Source: Dehalococcoidia bacterium
Lineage (GTDB): Bacteria; Chloroflexota; Dehalococcoidia; UBA6926
Assembly: GCA_009841045.1 (NCBI GenBank)
Contig: VXMO01000028.1
Location: forward strand, 2,916-66,915
Reading direction: 5' to 3'
Length of the DNA stretch: 64,000 nt
Shown: piece by piece, positions 1 to 64,000 of the stretch
Numbering within the stretch: position 1 is the first letter of the stretch
Layout of the letters: the number at the start of each line of letters is the position of its first letter
Made by a program: the position numbers and the translations under genes
Notes under the pieces: model-generated
Told to the model about the DNA's origin: nothing
Databases searched by the model: none
The model's input: only the letters and a program-made list of their open reading frames with translations

Positions 1-580
1 CGGCCACGGTCAATACGGCCATGTTGTCCTCCAGTTGGAACCTCTGGATCGGGGCGTCGGATTTGAGTTCGGCGAGAAGGTCGTCGGCGGAGCGGTGCCC
101 AAGAATTTCATACCTGCCGTCGAAAAGGGCATCCGTGAAACGCTGCCGGAGGGGGCAGTCGCTCACTTCCCAATCGTCGACGTGCGCGCTGTGCTCGTGG
201 ATGGCAGCTTCCATGCTGTTGATTCATCGGAAATGGCGTTCAAGATCGCGGCGTCCACTGCCCTCAAACAGGGCATCCAACAGGCGCAGCCCGTTCTCCT
301 TGAGCCCGTCATGACGCTCGAAGTCGTCACTCCTGACGACTTCACCGGTGACGTGATCGGCAACCTCAACTCCAAGCGCGCCCACGTGCAGGGTATGACC
401 ACGGAGAACGAAGTGACAACGGTGCAGGCCGAGGCGCCGATGGCCGAGGTGCTCCGTTACTCGACCGAACTCCGCTCCATGACGCAGGGCCGTGCCTCAT
501 ACACTATGCGCTTCTCTCACTACGAGGAGGTGCCCCAGCACCTGGCTCAGAAGATCATCGACGAGAGCGCAGAGGGCTAG
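1..580 (+). CDS. fusA: elongation factor G, C-terminal part (5' end lies outside the window)
   Basis: The translation ends ...MTTENEVTTVQAEAPMAEVLRYSTELRSMTQGRASYTMRFSHYEEVP, the conserved EF-G domain V/C-terminus. The frame is open from the window edge and the stop is TAG at 578-580. Confidence 0.85.
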   Translation, partial: GHGQYGHVVLQLEPLDRGVGFEFGEKVVGGAVPKNFIPAVEKGIRETLPEGAVAHFPIVDVRAVLVDGSFHAVDSSEMAFKIAASTALKQGIQQAQPVLLEPVMTLEVVTPDDFTGDVIGNLNSKRAHVQGMTTENEVTTVQAEAPMAEVLRYSTELRSMTQGRASYTMRFSHYEEVPQHLAQKIIDESAEG

Positions 581-587
581 ACTCGCG

Positions 588-689
588 ATGAAGGACCTGA
601 AGAAATTTCTCAGGGAAAATGGTCACTGGGTTTATGCGGCGGGAGTAATCGTCTTCTTCACAATCTGGATAGTGCTATTCATCGAATAG
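588..689 (+). CDS. small hydrophobic ORF (33 aa, predicted single transmembrane helix); may not be real
   Basis: ATG at 588, 8 nt after the fusA stop, with GAGGG upstream. It encodes MKDLKKFLRENGHWVYAAGVIVFFTIWIVLFIE, one clear hydrophobic helix. Confidence 0.25.
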   Translation: MKDLKKFLRENGHWVYAAGVIVFFTIWIVLFIE

Positions 690-782
690 CCATAGCCTGA
701 TCCTCTGCTGCCAAAACGAAATCGGGGCGCTCCGGTGGAGCGCCCCGTTGACGTTTCTAAGGGCTGAGTTGACTGGGCCTGT

Positions 783-1781
783 TCAGCCCTGCATCAGCTT
801 CTCAACCTCTTCAATGAGCGCCGGCAGAACCTGCTTGTAGTCGCCAACGACGCCGAAGCGCGACTCACTGAAGATGTTGGCCTCAGGATCGCGGTTGATG
901 GCCACGATGTTCTTGGAGCCGGAGCAGCCCGCCATATGCTGGCTCGCGCCCGACAGAGCAATCGCAAAGTAAACGTCCGGGGAGACCACGCGCCCCGTGA
1001 TGCCGATCATCAGGTCCTGCTCACAGAAACCGGAATCCGTCGCGGCACGCGTCGCGCCCACCGCGGACTGCGGCAGCAGCGCCTGCAGCTTGTAGAGCTC
1101 GTTGAAGCCCGCTTCGTCTCCCATGCCGCGCCCGCCGGTCACAACGATGGTCGCATCCTCCATCCGGATGCCCTCAACCTGCGCGTCCTCATGCTTGACG
1201 AACCGGGAGCGTACGGACGAGGCATCCAGACCGACGTCAACATTGACCACGTTGCCGGAGCGGCCGCTCTGCGGCTCTGCGCCGTCATACGCCTTCATGT
1301 GGACCGTCGCGATGGCGGGCATCTTTGGGAATGAAACAACCTGCCTGAACAGGCCGCCCGCCACGGATCGCGCCGCCTGCAGTTGACCGCCCTCAATACT
1401 CAGCCCGGACGTGTCAGACGCGATTCCGGTCTGCAAGCGCACCGCAAGGTATGGCCCAAGATCGCGTCCGTTCGGCGTGTGGCCAATCAGAATGATGCGC
1501 GGGTTCGCCTGCTGCGCGATGGCGATAACCGCCGGAGTGTATGTCTCGTTCAGGTAATTGGCGAACTGCTCGCCATCCACCAGGTACACGGTATCCGCGC
1601 CCAGATCGATGATGTCCTGCGCGCGGTCGCCGACGCCGCTGCCAATCAGCGCCGCCGAAATCGGCTCGCCCAGGTCAGCCGACAGGCCCTGCGCCGCCGA
1701 CATCAACTCGTTCGTGATCGAGCCCAAGGAACCGTCCGCGCCAGTCTCCGCAACAATCAGAATGCCGTTCTCACCGGCCAT
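783..1781 (-). CDS. etfA: electron transfer flavoprotein subunit alpha
   Basis: 332 aa with the EtfA FAD-binding C-terminal motifs (IAINRDPEANIF, VVGDYKQVLPALIEEV). It lies immediately downstream of etfB. Confidence 0.9.
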   Translation of the reverse strand: MAGENGILIVAETGADGSLGSITNELMSAAQGLSADLGEPISAALIGSGVGDRAQDIIDLGADTVYLVDGEQFANYLNETYTPAVIAIAQQANPRIILIGHTPNGRDLGPYLAVRLQTGIASDTSGLSIEGGQLQAARSVAGGLFRQVVSFPKMPAIATVHMKAYDGAEPQSGRSGNVVNVDVGLDASSVRSRFVKHEDAQVEGIRMEDATIVVTGGRGMGDEAGFNELYKLQALLPQSAVGATRAATDSGFCEQDLMIGITGRVVSPDVYFAIALSGASQHMAGCSGSKNIVAINRDPEANIFSESRFGVVGDYKQVLPALIEEVEKLMQG

Positions 1782-1841
1782 TTCTCGTTCTCCTTCTCGT
1801 TCCGTGATTCGGAATCTTTTGTACGTGTGTACGCGGTCGGC

Positions 1842-2633
1842 CTAGATCAGGCGCTCTTCGCGCAGTCGCTGCGCCAACGCCTTGGCCGCCTCTGCCGGTG
1901 ACTCGCCCTCAATCATCTCGACGTTGGACGACTTCTCGGGCGCGAACAGGTCAACGACCTCCGTGAACGGATCGGCCGCGTCCATCGCGTCAAGGTCTCC
2001 CTTGCCCCACACGGTTGGATCAACGCGGCGGGCCGCCATGATGCCCCGCATCGTCGCGTACCGCGGCTGTCCAAGCTCGTTGGAGACGGTGACAAGCGCC
2101 GGAAGCTTGGCAGCCACCGTGTCGATGCCATCATCGACGATGCGGTCGATCTGCACTTCGTCGCCGTTCACCTCAACCGCGATTGCGTTGGTCAGAACGG
2201 GAATGTCCAGGATGGCCGCCAGGGCCGTCGCCACGATTCCCTGGTCAAGGTCGGACGACTGCCTGCCGGAAACAACAAGGTCGAAATCGCCGATCTTGCG
2301 AATCGCTGCCGCCAACGCAGCAGCAACCGTTACGGGGTCGCCGTTCGGCAAATCGGGGTCCTGCACCAGGAAGAGATCATCCGCGCCCATCGCCAGCGGC
2401 CGCTTGATCACGTCGAGGACGTGGCTCTCTCCGAGGCTCACGACGCTGACGGTTGTATCGGAATCATTGTCCTTGATGCGAAGCGCCGCTTCCGCGGCGT
2501 AGTTGTCATAGTCGCTGACAGCCGCCGGAACGCTTGCCGCGACGGCCACTCTCTTGGCCGCCCGGTCCGCCGTGAAAGAGCTCTGCGGCGCCTCCGGATC
2601 AGGCACTTGTTTAACGGTAACGATGATGCGCAT
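1842..2633 (-). CDS. etfB: electron transfer flavoprotein subunit beta
   Basis: 263 aa starting MRIIVTVKQVPDPE, the canonical EtfB N-terminus. It pairs with etfA. Confidence 0.9.
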   Translation of the reverse strand: MRIIVTVKQVPDPEAPQSSFTADRAAKRVAVAASVPAAVSDYDNYAAEAALRIKDNDSDTTVSVVSLGESHVLDVIKRPLAMGADDLFLVQDPDLPNGDPVTVAAALAAAIRKIGDFDLVVSGRQSSDLDQGIVATALAAILDIPVLTNAIAVEVNGDEVQIDRIVDDGIDTVAAKLPALVTVSNELGQPRYATMRGIMAARRVDPTVWGKGDLDAMDAADPFTEVVDLFAPEKSSNVEMIEGESPAEAAKALAQRLREERLI

Positions 2634-2845
2634 TCATACCCCCAAAAAACACGTTTTACATGGGAACGCCCCCAGCATCTGGGGGCACTAAATGTATAGC
2701 ATTCTGGATTGAATTGTGTCAAATTGCACAAACGTGGCGGGCGCGGCGTGAAAGGCCCTTTTCAACCCGGATTTTCCTTACCCCGTGCTATACTGCCCCG
2801 AACAGCGGCAACAACGGCCGAAACTGGGCGGGGAGGGGCGGTATT

Positions 2846-4960
2846 GTGATACCAGAAAAGGAATTTCTCTGGACAATCGGCGACCTCAAGTGGATCCTCT
2901 TCGCGCTCGCCGGACTCACCGTCGCCTACATCTTCTACCGACTCTATGAGCGCGCCCAGCTCTGGAAACTCGGCCAGCCCGCGGACCGGCTTGGCAACCC
3001 CATCACACGCGGCATCGCATTCTCCCGTCTCCTCATTACCCAGGGCTACGGCCATGAGAAGTTTCTGCGAGACCGCTACGGCGGTCTCATGCACCTGCTC
3101 ATCTTCTTGGGCGCGTCCATGCTCTTTCTCGGCACCGCCGTCGGCACCATCGAAGAGGAGTTCCTGTACCCGCTTGAGCACCAGGGAGTGCTGGAATGGC
3201 CAATCGGCAATTGGTATCTCTATTCCTCACTTGCGTGGGACATCGGCGGTCTTATGGCTCTCGCGGGCCTCACCATGGCCATCTTCCGGCGTTCCGCCAT
3301 CGGCAAGCCCCACCACCCCGGCCTCCTCGATGACAAGATCATCCTCACACTTGCCATCATTCTCATCTTCCAGGGCTTCGGCCTTGAGGGGCTGAGGCAG
3401 CTTGGCCAAACATCGTTCGGCATCGAATACCTTGACCATCCGGACTGGGCGATCTGGTCCCCCGGCGGCTTTGCGTTCGCCGCATTCTTCTACGAGTTTG
3501 TCGGCATCCGCGCTGACACGGCAGAAACGATCTATCGTGGCCTCTGGTGGGCGCACTCCCTAACGGTGCTTGGCTCGCTCCTTTACGCTGCCGCCACGCT
3601 CTCAAAGTTCAGCCACACGTGGATATCTCCCGCCAACTGGTTCTTCCGCAACCTTGAGCCGCGCGGCAAGCTGCAGGCCATCCCAAACCTTGAAACGCGG
3701 GAGACGTTTGGCGCGGCAACGCTGACCGATTTCACGTGGAAGCAACTGATGGACGGCGATGCCTGCACGCGGTGCAGCCGCTGCACGGACAACTGCCCTG
3801 CCAACATCACTGGCAAGACCCTCTCGCCGATGATGGTCATCCAGAACCTGAAGGGATACGTCGGCTCCTACGGCAACGCCCTGTATAAGGCGGGCGGCGA
3901 CGAATCCAAGGTTGACGAGAAACTCATCATGGCTCCGGCCGGTGAGGTCGTTGACGAGGAAGACCTCTGGTCATGCGTCACGTGCGGCGCGTGCATGGAG
4001 GCCTGCCCCGTCTTTATCGAGCACGTCCCGACAATCGTTGAAATGCGGCGCGCCCTTGTGATGAACGAGGGCCGCTTGCCGGAGACGGCAGAGGCGGCGC
4101 TCCGCAGCCTCGAAACACGCGGCCACCCCTGGAGCGGCATGAGCCGCACCCGCACTGAATGGGCGGAGGGGCTGGATGTCCCGCTCATATCCGAGGTCGA
4201 AAACCCTGAGGATCTGGAAGTCCTGTATTGGGTCGGCTGCGCCGCGTCCATGGAGGATCGTTCCATGCGCATCGCCCGCGCCACCGGCCGCATTCTCATC
4301 AATGCCGGAATCAAGTTCGCCATCCTTGGTGACGAGGAATCCTGCACGGGAGACCCCGCCCGCCGCATCGGCATGGAGTACCTGTTCCAGCTGCAGGCAA
4401 TGCAGAACGTGGAGACGCTGGACCGTTACGGCGTCAAGACCATCGTCACAACCTGCCCGCACTGCTTCAACACACTCTCGAACGAATACCCGCAGTTCGG
4501 CGGAAACTACCAGGTCATGCACCACACGCAGTACCTGCAGAGCCTCGTCGCGGATGGCCGCCTAACCCTGGATAAGACCCGTGAAGGCCCCACGTTTGGC
4601 ACGGTCACCTACCATGACCCCTGCTACCTCGGCAGGCACAACGGGGTGTACGACGCGCCGCGAGAGGTCGCCGACGCCATCCCCGGCATCAACAAGCTCA
4701 CTGAGATGGAGATGCACCGGAACCGCGCGTTCTGCTGCGGCGCCGGCGGCGGACACATGTGGATGGAAGACGGCCCCGGCCATGAGAAGATCAACCACCG
4801 CCGCACTCATCACGCCATTGATGCGGGAGCCGATGTTATCGCCGTCGCCTGCCCGTTCTGCGCCCAGATGTTCGAGGACGGCGTCCGCGTGACTGGCCAG
4901 GACGAAAACATGCGCGTGCTCGACCTCTCGGAGATGATCGTCCAGACAATCGACGACTAA
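2846..4960 (+). CDS. membrane-bound Fe-S oxidoreductase, EtfD/HdrD-like: N-terminal multi-pass cytochrome b-like domain fused to a 2x[4Fe-4S] ferredoxin domain and two CCG domains
   Basis: GTG at 2846 follows GGGAGGGG. The N-terminal 300 aa are hydrophobic helices containing His. Downstream come CTRCSRCTDNCP and CVTCGACMEACP (two 4Fe-4S motifs), then CPHCFN...CCGAGGG...CPFC (CCG domains). The gene diverges from etfBA. The ORF track places an in-frame ATG at 2660, but the GTG at 2846 has a better RBS. Confidence 0.75.
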   Translation: MIPEKEFLWTIGDLKWILFALAGLTVAYIFYRLYERAQLWKLGQPADRLGNPITRGIAFSRLLITQGYGHEKFLRDRYGGLMHLLIFLGASMLFLGTAVGTIEEEFLYPLEHQGVLEWPIGNWYLYSSLAWDIGGLMALAGLTMAIFRRSAIGKPHHPGLLDDKIILTLAIILIFQGFGLEGLRQLGQTSFGIEYLDHPDWAIWSPGGFAFAAFFYEFVGIRADTAETIYRGLWWAHSLTVLGSLLYAAATLSKFSHTWISPANWFFRNLEPRGKLQAIPNLETRETFGAATLTDFTWKQLMDGDACTRCSRCTDNCPANITGKTLSPMMVIQNLKGYVGSYGNALYKAGGDESKVDEKLIMAPAGEVVDEEDLWSCVTCGACMEACPVFIEHVPTIVEMRRALVMNEGRLPETAEAALRSLETRGHPWSGMSRTRTEWAEGLDVPLISEVENPEDLEVLYWVGCAASMEDRSMRIARATGRILINAGIKFAILGDEESCTGDPARRIGMEYLFQLQAMQNVETLDRYGVKTIVTTCPHCFNTLSNEYPQFGGNYQVMHHTQYLQSLVADGRLTLDKTREGPTFGTVTYHDPCYLGRHNGVYDAPREVADAIPGINKLTEMEMHRNRAFCCGAGGGHMWMEDGPGHEKINHRRTHHAIDAGADVIAVACPFCAQMFEDGVRVTGQDENMRVLDLSEMIVQTIDD

Positions 4961-5039
4961 CACGCTCCCAATCTGCTTATAATGGGACTGTGAAAGTGTT
5001 CACTCTGTTTTTCTCGGCAAGCGCGGGGCACACCCTCTA

Positions 5040-6182
5040 GTGCGGCTTCCACGCGTTTTGGGCTACCAGCGGCAACCCCGCAGAGAGGGCGAAAGCGAGC
5101 TCGATGAGCTTTTGCGCCCGTTGCGCGAGCTATTTGGCCGGCTGAGGGGCAGCGGATCAGGCGACAACCAGGGCGGCCAAAGGCCACCGACCGGCGCGGG
5201 CGGTGGAGCGCCCCGCCCTTCCATGCCTATCGCCCGCATCGCAGGAATCATTGCCGCGGTTATCGTCCTCGTGTGGCTTGGCTCCGGCATCTATATCGTC
5301 AACCCCGGTGAGGTCGCCATCGTCCGCACCTTCGGAAACTGGAACGGTGATCAGCAGACAGAGGGTCTGCACTGGCACATCCCATGGCCTGTTGAGCGCC
5401 AGGACGTGGTGAGCATTCAACGCGTCCAGAACATGGAGCTTGGATTCAGAAGCGTCGGAGAGATCGGTTCCGGCGAGGGTCTCGTTGAAAGAGGTTCTGA
5501 GGCGCGCATGATCACCGGCGACGAGAATCTCGTCGATGTGCAGTTGGTTGTTCAGTACCGTGTCCGTGACGCAGGCGCGTTCCTCTTCAACGTCAAGGAC
5601 CCATCCGCGACCGGACGACCGGACGGGGAAACACTGCGAGACGCCACGGCGTCCGCGTTGAGGCAAGTTGTGGGACAGCGCCCCATTGATGACGTGCTGA
5701 CAACCGGTAAGGAAGTGGTGCAGGTCGAAACGCAGCAGCTTCTGCAGCGACTGTTGGATGACTATGGCACCGGCATTATGGTCGTCAACGTGCAGCTGCA
5801 GGACGTCCAGCCGCCCGACGAAGTTCAGGAGTCATTCAAGGACGTCATCAGCGCGCGCGAGGATCGCATCCGATTCATTAACGAGGGAGAGGCGTATCGC
5901 GAAGACATCGTCCCGCGAGCGCGTGGTGAGGCTGCTCGCATCGTCCAGGCTGCCGAGGCCTTCAAAGTGGAGCGCGTACGCGAGGCAACGGGTAATGCGA
6001 GCCGGTTCCTTGAGCGACTGCGCGAGTACCGCAATCACCCCGAAGCAACACGTCAGCGCCTCTATATCGAAATGATGGAGCGTATCCTCCCGAGGGTCGA
6101 AGTTGTCGTTGTCGACGATGAAATCGGCGGCAATGTTCTGCCGTTCCTGCCGCTGACTGACCAGGAATCGACGGGGGCGTAG
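5040..6182 (+). CDS. hflK: FtsH protease modulator HflK (SPFH/band-7 family)
   Basis: A Gly-rich low-complexity N-terminus, a TM helix (IIAAVIVLVWLGSGIY), then an SPFH domain (VNPGEVAIVRTFG...). hflC follows directly. The start is uncertain between the GTG at 5040 and an internal Met. Confidence 0.8.
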   Translation: MRLPRVLGYQRQPRREGESELDELLRPLRELFGRLRGSGSGDNQGGQRPPTGAGGGAPRPSMPIARIAGIIAAVIVLVWLGSGIYIVNPGEVAIVRTFGNWNGDQQTEGLHWHIPWPVERQDVVSIQRVQNMELGFRSVGEIGSGEGLVERGSEARMITGDENLVDVQLVVQYRVRDAGAFLFNVKDPSATGRPDGETLRDATASALRQVVGQRPIDDVLTTGKEVVQVETQQLLQRLLDDYGTGIMVVNVQLQDVQPPDEVQESFKDVISAREDRIRFINEGEAYREDIVPRARGEAARIVQAAEAFKVERVREATGNASRFLERLREYRNHPEATRQRLYIEMMERILPRVEVVVVDDEIGGNVLPFLPLTDQESTGA

Positions 6183-6184
6183 CG

Positions 6185-7102
6185 ATGCAGCAACGCAGAG
6201 GGCTCTCCCCGGAGATACAGCGCCTGGTCAGCATTGCCCTGGTCTTGCTGGGCGGCGCCCTGCTTATTCTCTTCAGTCAGAGCGTCTATGTTGTCGACGA
6301 GACTGAGCAGGTCATCATCACCCGCTTGGGTGAGTATCGACGCGAGGCGACCGAACCCGGCCTCCACTTCAAGACGCCCTTCATTGAATCTGTACACCGG
6401 ATAGAAAAGCGCCTGTTGCGGTTCGACTCGGAGCCGTCCGAATTCCTAACCGCTGAGAAGAAGGCGCTCATCATCGACTCCTACGCGCGCTACCGCATTA
6501 TCGACGCTCGGCAGTTCTTCGAGGTGGTCCGTACTGAACTGGGCGCACGCGGCAGATTGGAGGCCATCATATCCTCCGAAATCCGCGAGGAGGTCGCCAC
6601 GAACGATCAGATCGAAGTCATCCGCGATAACCGTGAGTCTCTCATGCGCAACGTCACAGAGCGCAGTGATGTGAAGGCACGGGAATTCGGCATGTCCGTT
6701 ATAGACGTTCGCATTGTCGGCGCAGACTTCCCGCCTGAGGTTGCCAACAGTGTCTACGACCGGATGCGCTCAGAGCGAACACGTATCGCCAACCGCTTCC
6801 GCGCAGAGGGTGACGAGGAGAAGGCCAAGATTGAAGCTGATGCCGACCTTCAGCGCGCCCAAATCCTCGCAGAGGCCAATGAGCGCGCCCGAACCATTCG
6901 CGGTGAGGGTGAGGCGGAGGCTATCAGCATCCAGGGCCTGGCCATTGACACCGACCGCGATTTCTACAACTTCGTCAGAACGCTGGAAGCCTATGAGGTT
7001 TCCATGACGGACGGCACAACTCTTGTGGTGCCGCTCGATTCGGACTTCTACCAGTTCCTGACGGACGTCTACCCAATCGGCGACGAACGCCGCACAGACT
7101 AA
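6185..7102 (+). CDS. hflC: FtsH protease modulator HflC (SPFH/band-7 family)
   Basis: An N-terminal TM helix, then SPFH domain motifs (YVVDETEQVIITRLGEY; RIVGADFPPEV). It is translationally coupled to hflK. Confidence 0.8.
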   Translation: MQQRRGLSPEIQRLVSIALVLLGGALLILFSQSVYVVDETEQVIITRLGEYRREATEPGLHFKTPFIESVHRIEKRLLRFDSEPSEFLTAEKKALIIDSYARYRIIDARQFFEVVRTELGARGRLEAIISSEIREEVATNDQIEVIRDNRESLMRNVTERSDVKAREFGMSVIDVRIVGADFPPEVANSVYDRMRSERTRIANRFRAEGDEEKAKIEADADLQRAQILAEANERARTIRGEGEAEAISIQGLAIDTDRDFYNFVRTLEAYEVSMTDGTTLVVPLDSDFYQFLTDVYPIGDERRTD

Positions 7103-7855
7103 CGCGTCGGCGCCTCGCGCAGAAATCCCTCGGCGGCCGGGCAGTTCTCCACCAATACGCAGTCGGAACACAGCGGCTTGCGGGATTTGCACACATCCTT
7201 GCCGTGCGCCACAAACAGCGCGTGGTACTCATTGAACACCTGCACGTCCGCCGGCAGTGACTCATGGAACATGGCGCGCACGGCGTCATATGAGGGCTTG
7301 GAATCTGCATCGATAACTCCCAGCCGTTGCAGCACGCGCATGGTGTAGGCATCGATGACGAACGACGGCAGGTTCCCGGCGTAGAGCAGCATTGAATCTG
7401 CCGTCTCCGGCCCAACACCGTGGAGAGCCAGCAGCTCTTCGCGCAGTTCGTCGAGCGGTTTGGAGGCGAATAGCCGCTCAATGTCATCGTCATAGCCCGC
7501 AAGATAATCCCCGAATGCGCGGAGCTTGCGCGCCTTGGCGTTGAAATAGCCTGACGGTCGAATCAGGGCCGCAAGCTCATCAATCGGACGAGTGCGCAGC
7601 GCCTCCGGGTTCAGAGCGTCGGCTTCCCGCAGAGCCGTGATCGCCTTCTCCACGTTCGTCCACGCCGTGTTCTGGGTCAGGATCGCCCCGACCATTACTT
7701 CGAACGGCGTCTCACCCGGCCACCAATGCTGCTCGCCATACGCCGCAAAGAGACGGTCGTAGAGTTCAAGCAGGCCGAGCGGCCTCTTTCGCCGTCGTCG
7801 CCTCGACTTAGTCGCTGTCACGGACCAGCCCCGCGCCGAGTTCATAGGCTTCCGC
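7099..7855 (-). CDS. endonuclease III-family DNA glycosylase (HhH-GPD, 4Fe-4S)
   Basis: HhH-GPD motif LHGVGPETADSMLLYAG and a C-terminal CKSRKPLCSDCVLVENC cluster. The start is set at ATG 7855 (alternative GTG at 7820). The longer ORF-track start would overlap the upstream gene by 118 nt. Confidence 0.7.
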
Positions 7856-8398
7856 CAAAGCATCCGGCTTCTCCATGACATCAGTGGCGCGGACGACGCC
7901 GGGCACAAGCAGGCGCGCTGCCTCACGGAAGTGCAGACTCACCAGCCACGAGCGCGTGGCCTGCACCGCCCCGTCGAACTCCGTCAGGTCGTCTCGATCG
8001 GCGGTGGCGATGATGAGCGCCTTGCCCGCCTCCTTATCGCGTCGCAGCTGCTGTCCCAGCACGTACTTCCGGATCCACAGCGGCTGTGTTCGGTCATAGA
8101 GCGCCTTCGTCTGCGCGGGCACACCGCGAAACGCAATAGGAAAGGCGATGAAGATCAGGTCCACCGTGCGCAGCTTGGCGTACAACGCCTGCATATCGTC
8201 CAGCACCGTGCAGACGCCGGTGAGCATGCAATCTTCGGATTGCGGGCAGATGCAGGGGCTGATGGAAAGGTCCAGCAGGTTGATGAATTCCGTGTCCGCG
8301 CCGGCGTCCCGCGCTCCGTCAAGCGCCCGCTCCAACAGCGTCTCGCTGTTGCCGCCGCGCCGCATCCCGCCCGCGATCCCAAGCACTGAAATAGTCAC
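7808..8398 (-). CDS. NADPH-dependent FMN reductase family flavoprotein (with an iron-sulfur-flavoprotein-like Cys cluster)
   Basis: N-terminus MTISVLGIAGGMRRGGNSETLLERAL, the flavodoxin-like FMN reductase signature. It carries the compact Cys cluster CICPQSEDCMLTGVC. Confidence 0.65.
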   Translation of the reverse strand: MTISVLGIAGGMRRGGNSETLLERALDGARDAGADTEFINLLDLSISPCICPQSEDCMLTGVCTVLDDMQALYAKLRTVDLIFIAFPIAFRGVPAQTKALYDRTQPLWIRKYVLGQQLRRDKEAGKALIIATADRDDLTEFDGAVQATRSWLVSLHFREAARLLVPGVVRATDVMEKPDALAEAYELGAGLVRDSD

Positions 8399-8468
8399 CT
8401 AGAGATTATATGGCGGCCACCCCGTGCGGTACGATGAATCACACGGCTGAAAGAAGGGGGCGGGGACA

Positions 8469-9296
8469 GTGACAACAACCACGAAGACATCATTTCGTCA
8501 GCGGCTGCGGGAGGCCAGTGAGCGCAACAGTTCCCTGCTCTGCGTTGGTCTTGACCCCGACCCCGCCGAATTAAACGGTCGTGACATTGCTGAGTTCGGC
8601 ATCGCCATCATCGACGCCACAATCGACCTCGTCTGCGCCTACAAGCCCAATCTCGCCTTCTATGAGGCACACGGCTCGGCGGGTTATGCCGCGCTTGAGA
8701 GGATCATCGACCACGTCAACGGGCGCGTGCCGGTGCTCGGCGACGCCAAGCGAAATGACATCGGCAACTCCGTCCGCTTCTACGCGAAGGGACTGTTCGA
8801 GACGATGGGCTTTGACGCCGTCACGGTCAACCCGTTCCTCGGTCGAGACAGCCTCCAGCCATTCCTCGATTATGAGGACAAGGGCGTGTTCATCCTGTGC
8901 CGCACATCCAACCCCGGTGGCGCGGACATTCAGGGGCTGAACGCCGCCTACGACGGCGTCCCAATGCCGCTCTATGAAGCCGTCGCTCACATGAGCAAGT
9001 CATGGGACACGAATGGCAACATTGGCCTCGTGACGGGAGCGACGTACCCGTCCGAAGCGCAAAGGATCCGTGAGATTTGCCCCGACATGCCGTTCCTCGT
9101 TCCCGGTGTTGGGACGCAGGGGGGTGAGCTTGAAGCAGCCCTATCAGCGACCCTTGATGCGGACGGCGGCGGTATCCTGGTCAATTCATCGCGGGGGATC
9201 CTGTATGCCTCCACCGGCTCGGACTTTGCGGAAGCCGCTCGCGTCGCCGCGGAGAATCTCCGAGCTCAGATCGAGGCCGCCCGCCCGTCTGCGTAG
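8469..9296 (+). CDS. pyrF: orotidine 5'-phosphate decarboxylase (long type-2 form)
   Basis: LLCVGLDPDP, GDAKRNDIGNS and PGVGTQGG motifs in a 275-aa protein. Confidence 0.85.
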   Translation: MTTTTKTSFRQRLREASERNSSLLCVGLDPDPAELNGRDIAEFGIAIIDATIDLVCAYKPNLAFYEAHGSAGYAALERIIDHVNGRVPVLGDAKRNDIGNSVRFYAKGLFETMGFDAVTVNPFLGRDSLQPFLDYEDKGVFILCRTSNPGGADIQGLNAAYDGVPMPLYEAVAHMSKSWDTNGNIGLVTGATYPSEAQRIREICPDMPFLVPGVGTQGGELEAALSATLDADGGGILVNSSRGILYASTGSDFAEAARVAAENLRAQIEAARPSA

Positions 9297-9306
9297 CGCT
9301 TGGTCG

Positions 9307-10218
9307 TCAGGACGCGCCCACCAGCGACAGCACAATCGTCACCGAAACGAGACTCCCAAGCGTTCCGGCCACCACGATTCCGCTCGCAAGCTCCGGCCTG
9401 CCCTTGTACTGCGTCGCCAGGATGATGGTCAACACGGCGGTCGGCATGCCGGCCACCACGATGAGCACCTTCGATGTCAAGTCGTCGAATTGCAGAAGCT
9501 GAACGAGTCCGTACGCTACGAGAGACGACAGCACCAGCCGGATCGCAACAACGCCAGCAATCGCCCTCGCCCCCGCCATCTCACGCGTCGACGCAAGCTG
9601 GATGCCCAACACGATGAGCATGGCCGGAATCGCCGCGTCGCCCATAATCTGGGCAGGCTGCTGGATGTAGTCCGGGAGTTCGATGGCCAGCATGCTCACG
9701 GCAAGACCGAGAACCGCCGCATAGCTTGTGGGCAACTTGGCCACGGACACGAGCGAGCCCATCAGGTTCGATTGGGCACGGGAGGCGATGAACGCGCCGA
9801 CCGTCCACGCGAGAATCGCCTGCGTCACGAAGAACACCACGGCGATGGCCAGTCCCTCGTCTCCGAATGCAAAGAATGCCACCGGCAGGCCGTAGTTGCC
9901 CGCGTTCATAAACAACGCCGCGATCACAAACGTGGTCTGGGCATCCTTCGGCACTCTCATCGCGCGGGCGGCGACATAGGCAATGACGTACAGAGCCGAA
10001 AGCAGCAACAAGCTGAACGCGGCGATGCGAGCGAGGTCCTCAAGGGCAACCTGCGTGGTGGCCAAGCCGTTGAACACAAGCGCGGGACTGAAGATGAAGA
10101 GGATGGCCTGGCTGAGCGGCTCCGGCGAGATCGGCCTAAATCGGTGAACAAGCGCGCCGATCGCCGCCATCAGGAAGACGGGAAAGACGACGCTGATGAA
10201 TATATTCAGGAAGTCCAT
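9307..10218 (-). CDS. AEC (auxin efflux carrier) family transporter
   Basis: 303 aa, about 10 TM helices, N-terminus MDFLNIFISVVFPVFLMAAIG typical of AEC/malate permease. Confidence 0.7.
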   Translation of the reverse strand: MDFLNIFISVVFPVFLMAAIGALVHRFRPISPEPLSQAILFIFSPALVFNGLATTQVALEDLARIAAFSLLLLSALYVIAYVAARAMRVPKDAQTTFVIAALFMNAGNYGLPVAFFAFGDEGLAIAVVFFVTQAILAWTVGAFIASRAQSNLMGSLVSVAKLPTSYAAVLGLAVSMLAIELPDYIQQPAQIMGDAAIPAMLIVLGIQLASTREMAGARAIAGVVAIRLVLSSLVAYGLVQLLQFDDLTSKVLIVVAGMPTAVLTIILATQYKGRPELASGIVVAGTLGSLVSVTIVLSLVGAS

Positions 10219-10934
10219 TCAGCGTTGAGACGGTCAAGGAGGTCCGGTAATTCCTCCAGTGAGCTAATCACGCGGGCATCCTTGTAGCCCTCGAAAACGC
10301 CATCCCTGTCGAGGAGGACGGGTAAAATGCCAACCCCCGCCGGGCCCTGCACGTCCGCGAGCGGCTGGTCGCCCACGTGGACAACCTCATCGGCCCCCGC
10401 CCCTGCCCGCTTCAAGGCCTCCTCGAATATCTCGGGGTTTGGCTTGGCAACACCGATCTCCTCCGACGTTACCGCAAAGGACATGAACTCAGCGATGCCG
10501 AGATCAAGCAGCGTCTGCGCCAAACCACCCTCGTAGTTGGTGACGACGCCGATGGAGTAACCCTTCTCACGGAGCGCCTGCAGCGACGGCACAACATCCG
10601 GGAACATCGCAAAGCCTTGCCGCGTCTCCCACACGCGCTCGAATATGCGGCTCGCCAACTCAAGATCCACCGTCACTCCCGCGCCGGCCAGCAGCAGCAT
10701 CTCATACCGCCCCCACAGCTCCCTCACGTCCTCGGGCGTGCGCCGACTCAGCGGGAGTTTCCCATTCTCCTCAGAGAGGAATTGATCGGCGGCAGGATAG
10801 GCGCGGAGGACGGCATTCGTATCGACCGTGATGTCGAATTCAGCGCAGGCGGCGGCCTGAATCTGCTCGCGTCGTGGCTCGAACCTGACGACGGTGTTGT
10901 AGAAATCCAGAGAGACCGCCCGAATACGCGCCAT
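10206..10934 (-). CDS. HAD-superfamily hydrolase
   Basis: Motif I (VSLDFYNTVV), motif III/IV (VHVGDQ...D). The start is taken at ATG 10934 (alternative 10946). The ORF track extends the start to 11039. Confidence 0.7.
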   Translation of the reverse strand: MARIRAVSLDFYNTVVRFEPRREQIQAAACAEFDITVDTNAVLRAYPAADQFLSEENGKLPLSRRTPEDVRELWGRYEMLLLAGAGVTVDLELASRIFERVWETRQGFAMFPDVVPSLQALREKGYSIGVVTNYEGGLAQTLLDLGIAEFMSFAVTSEEIGVAKPNPEIFEEALKRAGAGADEVVHVGDQPLADVQGPAGVGILPVLLDRDGVFEGYKDARVISSLEELPDLLDRLNAEWTS

Positions 10935-11000
10935 AGCAATTCTCATCGTACCATCGGCGGGTTTTCCGTTAGTTCTTTTAGAAGTAAGTGGAAGTGCGCT

Positions 11001-11030
11001 CCGTTCGCCTTGAGCCTGTCGAAGTGCGCT
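11001..11030. repeat. dispersed element family B copy (diverged) flanked by a 10-bp direct repeat GAAGTGCGCT
   Basis: CCGTTCGCCT-TGAGCCTGTCGAAG-TGCGCT. GAAGTGCGCT occurs at 10991-11000 and 11021-11030. Confidence 0.5.
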
Positions 11031-11219
11031 GCCGCTCATGGTCCGACAAGCCCACCACGAGGGGGCAAAAACCCTTGACCCAAAGCCTGTTCAGAACGTA
11101 GCATGACGCAATCCGACGGCCATGCGGGGAGGCAGGGAACGCTGATTTTTCGGCTCCTGCACAATGAGGGGAGAGAGGCTCAACGTCTCTGTCACAAGCG
11201 TGAATTACAGGGAGGTGCA

Positions 11220-11474
11220 ATGAACTCCAGCCTGATCAGCAAGATCGAGAAGGCGCGGAAGTACGCCGAGGAGCGGGACGACCGTATCAGGTTCGAGTCG
11301 TTTCGCGCCCGAATCGTCGGCGACAACAGTGAGCACATCGTCGAACTTAAGGACGGCGTGTTCACGTGCGACTGCGACTTCTTTGCAGGCTGGAGTTCTT
11401 GCAGTCATGTGATGGCCCTTGAGCGCATCCTGGGGGCGATGATCCCGGAGCCCCCCGTCCCGGAGCACCGCTAG
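11220..11474 (+). CDS. small SWIM-type zinc-finger protein (84 aa)
   Basis: ATG at 11220 follows AGGGAGGTG. CDCDFFAGWSSCSHVMALE fits the CxCx(n)CxH SWIM signature. Confidence 0.55.
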   Translation: MNSSLISKIEKARKYAEERDDRIRFESFRARIVGDNSEHIVELKDGVFTCDCDFFAGWSSCSHVMALERILGAMIPEPPVPEHR

Positions 11475-11487
11475 CCTGCACTACCCC

Positions 11488-11515
11488 GTCATTCCCGCGA
11501 AAGCAGGAATCCATC
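11488..11515. repeat. dispersed element family A copy (ATTCCCGC-GAAA-GCAGGAAT)
   Basis: It lies between the convergent SWIM and HIT genes. Confidence 0.6.
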
Positions 11516-11519
11516 CGGC

Positions 11520-12014
11520 TCAGAGCTTCTCAAACAGCGGCTTTAGCCGCGCGTAGGTCTGATCCAGGCTTTCCGGCACCAGTTTCGTCTCGCCGACGAC
11601 GGCCATGAAGTTGGTGTCGCCGCCCCACCGTGGAACCACGTGCAAGTGCAGATGGCCCGGCACGCCCGCGCCCGCTAGCTGGCCGATGTTCATTCCGACG
11701 TTGAACCCGTCCGGCCCATACTCCTCTTTGATGATGCCGACGCTCCGCTGGGCAAGCGCCCACATCTCCGCTCCGGTCTCCGGCGGCAGTTCCTCCAGCG
11801 CGCCGATATGAGCATAGGGCGCAATCATCAGGTGGCCGGAGTTGTACGGATAGAGATTCAGAATGACGAACGAACGCTCCGCCCTGTGGAGGATGTAGGT
11901 CTCGTCGTCCTTGTCGAGGGTCGGATTCTCACAGAGGAAGCAGGCGGGCGCACCCTGTTCTCCGGTCTGGCCGGTCACGAATTCCGCTCTCCACGGGGTC
12001 CAGAGCCGTTCCAT
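11520..12014 (-). CDS. HIT family protein
   Basis: HIT motif HLHLHVVPRW, an N-terminal CFLCE, 164 aa. Confidence 0.75.
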   Translation of the reverse strand: MERLWTPWRAEFVTGQTGEQGAPACFLCENPTLDKDDETYILHRAERSFVILNLYPYNSGHLMIAPYAHIGALEELPPETGAEMWALAQRSVGIIKEEYGPDGFNVGMNIGQLAGAGVPGHLHLHVVPRWGGDTNFMAVVGETKLVPESLDQTYARLKPLFEKL

Positions 12015-12026
12015 GGCGCCAATACC

Positions 12027-14180
12027 CTACGGCGCAAGAAACTGGACAGTCGGGGGCGGCGCGTCGAGCTGCTCGAGGAATGCCTCCACGGTTGTGACTG
12101 GCAGCATGCAGATGTAGTTCTCGCAAACATAGGCCGTCGCCGTGTCGTTGATCATGGAGCGCCCTTCCAGCACAGGGAGATCACCCCACTCGAACGCCTC
12201 ATCCGGCGTGGCGGCCACCACAATCTTGTTTGGCATGAACCGCGTATTCAGGGCGTCCAGCAGTTCACTCATATCGTCCGCCGCCCTGTCGCCGATGAGC
12301 GCAATCTCCTTGGTGGAGCCGATGGCGAAATCAAGCGCCGCAAGCCAGTGACCGACCGCCGTGGGGTAGCGCGACATATACATATGGACGCTGCGGAGCG
12401 CTCTTTCCGCGATGGCATGGTAATTGCCGTTGCCCGTGAGGGCGTGGAGGCGGAGCAGGAGTTCAGCCGCAGCCGCGCCGCCGGACGGGGTCGCGTTGTC
12501 CAGCACGGTACGAGGGCGGACCACGAGTGATTCCGCGTCGCTGCCGATATCGTAGAAGATTGAGTCCGCGTCATCCCAAAAGAGCTCAATGATGCTGTCC
12601 GCCAGCGAGACCGCCTCATCCAGCCACCGCCGATCGAAGGTAAGTTCAAAGAGCGAGAGCAGGCCGTTGGCGAGGTTGGCATGATCTTCCAGGTACGCGG
12701 GGATGCGGGCCTCGCCGTCCTTGTATGTCCGCAACAGGCGTCCTTCAGGCGTCCGCATTGTCTCGACCAGGAACGCCCCCTGCTTCTCCACTACGGTGCG
12801 GTAGTCCTCTCTGCCGAGCGCCCCCGCCGTTTCCGCAATTGCCCGTAGCAGCAGCCCGTTCCAGCTTGTCAGCATCTTCTCGTCACGGAACGGCCGTATC
12901 CTGCCCTCTCTGGCTTCAAGCAAGGTCTGCCGGGACTTGCCTAGAGATCCATGCACGTCCTCGACCGACATGTTGTGCTTCGTGGCCAATTCCTCGTCCG
13001 AGGCAACACGGCTCAGGACGGACGAGCCGCTGTCCTCAAAGTTGCCGGACTCGGTCACGCCGTAGGCACCGCAGAACAGGGCAGCGGCAGACTCATCGGC
13101 CAGCGCCGCGCTGATCTCAGCCGGCGTCCAGACGTAGAACTTGCCCTCTTCGCCCTCGCTGTCCGCGTCCAGCGTTGAATAGAATCCGCCCTCCGGCGAC
13201 AGCTTCTCTCTCAGCAGAAAGTCGACGGATTCCTCAACGACACGCCTAAAATCCTCCCGCTTGGTGAGCTGCCACGCGTGGAGATAGACGCCGATCAGTA
13301 GCGCGTTGTCGTACAACATCTTTTCGAAGTGCGGCACCAGCCATTGGGCATCGGTGCTGTAGCGATGGAACCCGCCGCCAAGCTGGTCGTACAGACCGCC
13401 CGCCGCCATGTGCTCCAGTGTGGTTTCAAGGATGGCGCGGGCGTTTGAATCGTCATCGTTGGCAGAGATGTACCGCATCAGGAACTCAAGTAGCATGGGC
13501 TGGGGGAACTTGGGCGCGGCCATGAACCCGCCGTTCGCCGCGTCAAACGTGCTGCTCAGCCGCGCAAACGCCTCCATGAACAGGTCCTTTGACAACAGGG
13601 AGTCCTGCCCGCTTGATGCGATCGTTGCGCGGCGGAGATGGTCGACGATGTTCTGCCCCGCCTGCTTGATCTCCGACTTTCGCGCCGTGTACGCATCCAG
13701 CACGGTGGTCAGCACCCGAGGAAATCCGGGCATGCCGGGGCGATCCTCCGGGGGGTAGTAGGTACCGCCAAAGAACGGCGAGCCGTCCGGCGTAAGGAAC
13801 ACGCTCAGCGGCCAGCCGCCGTGGCCGGACAGCGCCTGAACTGCATCCATGTACACGGAATCGATGTCGGGCCGCTCCTCCCGATCAACCTTGACTGACA
13901 CGAAATTATCGTTGAGGAGCTTGGCCGTGTCCTGGTTCTCGAATGACTCCCGCTCCATCACGTGGCACCAGTGGCAAGAGGAATAGCCGATGCTGAGGAA
14001 GATGGGGACGTCGCGTTCCTGCGCCGCCGCCAGCGCTTCCTGCCCCCACGGATACCAGTCCACGGGGTTGTGCGCGTGTTGCTGCAGATACGGGCTTGTC
14101 TCGTTGATCAGGCGATTCGGCACGCTGCGTCTCCCCGTTCCCCAGTGAGCGCCACGAGCGCCCGTTGTCCTCATTGCCAC
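12027..14180 (-). CDS. thioredoxin-domain protein of the DUF255/YyaL family
   Basis: [21 protein letters not shown]...[16 protein letters not shown], the diagnostic N-terminus, followed by a roughly 600-aa alpha/alpha-barrel-like region. Confidence 0.8.
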
Positions 14181-14198
14181 CGAGAGCGGCGGTTCCGT

Positions 14199-14954
14199 TT
14201 AGTCGTTCTCTCCCTGCGACCACTGCCACAGCGCGGGCTTGATTCGTTCAAGGACGAGGATGCCCTTGCGCGTATCGCTTGCCAAGCGCGCCGGGTCGCT
14301 CTTTGCGACACGCCGCTTGAACAGCCAATACGTAAACGTCTTGTATTCGTCCAGAGATGAGCGGACGGGTGCTTTCCTCTTCTTGCCCGTCGCCAAGCGA
14401 AATTCGGTGCGGAGATCGCCACTTGGCGCGCCGTAGAGGCGGTTCATCGCTTCATCTTCGATGAGGTTTTCGCGAGCGGCGAGATTCTGCTGCGCCTTCG
14501 CGACCTCTTCGATGTTGGCCTGCTGCAACGCCTCCTCAACCACGATGCCGTACAGGAAATTCAGGTGAGCGGCATGCTTGCCGTGGCCGATGCTGCGGCG
14601 AAAGAGTTCGGCATTGATGTGAACAGGGGCCCTGCCTTCAAACAGCAGCCGCGTCGCCTCCTGCTCAGGAATCACGTCCCCCGCCGCTTCAATCAACCTC
14701 TCCGCGAGCAGCAGCCAATCAAAGGCCTCTCCTGCAATGACGTATGTATAAGCGCGGCCCTTCAGCTCTTCCCTTGGCGCGCTCCACTCGGCGACGGCGT
14801 TCAGGAGCGCAAGGAACCAGTTCTCACCCCTACGCACATCGGCAACAAACGACTCAATGATCTCCTGCGCGGTTCGAAGCTCCTGTCCCCCATTGACGTG
14901 CGGGGCCTCAACGTCGACGACCGTCTGCGCGGAGGCTCGCGACCGCGAAGTCAT
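14199..14954 (-). CDS. hypothetical protein (251 aa)
   Basis: Long ORF downstream of secA. The start is trimmed to ATG 14954, because the ORF-track start (15257) would overlap the secA 3' end by about 250 nt in another frame. No recognisable motif. Confidence 0.4.
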   Translation of the reverse strand: MTSRSRASAQTVVDVEAPHVNGGQELRTAQEIIESFVADVRRGENWFLALLNAVAEWSAPREELKGRAYTYVIAGEAFDWLLLAERLIEAAGDVIPEQEATRLLFEGRAPVHINAELFRRSIGHGKHAAHLNFLYGIVVEEALQQANIEEVAKAQQNLAARENLIEDEAMNRLYGAPSGDLRTEFRLATGKKRKAPVRSSLDEYKTFTYWLFKRRVAKSDPARLASDTRKGILVLERIKPALWQWSQGEND

Positions 14955-15000
14955 AGCGACTGAGCCGGCCGTGTGGTCGGCCCTTTCGGTAAGCAGCGCA

Positions 15001-17682
15001 TCAGGCGCCGGCCCCGTGGCACTTCTTGTACTTGAGGCCGCTGCCGCAGAAGCATGGATCGTTGCGGCCGATCTTTGCAGTGGCGCGGCGCACCGGGCCG
15101 CGAGCCGCCTGCGCGTCCGGCGCCTGCCCGCTCGCGTCACGCTGTTGGGATGCCATCGGGCTTTCGGCCATCGCGCCGCGGCTTGCCACTGCGCCGTTTG
15201 GCGCCGTGCCGTTGGCTGCTGCCGCGACGGGACGGGTCGGCCGGATCGTTGCGTCAAGATTGAGCACGGTCCGGACGATGCCGTTGCGCAGGCGGTCCAT
15301 CAACTCCTGGAACATGCCGTGGCTTTCTTGCCGGTACATCACCAGCGGGTTGCGCTGCCCGTATGCCTGCAGGCCGGCGCTCATGCGCATCTGCTCCATG
15401 GCGGTCAGATGCTGAACCCAGAGGTTGTCGAGCGTCTGCAGCAGGACAAGGCTTTCAATTTCCCTCAGCCGCTCCGCGCCAAGCTCTTCTTCGATCTCGT
15501 CATAGACGGCCAACGCGTACTCAACCAACTCGTCCGTGATCTCCGTTCGCGTGAGGTCGAGCACCTGCCCCGCCTCAAGCCAGTCCGGGGCGGGAAAGGC
15601 GGCGCGGACGGTTGCTACAAATCCCTCGATGTCCCAGTTTGCAGGGTCACGGTCGCCCAGGTGCGCATCAACAATGGCGGCGCACTCGTCCGCGATCATC
15701 TGCCGGATGTTCTCCCGCAAGTCCTCTGACTGCAAGACCTTGGCGCGCTCCGAATAGACGATGGAGCGTTGCCGATTGATCACGTCATCGTATTCCACGA
15801 GGTGCTTGCGTACCTCAAAGTTGTTGCCTTCGACGCGGACCTGTGCGTTCTCAAAGGCGCGTGAGACCATGCGGTTCTCAACGGCATCGTCGTCCTTGAG
15901 GCCGGACCACGACATGATTGACTTGACTCGATCGCCGCCAAACCGCTTGATGATTTCGTCCTCAAGCGACACATAGAACTGCGACGCGCCGGGGTCGCCC
16001 TGCCGCCCCGCGCGGCCACGTAGCTGGTTGTCGATGCGGCGGGCCTCGTGTCGCTCGGTGCCAAGGATGAACAGGCCGCCCAGGTTGAGCACTTCATCAT
16101 GCTCTCGCTGCCAGTCGTCCTCGTCACGGCCGTCGGGGTTGCCCCCCAAGATGATGTCGGTGCCGCGCCCCGCCATGTTGGTGGACACGGTGATCGCGCC
16201 AAGCCGCCCCGCCTGCGCAACGATCTGCGCCTCGCGATCATGCTGCTTGGCGTTCAGAACTTCATGCTCCAGCCCCTCGCTGCGGAGCAGAGCGCTGAGT
16301 CGTTCCGAGGTATCGATGGAGGCCGTGCCGACAAGCACCGGCCTGCCCTCGTCGTGCAACTCCCTGAGCGTGCGCACGATGGCCTTGAACTTGCCCTCTT
16401 CGTTCAGATAGATGAGATCCGGTTGGTCATCCCGGACAGAGGGCTTGTTGGTGGGGATGGGCAGCGGATCCAGGTTGTAGATCTTGAGGAACTCTTCGGC
16501 CTCCGTGGACGCCGTGCCCGTCATGCCCGCAAGCCGCTCGTACATGCGAAAGTAATTCTGGAGCGTGATGGTGGCAAGGGTCATCGACTCCCGCCGTATG
16601 GCGACATTCTCCTTCGCCTCAATTGCCTGGTGGAGACCCTCGGAATAGCGTCGGCCCGGCATCAGGCGGCCAGTGAACTCATCGACAATGACCACCTGGT
16701 TTTCTCCGTCAACGACGTATTCCTTGTCGCGCTGGTAGACGAATTCCGCCTTGAGCGCGTTCTCAAGGAAATGCACCGCCGTGTAGTGCTCCGGCGCGTA
16801 GAGATTGTCAATGTTCAGCGAGCGCTCAACCTTGGTGATGCCGTCTTCCGTCAGCGACACCGCGCGAGTCTTGGGATCGATGGCGAAGTCAGCCTCTTCC
16901 GTAAGGCGGCGCGCCAGTTGAGCGAACTGGCCGTAGCTCTGTGTCGGCGTCTGTCCCGGACCGCTGATAATCAGCGGCGTCCGCGCTTCATCAATGAGGA
17001 TGTAGTCAACCTCGTCAACGATGGCGTAGACAAGCTCACGCTGAACGCGCTGCTCCGCCGTCAGGGCAAGGTTGTCCCGGAGATAGTCAAATCCAAACTC
17101 GGAGTTCGTGCCATACGTGATGTCCGCCGCATACGCCTCCCGTCGATGAACGGGGCGCATTGCTTCATCCGACTCTTCGCTTTCGGGGTCATAGAGCAGA
17201 GACGCGTCGTGCTGCAGGCAGGAGACGGATATGCCGAGGGCATGGTAGACGGCGCCCATCCATGAAGCGTCGCGCCGCGCCAGGTAATCGTTCACCGTAA
17301 TGACGTGGACGCCCCTGCCTGTCAGCGCGTTCAGATACACCGGGAGCGTGGCAACAAGCGTTTTCCCTTCACCCGTCCGCATCTCCGCAATGCGCCCCTG
17401 GTGCAGCGTAATACCGCCGATGATCTGCACGTCAAAGTGCCGCATTCCGAGCACACGCTTTGACATCTCACGCACGACGGCGAAAGCCTCAGGCACCAGA
17501 TCGTCCAGGGTTTCCTTGCCCGCCAGGCGCTCACGGAATTGGGCGGTCATCCCTCGCAATTCATCGTCGCTCAGCCGCGCAAAGCGGCCTTCAAGCGCGT
17601 TGACCTCATCCACGGCGGGCTGCATGCGCTTGACGGCACGTTCGCTGCCGTCGCCGAGTATCTTGCGGAGCTTGCTGATCAC
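15001..17682 (-). CDS. secA: preprotein translocase ATPase SecA
   Basis: 893 aa with DEAD-like motor motifs and the C-terminal Zn-binding [14 protein letters not shown]. Confidence 0.95.
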
Positions 17683-18593
17683 GTCGTGCGCCCCTTGCCG
17701 ATCACCGTTTGCAGCACATACGTCATCACACCCAGTCCGACACGGTTGCGCCGCAGATAGGCGGCCCGGGGGTCTGCGTCAAACCACTCCGGCAGCTCCA
17801 CCGTGCGCGGCATGGGATGCAGCACGATGGCATCCGTATTCAAATCTTGCTGTGCCTGTTCTGTCATGATGATTGGCCTGTTCGCGGAGCCGCGCTCCGC
17901 CTGAACCCGCGTCATATACAAAACGTCGGTTTCTTTAAGGATACTGCTATTCAGAAACTCGGTCTCTTTCAGCCTCGGCGCGGTCTTTCTCACCGCCAAT
18001 GACGTGAGATCAGACGACAAACGCAGGCCGGGATCCGTGACGACGGTGATGTGATTGTCGAACAGCGCAAGAGCCATGATGAGGCTGTGGATAGTGCGTC
18101 CATGCAGGGCGTCACCCGTCATGGTGACGTACAGATTGGTCAGCCTGCCGAATTTCTGGTAGATCATAGCGAGGTCGATGAGCGTCTGAACGGGATGCTC
18201 CCCCGCCCCGTTGCCGGCGTTGATCACAGGACATGCGCTCGCCGCTGTCGCGACGGTCATGGACTCCCTGTCAGGGTGACGGAGAATCAGCGCCGCGACG
18301 CCGTAGTCGGCCAGCACGCGAATCGTATCTGTCAGGCTTTCGCCCTTGTTGACTGAGCTTGCGCTGACATCGAGGGGAATGACGTCCAGCCCCAACGCGC
18401 GCGCGGCGAACTGGAACCCAAGTCGCGTGCGCGTGCTCGCTTCATAGAACGCGGTGGCGACAGCGCGGCCGTCCCGGGTTGGCAGCGCTGTGCCGTCCGG
18501 CAGGGGTCTTTCGGCGAGCCCACGGACAGCCAGCAACAGGGCGTCGGCGGACATGCCCTGCAGGGTGATGAAGGACTCGCCTTTCGCTAGCAC
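17679..18593 (-). CDS. pyrB: aspartate/ornithine carbamoyltransferase-family protein, most likely aspartate carbamoyltransferase catalytic chain
   Basis: STRTR carbamoyl-phosphate motif, HPVQ and HPMPR. About 300 aa. The start is uncertain (M1 or M14). No pyrI is adjacent. Confidence 0.6.
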
Positions 18594-18604
18594 CCCGGCC
18601 GCCT

Positions 18605-21022
<2,418 letters not shown>

Positions 21023-21030
21023 ACCGCGCC

Positions 21031-21939
21031 CTAAACCGGCAAATCGACGTCGTACTGCGAAAGAACGTCCTCGACGTGGGCGCGAGTAGCGTCGTCTGCT
21101 TCCGTCAGCGGCAGGCGTGGCGCTCCAACATCCATCCCCACGGTGTTCAGCATGTGCTTCACGGGAATCGGATTTGCAACCACGAACAGCGCGTCGATGA
21201 GCGGCAGCAGGCCCCGGTGGATGGTCGCCGATTCCTCGCGCGCGCCGTCAAGGAACGCATAGATCTTTCTTGCAATCTGCTTGCCGACCACGTGCGCCGC
21301 AACGCTGACAACGCCGTAGCCACCGACGGCCAACACAGGCAGCGTGTCCGCGTCATTGCCGGACCACACGTAGAAGCCGTCATCGGCAGTTTCTATAATC
21401 CGGGCAATCTGCCCGATATCCGCGCTCGCCTCTTTGACGCCGGCAATGTTGTCCACGTGGCTGAGTCGAGCCGTCGTGGCGGCGGTCATGTTGAGGGACG
21501 TGCGGCTGGGCACGTTGTACAGGATGCCGGGGATGCCGACGGACTCCGCGATGGCGACGAAATGGCGATACAGCGAGTCCTGCGGCGGCTTGTTATAGTA
21601 CGGGACGGTCATCAGGATGCCGTGCGCGCCGAGTTTCTCGGCCTCTTGCGAAAGCTCTATGCTCTCTGCGGTGTTGTAGGTTGTCGTGCCTGCAATGATG
21701 TGCGCCCCGTTGCGGTTGGCCACCTCAAGCGTGACCTCGTACATGCGGAGCTTCTCTTCGGCTGTCAGCGTTGGCCCCTCGCCCGTCGTGCCAGTGACAA
21801 CGAGCCCCTCCGTGCCGGAGCCGATGAGAGCCTGCGCCAGCTTGGCCGCCTGTTCATAGTTGACGTTGCCGTCACTGTCGAACGGGGTCACCATTGCCGT
21901 CAGCACCCGTCCAAAGGGCGCGCCATTGCGGTCTCTCAT
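21031..21939 (-). CDS. dapA: 4-hydroxy-tetrahydrodipicolinate synthase
   Basis: AMVTPF...GTTGE...YNVP motifs. The start is at 21939, preceded (on the minus strand) by GGGGAGGGGACG. Confidence 0.85.
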   Translation of the reverse strand: MRDRNGAPFGRVLTAMVTPFDSDGNVNYEQAAKLAQALIGSGTEGLVVTGTTGEGPTLTAEEKLRMYEVTLEVANRNGAHIIAGTTTYNTAESIELSQEAEKLGAHGILMTVPYYNKPPQDSLYRHFVAIAESVGIPGILYNVPSRTSLNMTAATTARLSHVDNIAGVKEASADIGQIARIIETADDGFYVWSGNDADTLPVLAVGGYGVVSVAAHVVGKQIARKIYAFLDGAREESATIHRGLLPLIDALFVVANPIPVKHMLNTVGMDVGAPRLPLTEADDATRAHVEDVLSQYDVDLPV

Positions 21940-22007
21940 CGTCCCCTCCCCTTTACGTCGGGCTGCCGTCTCCCCGGGTCGATGCACGAATTGTAGTACG
22001 TTTCGAG

Positions 22008-22799
22008 CTAGTAGGTGCGACCGGCGGGACGCGGTCCAAAGATGGCCGTTCCAAGCCGCACAACCGTCGCGCCCTCCTGGATGGCCACGTGGAAATCGTT
22101 GGTCATTCCCATGGAGAGTTCCGTCAACGACGCGGACGCAACCGAATCATTGAGAGCGTCGCGGATCTCACGCAGCCGGCGAAAACCCGGGCGGGACGCT
22201 TCGGCGTCCTCCGCCATCGGCCCCACCGTCATCAGGCCAATCACGTTCAGGTTCGGCAGCTCAATGATGCGCCGCGCGTCCTCCATAAATTGACCGAGGC
22301 TCCCATCATCTGTCGCAAGTCCCAGCTTGAATCCGCCGCGGTCCGGATTGTCCGTGAAATCAATCTCAATGAGCGCATCAACAGTGCCAACGTCCATCTG
22401 CTCTGCGCGCTGGCTGATGGTCTCGGCGAGGCGCAGCGAGTCAACGGTGTCGATCGCTTGAAACACCTGCAGCGCCTGCCGTGTCTTGTTGCGCTGGAGG
22501 TGGCCGATCATGTGCCACGTGGGCGGCGCAATGCCCTGATCGTCCGCCAACGCATTGGCCGCGCCAATCTTGGGAGCGGCCTCCTGCACCCAGTTCTCGC
22601 CGAAATGGGTTAGGCCATGCCGAATCGCGGCGATTACACGCTCCGGCTCAACGCCCTTCGTCGCGCCGTGCAGCTTGACGGACTGCGGATCGCGTCCGGC
22701 CTCCGTCGCAATCTCAGCCATGCGGTTCTGCAGCCGCGCTATGTTGTCGCCGATAGCGGCGGCGCGTTCGTCAGCAGTCGGGGCCTCGTGTGTCTGCAT
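22008..22799 (-). CDS. yggS: YggS-family pyridoxal-phosphate homeostasis protein
   Basis: Alanine-racemase N-terminal-like fold (KLHGATKGVEPERVIAA...HMIGHLQRNK). ATG at 22799 with a GAGGTGAGG RBS. Confidence 0.8.
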   Translation of the reverse strand: MQTHEAPTADERAAAIGDNIARLQNRMAEIATEAGRDPQSVKLHGATKGVEPERVIAAIRHGLTHFGENWVQEAAPKIGAANALADDQGIAPPTWHMIGHLQRNKTRQALQVFQAIDTVDSLRLAETISQRAEQMDVGTVDALIEIDFTDNPDRGGFKLGLATDDGSLGQFMEDARRIIELPNLNVIGLMTVGPMAEDAEASRPGFRRLREIRDALNDSVASASLTELSMGMTNDFHVAIQEGATVVRLGTAIFGPRPAGRTY

Positions 22800-22803
22800 C
22801 GCC

Positions 22804-23841
22804 TCACCTCGCGGCGGCGGCAGGAGCGCCTTTGGCCAAAAGTTCGGCAATCTGAATGGTATTCGTCGCCGCGCCCTTGCGGATGTTGTCCGAGACGACC
22901 CACATGGAGATGCCGTTGTCCAGCGCGGTGTCGCGGCGGATGCGTCCCACAAACACCTCGTCCCTGCCCTGCGCGTCGATTGCCATCGGGTAGGCGCTTG
23001 CCGAGGGATTATCGGTCACGACGATGCCCGGCGCTGCTGCCAGGATATCCCGCGCCTCGTCTGGGGTGATTGGGTTGGTGAACTCCACGTGAACGGCCTC
23101 AGAATGGGCGAACGCAGCAGGAATCCGCACGCAGGTGGCGGAGACGGCAATCTCCGGCGCGTGCATGATCTTCTGCGTCTCTCGCACCATCTTGATCTCT
23201 TCCTTGGTGTAATCGTCCTCTTCAAAGACGTCGATCTGCGGGATGGCGTTGAATGCGATGCGGTGCGGGAACGCGCTCGGCTGCGCTTGCTCGCCGTTCA
23301 GCACGCCGCGCGATTGCTCCAGCATCTCCTCAAGCGCCAGCCGCCCCGCGCCGGACGCCGACTGATACGTGTCCACGATAACCCGCTTGATTGGGTTCTC
23401 ACGATGCAGCGGCCACAACGCGACCACCATCTGGATGGTCGAGCAGTTGGGGTTGGCGATGATGCCGTTGTGGTTCAGGGCGTCGTCCGGATTGACCTCC
23501 GGCACGACGAGCGGGACATCAGGTTCCATGCGCCACGCGGACGAATTGTCCACGACAACCGCGCCCCGTTTCGCCGCCTCCGGTGCAAGCTGCTTGCTGC
23601 TGCCACCACCAGCGGAGAACAACGCGATATCAATGTCCTCAAACGCGTCCGGCGTTGCCTCGATGACCTCGTGCTCGTCTCCCATTGCCGTGAGACGCTT
23701 GCCCGCGGAACGCGCCGACGCCATGAGCGTCAGGGACGACATGGGAAAGCCGCGCTCCTCCAGCACGTTGATGAAGGTCTCACCCACAAGCCCGGTTGCG
23801 CCGACAATCGCGACGCGGGGTCGATCACTGCTGGCCATCAT
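22804..23841 (-). CDS. asd: aspartate-semialdehyde dehydrogenase
   Basis: VAIVGATGLVG NAD(P)-binding loop and the active-site region NPNCSTI. The start overlaps the dapB stop (ATGA). Confidence 0.9.
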   Translation of the reverse strand: MMASSDRPRVAIVGATGLVGETFINVLEERGFPMSSLTLMASARSAGKRLTAMGDEHEVIEATPDAFEDIDIALFSAGGGSSKQLAPEAAKRGAVVVDNSSAWRMEPDVPLVVPEVNPDDALNHNGIIANPNCSTIQMVVALWPLHRENPIKRVIVDTYQSASGAGRLALEEMLEQSRGVLNGEQAQPSAFPHRIAFNAIPQIDVFEEDDYTKEEIKMVRETQKIMHAPEIAVSATCVRIPAAFAHSEAVHVEFTNPITPDEARDILAAAPGIVVTDNPSASAYPMAIDAQGRDEVFVGRIRRDTALDNGISMWVVSDNIRKGAATNTIQIAELLAKGAPAAAAR

Positions 23842-24656
23842 TCCCCTTCCTGCTCCGGCCACAGCAGCGCGCCGAGGCCGTATGTTAGTTGTCCGTGCCG
23901 GTTGCCCACCTCACGAATCGCGAGCAGGACACCCGGCATATAGCTTTCTCTATCTATTACATCATGGCGAAGCGTCAGCGTTTCGCCCGGCCCGCCAAGA
24001 AGCACCTGCTGATGCGCCATCAGTCCCGGCAGTCGCACGGAGTGAATAGCGACACCACTGATGTCACCGCCGCGAACATCGTCCACGTTCACCACTCTTG
24101 ACTCCGCATTCGTGAATGCCTTGCCGTCTCGCGCCTCTACCATCGTACGCGCGGTGGCCATTGCTGAGCCGGAGGGCGCATCCGCCTTGCCCGCGTGGTG
24201 CATCTCGATGATCTCTGCGTGGTCAAAATGTCGCCCTGCCTCACGCGCAACGCGCTCCAAGACCACTGCGCCAAGGCTGAAGTTGGGCCCCACCATCACG
24301 CCGATGTTGTGATCATCGGCGATGGCACGCAGTTCTTCGAGAATCTCCGGCGAGAGTCCGCTCGTGCCGGTGACAAAGTCAACCCCGCTCTGAGCGGCAG
24401 CCCTCGCGAGCGGCAGCACGGCGTCGCGCGCCGAAAAGTCCACAACGACATCCGGGCGCTCAGCCGCAAGCATGGACTCAACGGTGTCATGCAAACGGGC
24501 GTCCTCACCCGCTTCGGTTAATGCGATTGCCGTGGAACGACTGGCCGTCCCGACAAGCCGCAAGTCATGAGCGTGCTCGATAGCGTTCAGCAGCACGCGC
24601 CCCATGCGGCCGGTAGCGCCGTGAACGGCGACGGTAATGCTGGGATGCGCTGCCAT
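23838..24656 (-). CDS. dapB: 4-hydroxy-tetrahydrodipicolinate reductase
   Basis: N-terminus VAVHGATGRMGR, 272 aa. Confidence 0.85.
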   Translation of the reverse strand: MAAHPSITVAVHGATGRMGRVLLNAIEHAHDLRLVGTASRSTAIALTEAGEDARLHDTVESMLAAERPDVVVDFSARDAVLPLARAAAQSGVDFVTGTSGLSPEILEELRAIADDHNIGVMVGPNFSLGAVVLERVAREAGRHFDHAEIIEMHHAGKADAPSGSAMATARTMVEARDGKAFTNAESRVVNVDDVRGGDISGVAIHSVRLPGLMAHQQVLLGGPGETLTLRHDVIDRESYMPGVLLAIREVGNRHGQLTYGLGALLWPEQEGE

Positions 24657-24662
24657 GGCTGC

Positions 24663-26948
24663 CTACATACGGCGGCGAGGTGGTCGATCGCCCTCAGGAC
24701 GACGCGGGCGGTCACGATCGCCGTCCGGCCTGCGCCGGGGCGGGCGCCCATTGCCACCGGGCCGTGGGCCGCGGTCACGATCACCAAACCTGCGACCGCC
24801 CCCGTCGCCCCTGCTGTCTCGCTGGTCAAATGGACGACTCGTGTTCACTTCCGCGCCTTCAGGCGGCGTCTCAGCATCCGGATCGATCAGCGCTCGGCGA
24901 GACAGGCGGATACGCCCGGTCGGATCGATGTCCGTCACAAGAACTTCAACCTCATCTCCAACCTTGATAACGTCCTCGACGCTGCCCACACGGTAGTGCG
25001 CCAGCTCTGAGATATGCACCATGCCGTCACGGCCCGGCGCGAGTTCGACGAACGCGCCGAAGTCAGTCGTGCGGACAACCTTGCCCTTGAATTGCTCGCC
25101 GACCTCAATATCCTTGGTCAGCCGCTCAATCATGCCAATAGCCCGGTCCGCGATCTCACCGTCCGCCGCTCCGACGAACACCGTGCCGTCGTTCTCCACG
25201 TCCACGGTCGCGCCCGTCTCCTCAACGATGCTGCGGATGGTCTTGCCACCGGGGCCGATGAGTTGGCCGATGCGTTCCGGGTTGATCTGGATGCGCGTCA
25301 TGCGCGGCGCGAACGGGCTCATCTCCTGTCGCGTTTCGGCAATCGTCTCGCTCATGTGGGCAAGCAGCTCAAGCCGGGCGTCCCTCGCCTGCGCGAGCGC
25401 GCGTTCCATAATCTCATCCGTGATGCCGGTGAGCTTGATATCCATCTGCAGGGCGGTTACGCCCTCTGCGGTGCCCGCCACCTTGAAATCCATGTCGCCA
25501 AGGTGATCCTCAAGGCCCTGTATGTCGGTCAGGACTGCATACGCGCCGGTCTTGTCCGTCACAAGTCCCATCGCGATGCCCGCCACCGGCGCCTTGATCG
25601 GCACGCCGGCGTCCATCAACGAAAGGGTGCTGGAGCAGACACTCGCCATTGAGGTGCTGCCGTTGGAGCCGAGCACGTCGGAAACGAGCCGCAGTGTGTA
25701 CGGGAACTCCATCTCGCCGGGGATGACCGGCAGCAACGCCCGCTCCGCGAGCGCGCCGTGTCCGATCTCTCGGCGGCCGGGCGTGCCCACGCGCCGCGCC
25801 TCTCCCACCGAGTACGGCGGGAAGTTGTAGTGGTGCAGATACCGCTTGGTATCGACAGGGGTGAGTGAATCGATCTTCTGCGCGTCCGCTAGTGGGCCGA
25901 GCGTGGTGACGTTGAGCACCTGCGTCTCGCCTCGCTGGAACAGCGCGGAGCCGTGCGCGCGCGGCAGCACGCCCACCCTGCTGGTCAACGGTCGAATCTG
26001 TGTATGCGTGCGACCGTCCGGGCGCGTGCCACTCAAAATGCAGGAGCGGACGGCGTCCGTGAAGACATCTTCAAAGACACGGCTGAGAAGGGCGGCATCG
26101 TGCTCTCCGGAGAGCCGCTCAAGCGTCTCATCGAGGAGAGCCTGCGTCGTCTCGTTCCGCTCATGCCTGCCCAGTCCGGACGCCGCCTCCAACAGCCGCT
26201 CGCCAACAAGCGACTCAATGGCCTCGCGGACGGCGCTGTTGTCGTCCGGCTCGTCAAGGACGGCCTTGGGCTTGCCGCACAAGGCCTGCAGTTCCTCCTG
26301 CATCTCGATGACGATGCGGTTGGCGTCCTGCCCTGCTTGCAGCGCCTGCCGCAGTACGGACTCATCAACCTCGTTTGCGCCCGCCTCAACCATCACAATG
26401 GCGTTCTGGGAACCGGCAACAACCAGGTCCAGATCACTGGTGTCGCCATCCGCATACGTTGGATTGATGACAATCTCGCCATTGATGTAGCCGACGTGGC
26501 AGCCGCTGACGGGCCCCTCGAATGGCACGTGTGAAATGGTCAGCGCGGCTGACGCGCCGATCACGCCAAGCGTATCGAGGGGATACTCTCGATCCGATGA
26601 AAGCACGGTGAGGATGATCTGCACCTCATTCCGCAGTCCCTTGGGAAACAGCGGACGGATGGTGCGGTCCGTGATGCGCCCGGCAAGGATGGCCTCCGAC
26701 CCCGGCCTTCCCTCCCGTCGGAAGAAACTGCCGGGAATCTTGCCAATGGCGTAATGGCGCTCCTCCATGTCCACGGTGAGGGGGAGGAAATCGATGCCCT
26801 CGCGGGCAGTGGGGGCCATGACGGCCGTGGCGAGGATGATATTGTCGCCATAGCGGACGGTAACCGCTCCGCTTGCCTGTTGGGCGAGTTCGCCCGTCTC
26901 GATGGTGAGTGTGCGTCCTGCGAGCTCTCGCTCGACTTTGTGAATCAT
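24663..26948 (-). CDS. pnp: polyribonucleotide nucleotidyltransferase (PNPase) with a C-terminal Arg/Gly/Asp/Pro-rich extension
   Basis: Two RNase PH domains, then KH and S1. The roughly 60-aa tail is ...RRFGDRDRGPRPGGNGRPPRRRPDGDRDRPRRPEGDRPPRRR. Confidence 0.9.
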   Translation of the reverse strand: MIHKVERELAGRTLTIETGELAQQASGAVTVRYGDNIILATAVMAPTAREGIDFLPLTVDMEERHYAIGKIPGSFFRREGRPGSEAILAGRITDRTIRPLFPKGLRNEVQIILTVLSSDREYPLDTLGVIGASAALTISHVPFEGPVSGCHVGYINGEIVINPTYADGDTSDLDLVVAGSQNAIVMVEAGANEVDESVLRQALQAGQDANRIVIEMQEELQALCGKPKAVLDEPDDNSAVREAIESLVGERLLEAASGLGRHERNETTQALLDETLERLSGEHDAALLSRVFEDVFTDAVRSCILSGTRPDGRTHTQIRPLTSRVGVLPRAHGSALFQRGETQVLNVTTLGPLADAQKIDSLTPVDTKRYLHHYNFPPYSVGEARRVGTPGRREIGHGALAERALLPVIPGEMEFPYTLRLVSDVLGSNGSTSMASVCSSTLSLMDAGVPIKAPVAGIAMGLVTDKTGAYAVLTDIQGLEDHLGDMDFKVAGTAEGVTALQMDIKLTGITDEIMERALAQARDARLELLAHMSETIAETRQEMSPFAPRMTRIQINPERIGQLIGPGGKTIRSIVEETGATVDVENDGTVFVGAADGEIADRAIGMIERLTKDIEVGEQFKGKVVRTTDFGAFVELAPGRDGMVHISELAHYRVGSVEDVIKVGDEVEVLVTDIDPTGRIRLSRRALIDPDAETPPEGAEVNTSRPFDQRDSRGDGGGRRFGDRDRGPRPGGNGRPPRRRPDGDRDRPRRPEGDRPPRRRM

Positions 26949-27001
26949 GCCGTTCTACTCTCCTGCGCTCGCGCGCCGGAGGAAGACGGAGCCGTATCGA
27001 C

Positions 27002-27265
27002 TTATCTACGCAGGCCGAGTGACGCGATGAGGGACTGGTATCGTCCTACGTCTTTTCGGCGGAGGTATCGGAGCAACCTGCGCCGCTGGCCAACGAGCAT
27101 CAGCAGGCCTCTCCTTGTCGCATGGTCGTGGCGGTGGACTTGTAGGTGTCCGGTCAAATCGCTAATTCGTCTGCTCAGGACTGCAACCTGGACCTCAGTG
27201 GAACCGGTATCACTAGGATGTCCCCGATATTCTTCAATGATTTGGGACTTGGTCTGCCGATCCAA
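27002..27265 (-). CDS. rpsO: 30S ribosomal protein S15
   Basis: [56 protein letters not shown] start at 27265 follows GGAGGCAG. The ORF-track N-terminal extension is spurious. Confidence 0.8.
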
Positions 27266-27389
27266 ACTGCCTCCGCCGCGGGCTATCGCCGTTCCTCTGT
27301 TCTTTCTCTTCCTGTTTCCATCCGAGTATAGCAGAACAGATAGAAAACGGACGGGATGGGCACGGCGCGGCCTGCTGATACAGGCACGC

Positions 27390-27448
27390 GCCATCGCAAA
27401 AGGATGGCGAGGGGTCAAGCGCCCGGGGCGGGGAGCCGACCCCTCGCC
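27390..27448 (-). terminator. putative intrinsic terminator downstream of the ZnuA-like gene
   Basis: Inverted repeat GGCGAGGGGTC...GACCCCTCGCC (27406-27448). On the minus-strand transcript it is followed by CCUUUUGC. Confidence 0.4.
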
Positions 27449-27479
27449 TGAGGGGAGGAGACTAAATCAGGGAGTTTGC

Positions 27480-29864
27480 CTAGCCCAAAGCCTCCACAAG
27501 AATCTCAATGTTTCTGCGGAACATGGTCAGGTACGTGTCTGCGCCGCTGCCCGCCGGTCCAAGGGAGCCGGTGAAGAGGGAGTAGAAGCCCGCTCCTGTT
27601 TCGTCGGCAATCGTACGCGCGATCCGTTCAGGGACCGTGTTCTCTCCGAAGACCGCCGGAACCCCCTCGTGCTCGATAATCTCGACGAGCTCAGCAAGCT
27701 GCTCCGCTGATGACTCCGTTTCCGTCGTTCCACTGGGAATCACCGTTCCCACCACTTCAAAGCCGTACAGCAAAGCAAAGTAGCTGTGCGTATCGTGCGA
27801 GGTGACGAGGATGCGGTGGTCGGCAGGGATTGTGGCAACCTGCTGCTCGCTCCACGCGTGGAGCTCTTGCAACTGGGCCACATAGGCCGTGGCGTTAGCG
27901 GTGTAGGTCTCCGCGCCGGCCGGATCCATCATCGCCAGACGAGTGGCGATGTCAATGACCGCGGTCTGGACTCGAATCGGGTCAAACCAGAAGTGAGGAT
28001 CGTGCGTACCGTGGTCATGATCGTGGTGATCATGGTCGTCGTGCTCGTCCTCGTCTTCGTGGTCGTCATCCTCGTCGTGGTCATGCTCATCTTCATGGGC
28101 GTGCTCGTCCTCATGATGGTCATCAACGCCCAATCCGACGAAGGCGATGCTGCGAGGCTGCCCGCCGATGGGCCACGTGCGCTCAATCTCCCCATGTGGA
28201 AGATGGAACTCAATGATCTGGCCGCCAACCCTGTCTGAAAGGTACAGAAACTCGCCAACGACGATGAACGACGGAGAGTTGCTGCCTTCGAATGCCTCTA
28301 CAAGCTCGTAGGTTTCCTCTACTTCGCCGTGCTCCACGTGGATGACGTTCAAGAGCCCATCGTATGTCAGTACGTACAGATGCTCACCATGAGCGTCAAA
28401 AGCCGCGCTGCGCACGGTCTTCTCAGCAGTTGGAGGCAGGACGAGCGACATTTCATCGCCCTCGGCGTCAATCATCCAGAGTCCGCCGTTCAGGCGAGCG
28501 CCGCCTTCCTCACTGTATGAGGCAGAGCCGAAGAAGTACTCGGAATCGTGATGCCCCCACAGAGTGCCAATGCGGGCCGCCGGATTCATGTCGGCCGGGT
28601 TCTCAATGAACGAATGCTCATATTCGCCGAAATGGGCATGAATGAACAACACTCCGCCGGCGCAGCCGAACACCGTGCCATGCGCATTGCTAGCCTCGCC
28701 GTGGAGGGCCGGGCATGCGCGGGACGCCCCGTCAAAGACGACATCGCCGCCCATCGTCCAGACCTCCGCCCCGAGCGGCAAGCTGCTTGTGCCCGAAACA
28801 CTCGGGTAGTCCGGATTGTTGGTCGTCACCAGAACGTTTCCATCCTCCAACACGATGCCTGCGCCGTGCTGCAGACCTGCCTCCAGCCAGGCCGGTTCGT
28901 ACTCGTTGAGCTCTTCTATCAGGTCGTGCTCCTCGAACAGAGCGATTCGACCCGACCCGTCATGGAAGATTGCCGTCCAGCCTGCATGAGGGTTGAAGTG
29001 GATAGGCCGGTTGTCAGTTGTGCCTACGGTCAGCCGCGAAACGGAATCCGTGACCAGGTCGAAGTGATCGCCGTGTTCCTCAAGGTAGATGCCGCCATCA
29101 AAGATGTGGACGCGGTCGTCATTGGCGGCATCATCTCCCGGTCCGCGGGCGAGAGCAAAGGCAAAGCGTCCGCTTGGGCTCGTGTAGAGCGTTGCCGCGG
29201 GCGCCGCCACCTGCAGGCTCCCCTCATCCAACTGTTCCGTTGTGAGGTCCAGGACGGACACGGTGGCGGAGTCTCCGTCCGCGATGAGAAGTCGGCCCGT
29301 GAGGTCCTCATGGCCCATCTCGTCCATGTGATCGTCATGGTCGTCATGCTCATCGTGATGGGCGCCGGTTTCCGCGAATTCAATCGGATTCACAGCTTCA
29401 GCGAGAGCAATGATCTTTGACTCGTCCGTGCTTGCGTTGTGGATGAGCTCCTCAAGCCACTGGCCCTCCAGCTGAAGACCAACGGTAAATACCAGGTCAG
29501 CATCCACAATGTTCGCAACATCTCGCGCGCCGGGCTGGTACGTATGCGGGTCGCCGCCCGGCGGGATGAGGCTCGTCACCTCTACGCGATCTCCGCCGAT
29601 ATTCTTGATCCAGTCGCCGACGATGTTGCTCGTCGCGATCACCTGCAGTGGCTCGTGATCCATCTGGGTATCCCCGGATGATCCGGTCTGCGATGTGTCG
29701 GTCTGCCCCGTGGTGGACGATGTATCAGCGGGTTGTGGTGTCGCTGTAGGATCGTCCTCGCTTTCGCACGCTGCAACGGCCAGGACCATTGCAAGCGCGA
29801 GAGTTAGTAACAAGAGGCCAAATGCTCTCGCTGGAATCAGCCTCCGTACTCCAAATGCCTTCAT
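27480..29864 (-). CDS. ZnuA/AztC-type metal-ABC-transporter substrate-binding lipoprotein with a large (about 390 aa) beta-propeller-like insertion in the His-rich loop
   Basis: Lipobox LAVAAC. N-lobe of cluster-A-I SBPs (IATSNIVGDWIKNIGG...DPHTYQP). His-rich stretch HHDEHDDHDDHMDEMGHED, then the insert with repeated xDGxxL/YVLTYDG-like strand motifs. Second stretch DDHHEDEHAHEDEHDHDEDDDHEDEDEHDDHDHHDHDHGTHDPHFWFDP, then the ZnuA C-lobe (ILVTSHDTHSYFALLYG...). Confidence 0.7.
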   Translation of the reverse strand: MKAFGVRRLIPARAFGLLLLTLALAMVLAVAACESEDDPTATPQPADTSSTTGQTDTSQTGSSGDTQMDHEPLQVIATSNIVGDWIKNIGGDRVEVTSLIPPGGDPHTYQPGARDVANIVDADLVFTVGLQLEGQWLEELIHNASTDESKIIALAEAVNPIEFAETGAHHDEHDDHDDHMDEMGHEDLTGRLLIADGDSATVSVLDLTTEQLDEGSLQVAAPAATLYTSPSGRFAFALARGPGDDAANDDRVHIFDGGIYLEEHGDHFDLVTDSVSRLTVGTTDNRPIHFNPHAGWTAIFHDGSGRIALFEEHDLIEELNEYEPAWLEAGLQHGAGIVLEDGNVLVTTNNPDYPSVSGTSSLPLGAEVWTMGGDVVFDGASRACPALHGEASNAHGTVFGCAGGVLFIHAHFGEYEHSFIENPADMNPAARIGTLWGHHDSEYFFGSASYSEEGGARLNGGLWMIDAEGDEMSLVLPPTAEKTVRSAAFDAHGEHLYVLTYDGLLNVIHVEHGEVEETYELVEAFEGSNSPSFIVVGEFLYLSDRVGGQIIEFHLPHGEIERTWPIGGQPRSIAFVGLGVDDHHEDEHAHEDEHDHDEDDDHEDEDEHDDHDHHDHDHGTHDPHFWFDPIRVQTAVIDIATRLAMMDPAGAETYTANATAYVAQLQELHAWSEQQVATIPADHRILVTSHDTHSYFALLYGFEVVGTVIPSGTTETESSAEQLAELVEIIEHEGVPAVFGENTVPERIARTIADETGAGFYSLFTGSLGPAGSGADTYLTMFRRNIEILVEALG

Positions 29865-30046
29865 TCTGTCTCCCTACCCTCTGTGGGTTGATGCTTGGCG
29901 GCCTCGACTAACCGCATTTGTCTGCCTTCTTTTTGAGATACAGTGTCAGTTTTCTCTTCGATCCACTCCGTCGATGTACGATAGCATCTATCCCGTTTCC
30001 TACTGCGCTTACACGGGGTTAGTCGCCTTTGCAGACAGGTTCATAT

Positions 30047-30059
30047 GATACTGAGTATC
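30047..30059. promoter_or_regulatory. perfect palindrome GATACTGAGTATC in a divergent promoter region (candidate operator)
   Basis: AT-richer 380-bp region between the divergent ZnuA-like and Cache-lipoprotein genes. The palindrome is seen directly, its function is inferred. Confidence 0.2.
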
Positions 30060-30247
30060 ACATTTCTCCAAGCGCCCACGTCACTTCGGAAGCGGAACAA
30101 ACAACGATACCCAAACCCCGAAAGGGGTGTCAATAGTATTGAGATTTGCAGGTGATCACCAGCCTCACAATGAGTCACCTTCGTACAATGGATTGATCGT
30201 GCCAGAGGCGCTCATTCAGCCGACCCGGGACTTGGCGTACAATATCA

Positions 30248-31207
30248 GTGATAATGACATTTGTTGCTCCATTCAATCTATTGAAGTGGCTCATGCAACG
30301 CATTCTTCTCATAGCTCTGCTGATTGCCGTGGTCGTGACCGCCACACTGCTGGCGGCCTGCTCTGACGAATCGTCTGAACCAACGACGGAGGCGGAACCG
30401 GGAGAGGTCGGCGCTCAAGACGGCACAATCACCGTGTCAAAGGACCAACCTCTGGCCTACGCGCAGGCATTGGTCCAGCAAGCGATTGACCGCTACGGCA
30501 CGGATGGACGCCAGGCAACCATCGACTTCTATAACTCCGAGGAAAGCCTCGATGGTGATTGGCATGTGTTCATCCTCGATGAAGCGGGATACATCGCGTC
30601 CATGGCAGCGTTCCCTGCTTGGGTTGGCGTCCATGATTCCGAGTTCAAGGGATACAAGGACTACCCCGCCGGGCAGATGGTGATCGACGGCGCACACGAG
30701 GAAGGCATCCAAATCGATTACCTCGCCAGGGATTTCTTTGGCAACATCGACCTCAATCATCTTTGGGTCGTCAAACACGATGGACTGGTATTTGCCTCGT
30801 CGTCGTGGTCCGGCGAGGAAATATCGAAGTCGGACCAGCCCGGGTACACGCAAGAACAGGTCAGGCTGGCGATAGGGCTCTATGAAGCGTCCGGCCTGCA
30901 GGCGGCACTCGACTACTACAACAGCCCGGACAGCGTTGACGAGCAATGGTACACGTTCATCGTGGACACGGAGACTGGACGCACAATCGGACACTTCAAT
31001 CCTGACCTGCGTGATCGTGACCCAAGTTTACGCGTCGACTCCACCGGATACTTCTACGGGGATGATCTTCTGGGAGCAACGGAGTCCGGCGACTGGATCC
31101 AGTACGTGATCACGAACCCTGACAATGGTGAAGAACAGCTCAAACACACGTGGGCCGTCCTGCACGATGGCTACATCTTCGCCTCCGGCTGGTACGAAGA
31201 CCCGTAG
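30248..31207 (+). CDS. lipoprotein with two tandem sCache_2-like extracytoplasmic sensor domains (no output domain)
   Basis: Signal and lipobox LLAAC (alternative ATG at 30293). Two repeats of about 140 aa with the pattern YxFxxDxxG...G...DxxGY..G..gxWxxYxxxNPxxG...KHxWxxxHDGxIFxSGWYED. Confidence 0.6.
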   Translation: MIMTFVAPFNLLKWLMQRILLIALLIAVVVTATLLAACSDESSEPTTEAEPGEVGAQDGTITVSKDQPLAYAQALVQQAIDRYGTDGRQATIDFYNSEESLDGDWHVFILDEAGYIASMAAFPAWVGVHDSEFKGYKDYPAGQMVIDGAHEEGIQIDYLARDFFGNIDLNHLWVVKHDGLVFASSSWSGEEISKSDQPGYTQEQVRLAIGLYEASGLQAALDYYNSPDSVDEQWYTFIVDTETGRTIGHFNPDLRDRDPSLRVDSTGYFYGDDLLGATESGDWIQYVITNPDNGEEQLKHTWAVLHDGYIFASGWYEDP

Positions 31208-31267
31208 TTGCTAGAATAGTCGTAGATGTACTCCACTTCCCCATCTTCTCCACAAAGGACATGACCG

Positions 31268-32569
31268 ATGACCAATTCTATTGCCGTCTATAACGTCATC
31301 TCCAGGCGGATAGGGCAGGCTGCGCTGCCAATGCTTCTATTCCTCACTTTGGGGATGCTGGCATTGTCGTTCGGCTGCACTGAGCAACAGGCAGACGATC
31401 TGGCGGCTATTGATGCCCCGAGGAGTCAGCCCACCGCGTACACGCAGGCATACGTACAGGCCGCTATCGATTACTACGAGGCCAACGGACTTGATGAAAC
31501 TGTCAACCATTACAACGATCCCGCCAGCGTTGACGGTCAGTGGTACATCTTCATTGCCGATGAGACCGGGCGCCTCATCGTGCACGGCGCGAACCAGGAC
31601 CTGGTTGGCGTGCCCCTGGACGATGTCATTGACGGGAATGGCTACCCATCGGGCCGAATTGTGGCCAATGATGCTGACGAAGGCGGCGCATGGTCGGAGT
31701 ACGTGTTCTTCAATCCCGCCACCGGCCGTTCACAGGCTAAGCATTCGTGGCTGGTCATCCACGATGGCCTTATCTTCGGCTCCGGCTGGTACGAGGACGG
31801 CCCGCGCAAGTCTGAACAGCCGGCTTACACGCAGGAATATGTGCGCCAGGCATTGAACCTGTATGACTCTTTAGGCCGTGAAGCCCTTGTCGACTATTAC
31901 AACAATCCCGTCAGCATTGATGGCCAGTGGTACATGTTCATCACCGATGAAAGCGGACGCCTCATCGTTAATGGCGCGAACCAGGACCTGATTGGCATGC
32001 CCCTTGTTGACGTCGTCGGGGCGAACGGCTACCCGTCTGGTCGGATCGTGGCGGATGACGCGGATGAAGACGGCGAATGGTCCGTGAACACCTTTTTCAA
32101 CCCTGCCACAGGCCGCTCCCAGATCAAGCACCCGTGGCTGGTCAGACATGATGGTCTGATCTTCGCCTCCGGCTGGTACGAGGACGGCCCGCGCAAATCG
32201 GAACAACCGGCGTACACGCAGGCGCTCGTTCAGCAGGCGCTGAATCTCTATGATTCCTCCGGCCTGGACGTGGCGATTGAGTACTATAGCGATCCTGTCA
32301 GCGTGGACGGCCCATGGTATGTCGGCATCATTGATGCTGAGACGGGACGGACAATCGCCCACTTCAACCCCGATGTGCGAGATCGCGACCCTGCTCTACG
32401 CGTCGATTCGACGGGGTACTTCTACGGAGATGACCTGCTTCGTGCAACGGAGGAGGGTCATTGGTTCGAAGTCGTATTCCACAACCCGGCTACCGGCCAA
32501 GAGGAGCGTAAACATTCGTGGGCCGTCCTGCACGACGGCTACATCTTTTCGTCCGGCTGGTACGAATAA
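31268..32569 (+). CDS. lipoprotein with three tandem sCache_2-like domains, paralogue of the preceding gene
   Basis: Signal and lipobox LSFGC. Three repeats each starting PAYTQ...V.QA...Y and ending SGWYEDGPRKSEQ. Confidence 0.6.
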   Translation: MTNSIAVYNVISRRIGQAALPMLLFLTLGMLALSFGCTEQQADDLAAIDAPRSQPTAYTQAYVQAAIDYYEANGLDETVNHYNDPASVDGQWYIFIADETGRLIVHGANQDLVGVPLDDVIDGNGYPSGRIVANDADEGGAWSEYVFFNPATGRSQAKHSWLVIHDGLIFGSGWYEDGPRKSEQPAYTQEYVRQALNLYDSLGREALVDYYNNPVSIDGQWYMFITDESGRLIVNGANQDLIGMPLVDVVGANGYPSGRIVADDADEDGEWSVNTFFNPATGRSQIKHPWLVRHDGLIFASGWYEDGPRKSEQPAYTQALVQQALNLYDSSGLDVAIEYYSDPVSVDGPWYVGIIDAETGRTIAHFNPDVRDRDPALRVDSTGYFYGDDLLRATEEGHWFEVVFHNPATGQEERKHSWAVLHDGYIFSSGWYE

Positions 32570-32612
32570 GAACGGCCCGCTGCCGCCCTGGGAGCGGCGC
32601 CTGCCGAATGGG

Positions 32613-32870
32613 CTAGCTCAGGCCGAGGGCAGCGCTGAGTTCCTTGTCGGACGGCTCAGCCAGAACACGCCCGCCGGGCAGGACGATAGTCGGAACAACC
32701 TGCATCCCGTTGTTGAGGTGCCGCACGGTATCTGCCGCCTCGGGCACTTCCTCGATGTTGATCCAGGTGTACTTAACGTTGTGCTTGTCCAGCAGTCGCT
32801 TGGAGCGCGCGCAGTCCGGGCACCACGTCGTCGCGTACATCAGGATTTCCGCTTCGGTTTGCGTCATGTC
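32613..32870 (-). CDS. glutaredoxin-like protein (NrdH/mycoredoxin type, CPDC active site)
   Basis: MTQTEAEILMYATTWCPDCARSKRLL...VPTIVLPGG (CxxC plus cis-Pro TVP). Start at ATG 32870. The ORF-track N-extension is unlikely. Confidence 0.7.
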   Translation of the reverse strand, partial: DMTQTEAEILMYATTWCPDCARSKRLLDKHNVKYTWINIEEVPEAADTVRHLNNGMQVVPTIVLPGGRVLAEPSDKELSAALGLS

Positions 32871-32932
32871 TATTCTCCTTGTTGGCTTGGGCTGGTGCTT
32901 TCTCCATATCCAGTGTAGTAGGAGAGGCAACT

Positions 32933-33880
32933 CTAGATATCCGCCTCCGCCCCTCTGCCCTGTTCAATTGCGGCGCGGTACACGTGCGTCGCAAGCGCAA
33001 CATCCCACAGCCCGATGCCGTGCGACTCAAAGAGTGTGATGTCACTGTCTGAACGACGGGCGGACTCACCACCCGCAACGATATCCCCAAGCTCCGGGAG
33101 TCGCGCCAGATCAACGATGCCGCGCTCGATGGGTTCCTGCAGGTCGCCGCTCTCAATCGCGGTCTGTTCGCGGTCGTCGACCACGATTACATCCGCCCTT
33201 CTAACGGCCTCCATATCAATCTCGCGCCGCAACAGTGAGTTCGACCCAATCGCGTTCACATGCGCCCCCGCCTTGAGCCACGCGCCCTCCAACACCGGCG
33301 ATGACGCGTTCGTCGCGGTAATCACGATGTCCGCCTCCCCAACAATCTGTGCGTTATCGACCGGCTCTACCGGAACCCCTACCCGCTCACTCATTCGCTC
33401 CGCAAACGTCTTGCGTCTGTCCTCATCTCGACCGTAGGCGAGCACCCGGGACACATTTCGCACTGCGCACACCGCAGAAACCTGTGTCCGCGCCTGCATG
33501 CCGGTTCCGATGATCCCAACGGTCTGCTCTGCGTCCTCCCGCGCCATGTACTTCGTCGCGACGCCGCTGGCCGCGCCCGTGCGCAGCGTGCCAAGCCAGT
33601 TCGCCTGGATAATCGCCGCGAGCTTGCGCTCGGTCATGTCGTAGAGAAGAACGTGGACGGCCCCGGCGGCATAGAACGCCGTCTTGAATCCCAGGAATCC
33701 CGTCTCGGCGTCTCCGCCCGGCATGATGGCAAGTGCCCCGTGCGGAGCGCGGAGACGGCGGCGCGGGTCGTTCACCGCCCTGCCCGCCCCCTGGCTCTTA
33801 TGAGCGCTCTCGAGCGCCGCGATAGCGTCGTCCATTGTTGAGAGATCACGAACATCCTGTTCAGTGAGTAGTAAGGGCAC
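32933..33880 (-). CDS. ornithine cyclodeaminase/mu-crystallin family protein
   Basis: 315 aa. Rossmann GIIGTGMQAR and other OCD-family blocks. Confidence 0.75.
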   Translation of the reverse strand: MPLLLTEQDVRDLSTMDDAIAALESAHKSQGAGRAVNDPRRRLRAPHGALAIMPGGDAETGFLGFKTAFYAAGAVHVLLYDMTERKLAAIIQANWLGTLRTGAASGVATKYMAREDAEQTVGIIGTGMQARTQVSAVCAVRNVSRVLAYGRDEDRRKTFAERMSERVGVPVEPVDNAQIVGEADIVITATNASSPVLEGAWLKAGAHVNAIGSNSLLRREIDMEAVRRADVIVVDDREQTAIESGDLQEPIERGIVDLARLPELGDIVAGGESARRSDSDITLFESHGIGLWDVALATHVYRAAIEQGRGAEADI

Positions 33881-34046
33881 GCAACACCTCCACGTTGACT
33901 TTCATGTATGGTACGCGGACTGTCCGCCAAATTGACACGCCCGAAGCGCGAACGGACAATAAGACGACGCGCCGCCGGATGAACGGACAGCGCAGTAATT
34001 GCCGCCTGACGGCGTGCGGCGTTTAAGAAAGCGGGGGAGGCAGACA

Positions 34047-35441
34047 ATGGCCAAGGCGCGGACGATTGGGGAATTGAGGGAGAGCGAATACCGCGTTCTT
34101 AGCGTCAAGGACGAGCTTCGCAAGAACCTCGTGGCGCGGATTCGGACGGGTGAGGAACTCTTCCCCGGGATCGTCGGCTATGAGGAAACGGTTCTGCCGC
34201 AGATCGAGAACGCCATCCTCTCCGGGCAGGACATCATCCTGCTTGGTGAGCGGGGTCAGGCCAAGACGCGTATCATTCGCGCGCTCGTCGGCCTCCTTGA
34301 TTCCGAAGTGCCGGTCATTGAGGGCTGTGAGATCAATTGCAACCCCTATGCCCCCACATGCCGTTCCTGCCTTATCCGCTTCGAGGAGGAGGGTGACAAG
34401 ACCCCTATCGCCTGGCAGCCCCGCGAACGCCGTTACGGCGAGAAGCTCGCCACACCGGACATCACCATTGCGGACCTCATCGGCGAGGTCGACCCCATCA
34501 AGGTGGCCGAAGGCCGCTATCTATCCGACGAGTTCACCATCCACTACGGCCTCATCCCCCGGACCAACCGCGGCATCTTCTGTATCAACGAGCTGCCCGA
34601 CTTATCGGAGCGGATACAGGTCGGCATGTTCAACATCATGGAAGAGCGCGACGTGCAGATTAAGGGCTACAAGGTTCAGCTCCCACTGGACCTGTTCCTG
34701 ATTGCGAGCGCGAACCCGGAGGACTACACCAACCGCGGGCGGATCATCACCCCGCTCAAGGACCGCTTCGGCGCGCAGATTCGCACCCACTATCCCAAGA
34801 CGCTCGAACATGAGATTGAAATCATGGACGCGGAGCGTGAGCCGATCGCGGACGTGGGCGTGAACCTGACCATGCCTTATTTCATGAAGGAAACCGTCGC
34901 CGAGTTCACGAATCTTGCACGCAAGAGCGGCGACGTGAACCAGCGCTCCGGTGTCAGCGTCCGCGTGTCCATCGGCAACTATGAGACCATCTCCTCCAAC
35001 GCCGTGCGCCGAGCCCTCCGCCTTAAGGAGAAAGAGGCCGTGCCTCGTGTTAGTGACATGGCCTTCTTCCTCACATCGACGGCCGGCAAGGTTGAACTGG
35101 AAAGCGTGGAGGAGGGCCGCGAGCCGCGCATCATCGAGGATCTGACCAAGCGCGCGGTTCTTAACACGTTCAATAATCACTTTTCCACCAATGAATTCGA
35201 CGCCATCATCCGCCGCTTTGACGAAGGTCTGTCCATTGATACCGGCGACATGATTCCGTCGAAGGAGTTAGCCGGCTGGCTCAAGGACCTGCCGGAGCTG
35301 AAGGACGCGGCCAATCGACTAGACGTCAAGCGCTCGGTAGCGGCGCAGGCGTCGGTCGTGGAGTTCGTGCTGGATGGGCTGCACCTGAGCAGGAAGATCA
35401 ATAAAGACCGACACGAAGGTGGCTACCGCTATCGAGGCTGA
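34047..35441 (+). CDS. ChlI/BchI-family AAA+ ATPase (Mg-chelatase-like)
   Basis: ATG at 34047 follows GGGGGAGG. Degenerate Walker A GERGQAKT, Cys-containing insert, NRGIFCINE (Walker B) and NPEDYTNRGRIITPLKDRFG (sensor-2 block), all in BchI order. Confidence 0.7.
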   Translation: MAKARTIGELRESEYRVLSVKDELRKNLVARIRTGEELFPGIVGYEETVLPQIENAILSGQDIILLGERGQAKTRIIRALVGLLDSEVPVIEGCEINCNPYAPTCRSCLIRFEEEGDKTPIAWQPRERRYGEKLATPDITIADLIGEVDPIKVAEGRYLSDEFTIHYGLIPRTNRGIFCINELPDLSERIQVGMFNIMEERDVQIKGYKVQLPLDLFLIASANPEDYTNRGRIITPLKDRFGAQIRTHYPKTLEHEIEIMDAEREPIADVGVNLTMPYFMKETVAEFTNLARKSGDVNQRSGVSVRVSIGNYETISSNAVRRALRLKEKEAVPRVSDMAFFLTSTAGKVELESVEEGREPRIIEDLTKRAVLNTFNNHFSTNEFDAIIRRFDEGLSIDTGDMIPSKELAGWLKDLPELKDAANRLDVKRSVAAQASVVEFVLDGLHLSRKINKDRHEGGYRYRG

Positions 35442-35449
35442 GTAAGCTC

Positions 35450-37498
35450 GTGGCGCCCATCTACCGGTTTTCTCGTTGGGACGGTACGCAGCTTCTCGAC
35501 GAAGCAGCCGATGAAGCCCTCCTGGACGAACTCATGGACGATGTCCTCGCCCGAGGGGACATCGACTCATCCCTCCGCTCAATCATGCGGCGGGGCACAC
35601 ACCCGCGTGACAGCGATGTCGATGTGCAGGGCATGGACGATATGCTCCGCCAGCTGCGCCAACAGCGGCAGGACATCCTCCGCAAACACGACCTCGGCAG
35701 CCTGCTGGATGATCTCCGAAACAAGCTGAAAGAGGTTATCGAAACGGAACGTCAGGGTATTCAAGAGCGTGTGTCCGCGGCAGAGTCCGCGATTGAAAAT
35801 CCCCCACCCGGCATAGACCCGGGAACCGCTGCCCGCCTCGCCGAACGCGTCAAGGACATGGCGCAACGGAATGAGGCAACCCTGAATGCCCTGCCAGACA
35901 ACCTGGGCGACGCCGTCCGGGAACTCAATGACTACGAGTTCATGGACCCGGAGGCGCAGCGGCTTTTTGAAGAGTTGAAGAACCTCATACAACAGCAGTT
36001 CGTCGATCGGCAGTTCTCTGACCTGCGTGAGAATCTTGAAAACATCACGCAGCAAGACCTAGATGCCGCCGCGCAGATGATGCGGGAACTCAACGGCATG
36101 CTGCAGAGTCACATCCGCGGCGACGAGGAAACGGGCTTCGATGAGTTCATGGAGCGGTGGGGCGGCGCGTTCGGTGAGTCGCCGCCGCAGGACATCGAGC
36201 AGCTCATCGACCAACTCCAGGATCAGGCCGCGCAGGCGCAGTCCCTCATGAGCAGCCTCTCACCGAGCCAGCGTCAACAGCTCCAGGACATGATCTCCGG
36301 CATGTTGGACAACCCTCAACTCGCTCAACAGATGGCCGAGCTGCAAACGAACCTTGACATGCTTCGCGTTGGCGGCGAATTTGGGCGCCAATTCAGGTTC
36401 AGTGGCGATGAGCCAGTCGCCCTGCAGGACGCCCTCAACCTGATGGACGAACTGAACCGCATGGACAACCTTGAGGACGATCTCAAGAAGGCTCTTTATG
36501 GCGGCGGCAGCATTGACCAGATCGATACCGAGCGCGTCAGTGAGATCCTCGGTGAAGACGCGGAAGCATCGCTGGAAAAGCTGCGTCAACTAGCCGAGCG
36601 TGCCGTCGAGGAGGGGCTTCTGCGAACGTCGGATGACGGGTCGCACGAGTTTACCGCGCGAGGCATCCGCAAGATTGGCGAGAAGGCGCTGGCCGAGATA
36701 TTCGGCTACCTGCGGCGAACATACACAGGCCGCCACACCGCCCGAATGCAGGGACGGGGCGGCGAGCCGACAGAGGCCACCCGGCCCTACCAATACGGCG
36801 ACGAGTTCAACGTCGATCTGCGCCGCACCGTGCAGTCGGCGGTCATGCGCAGCGGCAATGGCGTGCCGGTACGGCTTGAGGCGGACGATTTCCAGGTGCG
36901 CGAGACGGAGGAATTGGCGCAGGCGTCCACGGTGCTGCTGATCGACCTCAGCCTGTCCATGGCGATGCGTGGCAACTTTGTGATGGCAAAGAAGGTCGCG
37001 TTGGCGCTGGACACCCTGATCCGGACGCAGTTCAGCCGCGACAGCCTCTACGTGGTGGGATTCTCAACCTACGCGCGGGAGATGAAACCTGAGACGCTCG
37101 CCTACCTTAGCTGGGACGAGTTCGAGCCGTACACCAACATCCAGCACGGCCTCGTCGTCGCCCAAAAACTGCTGGCGCGGCATGCGGGCGGCAACAAGCA
37201 GATCATCATGGTATCGGACGGAGAGCCGACGGCCCACATCGAGAACGGCCGCATCTTCCTCCAATACCCGCCAAGCCCGCGCACAATCCAGGAGACCCTG
37301 AAAGAGGTGTCACGCACCACGCGGGCGGGCATCTCCATCAACACGTTCATGCTGGAGCAGAACCCATACCTGATGGAATTCGTGGACCAGATCACGAGAA
37401 TCAACAAGGGCCGCGTCTTTTACACGTCGCCGGAGCGGCTTGGCGAATACATCGTCGTGGACTACTACACCAACCGCCGCCGCTCCATCATCTCCTGA
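35450..37498 (+). CDS. VWA-domain protein (ChlD/CobT-like architecture: helical N-terminal region, acidic linker, C-terminal von Willebrand A)
   Basis: C-terminal MIDAS motif VLLIDLSLSM...SDGEPT. Long Gln/Glu/Asp-rich coiled-coil-like N-terminal part. The start is 9 nt after the ATPase stop. Confidence 0.7.
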   Translation: MAPIYRFSRWDGTQLLDEAADEALLDELMDDVLARGDIDSSLRSIMRRGTHPRDSDVDVQGMDDMLRQLRQQRQDILRKHDLGSLLDDLRNKLKEVIETERQGIQERVSAAESAIENPPPGIDPGTAARLAERVKDMAQRNEATLNALPDNLGDAVRELNDYEFMDPEAQRLFEELKNLIQQQFVDRQFSDLRENLENITQQDLDAAAQMMRELNGMLQSHIRGDEETGFDEFMERWGGAFGESPPQDIEQLIDQLQDQAAQAQSLMSSLSPSQRQQLQDMISGMLDNPQLAQQMAELQTNLDMLRVGGEFGRQFRFSGDEPVALQDALNLMDELNRMDNLEDDLKKALYGGGSIDQIDTERVSEILGEDAEASLEKLRQLAERAVEEGLLRTSDDGSHEFTARGIRKIGEKALAEIFGYLRRTYTGRHTARMQGRGGEPTEATRPYQYGDEFNVDLRRTVQSAVMRSGNGVPVRLEADDFQVRETEELAQASTVLLIDLSLSMAMRGNFVMAKKVALALDTLIRTQFSRDSLYVVGFSTYAREMKPETLAYLSWDEFEPYTNIQHGLVVAQKLLARHAGGNKQIIMVSDGEPTAHIENGRIFLQYPPSPRTIQETLKEVSRTTRAGISINTFMLEQNPYLMEFVDQITRINKGRVFYTSPERLGEYIVVDYYTNRRRSIIS

Positions 37499-37516
37499 CA
37501 CTTTCACCTCACCCCA

Positions 37517-37533
37517 GCGAATCTGGATTCGCA
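37517..37533. repeat. short perfect hairpin GCGAATC-TGG-GATTCGC
   Basis: Seen directly. It is the first of three consecutive hairpins in this intergenic region. Confidence 0.4.
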
Positions 37534-37545
37534 GAGCCATTTACC

Positions 37546-37572
37546 TCATTCCAGCGAAAGCTGGAATCCATC
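37546..37572. repeat. dispersed palindromic element, family A copy (ATTCCAGC-GAAA-GCTGGAAT)
   Basis: Matches 11488, 52452 and 53848 copies. Same conserved flanks CATTC...GAATCCATC, GAAA loop, stem with compensatory changes. Confidence 0.6.
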
Positions 37573-37580
37573 GGGCCTCC

Positions 37581-37604
37581 TATTCTGAGCGCAGCGAAGA
37601 ATCC
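37581..37604. repeat. dispersed element family C copy (ATTCTGAGCGCAGCGAAGAATC)
   Basis: Identical 22-mer also at 44105-44126. Confidence 0.55.
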
Positions 37605-37693
37605 GAAAACACCTTTACCAAGGCTCTTGACATGCGCATTTCATGCTTACACAATTACATCAGTTATAGTAATTGTGTTTGGAGGTAACGGCG

Positions 37694-38356
37694 ATGGCGG
37701 AGTCGCGCGGAGACAGGAAGCAGCTCGTTGAGGACATCGACGCGCTGGCGCTCCTCGTTGAGCAGGCGGTTCGAGAGGCAGTTGTCGGCGAGGCGACGCA
37801 GGAGGACATAGACGCGCTCACGGCGAAAGTAGGTGAGGCGGTCCGGTTCGCAGCCGGCGGCGGCGATATCCGCCCGGTCGATGCAGACGCGCTTGCGAAG
37901 GCGATTCTGGAGGCCGTCCGCGAGGCGTACCACGAGGTTCATGCGAACGGCAGGACATTCAATCTGAACTTCGAGGGTCTGGACGATAAGGTCAAGGATG
38001 CCGCACGCGCTGCGGCGTCCGGTGGGGAGGCGCTCGCGGAAAAGCTGAGCCAGGCCCGCCACGGAGCAGCCAACGTGGCGGGGGAAGTCACTGGATTTGT
38101 GCGCGGCATGACGCGAACGGTTCAGCAAGTAGGCAGGAAGAACGTTGTCATGGTGCGGATGGACGATGACGCCCTTGACCACCTGACTATGCTGATCGAC
38201 GCCGACCTCTTCGCCAGCCGCTCCGAGGCAGCGGCGTTCCTGATCACCGAGGGCATCAAGTCCCGCTCAAAACTCTTCAATCGTATCCACGAAAAGATCG
38301 CCGAAATCCGCAAAGCAAAAAGTGACCTGACGGCCATTCTGGAAGAGGAAGAGTAG
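37694..38356 (+). CDS. hypothetical protein with a C-terminal ribbon-helix-helix (CopG/Arc-like) domain
   Basis: ATG at 37694 follows GGAGGT. The C-terminus VVMVRMDDDALDHLTMLIDADLFASRSEAAAFLITEGI has the beta-strand, helix, helix pattern of RHH. The N-terminal 150 aa are Ala/Glu-rich and helical. Confidence 0.55.
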   Translation: MAESRGDRKQLVEDIDALALLVEQAVREAVVGEATQEDIDALTAKVGEAVRFAAGGGDIRPVDADALAKAILEAVREAYHEVHANGRTFNLNFEGLDDKVKDAARAAASGGEALAEKLSQARHGAANVAGEVTGFVRGMTRTVQQVGRKNVVMVRMDDDALDHLTMLIDADLFASRSEAAAFLITEGIKSRSKLFNRIHEKIAEIRKAKSDLTAILEEEE

Positions 38357-38358
38357 CA

Positions 38359-39807
38359 GTGTACATTCGACTGACACGTAAGAAGCACACATCCGACAGA
38401 CCGGGCGTCACACTGACAGCCGGCGCTGTGACCGCGGCCCGTGCAGTGGATGGCACTCAGATTCACAAGTACGCGTATGAGGCTAGGCCGTATGAGGCTA
38501 GGCACGGATTTGCGGCCGAGGACGCCAACCACAGAAACGACATTCTGCGCGGTAGGCCCGCCACCATCGTCGGCACGGACAACAAGCCCAACGGCCCTGA
38601 CCGAAAGGTGAACGGCGTGCTGATCCAGTCGAAGTATTGCAGGACTGCATGGAAGAGCGTCGACTCGGCGTTTGATAAGTGCACCGGCATGTATCGGTAT
38701 GCGGGTCAGGTGCTAGAAGTGCCCAAAGACCAGTTTGACGATGCCGTCCAATACATGGCACGGCGAATTGCCGAGGGCAAGGTGCCGGGCTACAGCGACC
38801 CTGCTGATGCTGTCAAGGTGGTCAAGCAGGGCTCCGTCACTTACCAGCAGGCGAAGAATATAGCCCGCGCAGGTAATCTGGACTCCCTTATCTTCGACGC
38901 CAAGACGCAAGTCGTCAGCTGCCTGTCGGTGGCAGGCATCTCCTTTGTCATAACTTTTGCACGGAGCAGGTGGAGCGGCCGTAGCAACAGGGAGGCTGCT
39001 TGGGATGCCACCAAGTCCGCGGGGCTAGGCATGGGCGCGACGATGGTGACAGGTGTGGTAACGGCCCAACTGTTGCGTACCCCTTTGCCGTCGACTATTG
39101 CCGAAACGCTGACACGCTTGCCAGTGCAGAGGCAGATTGCGCGCGGCCCGATTGCCAGCGTTTTTCGCTCTACTCCGCTCGCCACGGCGATTTCGTTCGG
39201 TATCACGAGCGCGCCGGACTTCTACAGGGCGACACTAGGCCACACCATTTCCAAGCAGCAACTCGCAAAGAATACGTCCATCAACGCGGTGGGCACGGCC
39301 GGAGGATCGGCGGGTTGGGTGGGTGGCATGTACGTTGGTGGCATCATCGGCACAGCAATCCCCGTCCCGGTTGTCGGCACTGCGGCCGGAGCGCTGATGG
39401 GCGGCATTATCGGCTCTCTCAGCATCGGCATGGGAACATCCGCCCTCGCCCACAAGGCCGCAAGTAGAGTCATTGCCGACGATGCTCAGAAGCTCATCGC
39501 CATCATCGAGACGGAACTCGGCATTCTCGCCGAGGAGTACCTCGTATCCGAGGACGAACTCGCCGAGATCGTCAACACAATTGGCGGCCGAGCGAACACC
39601 ACTTGGCTCCGGCGGCTCTACAGAGAAACGCGACGCGCCTCGGATGATGCCGCTGAACGTGATCTTATCCGCGCAGAACTGGAACCCGAGTTTGAGGCTG
39701 TCGGTAAACGGCGCCAGCGCATCACGCCTCCTGGAGAACAGGAAATCAGTGTAATCGCGTTGACATCAGATCCGAGGGATTCTGCGCCAGACATGGCGCT
39801 CGCATAG
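38359..39807 (+). CDS. hypothetical 482-aa protein with a central glycine-zipper hydrophobic segment
   Basis: GTG at 38359, 3 nt after the previous stop. GTAGGSAGWVGGMYVGGIIGTAIPVPVVGTAAGALMGGIIGSLSIGMG is a GxxxG zipper. The N-terminal 230 aa and C-terminal 100 aa match no domain I can recognise. Confidence 0.45.
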   Translation: MYIRLTRKKHTSDRPGVTLTAGAVTAARAVDGTQIHKYAYEARPYEARHGFAAEDANHRNDILRGRPATIVGTDNKPNGPDRKVNGVLIQSKYCRTAWKSVDSAFDKCTGMYRYAGQVLEVPKDQFDDAVQYMARRIAEGKVPGYSDPADAVKVVKQGSVTYQQAKNIARAGNLDSLIFDAKTQVVSCLSVAGISFVITFARSRWSGRSNREAAWDATKSAGLGMGATMVTGVVTAQLLRTPLPSTIAETLTRLPVQRQIARGPIASVFRSTPLATAISFGITSAPDFYRATLGHTISKQQLAKNTSINAVGTAGGSAGWVGGMYVGGIIGTAIPVPVVGTAAGALMGGIIGSLSIGMGTSALAHKAASRVIADDAQKLIAIIETELGILAEEYLVSEDELAEIVNTIGGRANTTWLRRLYRETRRASDDAAERDLIRAELEPEFEAVGKRRQRITPPGEQEISVIALTSDPRDSAPDMALA

Positions 39808-39863
39808 GATTGTGTGCCGCGCGAGCCGCATGGAGGCTTTCTCCCTCTCCTTGCCCGTTCCCC

Positions 39864-40178
39864 CTATGGCAGCGGTGAGAACGGCAGGGGTTGCAGGATG
39901 TGATTCGTGATGTGGGAGACCGTCTCGCCGTATTTCTCCATCGACTTTGGCCATTCGGGGTCGGCATAGAACGCGCCCCACGCCGCCTCCCGCGCATCCC
40001 AGCTCTCCCACGCCAGCAGATAGATTACCCGGTGGGGAATCCCCACCTCCTCGCGCCAATACCCGACCGCGCGGAAGCCGTGCCGCTCGAACATTTTCGC
40101 CGTCACGGTCGCGAACCTGTCAATCAGATCGTTGATCCGTGACGTATGCGCCTCGTACTGCCTCAGTTCATAGAACAT
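39864..40178 (-). CDS. NIPSNAP family protein
   Basis: 104 aa starting MFYELRQYE..., with the characteristic NIPSNAP fold signature. Confidence 0.7.
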   Translation of the reverse strand: MFYELRQYEAHTSRINDLIDRFATVTAKMFERHGFRAVGYWREEVGIPHRVIYLLAWESWDAREAAWGAFYADPEWPKSMEKYGETVSHITNHILQPLPFSPLP

Positions 40179-40220
40179 GGATTTACCCCCAATTGTTGAC
40201 GCTGTGGCACACCTTTCGAC

Positions 40221-40664
40221 TTACTCAGTCGGATCAACGGGCAGGCCCGCGCCGGTCGCCACTTCCCACAGGAATCCGTCGGGATCGGCAAAGTAGCCAG
40301 CGTAGCCGCCCCAGAATGTGTCCGCAGCAGGTTTAGCGATGCGCGCCCCGGCTGATTCCGCCTGCGCGATGACAGCGTCCACCTCGGCACGCGACGCCAC
40401 GTTGTGCGCTATTGAGAAGCCATGCAATGCCGGCTGAGGAGTTCCTTTGAATTCCGGGTGGCCTATATCCTCGGCCAGGTCGTCCCGCGAATACAGGGAG
40501 AGCATGATGTCGTTCAGTTCAAAGAACGTAATCTCATCCCCGCCCGCGTCATGCACGGGAAAGCCCAGCCCGTCCCGATAAAAGACTGTCGAGCGCGCCA
40601 AATCCGAAACGCCGAGAGTGATGATGCTGATCCTGGGTTCCATCCGACCGTTTTCCTCCGTCAA
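40221..40664 (-). CDS. VOC (glyoxalase/bleomycin-resistance) family protein
   Basis: Paired beta-alpha-beta-beta-beta modules (ISIITLGVSDLARSTVFY...). Probable start at ATG 40643. Confidence 0.65.
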   Translation of the reverse strand: MTEENGRMEPRISIITLGVSDLARSTVFYRDGLGFPVHDAGGDEITFFELNDIMLSLYSRDDLAEDIGHPEFKGTPQPALHGFSIAHNVASRAEVDAVIAQAESAGARIAKPAADTFWGGYAGYFADPDGFLWEVATGAGLPVDPTE

Positions 40665-40726
40665 TTGGCCTCTTGCTCACGTGAGCGTATCGCCGCACTG
40701 CTGAGGGCTGCAACAACATTTTGACT

Positions 40727-40770
40727 CCCTCTCCCTCGGGGAGAGGGCTAGGGTGAGGGGGCTAGCCCCC
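40727..40770. repeat. dispersed element family D copy (CCCTCTCC-loop-GGAGAGGG plus GGGGG-CTAG-CCCCC)
   Basis: Near-identical to 53881-53915. The second hairpin contains the priA stop codon. Confidence 0.55.
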
Positions 40771-43212
40771 GCTCATCGGGTCCACATCCACCGTCCAGCC
40801 GGGGGGCAGCGCTACCGTTTCCAGAAGCTTCGTCGGATCGTCGGCAATGATCGTTATCTGCCAGCGATACCGCCCTCGTAGTCGTTCCCACGGAGCCGGC
40901 GCGGGGCCGATGACCCGCGTGTTCATCATGCCGCGCGAGCGAATCTCAGCACGCAGTAACCGCGTCAACTGTCCCGCCGCCTCCTGTACGTCACGCCGTG
41001 AAGTCCGCGCGCACGTCAGCCGAGCCATGCGACTGTACGGCGGATACCGAAGCTGCCTCCTGAACTGCGTTTCCTCGAGGTAGAACTGCCGATAATCCTG
41101 CGCCGCCGCGGCCTGTATCGCCTGGTTCTCCGGCTCATACGTCTGCACGATGACGCGGCCCGGCGCATGGCCTCTCCCCGCCCTGCCCGCCACCTGGCAG
41201 AGCAGTTGAAACACCCTCTCCGAAGCGCGGAAATCTGGCGCGTGCAGCCCGATATCCGCGTTCACCACACCCACAACCGTGACGCCAGGTAGATCCAGTC
41301 CTTTGGCAATCATCTGCGTTCCGACAAGGATGTCCGCGCGGCCATTCGCAAACTCCCCAAGGATCGGCTCATGTCCCCGCGCTTCGTTGACCGCGTCGCG
41401 GTCCCACCGAATGACATGCGCCCCCGGAAATGCCGCCATTGCCTCCTCGGCAACGCGTTCCGTGCCGATGCCTATAGCCCGAATCGTATTGCGACGGCAG
41501 TTTGGGCAGCGGGTGGGCGAGCGTCGCCTCTCCCCGCACAGATGGCACACAATGCGCTCATCGGCGTGGTACGTCATCACCGTCGTGCAGCGACGGCATC
41601 GCATCGTATGGCCGCACGCGCGGCACTGAACCGCCTGCCCCGCCCCGCGCCGGTTCACGAACAGGATCGCCTGCTCACCCCGCGCCAACGCATCGGTCAT
41701 CGCCTCACGGAGCGCTCTTGAAAATATGCTGCGGTTGCCCTCCATCAGCTCCTGCCGCAGATCGACAATCTCTACGTCCGCAAGGGGCCGCTCCGTCCAT
41801 CCCGTGCCGCCGCCGTTCTCAGCAGCCGTAATCCGCCCGGGGAGTTCCAGCAGGGTGATCTCAGTCCTGAGCGCCGCGTACATCGTGCTCACGTCCGGCG
41901 TCGCACTGCCAAGCATCACCACGGCCTTCTCGCGGCGGGCTCGCTCGATAGCCACGTCTCGGGCGTGGTAGCGGGGCGTGGGCGATTCCTGCTTGTACGT
42001 CCACTCCTGCTCTTCGTCCACGACAATCAGGCCAACGTCCGGCATGGGCGCGAGCGCGGCGCTCCGCGAGCCGATGACGATATCGAACTGCCCCTCCGCG
42101 ATGCTGCGCCACTCGTCATACCGCTCCCGCAGCGTCAGCCCGCTGTGGAGAACGGCAACACGACCGGGGAATCGTTCCCAGAACCGGCCGATTGTCTGCG
42201 GCGTCAGCGCAATCTCCGGCACCAGCATGATGCCCCGCCTGCCCTTCTCAATCACGTGCCGAAAGGCTTGCAGGTACACCTCCGTCTTGCCGCTCCCCGT
42301 CACGCCGTGAAGCAGATAAGTGTCGGACACGCCGTCATCAATGCTCGCCGTCACGTGATTCAGCGCGTCTTTCTGGTGGGGAGTGAGTTGGAGATTGGCC
42401 GCAGGAGGAGCAGAGTCCCGTGCAGCAAGCGGATCACGCCGCGTCTCGCGTTGCTCGAGGGTGATCACCCCGGCCTCAGCAAGCGCATCCCAGGACCCCC
42501 GCGCCGCTCCGGAAACACGGCGCAAGTCAGATAAACGTCCACCAAGGTTTGCGGCCAGCGCCTCCAACGCATCCGCCTGCCGAAACGCGCCGGAAGTCCG
42601 CAGTTCCCCTGCTTTGATTCTCAACTGGTCCACCGGGGCTGCCGCCTCAACAAAAGTCTCCATGCGAGGAGAGATGCGCGGCCCCTCCCACACGTCGGAC
42701 GTGTCGAGATAGCCCCTACCTGTCAGCGCCGTTACGTCGCGGGCGGCACGTGCGCCGAACTCGTCGCGGATGGCGGCGGTGGTCGTCTCGCCGGCGGCCT
42801 CAACAAAGGCCAGTATCTCCGCGCGTCGCGGCGAAACGCTCTCCATTGCGTCCCGTCCCGCCTCCGTTACACGAACGATAATCGTCTGCCGTCGCTCGAA
42901 CGCCGGCGGCAGCATGGGGCGGTACGCCGTATAGAGATCGGTCTGATAGTAGGCTGCTATCCACTCGCCCAGGCCAATGAGTGGCGCCGCGATAACCGGA
43001 TCATCGGCGACAAGCGACTCAATAGGCCGCGTTCGGGAATACCCCGGCTCGTCCGTGATTTCCAGAACGATGCCTTGAAACGTGTGGCGACCAAACGGGA
43101 CGATAACCCCATGCCCCGCCCGCACACGATCGGCAAGCTCGTCCGGTATGGAATAACTGTAGGAACGCCGACCGGCTCCGGGTGAGTTGACGGCGACCTG
43201 CGCGTACGGCAT
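40762..43212 (-). CDS. priA: primosomal protein N' (replication restart helicase PriA)
   Basis: Walker A GVTGSGKTEVY, DEEQE, and the Cys4/Cys4 zinc-binding region CRACGHTMRCRRC...CHLCG...CPNC. Confidence 0.9.
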   Translation of the reverse strand: MPYAQVAVNSPGAGRRSYSYSIPDELADRVRAGHGVIVPFGRHTFQGIVLEITDEPGYSRTRPIESLVADDPVIAAPLIGLGEWIAAYYQTDLYTAYRPMLPPAFERRQTIIVRVTEAGRDAMESVSPRRAEILAFVEAAGETTTAAIRDEFGARAARDVTALTGRGYLDTSDVWEGPRISPRMETFVEAAAPVDQLRIKAGELRTSGAFRQADALEALAANLGGRLSDLRRVSGAARGSWDALAEAGVITLEQRETRRDPLAARDSAPPAANLQLTPHQKDALNHVTASIDDGVSDTYLLHGVTGSGKTEVYLQAFRHVIEKGRRGIMLVPEIALTPQTIGRFWERFPGRVAVLHSGLTLRERYDEWRSIAEGQFDIVIGSRSAALAPMPDVGLIVVDEEQEWTYKQESPTPRYHARDVAIERARREKAVVMLGSATPDVSTMYAALRTEITLLELPGRITAAENGGGTGWTERPLADVEIVDLRQELMEGNRSIFSRALREAMTDALARGEQAILFVNRRGAGQAVQCRACGHTMRCRRCTTVMTYHADERIVCHLCGERRRSPTRCPNCRRNTIRAIGIGTERVAEEAMAAFPGAHVIRWDRDAVNEARGHEPILGEFANGRADILVGTQMIAKGLDLPGVTVVGVVNADIGLHAPDFRASERVFQLLCQVAGRAGRGHAPGRVIVQTYEPENQAIQAAAAQDYRQFYLEETQFRRQLRYPPYSRMARLTCARTSRRDVQEAAGQLTRLLRAEIRSRGMMNTRVIGPAPAPWERLRGRYRWQITIIADDPTKLLETVALPPGWTVDVDPMSGG

Positions 43213-43282
43213 GGCCTAACCTTACGCGGTTTGGGCTAACAAGGACGACCGGGGGTGGATTCAGGCCGCTGCGATGAGGAAG

Positions 43283-43951
43283 TTAGGACTTCTCTTCTTC
43301 AGCTTCAGCCGACTCTTCATCCGCTGATTCATCGCCATCGGATTCGGCCTCTGCATCAGCAGGCTCCTCGGGCTCCGTATCCTCAGACGCTTCAGGAGCC
43401 TCTTCAGCTTCCGCCGCGGCCTCCGTCTCAGACGCCTCGGGAGTCTCTTCGGTTGCCTCTACAGCTTCGGCTTCTTCCGCCTCCGCTACAACGTCCTCGG
43501 CCTCGACGACATCATCCTCAATCTCTTCTTCCTCGATGACGTCATCCTCGGCCACAGCAACAGGAGCGTCGGCCTCAACGACTGCGCCGTCCTCGATGAT
43601 GCGGCGGGCGCGCGTGCCGGTCTTGATGCGGGCGCGGCGGCCGGTGCGGCCACGCTGGTAGTACAGGCGGGCGCGGCGAACCTTGCCCTGTCGAACAACG
43701 TCGATGCGCTCAAGGCGCGGCGAGTTCAGCAGGAACGTGCGCTCAACGCCAACACCCTGGATCACGCGGCGGATGGTGATGTTTGCATTCGGGCCGCTGC
43801 GGGTCATCCACATGACCACGCCCTGCAGCTGCTGCGTGCGAACGCGCTCACCCTCAACAACCCGATAGTACACGCGGACGGTATCACCCGGGCGGACGTG
43901 CTGATAACGGTGCTGCCTGGGAATTGAGGTCAGCAGATGCCCGACGTCCAT
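43283..43951 (-). CDS. rplS: 50S ribosomal protein L19 with a roughly 105-aa acidic C-terminal extension
   Basis: L19 core ends about ...RARLYYQRGRTGRRARIKT. It is followed by EDGAVVEADAPVAVAEDDVIEEEEIEDDVVEAEDVV...EEEKS (Ala/Glu/Asp-rich). Confidence 0.85.
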   Translation of the reverse strand: MDVGHLLTSIPRQHRYQHVRPGDTVRVYYRVVEGERVRTQQLQGVVMWMTRSGPNANITIRRVIQGVGVERTFLLNSPRLERIDVVRQGKVRRARLYYQRGRTGRRARIKTGTRARRIIEDGAVVEADAPVAVAEDDVIEEEEIEDDVVEAEDVVAEAEEAEAVEATEETPEASETEAAAEAEEAPEASEDTEPEEPADAEAESDGDESADEESAEAEEEKS

Positions 43952-44102
43952 GATTCAAGCGCCTTTCCTGCGTGTTTCCGCGCGCGGAAACATATGACAG
44001 ATGTGTAGTTGCTCCTATAGTTTGGGGCGTCGCCCGCATCCCGCGTTGGCGACAGCAGTAGTGAGTATACGGCTTTGCGCCGCCCAATAGCAAAAATCCT
44101 CT

Positions 44103-44197
44103 GTCATTCTGAGCGCAGCGAAGAATCTAAAGCCTCAACTGTGCAGCCTTAGACCTCTTTGGATTCTTCTCTCCGCTGTCGCTCCGTTCAGAATGAC
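44103..44197. repeat. imperfect inverted repeat built from a family C element (forward 44103-44127, diverged inverted copy 44162-44197)
   Basis: GTCATTCTGAGCGCAGCGAAGAATC versus GATTCTTCTCTCCGCTGTCGCTCCGTTCAGAATGAC. It lies in the 257-bp trmD-rplS intergenic gap. Confidence 0.5.
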
Positions 44198-44208
44198 ATG
44201 GTGGGAAG

Positions 44209-44955
44209 TCAGCTTTGCCACCCCAGCTCCCGCAAGAACTCGCGCTCCCATTCCAGCAAGTCCACGGAATTGAGCAGGTCCGGCCTTCGCTGTAGAGTCC
44301 GCAGCAGCGACTGCTCCCTGCGCCATCTATCCACGCGAGCGTGGTCGCCGGACAACAGAATCTCCGGAACCGCCTCATCCTCCCACACCGCGGGGCGAGT
44401 GTACTGCGGATGCTGCAGCAGGCCGGACGCGAATGAGTCGGCCTTGCCGGAGTCTTCGCCGCCAAGTACGCCCGGCACTCGACGCGCGATGGCCTCGATA
44501 AAGACCATCGCGGGTAATTCCCCGCCCGTCAGCACATAGTCGCCAATAGATACCTCATGCGTGACGAGCCGTTGGCGGACGCGCTCGTCGATTCCTTCAT
44601 ACCGCCCCGCAATGATAATCATCTCATCCAGACCGGCGAATCGGTCCACCACCTGCTGAGTCAGACGCTCGCCCTGCGGGTCCATCAGGACAACCGGAAC
44701 ATCGCTCCGCCCGCCCCCTGCCGTCCCATGACGGGCTTCCTCGATTGAGGCCGCAAGCGGGCCTGCCTTGAGCACCATGCCCGGGCCGCCGCCGAATGCC
44801 GTGTCATCAACAACCTTGTGCGGCCCCTCACCGTGATCACGAAGATTGTGCAGGTACAACTCAACAACGCCGCTGTCCAGCGCTCGACCGATGATGCTCT
44901 CCCCCAGGGGGCCGGGAAAGAGATCGGGGAACAGGGTGATGACGTGAATCTTCAC
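44209..44955 (-). CDS. trmD: tRNA (guanine37-N1)-methyltransferase
   Basis: MKIHVITLFPDLF N-terminus and the SPOUT-knot motifs. rplS is downstream as usual. Confidence 0.9.
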   Translation of the reverse strand: MKIHVITLFPDLFPGPLGESIIGRALDSGVVELYLHNLRDHGEGPHKVVDDTAFGGGPGMVLKAGPLAASIEEARHGTAGGGRSDVPVVLMDPQGERLTQQVVDRFAGLDEMIIIAGRYEGIDERVRQRLVTHEVSIGDYVLTGGELPAMVFIEAIARRVPGVLGGEDSGKADSFASGLLQHPQYTRPAVWEDEAVPEILLSGDHARVDRWRREQSLLRTLQRRPDLLNSVDLLEWEREFLRELGWQS

Positions 44956-44963
44956 CGGAACGG

Positions 44964-45470
44964 TTAAGTCTGCTGCGTCGGATGCTCGTCCGTGCGCGGC
45001 TGGGTCAGCACCTCAAGAACGTGGGGCAGGACGGGCATGAGGATATCCAGGCACTCCTGCACGGCCTTTGGACTGCCGGGGAGATTGACGATCAGAGTCT
45101 GGCCGCGAATGCCCACGACCTGTCGGGATGTCATCGCCATCGGCGTCTTGTCGAAGGTCTGCGCGCGCATCTGTTCCGCCATTCCCGGCACCAGACGATC
45201 CACCACGTCCAGCGTCGCCTCCGGGGTCACGTCCCTTGGCCCGACGCCCGTTCCGCCAGTGGTCACAATGAGCGCAACGTCGCCATCATCCGCCCAGGAG
45301 CGCAGTTGCGCTGCAATAACGGCCCGATCATCCGGCGTGATGACTTTTTCGGATGCGATCCAGCCCTCTGCGGCAACAAGCTCTTCTATCAATTTACCGC
45401 TTCGGTCTGCCCGGTCTCCGGCAGCCCCCGAATCGCTCGCAACAAGGACGGCAACACGAATATCAGTCAT
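44964..45470 (-). CDS. mogA: molybdenum cofactor biosynthesis protein MogA/MoaB family
   Basis: GGTG motif (IVTTGGTGVGPRD), 168 aa. Confidence 0.8.
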   Translation of the reverse strand: MTDIRVAVLVASDSGAAGDRADRSGKLIEELVAAEGWIASEKVITPDDRAVIAAQLRSWADDGDVALIVTTGGTGVGPRDVTPEATLDVVDRLVPGMAEQMRAQTFDKTPMAMTSRQVVGIRGQTLIVNLPGSPKAVQECLDILMPVLPHVLEVLTQPRTDEHPTQQT

Positions 45471-45544
45471 ATCAGCAGTCTAGCGCGACTCCGGTGCGTC
45501 TTGCATCGGGTGTATGGAGCAGCCAATGTCTCACGCCTCCGGGA

Positions 45545-46390
45545 TCAGAGCATCCGGGAGTTGGTGTCATCAATGGTTGGATAGGCCAGATCAAGGGCGG
45601 CGCCAAGGGCTATCTTGAACTTGTCCCTATCTGAATTCGTCCACGTTTCCCCGTGCCTGGGCAGGACCTCAAGCAACCCGAGAATGGTCGGATGAATCCC
45701 ATCCTGGTGAATAACGCTGTTTTCGTTTACCGGTAGGGAATTTTCGGAAACGATTTCATTTTTCGGTTGCTCTGCCTCATTTTCGGCTCGTCCATCAGAT
45801 TCTTTTCGGTTGGTGGCAGTTTTTCGCCGTGTCCTTGTCCCTTGAACGCGCGAAAAAAGACTCTGATGAAGTTCGATTCCGGCATCCCTGGCAAAGGAAA
45901 CGAAAAAGCTGATGGCCTTGTCCGCAGTCGAACTCCCGGATCCGGCGGCTCTGAACGCCTGTTGTATCTGCTGGCGCGTCGCCCGGGGCAGGTCGATGCC
46001 CTCAAGCAGCGGCCCGTAGTTCTCATCAAACAGGGCTGCAAGGAGCTGCCGCTTCGCCTCCTCGCTCGATGATCTGGCAAGCGTTTCAAGTCGCCTATCA
46101 TCCGTTTTCCCCTGTGGGTCCGTCAGACCCAGAAAAAGGAGAGCGCCCTGGATGGCAGAACGCGTTGAACCTGAGAACGGCGTATTTCGCCAAACGCTGC
46201 TGTCCAGCCGGTCCGGCAATGGATCGAGGTCGGTCTTCACGAAAGCAAGAAATGTCTCCCAGCTCCTGTAAGAGCCGTAGGGAGGCGCAACTCCGCGCGA
46301 TCTTGCGTTTGTTGTCACGTGTCCACTTCCCGAAATGAATTTTTCGCTGACACAATCATCCACCAGTTTTTCGCCCACTGTCAACATCAT
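45545..46390 (-). CDS. hypothetical protein in a low-GC segment
   Basis: The start is trimmed to the ATGATG at 46390/46387, because the ORF-track start would overlap rsmH. The region 45650-46450 is markedly AT-richer, with repeated TTTTCG. No identifiable domain. Confidence 0.4.
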   Translation of the reverse strand: MMLTVGEKLVDDCVSEKFISGSGHVTTNARSRGVAPPYGSYRSWETFLAFVKTDLDPLPDRLDSSVWRNTPFSGSTRSAIQGALLFLGLTDPQGKTDDRRLETLARSSSEEAKRQLLAALFDENYGPLLEGIDLPRATRQQIQQAFRAAGSGSSTADKAISFFVSFARDAGIELHQSLFSRVQGTRTRRKTATNRKESDGRAENEAEQPKNEIVSENSLPVNENSVIHQDGIHPTILGLLEVLPRHGETWTNSDRDKFKIALGAALDLAYPTIDDTNSRML

Positions 46391-46561
46391 GATTTCGTCC
46401 ACGTTTCGTGACGTTTTTCGTTGAGTGGACACAGTGTGACAAATTCTTGAGGATGGCGGCATTTCGGTGTCAGGATTGTTCGTGCGACGGGGAAAAGGGA
46501 CGCGCGGGAATACCCACCCAGCGCCCCTGGACACAGAAGGATCGGGAGCAAGGAGGGAGTC

Positions 46562-47503
46562 ATGGTGGCGAATTCGCATATCTACCATGTCCCTGCCCTA
46601 TTGGACGAGGTCATCGAAACGCTTCAGCCGTATGCCGGTGGGAAGTACATCGACTGCACGCTCGGAGAGGGATCCGTCACTGAGGCGCTTCTCTCCGCAG
46701 GCGCGCAGGTACTGGGCATGGATGCTGACCCGGAGATGCTTTCGTCAGCGGCGCGCCGTTTGGGGGACCTGCCGAATGCGCAATACACGCTGGTACAGGC
46801 GAACTTCGCGTCCCTTAAAGAGGTGGCAGTCGCACACGGCTTTACGCAGGCGCAGGGAATTATCTTGGACGTTGGCCTGTCTTCTCGGCAGTTGCAGGCC
46901 ATTAGTCGCGGCTTCACATTCCAGGAAGATCAGCCACTGGACATGCGGTATGACCCTCGGCAAGACGTCACCGCCGCAGACCTGGTGAATGATCTCCCGG
47001 AGCAGGAGCTTATCGACCTCCTCAGGACGTACGGCGAGGAGGACACGTGGTCGGCCCTGTCCATCGCGAGGACAGTAATGGGGAGGCGGCCACTGAACAC
47101 GACACGCGAACTCGTTGAGTGCATCGAGCTCGCAATCGGGCAGCGCAGCGCGGCGCGAATACACCCGGCCACCAAGACCTTCATGGCGCTTCGGATGGTC
47201 GTCAACGCAGATCTCCAGGCCCTGGAGTCGGCCCTCCCGCAGGCACTGGAGCTGTTGGCCCCTGGTGGCAAATTGGCCGTCATCGGGTACCAGAGTTTGG
47301 AGGATCGCATTATCAAGCGGTTCCTCCACCAGGAGGCAAAGGACTGCCTCTGCCCTCCTGCCCAACCGGTCTGCACGTGTGATCACACGGCGACGGTCAA
47401 GCTGGCACGGCGGCAGGGAATCACCCCATCCATCGCTGAGATTGCGCGCAACCCCGCAAGCCGTTCGGCCCGGCTGCGGACCGCGGAGCGCGTCGCGGCG
47501 TAA
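46562..47503 (+). CDS. rsmH: 16S rRNA (cytosine1402-N4)-methyltransferase
   Basis: HIPVLLDEV...DCTLGEG SAM motif. ATG follows GGAGGGAG. Confidence 0.9.
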   Translation: MVANSHIYHVPALLDEVIETLQPYAGGKYIDCTLGEGSVTEALLSAGAQVLGMDADPEMLSSAARRLGDLPNAQYTLVQANFASLKEVAVAHGFTQAQGIILDVGLSSRQLQAISRGFTFQEDQPLDMRYDPRQDVTAADLVNDLPEQELIDLLRTYGEEDTWSALSIARTVMGRRPLNTTRELVECIELAIGQRSAARIHPATKTFMALRMVVNADLQALESALPQALELLAPGGKLAVIGYQSLEDRIIKRFLHQEAKDCLCPPAQPVCTCDHTATVKLARRQGITPSIAEIARNPASRSARLRTAERVAA

Positions 47504-47609
47504 AAGGGGATCAGACAGTTAGGCAGCACAGCGCGGGGAAAGCATAGGTACAAGAGGACTGCAGGCAGCGCAGCGCGGGAAGCAGTGAGAACGTGGGGAG
47601 TGGCGAGAG

Positions 47610-48959
47610 ATGGATCGGATAGTAGCCGGCGTCGAACTCGGTGAAAGGAAACTTCGGGTCGCCGTCGCGCGGCATCGCCCGGAGTCTACCCGGCTGCTCA
47701 CGGGCATCGAGGCGCCCTCTGCGGGCATTGAAGACCAGAGAGTCGTCGATGCGCGAGACTTGGCGAATGCCCTGTCCGACATCTCCCGGAAACTGCGGAC
47801 ATCCGTTGACTTCCCTCTTGAGAACGTCGTATTTGTCGTTCCCACTGGCCAGATCCAGTTCCACGAGACGGAAGCAAGCATGCGGCCGTCCGGCTCCCGA
47901 GGAACGGTGGCAGAGGCGGACCGTGAGCGGCTGTCCAATAAGAGTCGCCCCGCCTTTCCGTCCAATGACCGCCACTTGATCCACGTTATCCCGCAGGGGT
48001 ACTTGCTTGACGGCAAGGAGACGGAGCGCCTGCCGGTTGGCAAGACAGGACAGGACCTTCGGGTTCTCTCAATGTCCGTCTCATGTGAGGCTGACACGGC
48101 GGCAAACATCCGTGAGGCCGCCCAGATCATCGGAAGCGAAGGGGTTGCCCTGATGGCAGGGCCGGTGGCGGAAAGTCACGCCGCGCTAACAGACACGGAG
48201 CGCGAAAGCGGCGCCGCCGTTCTTTCCATTGGCGAGCGCATCAGCACTGTCACCGTCATGCATTACGGCCAGTATCTTGGTTCGGCGAAGATTGGGATTG
48301 GCGCTCGGCATTTCACCAGCGACCTCTCTATCGCTCTTGATCTCCCCTACCCCACCGCCGAGGCAGTGATGGATCAGGTGGCAACTTTCTCTGACACCGT
48401 CGGGCCGCGACGCACCGCAATAACGGTCGCCGATGAGGGCATCGACATTGACCGGGTGGAGATGGTGGCAACGCTCCGTGACCGAGCCGAAGAGCTCTTT
48501 TCTTTGACTGAGACCGCCATCGAGAGCATCGCCGGAGATCGGGAGTTGCCGGGCGGTCTGGCCATCGCCGGTCAGCCTATCCTGCGTGACGGGCTCTCTC
48601 AACTCGGACGCACGGTGATCTCCATGCCCATTCACTGGGCAGCGCCGCGCGGCATTGAGGGCATCCCCCATGCCGTATCCGGCAACGCGTCATGGGTGCC
48701 GGCCATTGGAGCCCTCGTCTGGGCAGGAACCATCAAGGACCCCTTGGCGCATCCCGCGTTCCATTCGGAGCCGAGCAGCAGGTCCGGCGGCATCCTCTCT
48801 CGCCTGTTCGGCGGGCGCAACGGAACGAAGTCCTCTTCAACCGAGACATCTGTGACAGCGAATAACAACGACTCAGAGCGCGCCGCGCGCAGACAGAATG
48901 CGTCGGTCGCTCGGAGTACCGGCAAGCAGGAAAGACGCCGGGAAACAGCGCGGGTTTAG
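47610..48959 (+). CDS. ftsA: cell division protein FtsA
   Basis: Actin-like ATPase fold with FtsA-type blocks. It lies directly upstream of ftsZ. Confidence 0.8.
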   Translation: MDRIVAGVELGERKLRVAVARHRPESTRLLTGIEAPSAGIEDQRVVDARDLANALSDISRKLRTSVDFPLENVVFVVPTGQIQFHETEASMRPSGSRGTVAEADRERLSNKSRPAFPSNDRHLIHVIPQGYLLDGKETERLPVGKTGQDLRVLSMSVSCEADTAANIREAAQIIGSEGVALMAGPVAESHAALTDTERESGAAVLSIGERISTVTVMHYGQYLGSAKIGIGARHFTSDLSIALDLPYPTAEAVMDQVATFSDTVGPRRTAITVADEGIDIDRVEMVATLRDRAEELFSLTETAIESIAGDRELPGGLAIAGQPILRDGLSQLGRTVISMPIHWAAPRGIEGIPHAVSGNASWVPAIGALVWAGTIKDPLAHPAFHSEPSSRSGGILSRLFGGRNGTKSSSTETSVTANNNDSERAARRQNASVARSTGKQERRRETARV

Positions 48960-48991
48960 AGAGCAGACGGCAGAAAGGGAGGAATACAGAT

Positions 48992-50059
48992 ATGTCACTG
49001 CCTGAAGATGTAGATGGGTTGGTTCGCATCAAGGCGTTCGGCATCGGCGGCGGCGGCGGAAACGCGGTCTCCAGGATGGCTCGTGAGGCCGTCCCGGGCA
49101 TCGAGTACATCGCCGTGAACACGGACGCGCAAGCCCTTGCGCGCTCGGACGCCCCGTATCGCCTTCGCATTGGCGACCAGATCACCCGCGGCCTCGGCGC
49201 GGGCGGCAACCCTGAGATTGGCCGACAGGCCGCAGAGGAAAGCCGCGACGATATCTATGAAGCCGTCAAGAACTCTGACATGGTCTTCGTTGCAAGCGGC
49301 ATGGGTGGCGGCACCGGCACCGGCGCAGCCCCTGTTATCGCCCAGGTTGCCCGGGAAACCGGTGCGCTCACCATCGGAATCGTCACGCGACCTTTCGCCT
49401 TTGAGGGAACCCACAGGGCCCGGCAGGCGGAAGAGGGTATCGCTGCCCTGCACAGCTGCGTTGACAGCCTCATCATCGTTCCGAACGAGCGGCTCCTCGC
49501 CGTTGCGGGAACGGAAGCCTCCTGGCACGACGCGTTCCGCATGGCGGACGATGTTCTCGGACAGGGCGTCCACGCCATCTCCGAGCTTGTCACCGTCCCC
49601 GGTGAGATAAACCTCGACTTCGCGGATGTCCGAACCGTCATGTCCATGTCCGGTCAGGCCCTCATGGCCATCGGCAATGGGCGCGGCAGCACACGGGCGA
49701 CGGACGCGGCAAAGGCCGCAATTCAGAATCCCCTGCTTGAGATTGACATTACGGGCGCAACCGGCGTCCTCTATAACATCACCGCCGGTTCCGACCTCTC
49801 CCTGGCGGAGATTCATGCAGCCTCGGAGATTATCTCCTCGGCCGTTGATCCCAACGCCAACATCATCTTCGGCGTCGTCTCCAACCGCGCCAGCGATGGT
49901 GAGGTCCAGCTGACCCTCATCGCCACGGGCTTTGAGACCGCGCAAGACACCTTCGAAGATGACGAAGTGGTCGATCAGATCCTGCGCGACGCGCTCGGTG
50001 ACGGAGACCTGGATCTCCCGCCGTTCCTGCGCCGCAAGTCCAGGAGGGTTGCTCGCTAA
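48992..50059 (+). CDS. ftsZ: cell division protein FtsZ
   Basis: GIGGGGGNAV tubulin signature. RRKSRRV C-terminal peptide. Confidence 0.95.
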   Translation: MSLPEDVDGLVRIKAFGIGGGGGNAVSRMAREAVPGIEYIAVNTDAQALARSDAPYRLRIGDQITRGLGAGGNPEIGRQAAEESRDDIYEAVKNSDMVFVASGMGGGTGTGAAPVIAQVARETGALTIGIVTRPFAFEGTHRARQAEEGIAALHSCVDSLIIVPNERLLAVAGTEASWHDAFRMADDVLGQGVHAISELVTVPGEINLDFADVRTVMSMSGQALMAIGNGRGSTRATDAAKAAIQNPLLEIDITGATGVLYNITAGSDLSLAEIHAASEIISSAVDPNANIIFGVVSNRASDGEVQLTLIATGFETAQDTFEDDEVVDQILRDALGDGDLDLPPFLRRKSRRVAR

Positions 50060-50118
50060 GCCCCTTCAGGGCCCAAAAACGAACTTACAGCACCCAGTCT
50101 TCCCCTACCCCCAGGGAA

Positions 50119-50170
50119 GCGCAGGCCACCCGAACTATCGGAGCTTCGGCCTGCGTTTTCCTTTTTGTTT
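50119..50170 (+). terminator. intrinsic terminator after ftsZ
   Basis: GCGCAGGCC...GGCCTGCG stem followed by TTTTCCTTTTTGTTT. Confidence 0.55.
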
Positions 50171-50194
50171 GGATGCTCTATCCGGCCGGAACTT

Positions 50195-51139
50195 TTACCC
50201 GGCCTTTATGCCGGCGAGTTCCCGCGGCAACAGGAAGGTGACGTTTTCTTCCAGCGCCTTCAGCGTCCGTACGTCCTCTACCCCTGACGCCATGAAGTGC
50301 GCGATAACCTCTTCAACGAGGGAGTCCGGGGTAGACGCCCCGGAGGTGATGCCCACCGACTGCGCTCCCTCCAGCCAGGACTCATCAAGGTCCTGGAGGC
50401 TGTCAATAAGATATGCCCTGCACTGCCCTGTATTCGCCACCTCTCGCAGCCGCTGTGAGTTGCTGCTGTTCTCCGCGCCGAGCACGAGAACAACATCCGT
50501 CTCCTCTGCAAGCAGCTTCACGGCATCCTGTCGGTTCTGTGTGGCAAAGCAGATATCGGAACGTGCCGGCATTCGGATCTTGGGGAAGCGTGCCTTCAGG
50601 GCATCAACAATGTCTTTCGTCTCATCCACGCTCAGCGTCGTCTGCGTAACCAGCGCCACACGCTCCTCGTCGGGAACACTGACCGTGGTCACGTCATCCA
50701 TGTCCTGGACGAGGATGATATCGTCCGGGGCCTCTCCCATCGTGCCGATGATCTCATCGTGCCCGGCATGGCCCACGAGAAGAACCTTGTACCCGTCCCG
50801 AACGTAGCGGACGGCCTCCACGTGCACCTTTGTCACCAGCGGGCATGTGGCGTCGATAACGTCAAGGTCGCGTCCCTGCGCCATCTCCCGCACGATGGGG
50901 GCGATGCCGTGCGCGCTGAAGATGACCCGCCCTCCGGCCGGAACGGCGGATACTTCCTCAACGAACACCGCGCCCTTTCGCTCCAGATCGCGCACGACAA
51001 ACAGGTTGTGGACGATCTGCCTGCGGACATAGATAGGCGGGCCATACTGCGCGAGGGCAAGCTCAACCGCCTCGATGGCTCGGATCACGCCGGCGCAGAA
51101 GCCGCGCGGCTCCGCAAGGATAACTCTCTCAATATTCAC
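50195..51139 (-). CDS. ispH: 4-hydroxy-3-methylbut-2-enyl diphosphate reductase
   Basis: MNIERVILAEPRGFCAGV N-terminus and the three conserved Cys (CAGV, TCPLV, ICFATQNRQ). Confidence 0.9.
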   Translation of the reverse strand: MNIERVILAEPRGFCAGVIRAIEAVELALAQYGPPIYVRRQIVHNLFVVRDLERKGAVFVEEVSAVPAGGRVIFSAHGIAPIVREMAQGRDLDVIDATCPLVTKVHVEAVRYVRDGYKVLLVGHAGHDEIIGTMGEAPDDIILVQDMDDVTTVSVPDEERVALVTQTTLSVDETKDIVDALKARFPKIRMPARSDICFATQNRQDAVKLLAEETDVVLVLGAENSSNSQRLREVANTGQCRAYLIDSLQDLDESWLEGAQSVGITSGASTPDSLVEEVIAHFMASGVEDVRTLKALEENVTFLLPRELAGIKAG

Positions 51140-51311
51140 TGTATCGCCTTTACAATCAGCTGCGGACTGCCGACTACTTCAATCATACACGCAGCCCGCC
51201 TGCCCTCTCACCTATACGCATAGGCAATGTTGTTATAGTGGAGTTGGCGCGGAGAGCGGCTATGCCGTATAGTTTGCGATTCACGCGCCCCAACACCACC
51301 GGAGGTGGCTT

Positions 51312-52244
51312 GTGCAAGACATTCGTCTTCACCGAGAGATTCCCCGAAACGTCCGCACCGTCATCATGGCGTTCTATGGATGGACTGATGCCGGCGATGC
51401 CGCAACCGGCGCCGTTGAATTCCTCAGCCGCGCGCGCAACGCTGAAGTCATCGCCGAGTTCGACCCGGACGAGTTTTTCAACTTCACGGACTACCGCCCT
51501 ATCGTCAACGTCGATGACTCCGGCGTACGGTCTCTCACGTGGCCGCAGAACCGCTTCTATCTCGCGCCCGGCACGGACGCGACGGAGCCGCTTCTGCTCT
51601 TCTCCGGCATTGAGCCGCACCTGCGGTGGAAGCGATTCAGCAACCAGTTCGTTGATTTCATCCTCGAATGCGGCGTCGAACACATCATCTCGTTCGGCGC
51701 GCTGCTCAATGCCGTGCCACACACCCGCAAGCCGTATGTCAACGGCAGCAGCAGAACGCCGGAGATCAAGGCCACAATGGAGCGCCTCGGAATCGCGCGC
51801 GGCGGCTCCTACAACGGCCCCACGGGAATCTCGTCCGTCATTGCTGAGGCGTGCCAGCGGCGCGGCATCGGCTCCTCCAGCTTCTGGGGCCACGTGCCGC
51901 ACTACATCCAGACATCACCGAACCCCACCATCATCCACGCCATCCTGGATACTCTTAGGCAGTCCATGGGCATCGGCGCAGATCTCCGCGAGCTGGAGGG
52001 CGAATCCGCGGCGTTCTACGAGCAATGCGAGGAGGCCATCGAGGAAGAGCCGTCCATGAGGCAGTACGTCCGCAAACTGGAGCAGTACTACGACGAGACG
52101 GAGGCGGAGCAGCAGTCCGGTCGACCAAGCAGCACGGGCCTCATCACCCCCGGCTCACCGGAGTTCCCGGACGCCCAGGATCTCGTCGACGACCTTGAAG
52201 ACTTCCTCCGCCGCCGCCCACCCTTCAACGGCTCCTCTTCATAA
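51312..52244 (+). CDS. PAC2 (proteasome-assembly-chaperone-2-like) family protein
   Basis: GTG follows GGAGGTG. VIMAFYGWTDAGDAATGAVEFL is the family N-terminal signature. Confidence 0.65.
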   Translation: MQDIRLHREIPRNVRTVIMAFYGWTDAGDAATGAVEFLSRARNAEVIAEFDPDEFFNFTDYRPIVNVDDSGVRSLTWPQNRFYLAPGTDATEPLLLFSGIEPHLRWKRFSNQFVDFILECGVEHIISFGALLNAVPHTRKPYVNGSSRTPEIKATMERLGIARGGSYNGPTGISSVIAEACQRRGIGSSSFWGHVPHYIQTSPNPTIIHAILDTLRQSMGIGADLRELEGESAAFYEQCEEAIEEEPSMRQYVRKLEQYYDETEAEQQSGRPSSTGLITPGSPEFPDAQDLVDDLEDFLRRRPPFNGSSS

Positions 52245-52309
52245 CCCAACACCCCTACCCCGCTATTGCGTCGCCTTAGTCAGGTGAGCGCGTACCGCTT
52301 AGCACCCTA

Positions 52310-52344
52310 CCCGTTCGCCCTGAGCCTGTCGAAGGGTGAACGGG
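52310..52344. repeat. dispersed element family B copy (CCCGTTCGCCC-TGAGCCTGTCGAAGG-GTGAACGGG)
   Basis: Core TGAGCCTGTCGAAGG shared with 11001, 57153 and 59361. The arms differ but stay complementary. Confidence 0.6.
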
Positions 52345-52367
52345 AACTACAGTTAGAATAAGATAGA

Positions 52368-52441
52368 CGGGGCGTAGCGCAGCCCGGCAGCGCGCCTGCT
52401 TTGGGAGCAGGAAGTCCCCGGTTCAAATCCGGGCGCCCCGA
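52368..52441 (+). tRNA. tRNA-Pro (anticodon TGG)
   Basis: Acceptor stem CGGGGCG/CGCCCCG, D-arm AGCGCAGCCCGGCAGCGC, anticodon loop CTTTGGGAG, T-arm GGTTCAAATCC. CCA is not encoded. Confidence 0.85.
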
Positions 52442-52451
52442 CTTCCACCTT

Positions 52452-52476
52452 CGTCATTCCCGCGAAAGCGGGAATC
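52452..52476. repeat. dispersed element family A copy (ATTCCCGC-GAAA-GCGGGAAT)
   Basis: Perfect 8-bp stem with a GAAA loop. Flanks CGTC...C. Confidence 0.6.
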
Positions 52477-52494
52477 TATTGCATATTCCGCAGC

Positions 52495-53733
52495 CTACGC
52501 CGCCTCGCCCTCACGCCGCACCGTCCCAATGCCGCGGCTCATGGCGGCGAGGGCCAAAACGATGCATCCAATCGCCAAGATGCCCGCGACCAAGTACGGC
52601 ACCCCAGTTGGTGCTGCAGAAGACGCATCGGCGATGGAACCGCTCATCGCTGCTCCCGCGGCCACGCCAAGAGAGTACGCGCCGTAAAAAATGCCGAACG
52701 CTCGCCCCCGATGGCGGGTTCCGCCTGAATCGGCCACGAGGGCGGCGGCGGCGGGAAACAGGAGCCCAAACCCCAGCCCGACGACACCCATGCCCAGGAA
52801 GACCGCCCACACGTCCTGGTTGGCCGCCATCAGAACAAGGCCCGCCCCGAAGAGCAACAGTCCCCCACTAACGATGGCGAGTCGGTTGAAGCGGTCCCCA
52901 AAGACGCCCATCGCCCCCACCATCATGATGAGCGCCATCACCGCGTACAGGGTGAAAGCCGTCCCTGAGGTCCTCGACGTCTCCCCCAGTTCTTCCACGT
53001 GCAGCGGCATATAGGCCGCAAGTGTGCCAATTCCAATCGTCAGTGCAACGACAACCACGGACGCAACGGTCAAACCCACTGCATCCAAGCGGCCGTTTCC
53101 TAGCTCCTCAGCAGTCTCAGCAACCTCTTGGTCGCTAGGCGTCTCCCCCACCCCACGCGACCCAATCACATAGATCACTGCCGTCACTGCCATCAACCCT
53201 GCCGCGATGAGAAACACCGGTTCATATCCGATCCTGTCAGCGAGGATTCCTGCAGACGCCGGGCCCACCACGGCGGCAACCGCGATGCCTGCCGCGCTGC
53301 GCCCCATCCTCCTCGCTCGCTGTCCCTGTTGGGTGGAGTCTCCAAGCATCGCAAACGCCCCGGGAGTCAGCACTGCGGCGGCGATTCCGTGTAGCCCTCT
53401 GACGGCAAGAAGCACCTCTGCACTGTTGGCCACGGCATATCCCGCAAGAGCGAGCGCAGTGACCACCAAGCCCGTCGTGATGGGAATTCTCCGACCAAAC
53501 CGATCCAAAAAATAACCCGCCACGACATTGCCCGGCAGGTTCGTAATCGAGTACGCCGCGACAATGATGCCAACCATCGTGGCGGACGCGCCCAGATCAT
53601 CCGCATACGTCGGAACCAGCGGTAGCCCGATGAAGAAATCAAGGAACGCGACGAAGACAACAAGCGTCGCGAGTTGAGCGCTGCGCCGCCCGGTGATTCC
53701 CGGTGCGACGGCAATGTGGTTCGATGATGACAT
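52495..53733 (-). CDS. MFS transporter
   Basis: 412 aa, 12 predicted TM helices, MFS motif A (GYFLDRFGRR). Confidence 0.8.
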   Translation of the reverse strand: MSSSNHIAVAPGITGRRSAQLATLVVFVAFLDFFIGLPLVPTYADDLGASATMVGIIVAAYSITNLPGNVVAGYFLDRFGRRIPITTGLVVTALALAGYAVANSAEVLLAVRGLHGIAAAVLTPGAFAMLGDSTQQGQRARRMGRSAAGIAVAAVVGPASAGILADRIGYEPVFLIAAGLMAVTAVIYVIGSRGVGETPSDQEVAETAEELGNGRLDAVGLTVASVVVVALTIGIGTLAAYMPLHVEELGETSRTSGTAFTLYAVMALIMMVGAMGVFGDRFNRLAIVSGGLLLFGAGLVLMAANQDVWAVFLGMGVVGLGFGLLFPAAAALVADSGGTRHRGRAFGIFYGAYSLGVAAGAAMSGSIADASSAAPTGVPYLVAGILAIGCIVLALAAMSRGIGTVRREGEAA

Positions 53734-53847
53734 GACCTATATTCCGACCCTGCCCTGACGCACGATAAGGCGCTGTCACACTAACGTATCACGGACGGTG
53801 CTCAAGCTATCATCGATAAGAGGATTAGGGGGAGGGGCAGCCTTCCC

Positions 53848-53875
53848 CTCATTCCTGCGAAAGCAGGAATCCATC
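53848..53875. repeat. dispersed element family A copy (ATTCCTGC-GAAA-GCAGGAAT)
   Basis: Immediately followed by a family D copy. Confidence 0.6.
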
Positions 53876-53880
53876 GGATC

Positions 53881-53915
53881 CCCTCTCCCTGAAGGAGAGG
53901 GTTGGGGTGAGGGGG
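53881..53915. repeat. dispersed element family D copy
   Basis: CCCTCTCC-CTGAA-GGAGAGGG then GTTGGGGTGAGGGGG. Matches 40727-40770. Confidence 0.55.
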
Positions 53916-53924
53916 AACATAGCT

Positions 53925-54290
53925 ATGGCATCGGTCCGATACATCGTGAAAGACGTGGATGCGGCGGTGGAGTTCTATACGTCACTGTTGGATTTCTCGG
54001 TGGCTGAACAGTACGGCCCCGCCATGGCAATTGTGATTCGCGGCGATCTGCGCCTCTGGCTGGCCGGACCGCGAGCCTCCGCGTCCCGCCCTATGCCCGA
54101 CGGCCGCCAGCCTGAGCCGGGCGGCTGGGCGCGTATCGTCATCGAAACCGACGATATCGAGTCCACCGCCGCCGCCCTACGTGACGCGGGCGCGGCCTTC
54201 CGCAATGACATTATCAGCGGCCCCGGCGGCAGGCAGGTCATCGTGGAAGACCCCTCCGGCAACCCAATCGAGATATTCCAACCCGGCTAA
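53925..54290 (+). CDS. VOC (glyoxalase) family protein
   Basis: ATG at 53925. 122 aa with a single VOC module. Confidence 0.6.
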   Translation: MASVRYIVKDVDAAVEFYTSLLDFSVAEQYGPAMAIVIRGDLRLWLAGPRASASRPMPDGRQPEPGGWARIVIETDDIESTAAALRDAGAAFRNDIISGPGGRQVIVEDPSGNPIEIFQPG

Positions 54291-54339
54291 TTCCCCAACC
54301 CCATTACTATGGACAAAGCAACTGCAAATGGGAGGAACT

Positions 54340-55137
54340 ATGCCCGGCCTGCATGAATTCAGCCTTGACGGAAAGACGGCAATCGTCACCGGCGCCGGTC
54401 AGGGAATCGGCAAGGGCATCGCCCTCGCGCTTGCCGAGGCCGGAGCGGACGTTGTCGTCGCCGGCATCACTGTCGCGGACCGCTCGCGTTCAGAGGCCGA
54501 CCTTGAAGCAACGGCGGATGAGATACGTCTCCTTGGCCGCTCTGCCCTGCCCGTCGTCACGGACGCCCGCGACGCCACAGATGTTCAAGCGCTGATTGAC
54601 GCCGCGCTTGCGGAGTTCGACAGTCTGGACATCATGGTCAACAACGCGGGCGGCAGCTTCTACGCCCGTTTCCCGGACATCAGTGAGGGCGGCTTTGAGG
54701 CAATCGTCCGCAACAACCTCAAGAGCACATTCCTGTGCTGCCAAGCCGCGGGAGCCGTTATGCGTGAACGAGAGACCGGTGTCATCATCAACCTCTCATC
54801 CGGCGCGGCATTTTCCGGCTCCATCGCCCAGCCTGTCTACGCCGCCACCAAGGCGGGCATCACCAACCTCACGCAAACGCTGGCCGCCGAGTTCGCCCCC
54901 CACGTCCGCGTCGTCGCCTTGGCCCCCGGACTCACGGACACCGTCGGCATGAGAGCGGGCTACGGCGACGAGGCCGAGGCAAGAGTCGCGGCACAGGCCC
55001 AGACCATGGCCGCCAAGCGCCTCGCCACACCGCGAGACATGGGGCTGGCCTGCGTCTTCCTCGCCAGCGACGCCGCGTCCTATGTCAGCGGCATCACCCT
55101 GCGCGTCGACGGCGGCGGACGCGCCGCCGACGACTAA
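54340..55137 (+). CDS. SDR family oxidoreductase
   Basis: ATG follows GGGAGGAAC. TGAGQGIGKG cofactor loop and YAATKAG catalytic YxxxK. Confidence 0.85.
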   Translation: MPGLHEFSLDGKTAIVTGAGQGIGKGIALALAEAGADVVVAGITVADRSRSEADLEATADEIRLLGRSALPVVTDARDATDVQALIDAALAEFDSLDIMVNNAGGSFYARFPDISEGGFEAIVRNNLKSTFLCCQAAGAVMRERETGVIINLSSGAAFSGSIAQPVYAATKAGITNLTQTLAAEFAPHVRVVALAPGLTDTVGMRAGYGDEAEARVAAQAQTMAAKRLATPRDMGLACVFLASDAASYVSGITLRVDGGGRAADD

Positions 55138-55152
55138 TCTTGGAGAGAATCC

Positions 55153-55920
55153 ATGCCGGATTTCATCGACCTTCTGGAACAATTCAATCGTAAAGAGCGC
55201 TTCTTCCTGTTTCTCCGAGCGACAGGAGAAGACGAGCTCAGACTTTCGGCTGCCTTTAGGGAGCAACTGAGTCAAGAAATTGGCATTCCAGTACCTGAGA
55301 CTGCGTACGCGGCCACGGACTACCATCTTGATTGGTTGGCGGCAAGTGTCGTTGCCTATCAACATGAGCAAGCCGGCAAGCAATTCCTTGGGAATATTTT
55401 CCCCAATCACGGGGAACAGAAGATCGTCACAGGCAGCCAAGAAGACATCGACCTCTTGGTGGCTTTTCCAGCACAGGATGGTTTCCATATTGTCCTTGTT
55501 GAGGCGAAGGGTTACGAAAGATGGAGCATCAGTCAACTCAATAGCAAGGCTGAACGATTGAAGCGGATTTTTCCCAATCCAGGCAAAGATGGCATAACGC
55601 CCCACTTTTGTCTGGCGTCCAATGCGACTTCGCGTCCACCGAGGGGGAATAAAGTCACGCTTTGGCCCGAGTGGATGCGTAAGCACACTGAGCCATATTG
55701 GATAGAACTTGATTTGCCAAGAATGCGCCGTAGCGTGACAAGAACAGACAAGCTCGGCAATAGAACCAAGCGGGGCAGAATGTTCAAGATAGTAACGCTG
55801 GAGGACAACAAAGTTCGACGAACACAAGATAGGAGATTTGAGAAAGGTACTCCAAATCGTCTGACAAGGACAGGACAGAAAGATAGGCGTTACAGGGTCA
55901 ACCGAAAGTCTAACTTATGA
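55153..55920 (+). CDS. hypothetical protein with a PD-(D/E)xK nuclease-like motif and a basic tail, in a low-GC segment
   Basis: DIDLLVAFPAQDGFHIVLVEAKGYE (D...ExK). C-terminal 80 aa very Arg/Lys-rich. GC about 50% against about 65% in the flanks. Confidence 0.5.
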   Translation: MPDFIDLLEQFNRKERFFLFLRATGEDELRLSAAFREQLSQEIGIPVPETAYAATDYHLDWLAASVVAYQHEQAGKQFLGNIFPNHGEQKIVTGSQEDIDLLVAFPAQDGFHIVLVEAKGYERWSISQLNSKAERLKRIFPNPGKDGITPHFCLASNATSRPPRGNKVTLWPEWMRKHTEPYWIELDLPRMRRSVTRTDKLGNRTKRGRMFKIVTLEDNKVRRTQDRRFEKGTPNRLTRTGQKDRRYRVNRKSNL

Positions 55921-57140
55921 CCCTCGACGATACCCTTTCCGAGGAGCTGCGCATCCTGCGCCACTCCGTGCGTGAGCTGGTGCGGGATAAGGTCGCTCCC
56001 CGCGCATGGCAGATCGACCAGGACCGCGACTATCCGGAGGATGTCTTTGCAGCCTTTCGCGATCAGGGCCTGTTCGCCTTGGCGCTCCCTGAGAACGAGG
56101 GTGGAACGGACGCAGGAACGATGGGCCTCGCCATCGCCGTCGAAGAGGTTGCGCGGGCCTGCGCCTCCTCCGCGCAGATACTCATACTCTCCGCGCTCGT
56201 CACGTGGCCGATGCGACTCTTCGGCACGGATGATATGCGACAAAACTATGTCCACGCTGTCGCGGACGGCAGCAAGCGCGGCTCCTTCGCCCTGACCGAA
56301 CCCAACGCCTCCTCCGATCTCGGCTCCATGGTCACACGTGCCGAGAAAGACGGCCCCGACTACATACTCAACGGAGAAAAGGACTTCATCAGCGGCTCCC
56401 CGCAGGCGGATTTCTTCATCGTCTTTGCCGGCGCGGGCGATAACGCAGACATGCGAGAAAGCATGACCGCGTTCCTCGTCGATGTCCCGCAGCCCGGCGT
56501 CATCTTTCTCCGCCGCGATGAGGGCATGGGCCTCAAGGGGATGCCCCACTGCGATTGGTCGTTTGACAACTGCCGCACGCCGGAGTCGCATCTAATCGGC
56601 GGCATTGGGAAAGGAGAGGAGATCGCCCGCCTCAGCATGAACGCCATCCAGCCGCTGCTCGCCGCCCGTGGACTCGGCGCGGCGGAGGAGGCGCTGGCAT
56701 TCGCGCGCGACTACGCCAACACGCGCCGCATCTACGGCGGCCTGCTCGCAGACCTGCAGACCACCCAGCTCCACCTTGCTGAGATGGCCGTCAACGTCGA
56801 AGCAACACGGCTGCTAACCTATCAGGCCGCGCGCATGGTGGACGAAGACCGGTTCCGTGACGAAGTCGACGCCGCCTACCTGAACGCCGCCAAACTCATG
56901 TCCGCTCGTACCGCCGTCCACGCAACCGATCACGCCATGCAGGCCGTCGGCGGCCACGCCTATATGGAAGTCCACCCGCTGGAGCGCATGTACCGTGACG
57001 CCCGCCACCTGGGCCTCTACATGGGTACGAGCGAGGTGCTCAGCCTGCGCGTCGCCCGTTCAGTGCTGGACGGCTCGCTCGGCTACGGGCCGTCCGTCTC
57101 TCGCCAATCAACCGAGGAACGTTCGCGTCGGCAGGGGTAG
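55917..57140 (+). CDS. acyl-CoA dehydrogenase
   Basis: 407 aa. ACAD N, middle and C domains, with the catalytic region near YAATKAG absent but the ACAD signature GGHAYMEVHPLERMYRDARHLGLYMGTSE present. Confidence 0.85.
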   Translation: MTLDDTLSEELRILRHSVRELVRDKVAPRAWQIDQDRDYPEDVFAAFRDQGLFALALPENEGGTDAGTMGLAIAVEEVARACASSAQILILSALVTWPMRLFGTDDMRQNYVHAVADGSKRGSFALTEPNASSDLGSMVTRAEKDGPDYILNGEKDFISGSPQADFFIVFAGAGDNADMRESMTAFLVDVPQPGVIFLRRDEGMGLKGMPHCDWSFDNCRTPESHLIGGIGKGEEIARLSMNAIQPLLAARGLGAAEEALAFARDYANTRRIYGGLLADLQTTQLHLAEMAVNVEATRLLTYQAARMVDEDRFRDEVDAAYLNAAKLMSARTAVHATDHAMQAVGGHAYMEVHPLERMYRDARHLGLYMGTSEVLSLRVARSVLDGSLGYGPSVSRQSTEERSRRQG

Positions 57141-57152
57141 GATAAGGGGGTG

Positions 57153-57188
57153 CCCGCTCATCCTGAGCCTGTCGAAGGATGAGAGCGG
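57153..57188. repeat. dispersed element family B copy
   Basis: CCCGCTCATCC-TGAGCCTGTCGAAGG-ATGAGAGCGG. It sits between the ACAD stop and the MBL-gene RBS. Confidence 0.6.
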
Positions 57189-57202
57189 ATAGGAGGGGTA
57201 GG

Positions 57203-58084
57203 ATGTCCGAATTCACGATGCAGGTCGGCGATGCGGAAATCATCGCCGTGACGGACATGAACATCATCTATCCGCGGCCATTGCCGGAGCTTTTCCCTGC
57301 CGTGCCCGTTGAGGCGTGGGACGCGTATCGGGAAGAATTCGCGGACACGTTCGCGGGCAACCACATCCGGTTGGAAATCGGCTGCTACGTCGTTCGCTCG
57401 CAGGGGCGGACAATTCTCATTGACACCGGCTACGGCCCCGGCCCCATAGAGGGAGAACTCGGCCAACTTATGGACAATCTATCCGCCGCCGGGGTTGAGG
57501 CCGGTGACGTGGATGTGGTCTTCTTCTCGCATCTTCACCCCGACCACACCGGCTGGAACACGGTTTGGGGAGAAGCGGAAGAAATTCCCACTGAGCCAAC
57601 GTTCCCCAACGCGCGCTATGTTGTGCACGAGCTTGATCTTGAACACTTTCGCAAGCCGGAGACGCAGGCGGCAATGTCGTTCCCGTTCATGTACCGCGAC
57701 GTGGAGCCGCTGGACACACTCGGAATCCTGGACACGATCGATGAAGACACGAACCTCACGCCCGAGGTGAGAGCAGTTCACACTCCCGGCCACACACCGG
57801 GTCACATGAGTGTCGTCGTTGAGTCCGGCGGCCAGGACGCCATCATCCAGGGCGACATATTCATCCACCCTGCGCAGGTTGTTGAGGACGAGTGGAATTG
57901 CATCTTTGACGTCGATTGGCCGTTGGCAACCGAGGTGCGTCGCAAGATGCTGGACGACGCCGCTGACAAAGGTACGCCGCTGATCTCCTGCCACTTTCCC
58001 CTGCCCGGTTTCGGTCGAATCGGCCGCAAGGGAGGCAAGAGGTACTACCAGGTCGGCCTGGACATCATGCCGGTCAACAACTAG
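57203..58084 (+). CDS. MBL-fold metallo-hydrolase
   Basis: ATG follows AGGAGGGG. HLHPDHTG (HxHxDH) motif. Confidence 0.8.
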   Translation: MSEFTMQVGDAEIIAVTDMNIIYPRPLPELFPAVPVEAWDAYREEFADTFAGNHIRLEIGCYVVRSQGRTILIDTGYGPGPIEGELGQLMDNLSAAGVEAGDVDVVFFSHLHPDHTGWNTVWGEAEEIPTEPTFPNARYVVHELDLEHFRKPETQAAMSFPFMYRDVEPLDTLGILDTIDEDTNLTPEVRAVHTPGHTPGHMSVVVESGGQDAIIQGDIFIHPAQVVEDEWNCIFDVDWPLATEVRRKMLDDAADKGTPLISCHFPLPGFGRIGRKGGKRYYQVGLDIMPVNN

Positions 58085-58095
58085 GAGAAATCGAC

Positions 58096-59343
58096 ATGGC
58101 AACTGACAACGCTCAAAAAATTCTCGACAGCATCAATACCGCCGAGATGACGAGTCTTGCGGAACAGCTTGTCAGCATTCCGAGCTTTAAGACGGAGGAG
58201 ACGGAAGTCGCTCGTTTCCTGGAGGGATATTTCTCGGATCGCGGCTACGAGGTCCAGGTACAGGAGGTGGAGCCGGGCCGATTGCAGACCATCGCCATAC
58301 TGCGCGGCACGGGCGGCGGCAAGTCCTTCATGCTCAACGGCCACACGGACATTGATCCACTCGCCATGGGATGGAAACGCGACCCGTGGACTCCCAGCGT
58401 GGAGGATGACCGCATCTACGGCGGAGGCATCCGCAACATGAAGGCCGGCGTCGCCTCCATGATCACCGCGGCGGAGGCGCTGCGAACATCAGGCGTGGAA
58501 CGACGCGGCGACATCGTTATCGCATGTGTTGTCGGCGAGCTGCAGGGCGGCGTCGGAACAATTTACCTCTGTGAGAACGGCCCGCTCGCGGACATGGCCG
58601 TCATCCCGGAGCCGCACGGCGCGAACAACATCCTGACCACGCACGCGGGCGTTGTTGAGTTCGCTGTCCACATCATCGGCAACTCCCGCCACATCGTCCG
58701 CAAGGATGAGGCCGTTGACGCCATCGCCAACATGGCCAAAGCCATCCCCGCCCTCAACGCCGTCCAATTCACCCACACCCCGCGAGAAGACCTCCCCGGC
58801 CTACCCCGCATCAACGTTGGCGCGATCATCGGCGGGCGCGGGCGCGACTATGACCTGCGCGGCCCCAACTGGGTCGCGGATTTCTGCACTGCCCTCGTCG
58901 ACGTGCGTTTCCTGCCCGGCATGTCCTCTGAATCCGTCAGGGCGGACATTGAACGCGCGCTGGACGCCATCAAGAGCGACGACCCTGATTTCCAGTACGA
59001 AATCGAGATGCCCCCCGACCCGAAACACCGCGTGTTCACGCGCGTGATGGAGCCTTTTGATCTGCCCAAGGACGAGTACATCGTTGATGCTGTGTTGCGG
59101 AGTTTCCGCGCCGTGACGGGCCGTGAACCGGACGGTTTCGGCACGGTTCTGCCCGGCTCCTACACCGGCGACGACACCACGCACCTCTGGCGCGCCGGCG
59201 TCTCGTGCCTCCTCTATGGCGCTGGTGGCGCGTCTGAATCGGAGACCATCCCCGATGAATACGTCCGCATCCCGGACATGGAGCAGGTCGCCCGCGTCCT
59301 CGCCCTCACTGCCCTGGACGTAATCAGCTTGCCCGCTGACTAG
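58096..59343 (+). CDS. M20-family metallopeptidase (ArgE/DapE-like)
   Basis: 415 aa. Metal-binding blocks HTDIDP, a GGGIRNMKAG-like dimerisation lid, and a C-terminal ...YGAGG. Confidence 0.75.
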   Translation: MATDNAQKILDSINTAEMTSLAEQLVSIPSFKTEETEVARFLEGYFSDRGYEVQVQEVEPGRLQTIAILRGTGGGKSFMLNGHTDIDPLAMGWKRDPWTPSVEDDRIYGGGIRNMKAGVASMITAAEALRTSGVERRGDIVIACVVGELQGGVGTIYLCENGPLADMAVIPEPHGANNILTTHAGVVEFAVHIIGNSRHIVRKDEAVDAIANMAKAIPALNAVQFTHTPREDLPGLPRINVGAIIGGRGRDYDLRGPNWVADFCTALVDVRFLPGMSSESVRADIERALDAIKSDDPDFQYEIEMPPDPKHRVFTRVMEPFDLPKDEYIVDAVLRSFRAVTGREPDGFGTVLPGSYTGDDTTHLWRAGVSCLLYGAGGASESETIPDEYVRIPDMEQVARVLALTALDVISLPAD

Positions 59344-59345
59344 CC

Positions 59346-59402
59346 CGTCATTCCCGCCGCCTCCCGTTCGCCCTGAGCCTGTCGAAGGGGGCTCCCGAAC
59401 GG
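59346..59402. repeat. composite: a truncated family A element followed by a family B copy
   Basis: CGTCATTCCCGC then CTCCCGTTCGCCC-TGAGCCTGTCGAAGG-GGGCTCCCGAACGGAGG. Confidence 0.5.
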
Positions 59403-59493
59403 AGGAGATATACCTTCCTCATTCCGCCCCCACGCCGGAACGCGGCAGACCAACCAATTCCTCAACCAAGCAGGAGCGCGAACTTCAAAAAAC

Positions 59494-61047
59494 TCACATC
59501 ATGCGGGCGTCGTCCGGGCCCATGCCGGGCGGCGGGCTTTCCTCGTGAGGTCGCAAATCGGAGCGCACGCGCATCCAGCGCGGCAATGGCGCGCGAATCG
59601 GCCTCTCCTCAGTTGCCGCCGTCGCAGGTTTCGTCTCCGGCTTGTGACGCGGAGGCGGGTACAGCTCGCGGATGTTTGCCCAGATGGCGCGAATCTGGCC
59701 CACGTCCTCTCCTGACGGCGGGATTCCCCCGTACCGCGCCCGCACAAACGAATTAGTGAAGATGCCGATATCCTGCCCGACAAACAGTCGGCTGAGTTCC
59801 GGGTGAAACTCCTCCGGCGTCTCCCACCCCTCGCGTGAAACCCCATGATCGTCGGCCAGCGCCACCAGCCCCCGGTACGCGCCCAACGCGACGGAAACAG
59901 GGTTGTTGGGGTCCAGATCAGCTGTAATGTCGTCGTGTTTGGGTGGTCGGCGGAATCGGGCGGCCAGCGCCGACAACGCGGACGAAAGGTCCTCGACAAT
60001 CGTCGTCTCGCCCTGCAGCCTTTCGCGTTCCTCGCCCATCTCCGCCTGTGAGCGCCGTCCTCGGAAACCCGAGAACAGCCGCCACAGGAACCACGCGACC
60101 CCAACAACCGCCGCCGTCACCGCCGCCCAGCCGAAGATGCGAGACAGCCAATACAGCAGCCTGTTCTCTTCCTCGGACTGCGTGAATATCCGCTCGAAAT
60201 CCGGCGCGGACGGCAGCTGAAGCTCGGGGCTCTCTCCCTCCGTGGCAAAGAAACGAACCACCTCAAAGAACGCCCAGACGAACGCCTGGATGACAATCTC
60301 AAAGACCCAGCCAATAACAACCAGAACGGGCAGGAACAGCCGTCCCGCGAACCCGAACGCGGTCCCCGCAAACCGTCCTAACTCGCCCTCTGCAAGGACG
60401 GCCAGCAGAACGCTGCCGATGAGGATGCCACCCACGGTCAGCGCCATCATCCGCGGCCAATCCCGCAGACCCGCGCTCTGCTCCGGGTCCATCGACGTGA
60501 TATGGATCAGCGCGAACGACGCGATGCCCATCCCGAAGAAGAGGAATGTGGGGATCGGCGCGCCGGAATAGCTATCAATCAGGACATCGACAACCACCCC
60601 CACCACTACAACGGCAACACCGATGCGGAACGACTGCGCCAGGTTGTTCACCCAGACGACTTCCTGCCCAAGGTGGGTGCCGCGCCACCAGAACACGCCG
60701 AGCATGACGCCGCCGACAATTGCGTGCCGCCCTTCCTGCCAGTCCTGCCAGAACCACAGCGGCCAGGAAAAATCCCAACCCACCTGCGGCAGCATGACGA
60801 CTCCCAGATAGATGACGATTGCGCCGCCGCCCGCCACGATGCCTCGCGCCGCCGCCATGGTCGCGCCCGCGGGAACAATCCAGCGCGTGAGAATGTACCC
60901 GGATACCGTGACAATCAGCGCCAGCCAGACGGGAACAAGGCTCTCCCCCGCCCCGATCAGCAGCAGCGCAAGAGCGCCCGCAATGGTGATCCACGCCACT
61001 TCCATCGTGAGGCGCGTACCCTCCAGTGCCAGCGGCGCCCACCTCAT
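59494..61047 (-). CDS. polytopic membrane protein, probable DUF4129-type third gene of a MoxR operon
   Basis: About 10 TM helices, then a soluble C-terminal domain. The start overlaps the DUF58 gene stop (ATGA). Confidence 0.5.
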   Translation of the reverse strand: MRWAPLALEGTRLTMEVAWITIAGALALLLIGAGESLVPVWLALIVTVSGYILTRWIVPAGATMAAARGIVAGGGAIVIYLGVVMLPQVGWDFSWPLWFWQDWQEGRHAIVGGVMLGVFWWRGTHLGQEVVWVNNLAQSFRIGVAVVVVGVVVDVLIDSYSGAPIPTFLFFGMGIASFALIHITSMDPEQSAGLRDWPRMMALTVGGILIGSVLLAVLAEGELGRFAGTAFGFAGRLFLPVLVVIGWVFEIVIQAFVWAFFEVVRFFATEGESPELQLPSAPDFERIFTQSEEENRLLYWLSRIFGWAAVTAAVVGVAWFLWRLFSGFRGRRSQAEMGEERERLQGETTIVEDLSSALSALAARFRRPPKHDDITADLDPNNPVSVALGAYRGLVALADDHGVSREGWETPEEFHPELSRLFVGQDIGIFTNSFVRARYGGIPPSGEDVGQIRAIWANIRELYPPPRHKPETKPATAATEERPIRAPLPRWMRVRSDLRPHEESPPPGMGPDDARMM

Positions 61048-62330
61048 TCCATCACCGCCTGTGCCGGAACAACGTGCTCCACGCGACGAGTCACTCCCGG
61101 CCGGAAGACCGCTTCATGCTCCAGTTGCGCCATCTGATGCCCGATCTCATGCACGATGATGTCCGGGTCGGACAGCAGCGGTGATGGTGTTTCGGAGGTC
61201 CACACCACGCTCGGCTTTGCGCCCGCCCGTCGCAGCGTGTGCAGCGCGTCAATCGTCTCCTCATCAATCACGCTTGTGACGAGGACGATAGTTGCGCCGA
61301 CCGGCAGCCGCCGTGTCTGCTCCAACAGGAATTGCCCCATCGCCTGCCGCCCTAGCGGCGTCACGACCGCGAGGTTCTCCAGCACTGTCGTTAGCTGTTG
61401 CCGAGAGCGATTCGGCAGCACGCGTATCGGCTCGTCCGTCAACGGCGACACGCTGTTCGTCATCAGGCCGAATGACATCTTTCGCGCGTAGGCCCATTCG
61501 GCAATTGACGCCGCCGCGGTCACTCCCCGCTCCAAGAGCAGTGGCGAAAACCCCCACTGCCCCTCCGCCGCCGTCAGCGTCTGCGCGTTCAGGGCAAGAA
61601 TCATCGTCTCAGAGACCGACGGCGAGAAAAGCCGCACCGTCAGCGCCTGAGAACGCGCCGTCGCCTTCCAGTCAACGCGTCTCAACGCGTCCCCCGCCTC
61701 ATACGGACGCAACCCTCGTAGCCTGCTCGGATCCTCGTGATAGGGCTGGCCGCCCCGTTGCTCGCCGAACGGACGCCTCGCCGGAATTCCCAGCGCGGGT
61801 AGCGGCAGCGTCTGCGGATAGACAATGACGTGGTCCCACTTGGGCTCAAGACGCTCCGAGAAGAAGAACCCGAACACGTCCCCGCTCGTCACGCTTGCCG
61901 GGCCGAAACGATACAGCCCCCGCTTCCTGCACTCCATCGTGAAGTGCCACGTCACGCGTTCATACCGCGCCAGCGACGTTGAGCGCGTTGTCGTATACGT
62001 CCCTTGCTCCACCCGAATCGTGCGCGGCTTGTCCGCCTCTTCAAGCCCGGACGGGAATTGATCTTCAAGCGTGACCCACGGCATGGGAATCGCCTTGCGG
62101 TTGGTCACGCGAAGATTAACGGTCACGTTGTCGCCCACAAATGCCCGCGTCTCGGACAGAGACCGTTCAAACGTCACCCGCGCCAGGGAAACACGATTCC
62201 ACCCATACGCAACCAGGTACGTCAGGATGATGAGCGCGCCCAGCCCCACCAACAGCCCCTGCCCCGTCGCGAGGCCGATGATCAGCAGCAGGCTGAATGT
62301 AGCAACCCAGCCCCCGGTGAGCGTGAGCAT
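61044..62330 (-). CDS. DUF58 domain protein (VWA-like, MoxR partner)
   Basis: Two N-terminal TM helices, then the DUF58 core. Sits in the typical position between moxR and the membrane protein. Confidence 0.7.
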   Translation of the reverse strand: MLTLTGGWVATFSLLLIIGLATGQGLLVGLGALIILTYLVAYGWNRVSLARVTFERSLSETRAFVGDNVTVNLRVTNRKAIPMPWVTLEDQFPSGLEEADKPRTIRVEQGTYTTTRSTSLARYERVTWHFTMECRKRGLYRFGPASVTSGDVFGFFFSERLEPKWDHVIVYPQTLPLPALGIPARRPFGEQRGGQPYHEDPSRLRGLRPYEAGDALRRVDWKATARSQALTVRLFSPSVSETMILALNAQTLTAAEGQWGFSPLLLERGVTAAASIAEWAYARKMSFGLMTNSVSPLTDEPIRVLPNRSRQQLTTVLENLAVVTPLGRQAMGQFLLEQTRRLPVGATIVLVTSVIDEETIDALHTLRRAGAKPSVVWTSETPSPLLSDPDIIVHEIGHQMAQLEHEAVFRPGVTRRVEHVVPAQAVME

Positions 62331-62332
62331 GT

Positions 62333-63382
62333 CTAGCGGTCCGCCGCCACCTCTTCGGCCACGGTATCGTCCTCCGGTTGCCCGCTTATCGGCACGGGCA
62401 CGGTGCGGAGAACGTCGTCCACCACGTCAAGGGACGTCAGCCCGCGCAGCCGCGCCTGCGCATTCAGGATCACGCGATGCGTCAGCACATACGGCGCAAG
62501 ACGCTTCACGTCGTCCGGCGTCACGTAGTCCCGCCCTTGCTGCAGCGCCAACGCCTGCGACGTGTGATGCAGCGCCAGCGACGCGCGCGGACTTGCGCCA
62601 AGATCCAGTGAGGGATGATCGCGTGTTGAATGAACGATGCCGATGATGTAATCCTCCAGCGCCGGTTCTACGCGCGCAGTCGCAATCTGGTCCTGCATCG
62701 ACAGCAGTTCCTGGGTCGAGAGAACCGGCCTCACGCGTTCAAGCGGGTCGTCTGCGTTGAATCGATGAATCATCCGCGCCTCTTCTTCTGCCGAGGGCAG
62801 GCCGAGACTCAATCGCATGAGGAACCGGTCCAGCTGCGCCTCCGGCAGCGGGAACGTCCCCTCGAGTTCAATAGGGTTTTGGGTGGCCATCACCATAAAG
62901 GGCGCGGGTAGCGGCAGCGTCTCGCCCTCAATCGTCACCTGCCCCTCTTGCATGGCCTCCAGCAGCGCCGACTGCGTCCGTGGCGTGGCTCGGTTCACCT
63001 CATCGGCCAACAGCACTTGCGAGAAGATCGGCCCGTTCCGTAGTTCAAAGTCCCCGGATCGCTGATTGTAGTAGTTGATGCCCGTGATGTCAGCCGGCAT
63101 TAGGTCCGGCGTGAACTGCACACGACTGAACGTGCAGCCCAGCGAGGCGGCCAACGCCTTGGCCAACGTCGTCTTGCCGCTCCCCGGCACGTCCTCAAAA
63201 AGAAGATGCCCGCGACACAGCAATGCCGTAACGGCCAACTCAATGACGTCATCCTTACCCACGATGACCGAGGCCACGCTTTCCGCCACACGCTGCGCGG
63301 CCTCGTGAACAGTTAAGGATTGGTTAGCGATTTTCCCGTCCCCTCCCGTTGGTTCACACAAGTCTACGGTCTGCCCTGCCAA
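62333..63382 (-). CDS. MoxR-family AAA+ ATPase
   Basis: Walker A GVPGSGKT ([18 protein letters not shown]), Walker [10 protein letters not shown], sensor region. Confidence 0.9.
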
Positions 63383-63509
63383 GCGGCAAGGAACTATACC
63401 CGTCTATACACCCCCCTGTCTGACTGCTAGGATGAGCGTGGTGGGGGAAAATGTACGCGCGCGGCGCGGCTGCCCACACAAGAAGCAGAATCCAAATGGG
63501 AGGACACAA

Positions 63510-64000
63510 GAATGCCGGACACGATTGTCTCTCACGACGTTGACCTGGTGAAGGGATATGCCGCTTATCCCATGGCGGAAGGCAAGTACCCGGGCATCGT
63601 CGTGATTCAGGAGTGGTGGGGACTTGATGAGCACATCCGGGACGTCACCCGCCGATTCGCGCGACAGGGCTACACCGCCATCGCGCCTGACCTGTTCCAC
63701 GGCGACGTGGTAAACGAGCCCTCCGAGGCGCAGAAGCTGGCCATGGGCCTTGATCGCGGCCGCGCAGTTCGCGACACCCGCGCTGCCATCGACTACATCA
63801 GGAATTGTGAGTCCTCGAACGGCAGCGTGGCCGTCATCGGCTACTGCCTCGGCGGCGGCGTTTCCTTGCTGACCGCGACTGAGGACGATAGCGTCTCCGC
63901 GACCATCGTCTACTACGGCGGCATACCTGATCCCGCCGACCTGCTGAATAACGTGAATTCGCCCGTGCTCTCCGTCTATGGCAGCGACGAGGCGGATCGC
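63510..64000 (+). CDS. dienelactone hydrolase family protein (3' end lies outside the window)
   Basis: ATG follows GGGAGGACACAAGA. GYCLGGG nucleophile elbow. The frame is open to the window end, so the ORF track misses it. Confidence 0.7.

Follow-up and report, generated by a model that had tools for sequence, protein, structure and literature searches.

A YeeR-family membrane protein encoded behind a putatively autoregulated ribbon-helix-helix gene in a Dehalococcoidia genome

The E. coli protein YeeR is uncharacterised, and its family extends across many phyla. In K-12 its gene (b2001) lies within the cryptic prophage CP4-44, where it follows flu (Ag43) and encodes a truncated copy, and in pathogenic E. 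coli yeeR precedes irmA, with flu, yeeR and irmA sharing one transcript (PMC6480617). The K-12 annotation shows no ribbon-helix-helix (RHH) gene next to yeeR, and a literature search on the function of YeeR found nothing. RHH domains function as dimers, and the proteins that carry them bind operators of repeated or inverted half-sites, which usually lie at the promoter of the protein's own gene; in classical RHH antitoxins the domain sits at the N-terminus. Glycine zippers, for their part, are typical of membrane-active proteins. Here we describe a locus in which an RHH-like protein (gene 1) is encoded immediately ahead of a YeeR-family protein (gene 2), within the 64-kb stretch of Dehalococcoidia DNA that we analysed as a whole and call the window. 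With slightly better than even confidence, we read the locus as an operon of an autoregulated RHH gene and a YeeR-family gene that is specific to its lineage, independent of the AAA+ and VWA genes upstream and not a conserved toxin-antitoxin or defence module.

The initial annotation had found that gene 2 matches no family and that its 230-residue N-terminal region holds no recognisable motif, whereas comparison with sequence databases identifies a full-length YeeR-family member (Pfam PF27347, YeeR_C) whose N-terminal region contains the YeeR_C domain. Residues 49-142 are 52% identical to residues 410-507 of E. coli YeeR (BLASTP, E 5e-25), and PF27347 is precomputed for P0001, which is identical to gene 2, and for all 120 listed homologues; the NCBI name of the identical protein is 'DUF1269 domain-containing'. 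At 90% identity the homologues of gene 2 fall into at least 641 clusters, a phmmer search yielded 840 clusters at 50% identity, and the family occurs in Chloroflexota, Poribacteria, Latescibacterota, Planctomycetota, Cyanobacteria, Proteobacteria and Bacillota; it is an accessory gene that has spread horizontally. YeeR_C lies either near the N-terminus of proteins of 450-650 residues or at residues ~400-430 of E. coli-type proteins of ~830 residues, in which ~280-300 further residues follow the domain; the ~400 residues by which the E. coli type is extended at its N-terminus are absent from gene 2. The remaining architecture, in which the domain is followed by glycine-zipper membrane segments and then by a helical C-terminal domain, is common to gene 2 and the family, and a full-length alignment of gene 2 with 40 homologues (40-52% identity) contains 53 invariant columns spread across all three parts. 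By these comparisons gene 2 is a typical YeeR-family protein of full length. The N-terminal extensions of the longer homologues P0120, P0073, P0244, P0247 and P0259 gave no significant Pfam match, and the start of P0120 resembles an RHH segment by impression only.

A search of the PDB with the full-length AF2 model of gene 2 gave nothing beyond helical-bundle, GPCR and ABC-transporter noise, owing to the low confidence of the membrane region, and the N-terminal domain was therefore predicted again on its own. Modelled in this way, with high confidence, YeeR_C has the predicted element order alpha-beta-beta-beta-alpha-beta-alpha. The predicted core resembles in this order the alpha-beta-beta-beta-alpha-beta core of PD-(D/E)xK nucleases, among them Hjc, VRR-NUC and the B. 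pseudomallei 1026b CdiA-CT tRNase. The top Foldseek matches in the PDB and BFVD were mostly Holliday-junction resolvases, VRR-NUC, CdiA-CT tRNase, I-Ssp6803I, BspD6I, HindIII and Mrr, none of them significant (the lowest E was 0.045 for BFVD and 0.27 for the PDB), and scans of Pfam, NCBIfam and PHROGs assigned neither gene 2 nor its N-terminal domain to a nuclease family. The conserved residues are E54 in helix 1, D81/R82 at the start of strand 2, Q90-x-K92 in strand 3 and E120 in strand 4, so that a Glu, an Asp and an x-K fall on the same elements as in the nucleases; E54 and D81 are nearly invariant, and Q90 and K92 are invariant. Two features set gene 2 apart from these enzymes: the motif reads D...QxK rather than D...(D/E)xK, an invariant Gln taking the place of the usual acidic residue, and the same polypeptide continues into a polytopic membrane region. 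The invariant E120 on strand 4 might stand in for the absent acidic residue; given the Gln at the canonical acidic position, the domain may instead bind without cutting, or act on a target other than nucleic acid. We regard YeeR_C as a putative restriction-endonuclease-like fold, and any activity it may have is likewise putative.

Beyond this domain, gene 2 has two hydrophobic segments, at residues 184-204 and 220-239, followed by a weaker third at 265-283 and, at 318-364, by a double glycine-zipper hairpin. The glycine-zipper segment recognised at the outset is real, with 16 glycines in residues 301-366 and two [GAS]xxx[GAS] runs between which stands IPVPVV. DUF1269 matches residues 321-362 below its cut-off (E 1.3e-4; 22.7 bits against 26.9), and 21 of 41 family members match it at E<=0.1. 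The membrane region was modelled at pLDDT below 50 and its topology is taken from hydropathy alone, by which about four membrane segments are predicted. The helical C-terminal domain had also been described correctly: block-mean pLDDT is 75-95 over residues 371-450, and D374/D375, W416, R418, F445 and R452 are conserved. Gene 2 would accordingly be drawn as an inner-membrane protein in which two cytoplasmic domains, the restriction-endonuclease-like one at the N-terminal side, flank about four membrane helices, and the glycine-zipper hairpin would probably drive oligomerisation or membrane perturbation.

In the gene 1 protein, four helical repeats of ~20 residues (D-x-D-A-L...AVREA, residues 12-110), which can be read in the sequence and in alignment A3, precede a linker; the RHH-like domain then occupies residues ~148-190 and a conserved C-terminal helix residues ~193-215. 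The C-terminal RHH-type domain had been proposed from the window alone, and we agree with the proposal. The RHH-like motif is the best-conserved part of the family, and R148, V151, V152, M153, R155, L167 and S175-R-S-E-A-A180 are invariant across 43 relatives, while profile support for the window protein is weak: Pfam RHH_1 does not match it at E<=1, and phrog_4738, a 'transcriptional repressor', matches residues 149-190 at E 0.0019. RHH_1 matches 10 of the 43 relatives (best E 0.0016), and one homologue, that at locus L158, exceeds the Pfam cut-off (20.6 bits against 20.5). Sequence-profile searches of the PDB, run with the full-length family and with the RHH region only, found no RHH structure and returned only designed helical bundles and chance matches. 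With CopG/Arc/MetJ-type repressors and RHH antitoxins the family shares the strand-helix-helix pattern and an S-R-S-E that opens helix 2, albeit with weak to borderline RHH_1 matches, and like RHH repressors it has repeated inverted half-sites over its own promoter. It departs from both in that the RHH lies C-terminally, behind one to four of the ~20-residue repeats, and is followed by a conserved extra helix, and from RHH antitoxins in that its members are mostly solitary, lack a toxin partner and stand in housekeeping contexts, next to LspA/RluD or a radical-SAM gene. Gene 1 belongs to a widespread unnamed family with an RHH-like C-terminal domain, and its product would act as a dimeric RHH-type DNA-binding protein.

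Both open reading frames (220 and 482 residues) are real and as first described, and the proposal that they are co-transcribed because of their tight spacing seems correct, the gap between them being 2 nt and not the 3 nt claimed (Table 1). We take the GTG as the start of gene 2 because the resulting N-terminus lines up with those of homologues (M-x-I-[KR]-L-T); a purine-rich AGAGGA resembling a Shine-Dalgarno sequence lies ~10 nt 5' of it, within the end of gene 1. A sigma-70-like scan of positions 37300-40300 found a single site, ahead of gene 1, and none between the two genes. As shuffled sequences average 1.2 such sites, one site is about what chance provides, and the case for this putative promoter is one of position, not of count. 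TTGACA also occurs 5' of the gene 1 homologues in L001 and L158, and L002 has TTTACA there. The two genes would form an operon driven from this promoter.

Table 1. Features of the locus, in window coordinates
Feature	Position	Strand	Description or basis
Spacer ahead of gene 1	37499-37693		195 bp
Three short spacer hairpins	37517-37603	+	Copies of dispersed intergenic repeats
Sigma-70-like promoter (putative)	37627-37655	+	TTGACA, 17 nt, CACAAT; 10/12 consensus matches
Candidate operator	37649-37678	+	Perfect 10-nt inverted repeat, ACACAATTAC-N10-GTAATTGTGT; inverted-repeat search
Shine-Dalgarno of gene 1	37681-37685		GGAGG
Gene 1	37694-38356	+	ATG start 37694, TAG stop 38354-38356; 220 aa; RHH-like protein
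Gene 2	38359-39807	+	GTG start 38359; 482 aa; YeeR-family protein, predicted in the inner membrane
YeeR_C domain, aa ~45-160	38491-38838	+	Putative restriction-endonuclease-like (PD-(D/E)xK) fold; model pLDDT 85, pTM 0.79
Membrane region, aa ~184-366	38908-39456	+	Hydropathy, Gly content
Weak terminator-like match	38920-38938		Within gene 2
C-terminal helical domain, aa ~367-482	39457-39804	+	Acidic; conservation, predicted model

The candidate operator overlaps the -10 box and the 5' untranslated region and ends 2 nt before the Shine-Dalgarno sequence of gene 1. Its arms, ACACAATTAC and GTAATTGTGT, are the only two copies within the 64-kb window, and GTAATTGTGT is kept at the same position in L001 and L002, the loci of the two closest relatives. 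A related palindrome recurs in the gene 1 family, where TTAC-N2-GTAA is present in 34 of 73 upstream windows, each from an independent family member, compared to 9 of 3282 background windows and 1 of 496 matched for GC; the commonest spacing in the family is N2, against N10 here. The position of this perfect 10-nt repeat over the -10 box makes autoregulation of gene 1 likely. We infer that the gene 1 protein binds this candidate operator: it would repress through GTAAT/ATTAC half-sites, here those of the repeat over the -10 box, and in doing so would also set the level of gene 2. The three hairpins that had been noted in the spacer are present, together with a fourth inverted repeat that had not been singled out. 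The inverted-repeat search places stems at 37517-37532 and 37548-37567; repeat family D6 has related copies with altered stems at 11487, 52452 and 53847, and an identical 22-mer occurs at 37582 and 44106. The spacer hairpins are therefore copies of repeats dispersed across the window and not signals specific to the gene pair. An Rfam scan of 33000-41000 found nothing. The sole tRNA of the window lies far off, at 52368.

Across genomes, we found a gene 1 relative beside 4 of 76 YeeR-family loci, all four in Dehalococcoidia, and a YeeR gene within 5 kb of none of the 80 gene 1-family loci; the distant full-length gene 1 relatives P0129 and P0131 likewise have no adjoining YeeR gene. A 386-residue protein encoded 3' of P0131 was tested as a cryptic YeeR homologue, and it is not one. 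Clustering of neighbouring ORFs and a Pfam scan of ten flanking ORFs revealed no recurrent YeeR partner, only lineage-specific synteny, with a PPK2-like gene in Latescibacterota and a LamG-like protein in Poribacteria, besides a mixture of MoaA, M23 peptidase and DUF499 neighbours. The initial annotation had counted lack of any association with the RHH gene in other genomes among the signs that would speak against its reading, and such a lack is largely what we observe, a restricted subset of Dehalococcoidia excepted. Within this subset the adjacency spans YeeR proteins 41-53% identical to gene 2, and at L004 and L158 the pair stands in a different context, without AAA+ or VWA genes. In the L004/L158 lineage, moreover, the YeeR protein (P0007, 589 residues) bears a copy of the RHH domain at its C-terminus and a free RHH gene lies directly upstream. 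This fused protein was found in two assemblies that represent one lineage, a 261-nt direct repeat of 87% identity flanks the YeeR part in L004, and the beta-strand of the fused RHH copy has diverged (SVVRIQIS versus NVVMVRLN). The fusion hints at a functional link in that lineage, and the two proteins could interact physically, beyond regulation. Carried further, a YeeR protein might hold the RHH regulator at the membrane, in the manner of an anti-repressor or of a transcription factor tethered there, and thereby link transcription to a membrane or nucleic-acid signal: RHH proteins act as dimers, so that the fused RHH domain could dimerise with the free protein, and the adjacency has been kept at considerable divergence and in different contexts, but the single fusion lineage, the altered beta-strand of its RHH copy and the solitary state of most members of both families make such a partnership improbable. 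We favour the reading that the RHH-YeeR pairing is a lineage-specific arrangement in some Dehalococcoidia, reinforced by fusion in one lineage.

The same counts bear on the suggestion that the locus is a toxin-antitoxin, immunity or abortive-infection module. On that view the gene 2 product would act as a toxin that permeabilises membranes, the gene 1 protein would serve both as its RHH antitoxin and as repressor, and the toxin would be set free once gene 1 is lost. The tight coupling of the genes, the putative autoregulatory operator and a glycine zipper like those of membrane-active proteins all fit such a module, as do the prophage location of E. coli yeeR and the defence-like genes (DUF499, an MNT-type nucleotidyltransferase, an HNH-like protein) that adjoin some homologues. 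Co-occurrence fails in both directions, however: 72 of the 76 YeeR-family loci have neither a nearby gene 1 relative nor another recurrent partner by ORF clustering, which is not how a free-standing toxin would be expected to persist, and the 80 gene 1-family loci have the neighbours named above and no YeeR gene. The C-terminal position of the RHH, the stable synteny within lineages and the housekeeping neighbours here (PriA, L19, TrmD and glyoxalase, in a neighbourhood of uniform G+C) also argue against it. Of the PDC-M09 components, gene 2 matches PDC-M09B only, and weakly (E 1.6e-7 and 0.0075); in the module's favour, such matches, weak but collinear over the N-terminal domain and membrane region, recur in 38 of 41 family members (best E 2.6e-10; residues 12-399 of P0008 against model positions 42-421, E 2.9e-9); these E-values are weak for a claim of common family, and gene 2 is a distant relative of this PADLOC candidate. 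Gene 1 has no PADLOC match at all, neither it nor the AAA+ or VWA protein matches PDC-M09, and a PDC-M09A-like partner was not detected. PDC-M09 is itself an unpublished, unvalidated PADLOC candidate, as PDC-x systems in general are unpublished (PMC11811056), and a literature search found no paper that names it. The LeoB model of a dynamin-like defence system matches the glycine zipper and the following helix in 32 of the 41 family members, but unlike that system gene 2 lacks a GTPase domain. Taken together, these comparisons make a toxin-antitoxin or abortive-infection role distinctly improbable.

A larger, four-gene unit, in which the two proteins would work together with a MoxR-like AAA+ ATPase and a VWA protein as in NTP-dependent MoxR-VWA conflict systems, is very improbable indeed, since the shared strand, the same gene order in L001 and L002 and a faint match of the AAA+ protein to the bpMoxR family (E 0.026) are outweighed by the presence of the AAA+/VWA pair at only 2 of 76 loci, both of them close relatives with general synteny, by the RHH-YeeR pairs of L004/L158 that lack it, by a spacer with its own putative promoter and dispersed repeats, and by the Pfam families of the VWA protein, which are named after the mycobacterial Rv0959/Mb0984 protein and point to an independent conserved pair. 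In L001 and L002 the synteny extends to the outer flanks, with glutaredoxin and an OCD-type enzyme upstream and NIPSNAP and glyoxalase downstream. We therefore retain the two-gene reading, under which the gene 1-gene 2 pair would be independent of the AAA+/VWA pair upstream of it.

The result mainly corrects the first reading of this DNA, in that the locus encodes a member of a catalogued family and a regulator rather than a new toxin-antitoxin or defence module. The gene 1 family comprises widespread small RHH-like proteins with a conserved palindrome, TTAC-N2-GTAA, at their own promoters; family and palindrome offer a ready-made candidate regulator/operator pair, for which we found no name. 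As to the YeeR family, we suggest tentatively that its members may be single-polypeptide, membrane-anchored proteins that bind or cut nucleic acid. A bolder version, which we think unlikely, is that the family, E. coli YeeR included, consists of unrecognised membrane-embedded effectors with a nuclease fold, in which a cytoplasmic PD-(D/E)xK-like domain is joined to a glycine-zipper membrane module, and that in some Dehalococcoidia these are physically coupled, by operon or by fusion, to an autoregulated RHH protein; the complex would then hold DNA at the membrane or process it there, or else would answer a nucleic-acid signal with membrane permeabilisation and a change in transcription. Read as a putative restriction-endonuclease-like fold on a glycine-zipper module, YeeR_C offers a concrete hypothesis that can be tested in E. 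coli.

Both open reading frames of the pair described in the initial annotation exist with the coordinates and lengths it reported, as do the upstream AAA+ and VWA genes and the 195-bp spacer between the VWA gene and gene 1, while the gap separating gene 1, which encodes a ribbon-helix-helix (RHH)-like protein, from gene 2, which encodes a glycine-zipper membrane protein, measures 2 nt rather than 3 nt. The GTG start of gene 2 is credible because its initial residues align with those of the closest homologues, and a purine-rich AGAGGA within the end of gene 1 could serve as its ribosome-binding site. The G+C level is uniform over the region, and housekeeping genes follow on the downstream side (NIPSNAP, glyoxalase, PriA, ribosomal protein L19, TrmD and MogA-like), named from translations and, for NIPSNAP and glyoxalase, also from Pfam labels at L001, a syntenic locus in another genome. 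The L19-like ORF at 43283-43951 (-) looks unusually long for L19, since it encodes 222 aa, with a C-terminal tail that is long, Glu/Ala/Asp-rich and very acidic. The AAA+ (MoxR/ChlI-like)/VWA pair at 33999-37498 corresponds to the mycobacterial Rv0958/Rv0959 type, and in L001 the VWA homologue has matches to the Pfam families Mb0984_helical and Rv0959_3rd.

Table. Positions of the gene pair, its upstream elements, the parts of the gene 2 protein and the related fusion loci
Feature	Position	Details
AAA+ gene	33999-35441	
VWA gene	35450-37498	
Sigma-70-like promoter	37627-37655	TTGACA-17-CACAAT, in the spacer
Candidate operator	37649-37678	perfect inverted repeat ACACAATTAC-N10-GTAATTGTGT
Gene 1	37694-38356 (+)	ATG 37694 to TAG 38354-38356; 220 aa; GGAGG 8 nt upstream
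Gene 2	38359-39807 (+)	GTG 38359; 482 aa
Gene 2, membrane region	residues ~184-366	from hydropathy
Gene 2, hydrophobic segments	residues 184-204, 220-239	weaker: 265-283
Gene 2, C-terminal domain	residues ~367-460	acidic, helical
YeeR-RHH fusion region, Dehalococcoidia locus L004	5373-7701	
YeeR-RHH fusion region, Dehalococcoidia locus L158	7451-9770	

Gene 2 had been said to match no family, but it is a new member of the catalogued but uncharacterised YeeR family: at least 641 homologues turned up among 5.8 billion proteins searched, PF27347 (YeeR_C) is precomputed for 120 of the 120 homologues listed, and residues 49-142 align with residues 410-507 of Escherichia coli K-12 YeeR (52% identity, E 5e-25). 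The identical protein in NCBI, from a Dehalococcoidia MAG, is named 'DUF1269 domain-containing protein', and the DUF1269 match falls below the Pfam cut-off. K-12 yeeR is a truncated version of a gene present in pathogenic strains (PMC6480617); that paper is silent on YeeR function, and literature searches gave nothing further. An exhaustive phmmer search with the YeeR_C domain alone yielded 840 clusters at 50% identity, in which the domain lies either close to the N-terminus of proteins of 450-650 aa, the architecture of gene 2, or, as in E. coli, at about residue 400-430 of proteins of ~830 aa. Full-length homologues at 40-53% identity occur in Chloroflexota, Poribacteria, Latescibacterota, Planctomycetota, Cyanobacteria, Verrucomicrobiota, Proteobacteria and one Cytobacillus; the family is therefore patchily distributed and strongly conserved in sequence. 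Many of the genomes with gene 2 relatives (loci L002-L076) are Poribacteria, Latescibacterota and Dehalococcoidia MAGs, an excess that may reflect sampling bias because the search patterns derived from close relatives.

An alignment of 41 family members contains 53 invariant columns distributed among three parts of the protein, the best conserved being residues ~45-160. This N-terminal domain is modelled with block-mean pLDDT 85-98 across most of its length in the full protein, and with pLDDT 85 and pTM 0.79 when folded alone, in the predicted order helix, three strands, helix, strand, helix. Helix 1 bears the nearly invariant E54, strand 2 opens with the nearly invariant D81 and the invariant R82, strand 3 has the invariant Q90-x-K92 and strand 4 the invariant E120. 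Enzymes of the restriction-endonuclease-like (PD-(D/E)xK) type are laid out in this way. No Foldseek match in the PDB reached significance, and 17 of the top 50 were archaeal Holliday-junction resolvases, VRR-NUC, the B. pseudomallei CdiA-CT toxin, I-Ssp6803I, BspD6I or HindIII; the top BFVD matches, likewise not significant, bore the labels nuclease, VRR-NUC, Holliday-junction resolvase, CdiA tRNase, restriction endonuclease, endonuclease I and Mrr-like. Because the layout fits and nucleases figure among the top structural matches, yet none is significant, a PD-(D/E)xK fold is probable but not proven. PD-(D/E)xK enzymes usually have an acidic residue where the gene 2 family has the invariant Gln, and nuclease activity is only putative.

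The glycine-zipper segment recognised initially is a double zipper of 47 residues (318-364), and residues 301-366 contain 16 Gly and no acidic residue. For 32 of 41 family members, the PADLOC LeoB model matches the zipper region together with the helix that follows it. The helical C-terminal domain also reappears in the model, with block-mean pLDDT 75-95 over residues 371-450. Weak, collinear matches to the PADLOC candidate PDC-M09B were found in 38/41 members (best E 2.6e-10), PDC-x entries being unpublished, unvalidated candidates (PMC11811056).

The RHH-like motif of gene 1 likewise holds up: its unnamed family of at least 324 members shares the core R-[DE]-N-V-V-M-V-R-[VM]-x(4)-L-x(7)-A-x(4)-S-R-S-E-A-A-A-[FY]-L-I-x-E-G and a following conserved helix, a strand-helix-helix pattern. 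Profile support for an RHH-like domain is modest but consistent, with RHH_1 the most frequent match among relatives (10/43), one relative passing the Pfam RHH_1 cut-off, and gene 1 residues 149-190 matching a PHROG 'transcriptional repressor' (E 0.0019). Ahead of the core lie four helical repeats of ~20 residues (D-x-D-A-L...A-V-R-E-A); short relatives (125-137 aa) have one. P0131, a relative that has all four repeats, precedes a 386-aa protein (L160 6675-7835; same in L161) that combines Cys-rich zinc-ribbon motifs (weak zf-PARP match, E 0.0012) with an Ala/Gly-rich hydrophobic hairpin at the C-terminus. By eye, the zinc ribbon of this protein resembles the segments that extend the YeeR homologues P0073 and P0259 at their N-termini; the protein has no significant homology to gene 2.

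At L004 and L158 the gene 1-gene 2 pairing recurs in another genomic context, without AAA+/VWA, and the YeeR protein of this lineage (P0007, 589 aa, from a cluster of 61 sequences) carries a copy of the RHH domain at its C-terminus; its gene lies just downstream of a free RHH gene. The fused protein occurs in two assemblies, and a 261-nt direct repeat of 87% identity flanks the YeeR part in L004. This recurrence and the fusion suggest that the RHH-YeeR link is meaningful where present, and in view of the fusion the two proteins may be physical partners. Gene 1 relatives adjoin gene 2 relatives in 4 of 76 loci (L001, L002, L004 and L032, all Dehalococcoidia); no recurrent partner emerged at the remaining loci, whose flanking genes are mixed or lineage-specific. 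Around 80 metagenomic loci of the gene 1 family, no YeeR relative occurs within 5 kb, a radical-SAM gene lies downstream in 20 and LspA/RluD-type genes recur upstream; distant full-length relatives (36% identity) have no adjoining YeeR gene. On these counts the pair does not qualify as a conserved module, and the co-occurrence data argue against the toxin-antitoxin and abortive-infection readings proposed initially. They also speak against the suggested four-gene unit: AAA+/VWA adjoin gene 2 relatives solely in L001 and L002 of the 76 loci, and the order in L001 reflects general synteny because its outer flanking genes are also syntenic with the window.

The inverted repeat ahead of gene 1 shares bases with the -10 box and stops just short of the Shine-Dalgarno sequence, and its 10-mer occurs in the 64-kb window only as these two copies. 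The two closest relatives retain GTAATTGTGT downstream of the -35 element, and L158 has the palindrome TTACGCGTAA after the -10 box. Across the upstream windows of 73 distinct metagenomic gene 1-family genes (loci L078-L157), the three most enriched 6-mers, ATTACG, ACGTAA and AATTAC, all outrank the Shine-Dalgarno motif. The commonest layout is ATTAC-N2-GTAAT, usually right behind the -10 box and often followed by extra half-sites; TTAC-N2-GTAA occurs in 34/73 of these windows versus 9/3282 other and 1/496 GC-matched windows. A family of RHH repressors that control their own promoters would be expected to show this picture; binding itself is an inference. The three spacer hairpins noted initially belong to repeats scattered over the window, are not locus-specific signals and have no Rfam match: the stem-loop at 37544-37581 has relatives with changed stem bases at 11487-11524, 52452-52489 and 53847-53884, and the 22-mer at 37582 an exact copy at 44106. 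Short intergenic hairpin (REP-like) repeats of at least three families occur in the window, with further positions at 11000, 52310, 57153 and 59363; their stem bases vary between copies with pairing largely kept. Elsewhere, two adjacent genes at 30248-32569 encode proteins of 319 and 433 aa with hydrophobic signal-peptide-like N-termini and a repeated ~130-aa module ending HDG-x-IF-x-SGWYE, an end present in four copies (repeat families D1, D2, D4), and overlapping repeats of 9-nt period at 28014-28119 (GTCATC/GTCGTG...) suggest a low-complexity coding stretch, His/Asp-rich or similar.

We propose that gene 1 and gene 2 form a bicistronic operon, in which the gene 1 product would act as an autoregulated RHH-type repressor controlling its own expression and, in this lineage, that of gene 2. 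Tentatively, YeeR family proteins may be membrane-anchored and bind or cleave nucleic acid, their glycine-zipper helices serving oligomerisation or membrane perturbation.

Follow-up and report, generated by a model that had tools for sequence, protein, structure and literature searches.

A low-GC gene with a predicted restriction-endonuclease-like fold at a polymorphic junction in a metabolic operon of Dehalococcoidia

Nucleases of the PD-(D/E)xK superfamily are built on an alpha-beta-beta-beta-alpha-beta core around a central mixed sheet, with an Asp at the start of beta2, an ExK motif at the end of beta3, and a conserved Gln-bearing helix after the hairpin formed by these two strands. Many solitary enzymes of this type are repair nucleases, including Vsr, MutH, NucS, RecU and Hjc, and repair enzymes are normally core genes at the GC content of their host. 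Another group, Uma2 (DUF820), consists of small solitary restriction-fold genes of obscure role, which are often present in multiple copies in Chloroflexota and Cyanobacteria.

Type IV restriction enzymes (Mrr, MspJI, McrBC) stand alone, without a methyltransferase, and combine a PD-(D/E)xK domain with variable recognition modules. Solitary occurrence and lateral acquisition are described for Mrr and similar enzymes (PMC3152355). Homing endonucleases are discrete mobile ORFs whose sites occur as precise occupied and empty alleles, and the phylogeny of the occupants is decoupled from that of the host genes (PMC3384342). Some homing enzymes are of the PD-(D/E)xK type, for example the intron-encoded I-Ssp6803I, and others are encoded by free-standing genes (PMC3384342). 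In immigration control regions, alternative restriction systems lie between conserved flanks, and their states differ in close relatives (PMC10059834).

The gene described here, X, belongs to a metabolic operon of a Dehalococcoidia genome and lies in a window of 64 kb, the term denoting the whole stretch of DNA analysed (Table 1). It is tentatively read as a stand-alone restriction-type accessory nuclease, with a probability of roughly 0.4. The ORF starts with ATG and encodes 255 aa. Its start codon begins at the 16th base past the SDR stop codon (55135-55137), and the coordinates of this start and of the ATGA overlap with ACAD agree with those in a preliminary description of the locus. The overlap is also found in the related genomes L001 and L105, and L002 has a 9-nt gap instead. 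There is no room for a separate promoter before gene X, and translational coupling ties it into the metabolic operon, an arrangement unusual for defence genes. Its neighbours in the window encode a glyoxalase, the SDR, the ACAD, a metallo-beta-lactamase-fold protein and an M20 peptidase. As had been described, no methyltransferase or other partner gene adjoins X in the window; unlike the nucleases of Type II restriction-modification systems, X has no adjoining cognate DNA methyltransferase. A search for transposon signs (flanking inverted or direct repeats) found only chance-sized repeats around the ORF, and an Rfam scan for RNA elements returned only a tRNA at 52368-52441. An antisense ORF of 343 aa (54796-55827) was rejected as a by-product, homology support being exclusively on the + strand.

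Table 1. Features of gene X and its flanks (window positions; residues are those of protein X)
Feature	Position	Strand	Details
SDR, short-chain dehydrogenase, upstream flank	54337..55137	+	left border of slot; Pfam adh_short, adh_short_C2, E about 1e-49
15-nt spacer TCTTGGAGAGAATCC	55138..55152	+	ribosome-binding site GGAGAG at 55142-55147
Gene X, member of an unnamed family, PD-(D/E)xK-like fold (predicted)	55153..55920	+	GC 0.493; dN/dS 0.15-0.19; homologues; AlphaFold model
N-terminal three-helix module, residues 1-45	55153..55287	+	invariant FNRKERF motif (N12, K14, E15); best-conserved part between alleles
Strand beta1 and start of next helix, DYHLDWLAAS, residues 52-61	55306..55335	+	H58 invariant, D56 nearly so
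Putative catalytic beta-hairpin, residues 98-119	55444..55509	+	D98, D100, E117, K119; D...ExK; strands 98-107 and 110-119
Helix after hairpin, residues 126-139	55528..55569	+	conserved Q128, K132; invariant W124 just before helix
C-terminal beta-subdomain of conserved core, residues 148-215	55594..55797	+	basic; pLDDT above 90; WPxWM segment, W183, R197, F211 conserved
Optional basic C-terminal extension, residues 216-255	55798..55917	+	35% K+R; model confidence lower than core
Extension motif D.R[FY]E[KR]..P.R.T[KR].G.[KR]D[KR]RY..NR, residues 226-251	55828..55905	+	
ATGA overlap, X TGA stop and ACAD ATG start	55917..55920	+	translational coupling
ACAD, acyl-CoA dehydrogenase, downstream flank	55917..57140	+	right border of slot; Pfam Acyl-CoA_dh_N, _M, _1

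The composition of X departs sharply from that of its surroundings. Its GC of 0.493 and GC3 of 0.516 compare with 0.664 and 0.790 in SDR and with 0.648 and 0.797 in ACAD. The lowest 600-nt GC value of the window falls on the X region (0.50, against a mean of 0.615 and an sd of 0.027), and the GC3 of X lies about 4 sd under the mean of the 54 window ORFs (0.734, sd 0.053). The gene is therefore a single low-GC unit between flanks of about 0.65, as the preliminary description had proposed, and its GC3 is atypical. That description had also named normal GC in the copies of relatives, coupled with the lack of a nuclease-fold prediction, as an argument against recent acquisition; the copies that relatives carry in the same slot are likewise low in GC.

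X belongs to an unnamed family whose 1,298 clusters (at 50% identity) lack any Pfam domain, as do the 997 homologues found. The core protein is about 210 aa long across the family. Searches of Pfam, NCBIfam, PADLOC (PADLOC-DB v2), PHROGs and PDB sequences, with the single protein and with a family profile, gave nothing usable; the absence of a PADLOC model for X and the metabolic nature of its immediate neighbours speak against a defence role. The gene is real and under purifying selection, as its many homologues and its dN/dS indicate. Family matches come mostly from Dehalococcoidia and other Chloroflexota and are otherwise scattered over at least a dozen further groups of bacteria and a single archaeon, with several copies in some genomes. 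The family is rare overall, with 177 confirmed matches in a collection holding one genome for each of 185,579 species. GC is below that of the host in 67 of 80 family loci, by 5.7 points on average. Because the family is patchy and its GC is so often below that of the host, a horizontal origin is a sound conclusion, and the earlier view of X as a solitary, horizontally acquired gene holds.

Two independent AlphaFold2 models (pLDDT 89.7 and 93.5) share one order of elements: alpha, beta1, an inserted helix, beta2, beta3, alpha and beta4. In window numbering this order reads H33-43, E52-58, the inserted helix H59-70, E98-107, E110-119, H126-139 and E148-156. The motif segment DIDLLVAFPAQDGFHIVLVEAKGYE corresponds to residues 98-122, and the D...ExK arrangement noticed earlier is present on the beta-hairpin, where D98, D100, E117 and K119 do not vary among 110 homologues. 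N12, K14, E15, H58, W124 and W174 are also invariant in this set, and E15, H58 and Q128 are candidates for additional active-site residues. In Foldseek searches against the PDB, PD-(D/E)xK nucleases accounted for about 35 of the best 50 matches of one model and about 46 of the best 50 of the other. These weak matches include EcoO109I, BspD6I, MspJI, EcoRI, NgoMIV, McrC, HincII and BstEII, as well as Cap4, Can2, DdmD and the R2 restriction-like endonuclease; the best E-values are 0.036 and 0.023, and no single fold match is significant. The expectation of a restriction-endonuclease fold from structure prediction was thus supported by the prevalence of such nucleases among the matches of both models, but by no individual match of significance. 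With a probability of 0.96, there was also a match to a viral protein that carries the annotation PD-(D/E)XK nuclease.

Among the sub-threshold Pfam matches, those to PDDEXK_4, Cap4_nuclease and NERD have the most members, and the weak matches in sequence and in structure are concentrated in the PD-(D/E)xK superfamily. In an hhalign comparison with the Cas4-like domain of neighbouring DUF2779 proteins, the D...ExK hairpins lined up at motif level only (E = 0.48). No individual known nuclease was matched at significance, whether by sequence, profile or structure, in Pfam, NCBIfam, PDB, hhalign or Foldseek comparisons. The models and the invariant Asp and ExK positions make a restriction-endonuclease-like PD-(D/E)xK core a well-supported prediction, and X would by this token be a Mg2+-dependent DNA endonuclease. 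X differs from the rest of the superfamily in its N-terminal three-helix module, in the helix between beta1 and beta2, and in the four-stranded C-terminal subdomain; no member family matches it significantly. Uma2 proteins are comparable in being small, solitary and of restriction-fold type, but X has no Pfam Uma2 match and its motifs and architecture are different.

A functional parallel may be drawn with Type IV enzymes. Like them, X stands alone, appears laterally acquired and joins a PD-(D/E)xK-like domain to putative variable recognition modules, and MspJI and McrC are found among its weak fold matches. In contrast, X matches no Mrr_cat, MspJI or McrC model, has no recognisable modified-base reader (SRA, Mrr_N and similar) and no GTPase or ATPase partner, and does not lie in a restriction or defence locus.

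Variation between alleles is concentrated in the C-terminal half of the protein and is greatest in the C-terminal beta-subdomain, where the identity of alleles A and B falls to about 30%. The last 80 aa of X, which the preliminary description had regarded as one basic tail, are indeed basic (32% K+R, net charge +17). However, residues 176-215 lie inside the conserved, confidently folded core, and the true extension is about 40 aa long and rare: of 280 retrieved members, 7 have it, and these come from differing subclades and slots. A search with a six-sequence tail profile, which treated the motif as an independent module, matched nothing, its parent proteins included, and is uninformative. Elsewhere in the family the add-ons are DUF6508, a zinc finger and an SH3/Tudor-like module. 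In one lineage, X is fused to an N-terminal Cys-containing extension without a Pfam match, which we take to be a zinc finger of the YgiT/MqsA type; an overlapping gene for an NYN RNase is present in this lineage as well.

Fusions of this kind, together with the lack of any individually significant fold match, could also mean that X is a non-catalytic DNA- or RNA-binding regulator on a decayed restriction fold, or that it acts as a toxin, with a cryptic partner, in a module of the abortive-infection or toxin-antitoxin-like type; HicB and PIN genes lie nearby in some loci. The invariance of D100, E117 and K119 in more than 100 diverse members argues for retained catalysis. As for a toxin, about 80% of loci have no conserved partner, and the metabolic neighbours in the window leave no room for a small antitoxin. 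A regulator or toxin is accordingly improbable.

Linked genes in the other loci are varied. In about 20% of loci, X is accompanied by further nuclease modules or by modules of unknown type: DUF2779, in which a Cas4-like nuclease is fused to an RNase H-like exonuclease, adjoins it in 10 of 87, DUF6508 is linked to it in 7 and fused to it in one more, and NYN is linked to it in 4. An obligate partner gene was considered and rejected, the commonest neighbour cluster occurring in only 10 of the 87 loci. The 142 immediate neighbours examined across the family are overwhelmingly one-off metabolic genes, and no methyltransferase is among the 25 Pfam families listed for them. Since fewer than about 10 of these 142 match PADLOC (a raw count), X is not a defence-island resident. 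Among observations hinting at defence are the linked modules, the absence of a methyltransferase and the position of the variation in the C-terminal half. In the literature, DUF2779 is described only as an uncharacterised fusion of Cas4-like and exonuclease domains, and no mention of DUF6508 was found.

The association with DUF2779 bears on whether X could be an accessory nuclease of DNA repair, recombination or structure-specific cleavage, or a domesticated derivative of one, that serves a host function and is subject to ordinary accessory-gene turnover. EndoMS/NucS is among the weak fold matches, and long-term purifying selection and normal co-divergence with the flanks in 6 of 9 synteny groups would suit such a role. 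The family, however, is rare and low in GC throughout, X is present or absent among sister genomes, and its alleles are far older than their flanks. A repair function is therefore unlikely, if less so than a regulator or toxin.

The history of the locus becomes apparent when the SDR-ACAD junction is compared in 11 related genomes, where W denotes the window genome. The junction is empty in 6 of them (L093, L094 and L107-L110), and X occupies it in the other 5 lineages (W, L105, L002 with L003, L018 and L001). The check proposed earlier, whether relatives lack X at this junction, thus gives both answers: some relatives carry it, and others that are equally close have the slot empty. SDR is 88-94% identical among relatives whether X is present or absent, and ACAD orthologues are 82-94% identical across occupied and empty junctions. 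The occupants represent four alleles that are only 49-65% identical between flanks of 84-95% identity, and the steps in divergence are abrupt at the edges of the ORF. The inserted unit consists of the ORF and about 15 nt: the 15-nt spacer accompanies the cassette, with similar spacers 5' of X in L002, L105 and L001, and it shows no relationship to the spacer of 31-36 nt in empty junctions, which is homologous in L093, L107 and L108.

Synonymous divergence shows how unevenly these alleles have aged. The dS of X is 0.34 for W vs L105 and 1.77 for W vs L002, with flank dS of 0.37-0.57 in both comparisons. Simple fast evolution of X was rejected as an explanation, as W and L105 differ in X no more than in the flanks, and W and L002 differ far more at an equal host distance. 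L105 itself is a mosaic, in which codons 1-70 are like allele B and codons 71-255 like allele A; the intragenic recombination breakpoint falls at about 55345-55363, just 3' of the DYHLDWLAAS segment. The slot occupants form one clade (bootstrap 155/200). Genomes with and without X group as sisters (support 200/200), and presence and absence of X are interleaved on the host tree, even inside one sample. The locus is an old polymorphism, with an empty state and at least four alleles that have or lack the tail, and it is still segregating. A second, unrelated slot shows the same pattern.

These data overturn the idea of a single recent acquisition. The sharp one-gene drop in GC could have suggested one horizontal insertion specific to the window genome, but L105, L002/L003, L018 and L001 hold X in the identical slot between flanks 84-95% identical, the W vs L105 dS of X equals that of the flanks, the occupants form a clade, and the alleles are old, divergent and mosaic. 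Such an event is very improbable.

The arrangement resembles an immigration control region in its fixed position between conserved genes, which holds either divergent nuclease alleles or nothing. The difference is that those regions contain varied, multi-gene restriction-modification systems, whereas this slot is occupied by one small family alone, as a bare ORF in an operon, and never by other systems. Such exclusive occupancy is more in keeping with a selfish lineage bound to its site than with a hotspot for defence systems in general.

The same pattern raises the main alternative, less likely than a stand-alone restriction-type nuclease, that X is a chromosomal free-standing homing-type endonuclease, which would cut the empty SDR-ACAD junction and be copied in by recombinational repair. 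It would then persist by cycles of invasion, divergence and loss, with its ORF-only operon format keeping the cost to the host low. Much of the slot evidence is what homing would produce: a putative restriction-fold nuclease as a discrete mobile ORF between two conserved genes, precise empty alleles with a homologous spacer, occupants that form a clade of one family, interleaved presence and absence, allele divergence out of proportion to the flanks, a second slot that behaves alike, residence among housekeeping genes rather than in defence islands, and multiple copies in some genomes. Extended to the whole family, the proposal would describe a site-bound, multi-allele lineage of free-standing homing-type endonucleases that spreads as bare ORFs into the spacers of housekeeping operons, between bacterial chromosomes rather than phages or introns; this broader version is slightly less probable still.

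Several findings weigh against homing. X has no Pfam or PDB sequence match to LAGLIDADG, GIY-YIG, HNH, His-Cys box, I-Ssp6803I or EDxHD enzymes, and I-Ssp6803I, which is smaller and unrelated in sequence, is absent from its best 50 Foldseek matches. Known free-standing homing genes are mostly phage-borne, but tblastn found 0 matches to X in 72,556 plasmids and 50,697 phages, and viral contigs (IMG/VR) contributed one truncated match; the setting of X is instead a chromosomal operon of a bacterium, between two of its genes. There is no clear co-conversion tract, as no gradient of flank divergence is seen for W vs L002. In the sister genomes L105 and L107, a recombination tract confined to the surroundings of the slot looked suggestive at first but is not claimed: on quantification the local excess of divergence is weak (0.903 vs 0.923, p = 0.013) and the whole region is patchy. 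In addition, 6 of 9 synteny groups show X diverging in step with its flanks and under purifying selection, so that it is stably inherited there, and the partners and fusions that accompany X in about 20% of loci are not typical of homing genes.

The reading of X as a stand-alone restriction-type nuclease can be outlined as follows. X is an accessory cassette that represents one state of the SDR-ACAD junction, and recombination reshuffles these states among related Dehalococcoidia genomes, also within the gene itself. The least certain step is the activity, in which X would act as a restriction-type nuclease that needs no methyltransferase. The reality of the gene, its family, its composition and the polymorphism are established and the fold is well supported; catalysis and a defence role are inferred. 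Host DNA could be spared through the recognition properties of X, as in Type IV enzymes, or through another self-sparing property. Target specificity may be set by the variable C-terminal subdomain and by optional add-ons, in this case the basic tail.

If this reading is true, the restriction-fold nucleases would gain an unnamed family of about 1,300 clusters whose source is an uncultured and little-studied lineage, and a nuclease that consists of one protein, spares its own host and has exchangeable recognition modules may be of enzymological interest. The locus is also a clean natural experiment, in which a junction in a metabolic operon is either empty or filled by a bare ORF with ancient, recombining alleles among near-identical genomes, some from the same sample. 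Since the sequence of the empty site is known, the pattern makes it testable whether solitary nucleases are kept by selection for defence or by selfish homing. As a minor observation, a Uma2 gene lies a few kb downstream of the slot in L001.

Gene X, which lies between a short-chain dehydrogenase gene (SDR) and an acyl-CoA dehydrogenase gene (ACAD), is a real gene under constraint and comes from a new restriction-fold family. Its composition is foreign: GC and GC3 are 0.493 and 0.516, against 0.664 and 0.790 for SDR and 0.648 and 0.797 for ACAD, the X region being the lowest-GC 600-nt stretch of the 64-kb window and its GC3 lying about 4 sd under the window's gene mean. An antisense ORF across this region, without support of its own, is most likely a composition by-product.

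Positions of X, its parts and other features (window coordinates unless a residue or locus is named; L, loci in other genomes; P, retrieved X-family proteins)
Feature	Position	Strand	Details
SDR stop codon	55135-55137	+	
SDR-X spacer			15 nt, TCTTGGAGAGAATCC, including GGAGAG ribosome-binding site
X ORF	55153-55920	+	ATG start, 255 aa
ATGA overlap	55917-55920	+	X stop TGA, ACAD start ATG
Antisense ORF	54796-55827	-	343 aa; SDR 3' part and most of X
X model, element 1			N-terminal three-helix module with FNRKERF
X model, element 2			strand beta1 with DYHLD
X model, element 3			inserted helix
X model, element 4			beta-hairpin, D100 at start, E117-A-K119 at end
X model, element 5			helix with Q128 and K132
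X model, element 6			strand beta4
X model, element 7			additional small beta-subdomain
Tail motif	residues 226-251		D.R[FY]E[KR]..P.R.T[KR].G.[KR]D[KR]RY..NR, within extension 216-255
Add-on			N-terminal DUF6508 fusion (P0157)
Add-on	L007/L009 7001-8427		locus of an X with 75-aa N-terminal Cys-containing extension, Binatia lineage (also L017, L019, L025)
Add-on			SH3/Tudor-like C-terminus common to P0182, P0258
Add-on			C-terminal module, ~90 aa, common to P0128, P0129, P0131
IMG/VR match	L092 6001-6504		IMGVR_UViG_3300047160_007876; 37% identical, stops at contig end
Spacer with palindrome	L109 2392-2500		CCCCTCTCCC-TTTG-GGAGAGGGTTAGGGTGAGGG
Palindrome copies	40727-40760, 53878-53914		intergenic, 89-91% identical
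Second low-GC gene	45545-46588	-	347 aa, GC 0.546, GC3 0.575
Its neighbours	44964-45470, 46562-47503		presumably MogA-like and RsmH-like ORFs
GC dip to ~0.51	29500-31200		
Tandem paralogues	30248-31207, 31268-32569		secreted repeat proteins
Gene upstream of pair	27480-29864	-	794 aa, long His/Asp-rich tracts
tRNA gene	52368-52441	+	between PAC2 and MFS genes
tRNA position in L001	2346-5130		HicB-like gene, UvrD_C fragment, two hypothetical genes
Metallo-beta-lactamase-fold gene	57179-58084; L001 10582-11520		two genes downstream of X

Neither the single sequence nor a family profile matched Pfam, NCBIfam, PADLOC, PHROGs or PDB sequences, and X represents a new family outside every named one. 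A word-indexed search returned 997 homologues, and an exhaustive profile search returned 1,298 clusters at 50% identity (1,101 with E <= 1e-10). Most members are 200-230 aa long, no Pfam domain was found in them, and public sources label them just 'hypothetical protein', including MYD36095.1 from a Dehalococcoidia MAG, which is identical to the window protein. Ten residues (N12, K14, E15, H58, D98, D100, E117, K119, W124 and W174) are invariant across 110 aligned members. A scan of 185,579 species, each represented by one genome, yielded 177 confirmed matches, mainly in Dehalococcoidia/Chloroflexota, with scattered ones in Binatia, Planctomycetota, Myxococcota, Gammaproteobacteria, Ignavibacteria, Nitrospirae, Gemmatimonadota, further groups and one Thermoplasmata archaeon. 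Between two and four copies are present in some genomes. The gene is lower in GC than its host in 67 of 80 loci (mean deficit 5.7 points), and its overall GC range of 0.31-0.70 indicates differing residence times. No copies were present in plasmid and phage collections. The sole IMG/VR match is the only member on a predicted viral contig.

Independent AlphaFold2 models of the window protein (pLDDT 89.7, pTM 0.81) and of a 208-aa family member (pLDDT 93.5, pTM 0.88) share one architecture, in which the predicted order of elements is that of the PD-(D/E)xK topology, with the putative catalytic residues at canonical places. Foldseek searches of the PDB with both models gave no individually significant match (best E 0.036 and 0.023), and about 35 and 46 of the respective best 50 matches were PD-(D/E)xK nucleases. 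One structural match, with probability 0.96, was to a viral protein that carries the annotation PD-(D/E)XK nuclease; the Pfam families to which the largest numbers of members drew sub-threshold matches were PDDEXK_4, Cap4_nuclease and NERD, and hhalign placed the hairpin, without significance, onto the D...ExK hairpin of a Cas4-like domain. X thus very probably has a restriction-endonuclease-like fold with intact catalytic residues and would cleave DNA in a metal-dependent manner; a non-catalytic or toxin role is the least likely of the roles considered.

The preliminary description had the ORF exactly right in place and form, its motif is located at residues 98-122, and the nuclease-like fold that it proposed is upheld by structure prediction. 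Its 80-aa basic tail needs trimming: K and R do make up 32% of the last 80 residues, but the conserved core, modelled with confidence, takes in residues 176-215, leaving only 216-255 as an extension. Of 280 members retrieved, only 7 have the tail motif, and these come from different subclades and genomic sites. Since other members carry several kinds of add-on, the tail is one of several optional accessory modules, plausibly binding nucleic acid. The Cys-containing extension of the Binatia lineage looks like a YgiT/MqsA-type zinc finger and drew no Pfam match; an overlapping NYN-domain RNase gene follows X there, and many stand-alone proteins of 76-81 aa cluster with this extension.

The nearest homologues share the identical slot (the SDR-ACAD junction) and the same wider gene order. 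The slot is occupied in four lineages besides the window: L105, which shares allele A with the window (X proteins 89% identical, with tail), L001 (allele D, 57%, with tail), L002/L003 (allele B, 61-64%, no tail) and L018 (allele C, about 49%, no tail). Flanking proteins in these lineages share 84-95% identity with those of the window, and the GC of X is low in each occupied relative measured (L001, L002, L105). Six relatives have an empty junction, with ACAD identities to the window of about 90-94% (L093, L107, L108, L109), 82% (L110) and 65% (L094). Empty spacers measure 30-36 nt, except in L109 (109 nt); those of L093, L107 and L108 are mutually homologous and show no relationship to what surrounds X where the slot is occupied, which implies that one state replaces another by exchange of the entire intergenic cassette. 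The insert is essentially a bare ORF plus about 15 nt, and no transposon-like repeats surround it. The horizontal origin initially proposed holds; a 'recent' single acquisition does not, given divergent alleles in relatives with such similar flanks. The L109 spacer holds a palindromic element, also found at two window sites, that resembles a small dispersed repeat of the REP or MITE type.

Synonymous divergence dates the alleles. Between the window and L105, dS is 0.37-0.56 in the flanks and 0.34 in X (dN/dS 0.18), whereas between the window and L002 it is 0.42-0.57 in the flanks and 1.77 in X (pS 0.68; dN/dS 0.15). At equal host distance, this contrast shows that the synonymous rate of X is normal and that the age of alleles A and B is several times that of their carrier backbones. 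Nucleotide identity stays at 0.83-0.93 right up to both ORF edges and drops to 0.4-0.7 inside X only (window against L002 and L018). The alleles are mosaic, with a breakpoint at the conserved DYHLDWLAAS segment: for window-L105, window-L002 and L105-L002 respectively, identities are 0.78, 0.80 and 0.87 (flank level) over codons 1-70, 0.93 (exceeding the flank level of 0.89), 0.57 and 0.56 over codons 71-203, and 0.96, 0.19 and 0.19 over the tail, codons 204-255. Slot occupants form one clade of the family tree (bootstrap 155/200), and empty and occupied genomes are interleaved in the flanking-gene tree, where occupied L105 and empty L107, from one and the same sample, are sisters (200/200, distance 0.08), as are occupied L001 and empty L110 (200/200). 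No recombination tract could be delimited around the slot, the signal being weak (p = 0.013) and the entire region patchy. Another slot, unrelated to the first (Lar_N, MR_MLE, X, 118-aa gene), is equally discordant, X being 49% and the flanks 86% identical, with alleles both with and without the tail; six other synteny groups show normal co-divergence of X with its flanks. X is an accessory cassette at one precise intergenic site, where a polymorphism between the empty state and several alleles has long been maintained; recombination reshuffles it, within the gene too.

X is solitary, as first described, with no fixed partner gene across 87 loci. DUF2779, itself uncharacterised, in which a Cas4-like nuclease is joined with an RNase H-like exonuclease domain, is encoded next to X in 10 of these, up- or downstream and in several phyla (L036, L043, L047, L048, L050, L053, L059, L074 and others). 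DUF6508 adjoins X in 7 loci, plus the one fusion, and an NYN RNase gene in 4; the DUF2779 and DUF6508 associations may represent versions of the system that consist of two genes. Other immediate neighbours (142 examined) are one-off metabolic or housekeeping genes, with fewer than about 10 PADLOC matches.

The biological role is the least certain point. The favoured reading, with a probability of about 0.4, is a stand-alone restriction-type accessory nuclease that works without a methyltransferase and would be Type IV-like or self-sparing in another way. It draws on the well-known solitary, laterally acquired PD-(D/E)xK enzymes of Type IV-like kind (PMC3152355), on known fixed chromosomal positions with alternative nuclease alleles (PMC10059834), on the modular partners and fusions, and on the many lineages in which purifying selection acts and inheritance is stable. 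Its main rival, a homing-type endonuclease that is chromosomal and free-standing (for comparators see PMC3384342), better explains the bare-ORF format, the position inside a housekeeping operon and a slot occupied by the X family alone, but fits worse with absence from phages, partner genes and long vertical persistence, and is considered less likely. An accessory repair nuclease is more doubtful still. X adds a new family to a known superfamily, and its population behaviour makes the defence-versus-selfish question testable.

Other features were also observed. Another solitary low-GC gene of the window has a GC3 about 3 sd under the window mean and no Pfam match. A separate GC dip spans a divergent intergenic region plus the first gene of a tandem paralogous pair; this gene has a weak sCache_2 match, and the 794-aa protein encoded upstream resembles a metal-binding lipoprotein. 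The position of a tRNA gene, some 3 kb upstream of X, looks like a second variable spot, since relatives have extra genes there, among them a HicB-like gene in L001, L002 and L105. The metallo-beta-lactamase-fold genes of the window and L001 are 68% identical, against 84-89% for neighbouring genes, and L001 has an additional 131-aa gene (minus strand) between this gene and ACAD, suggesting another replaced segment.
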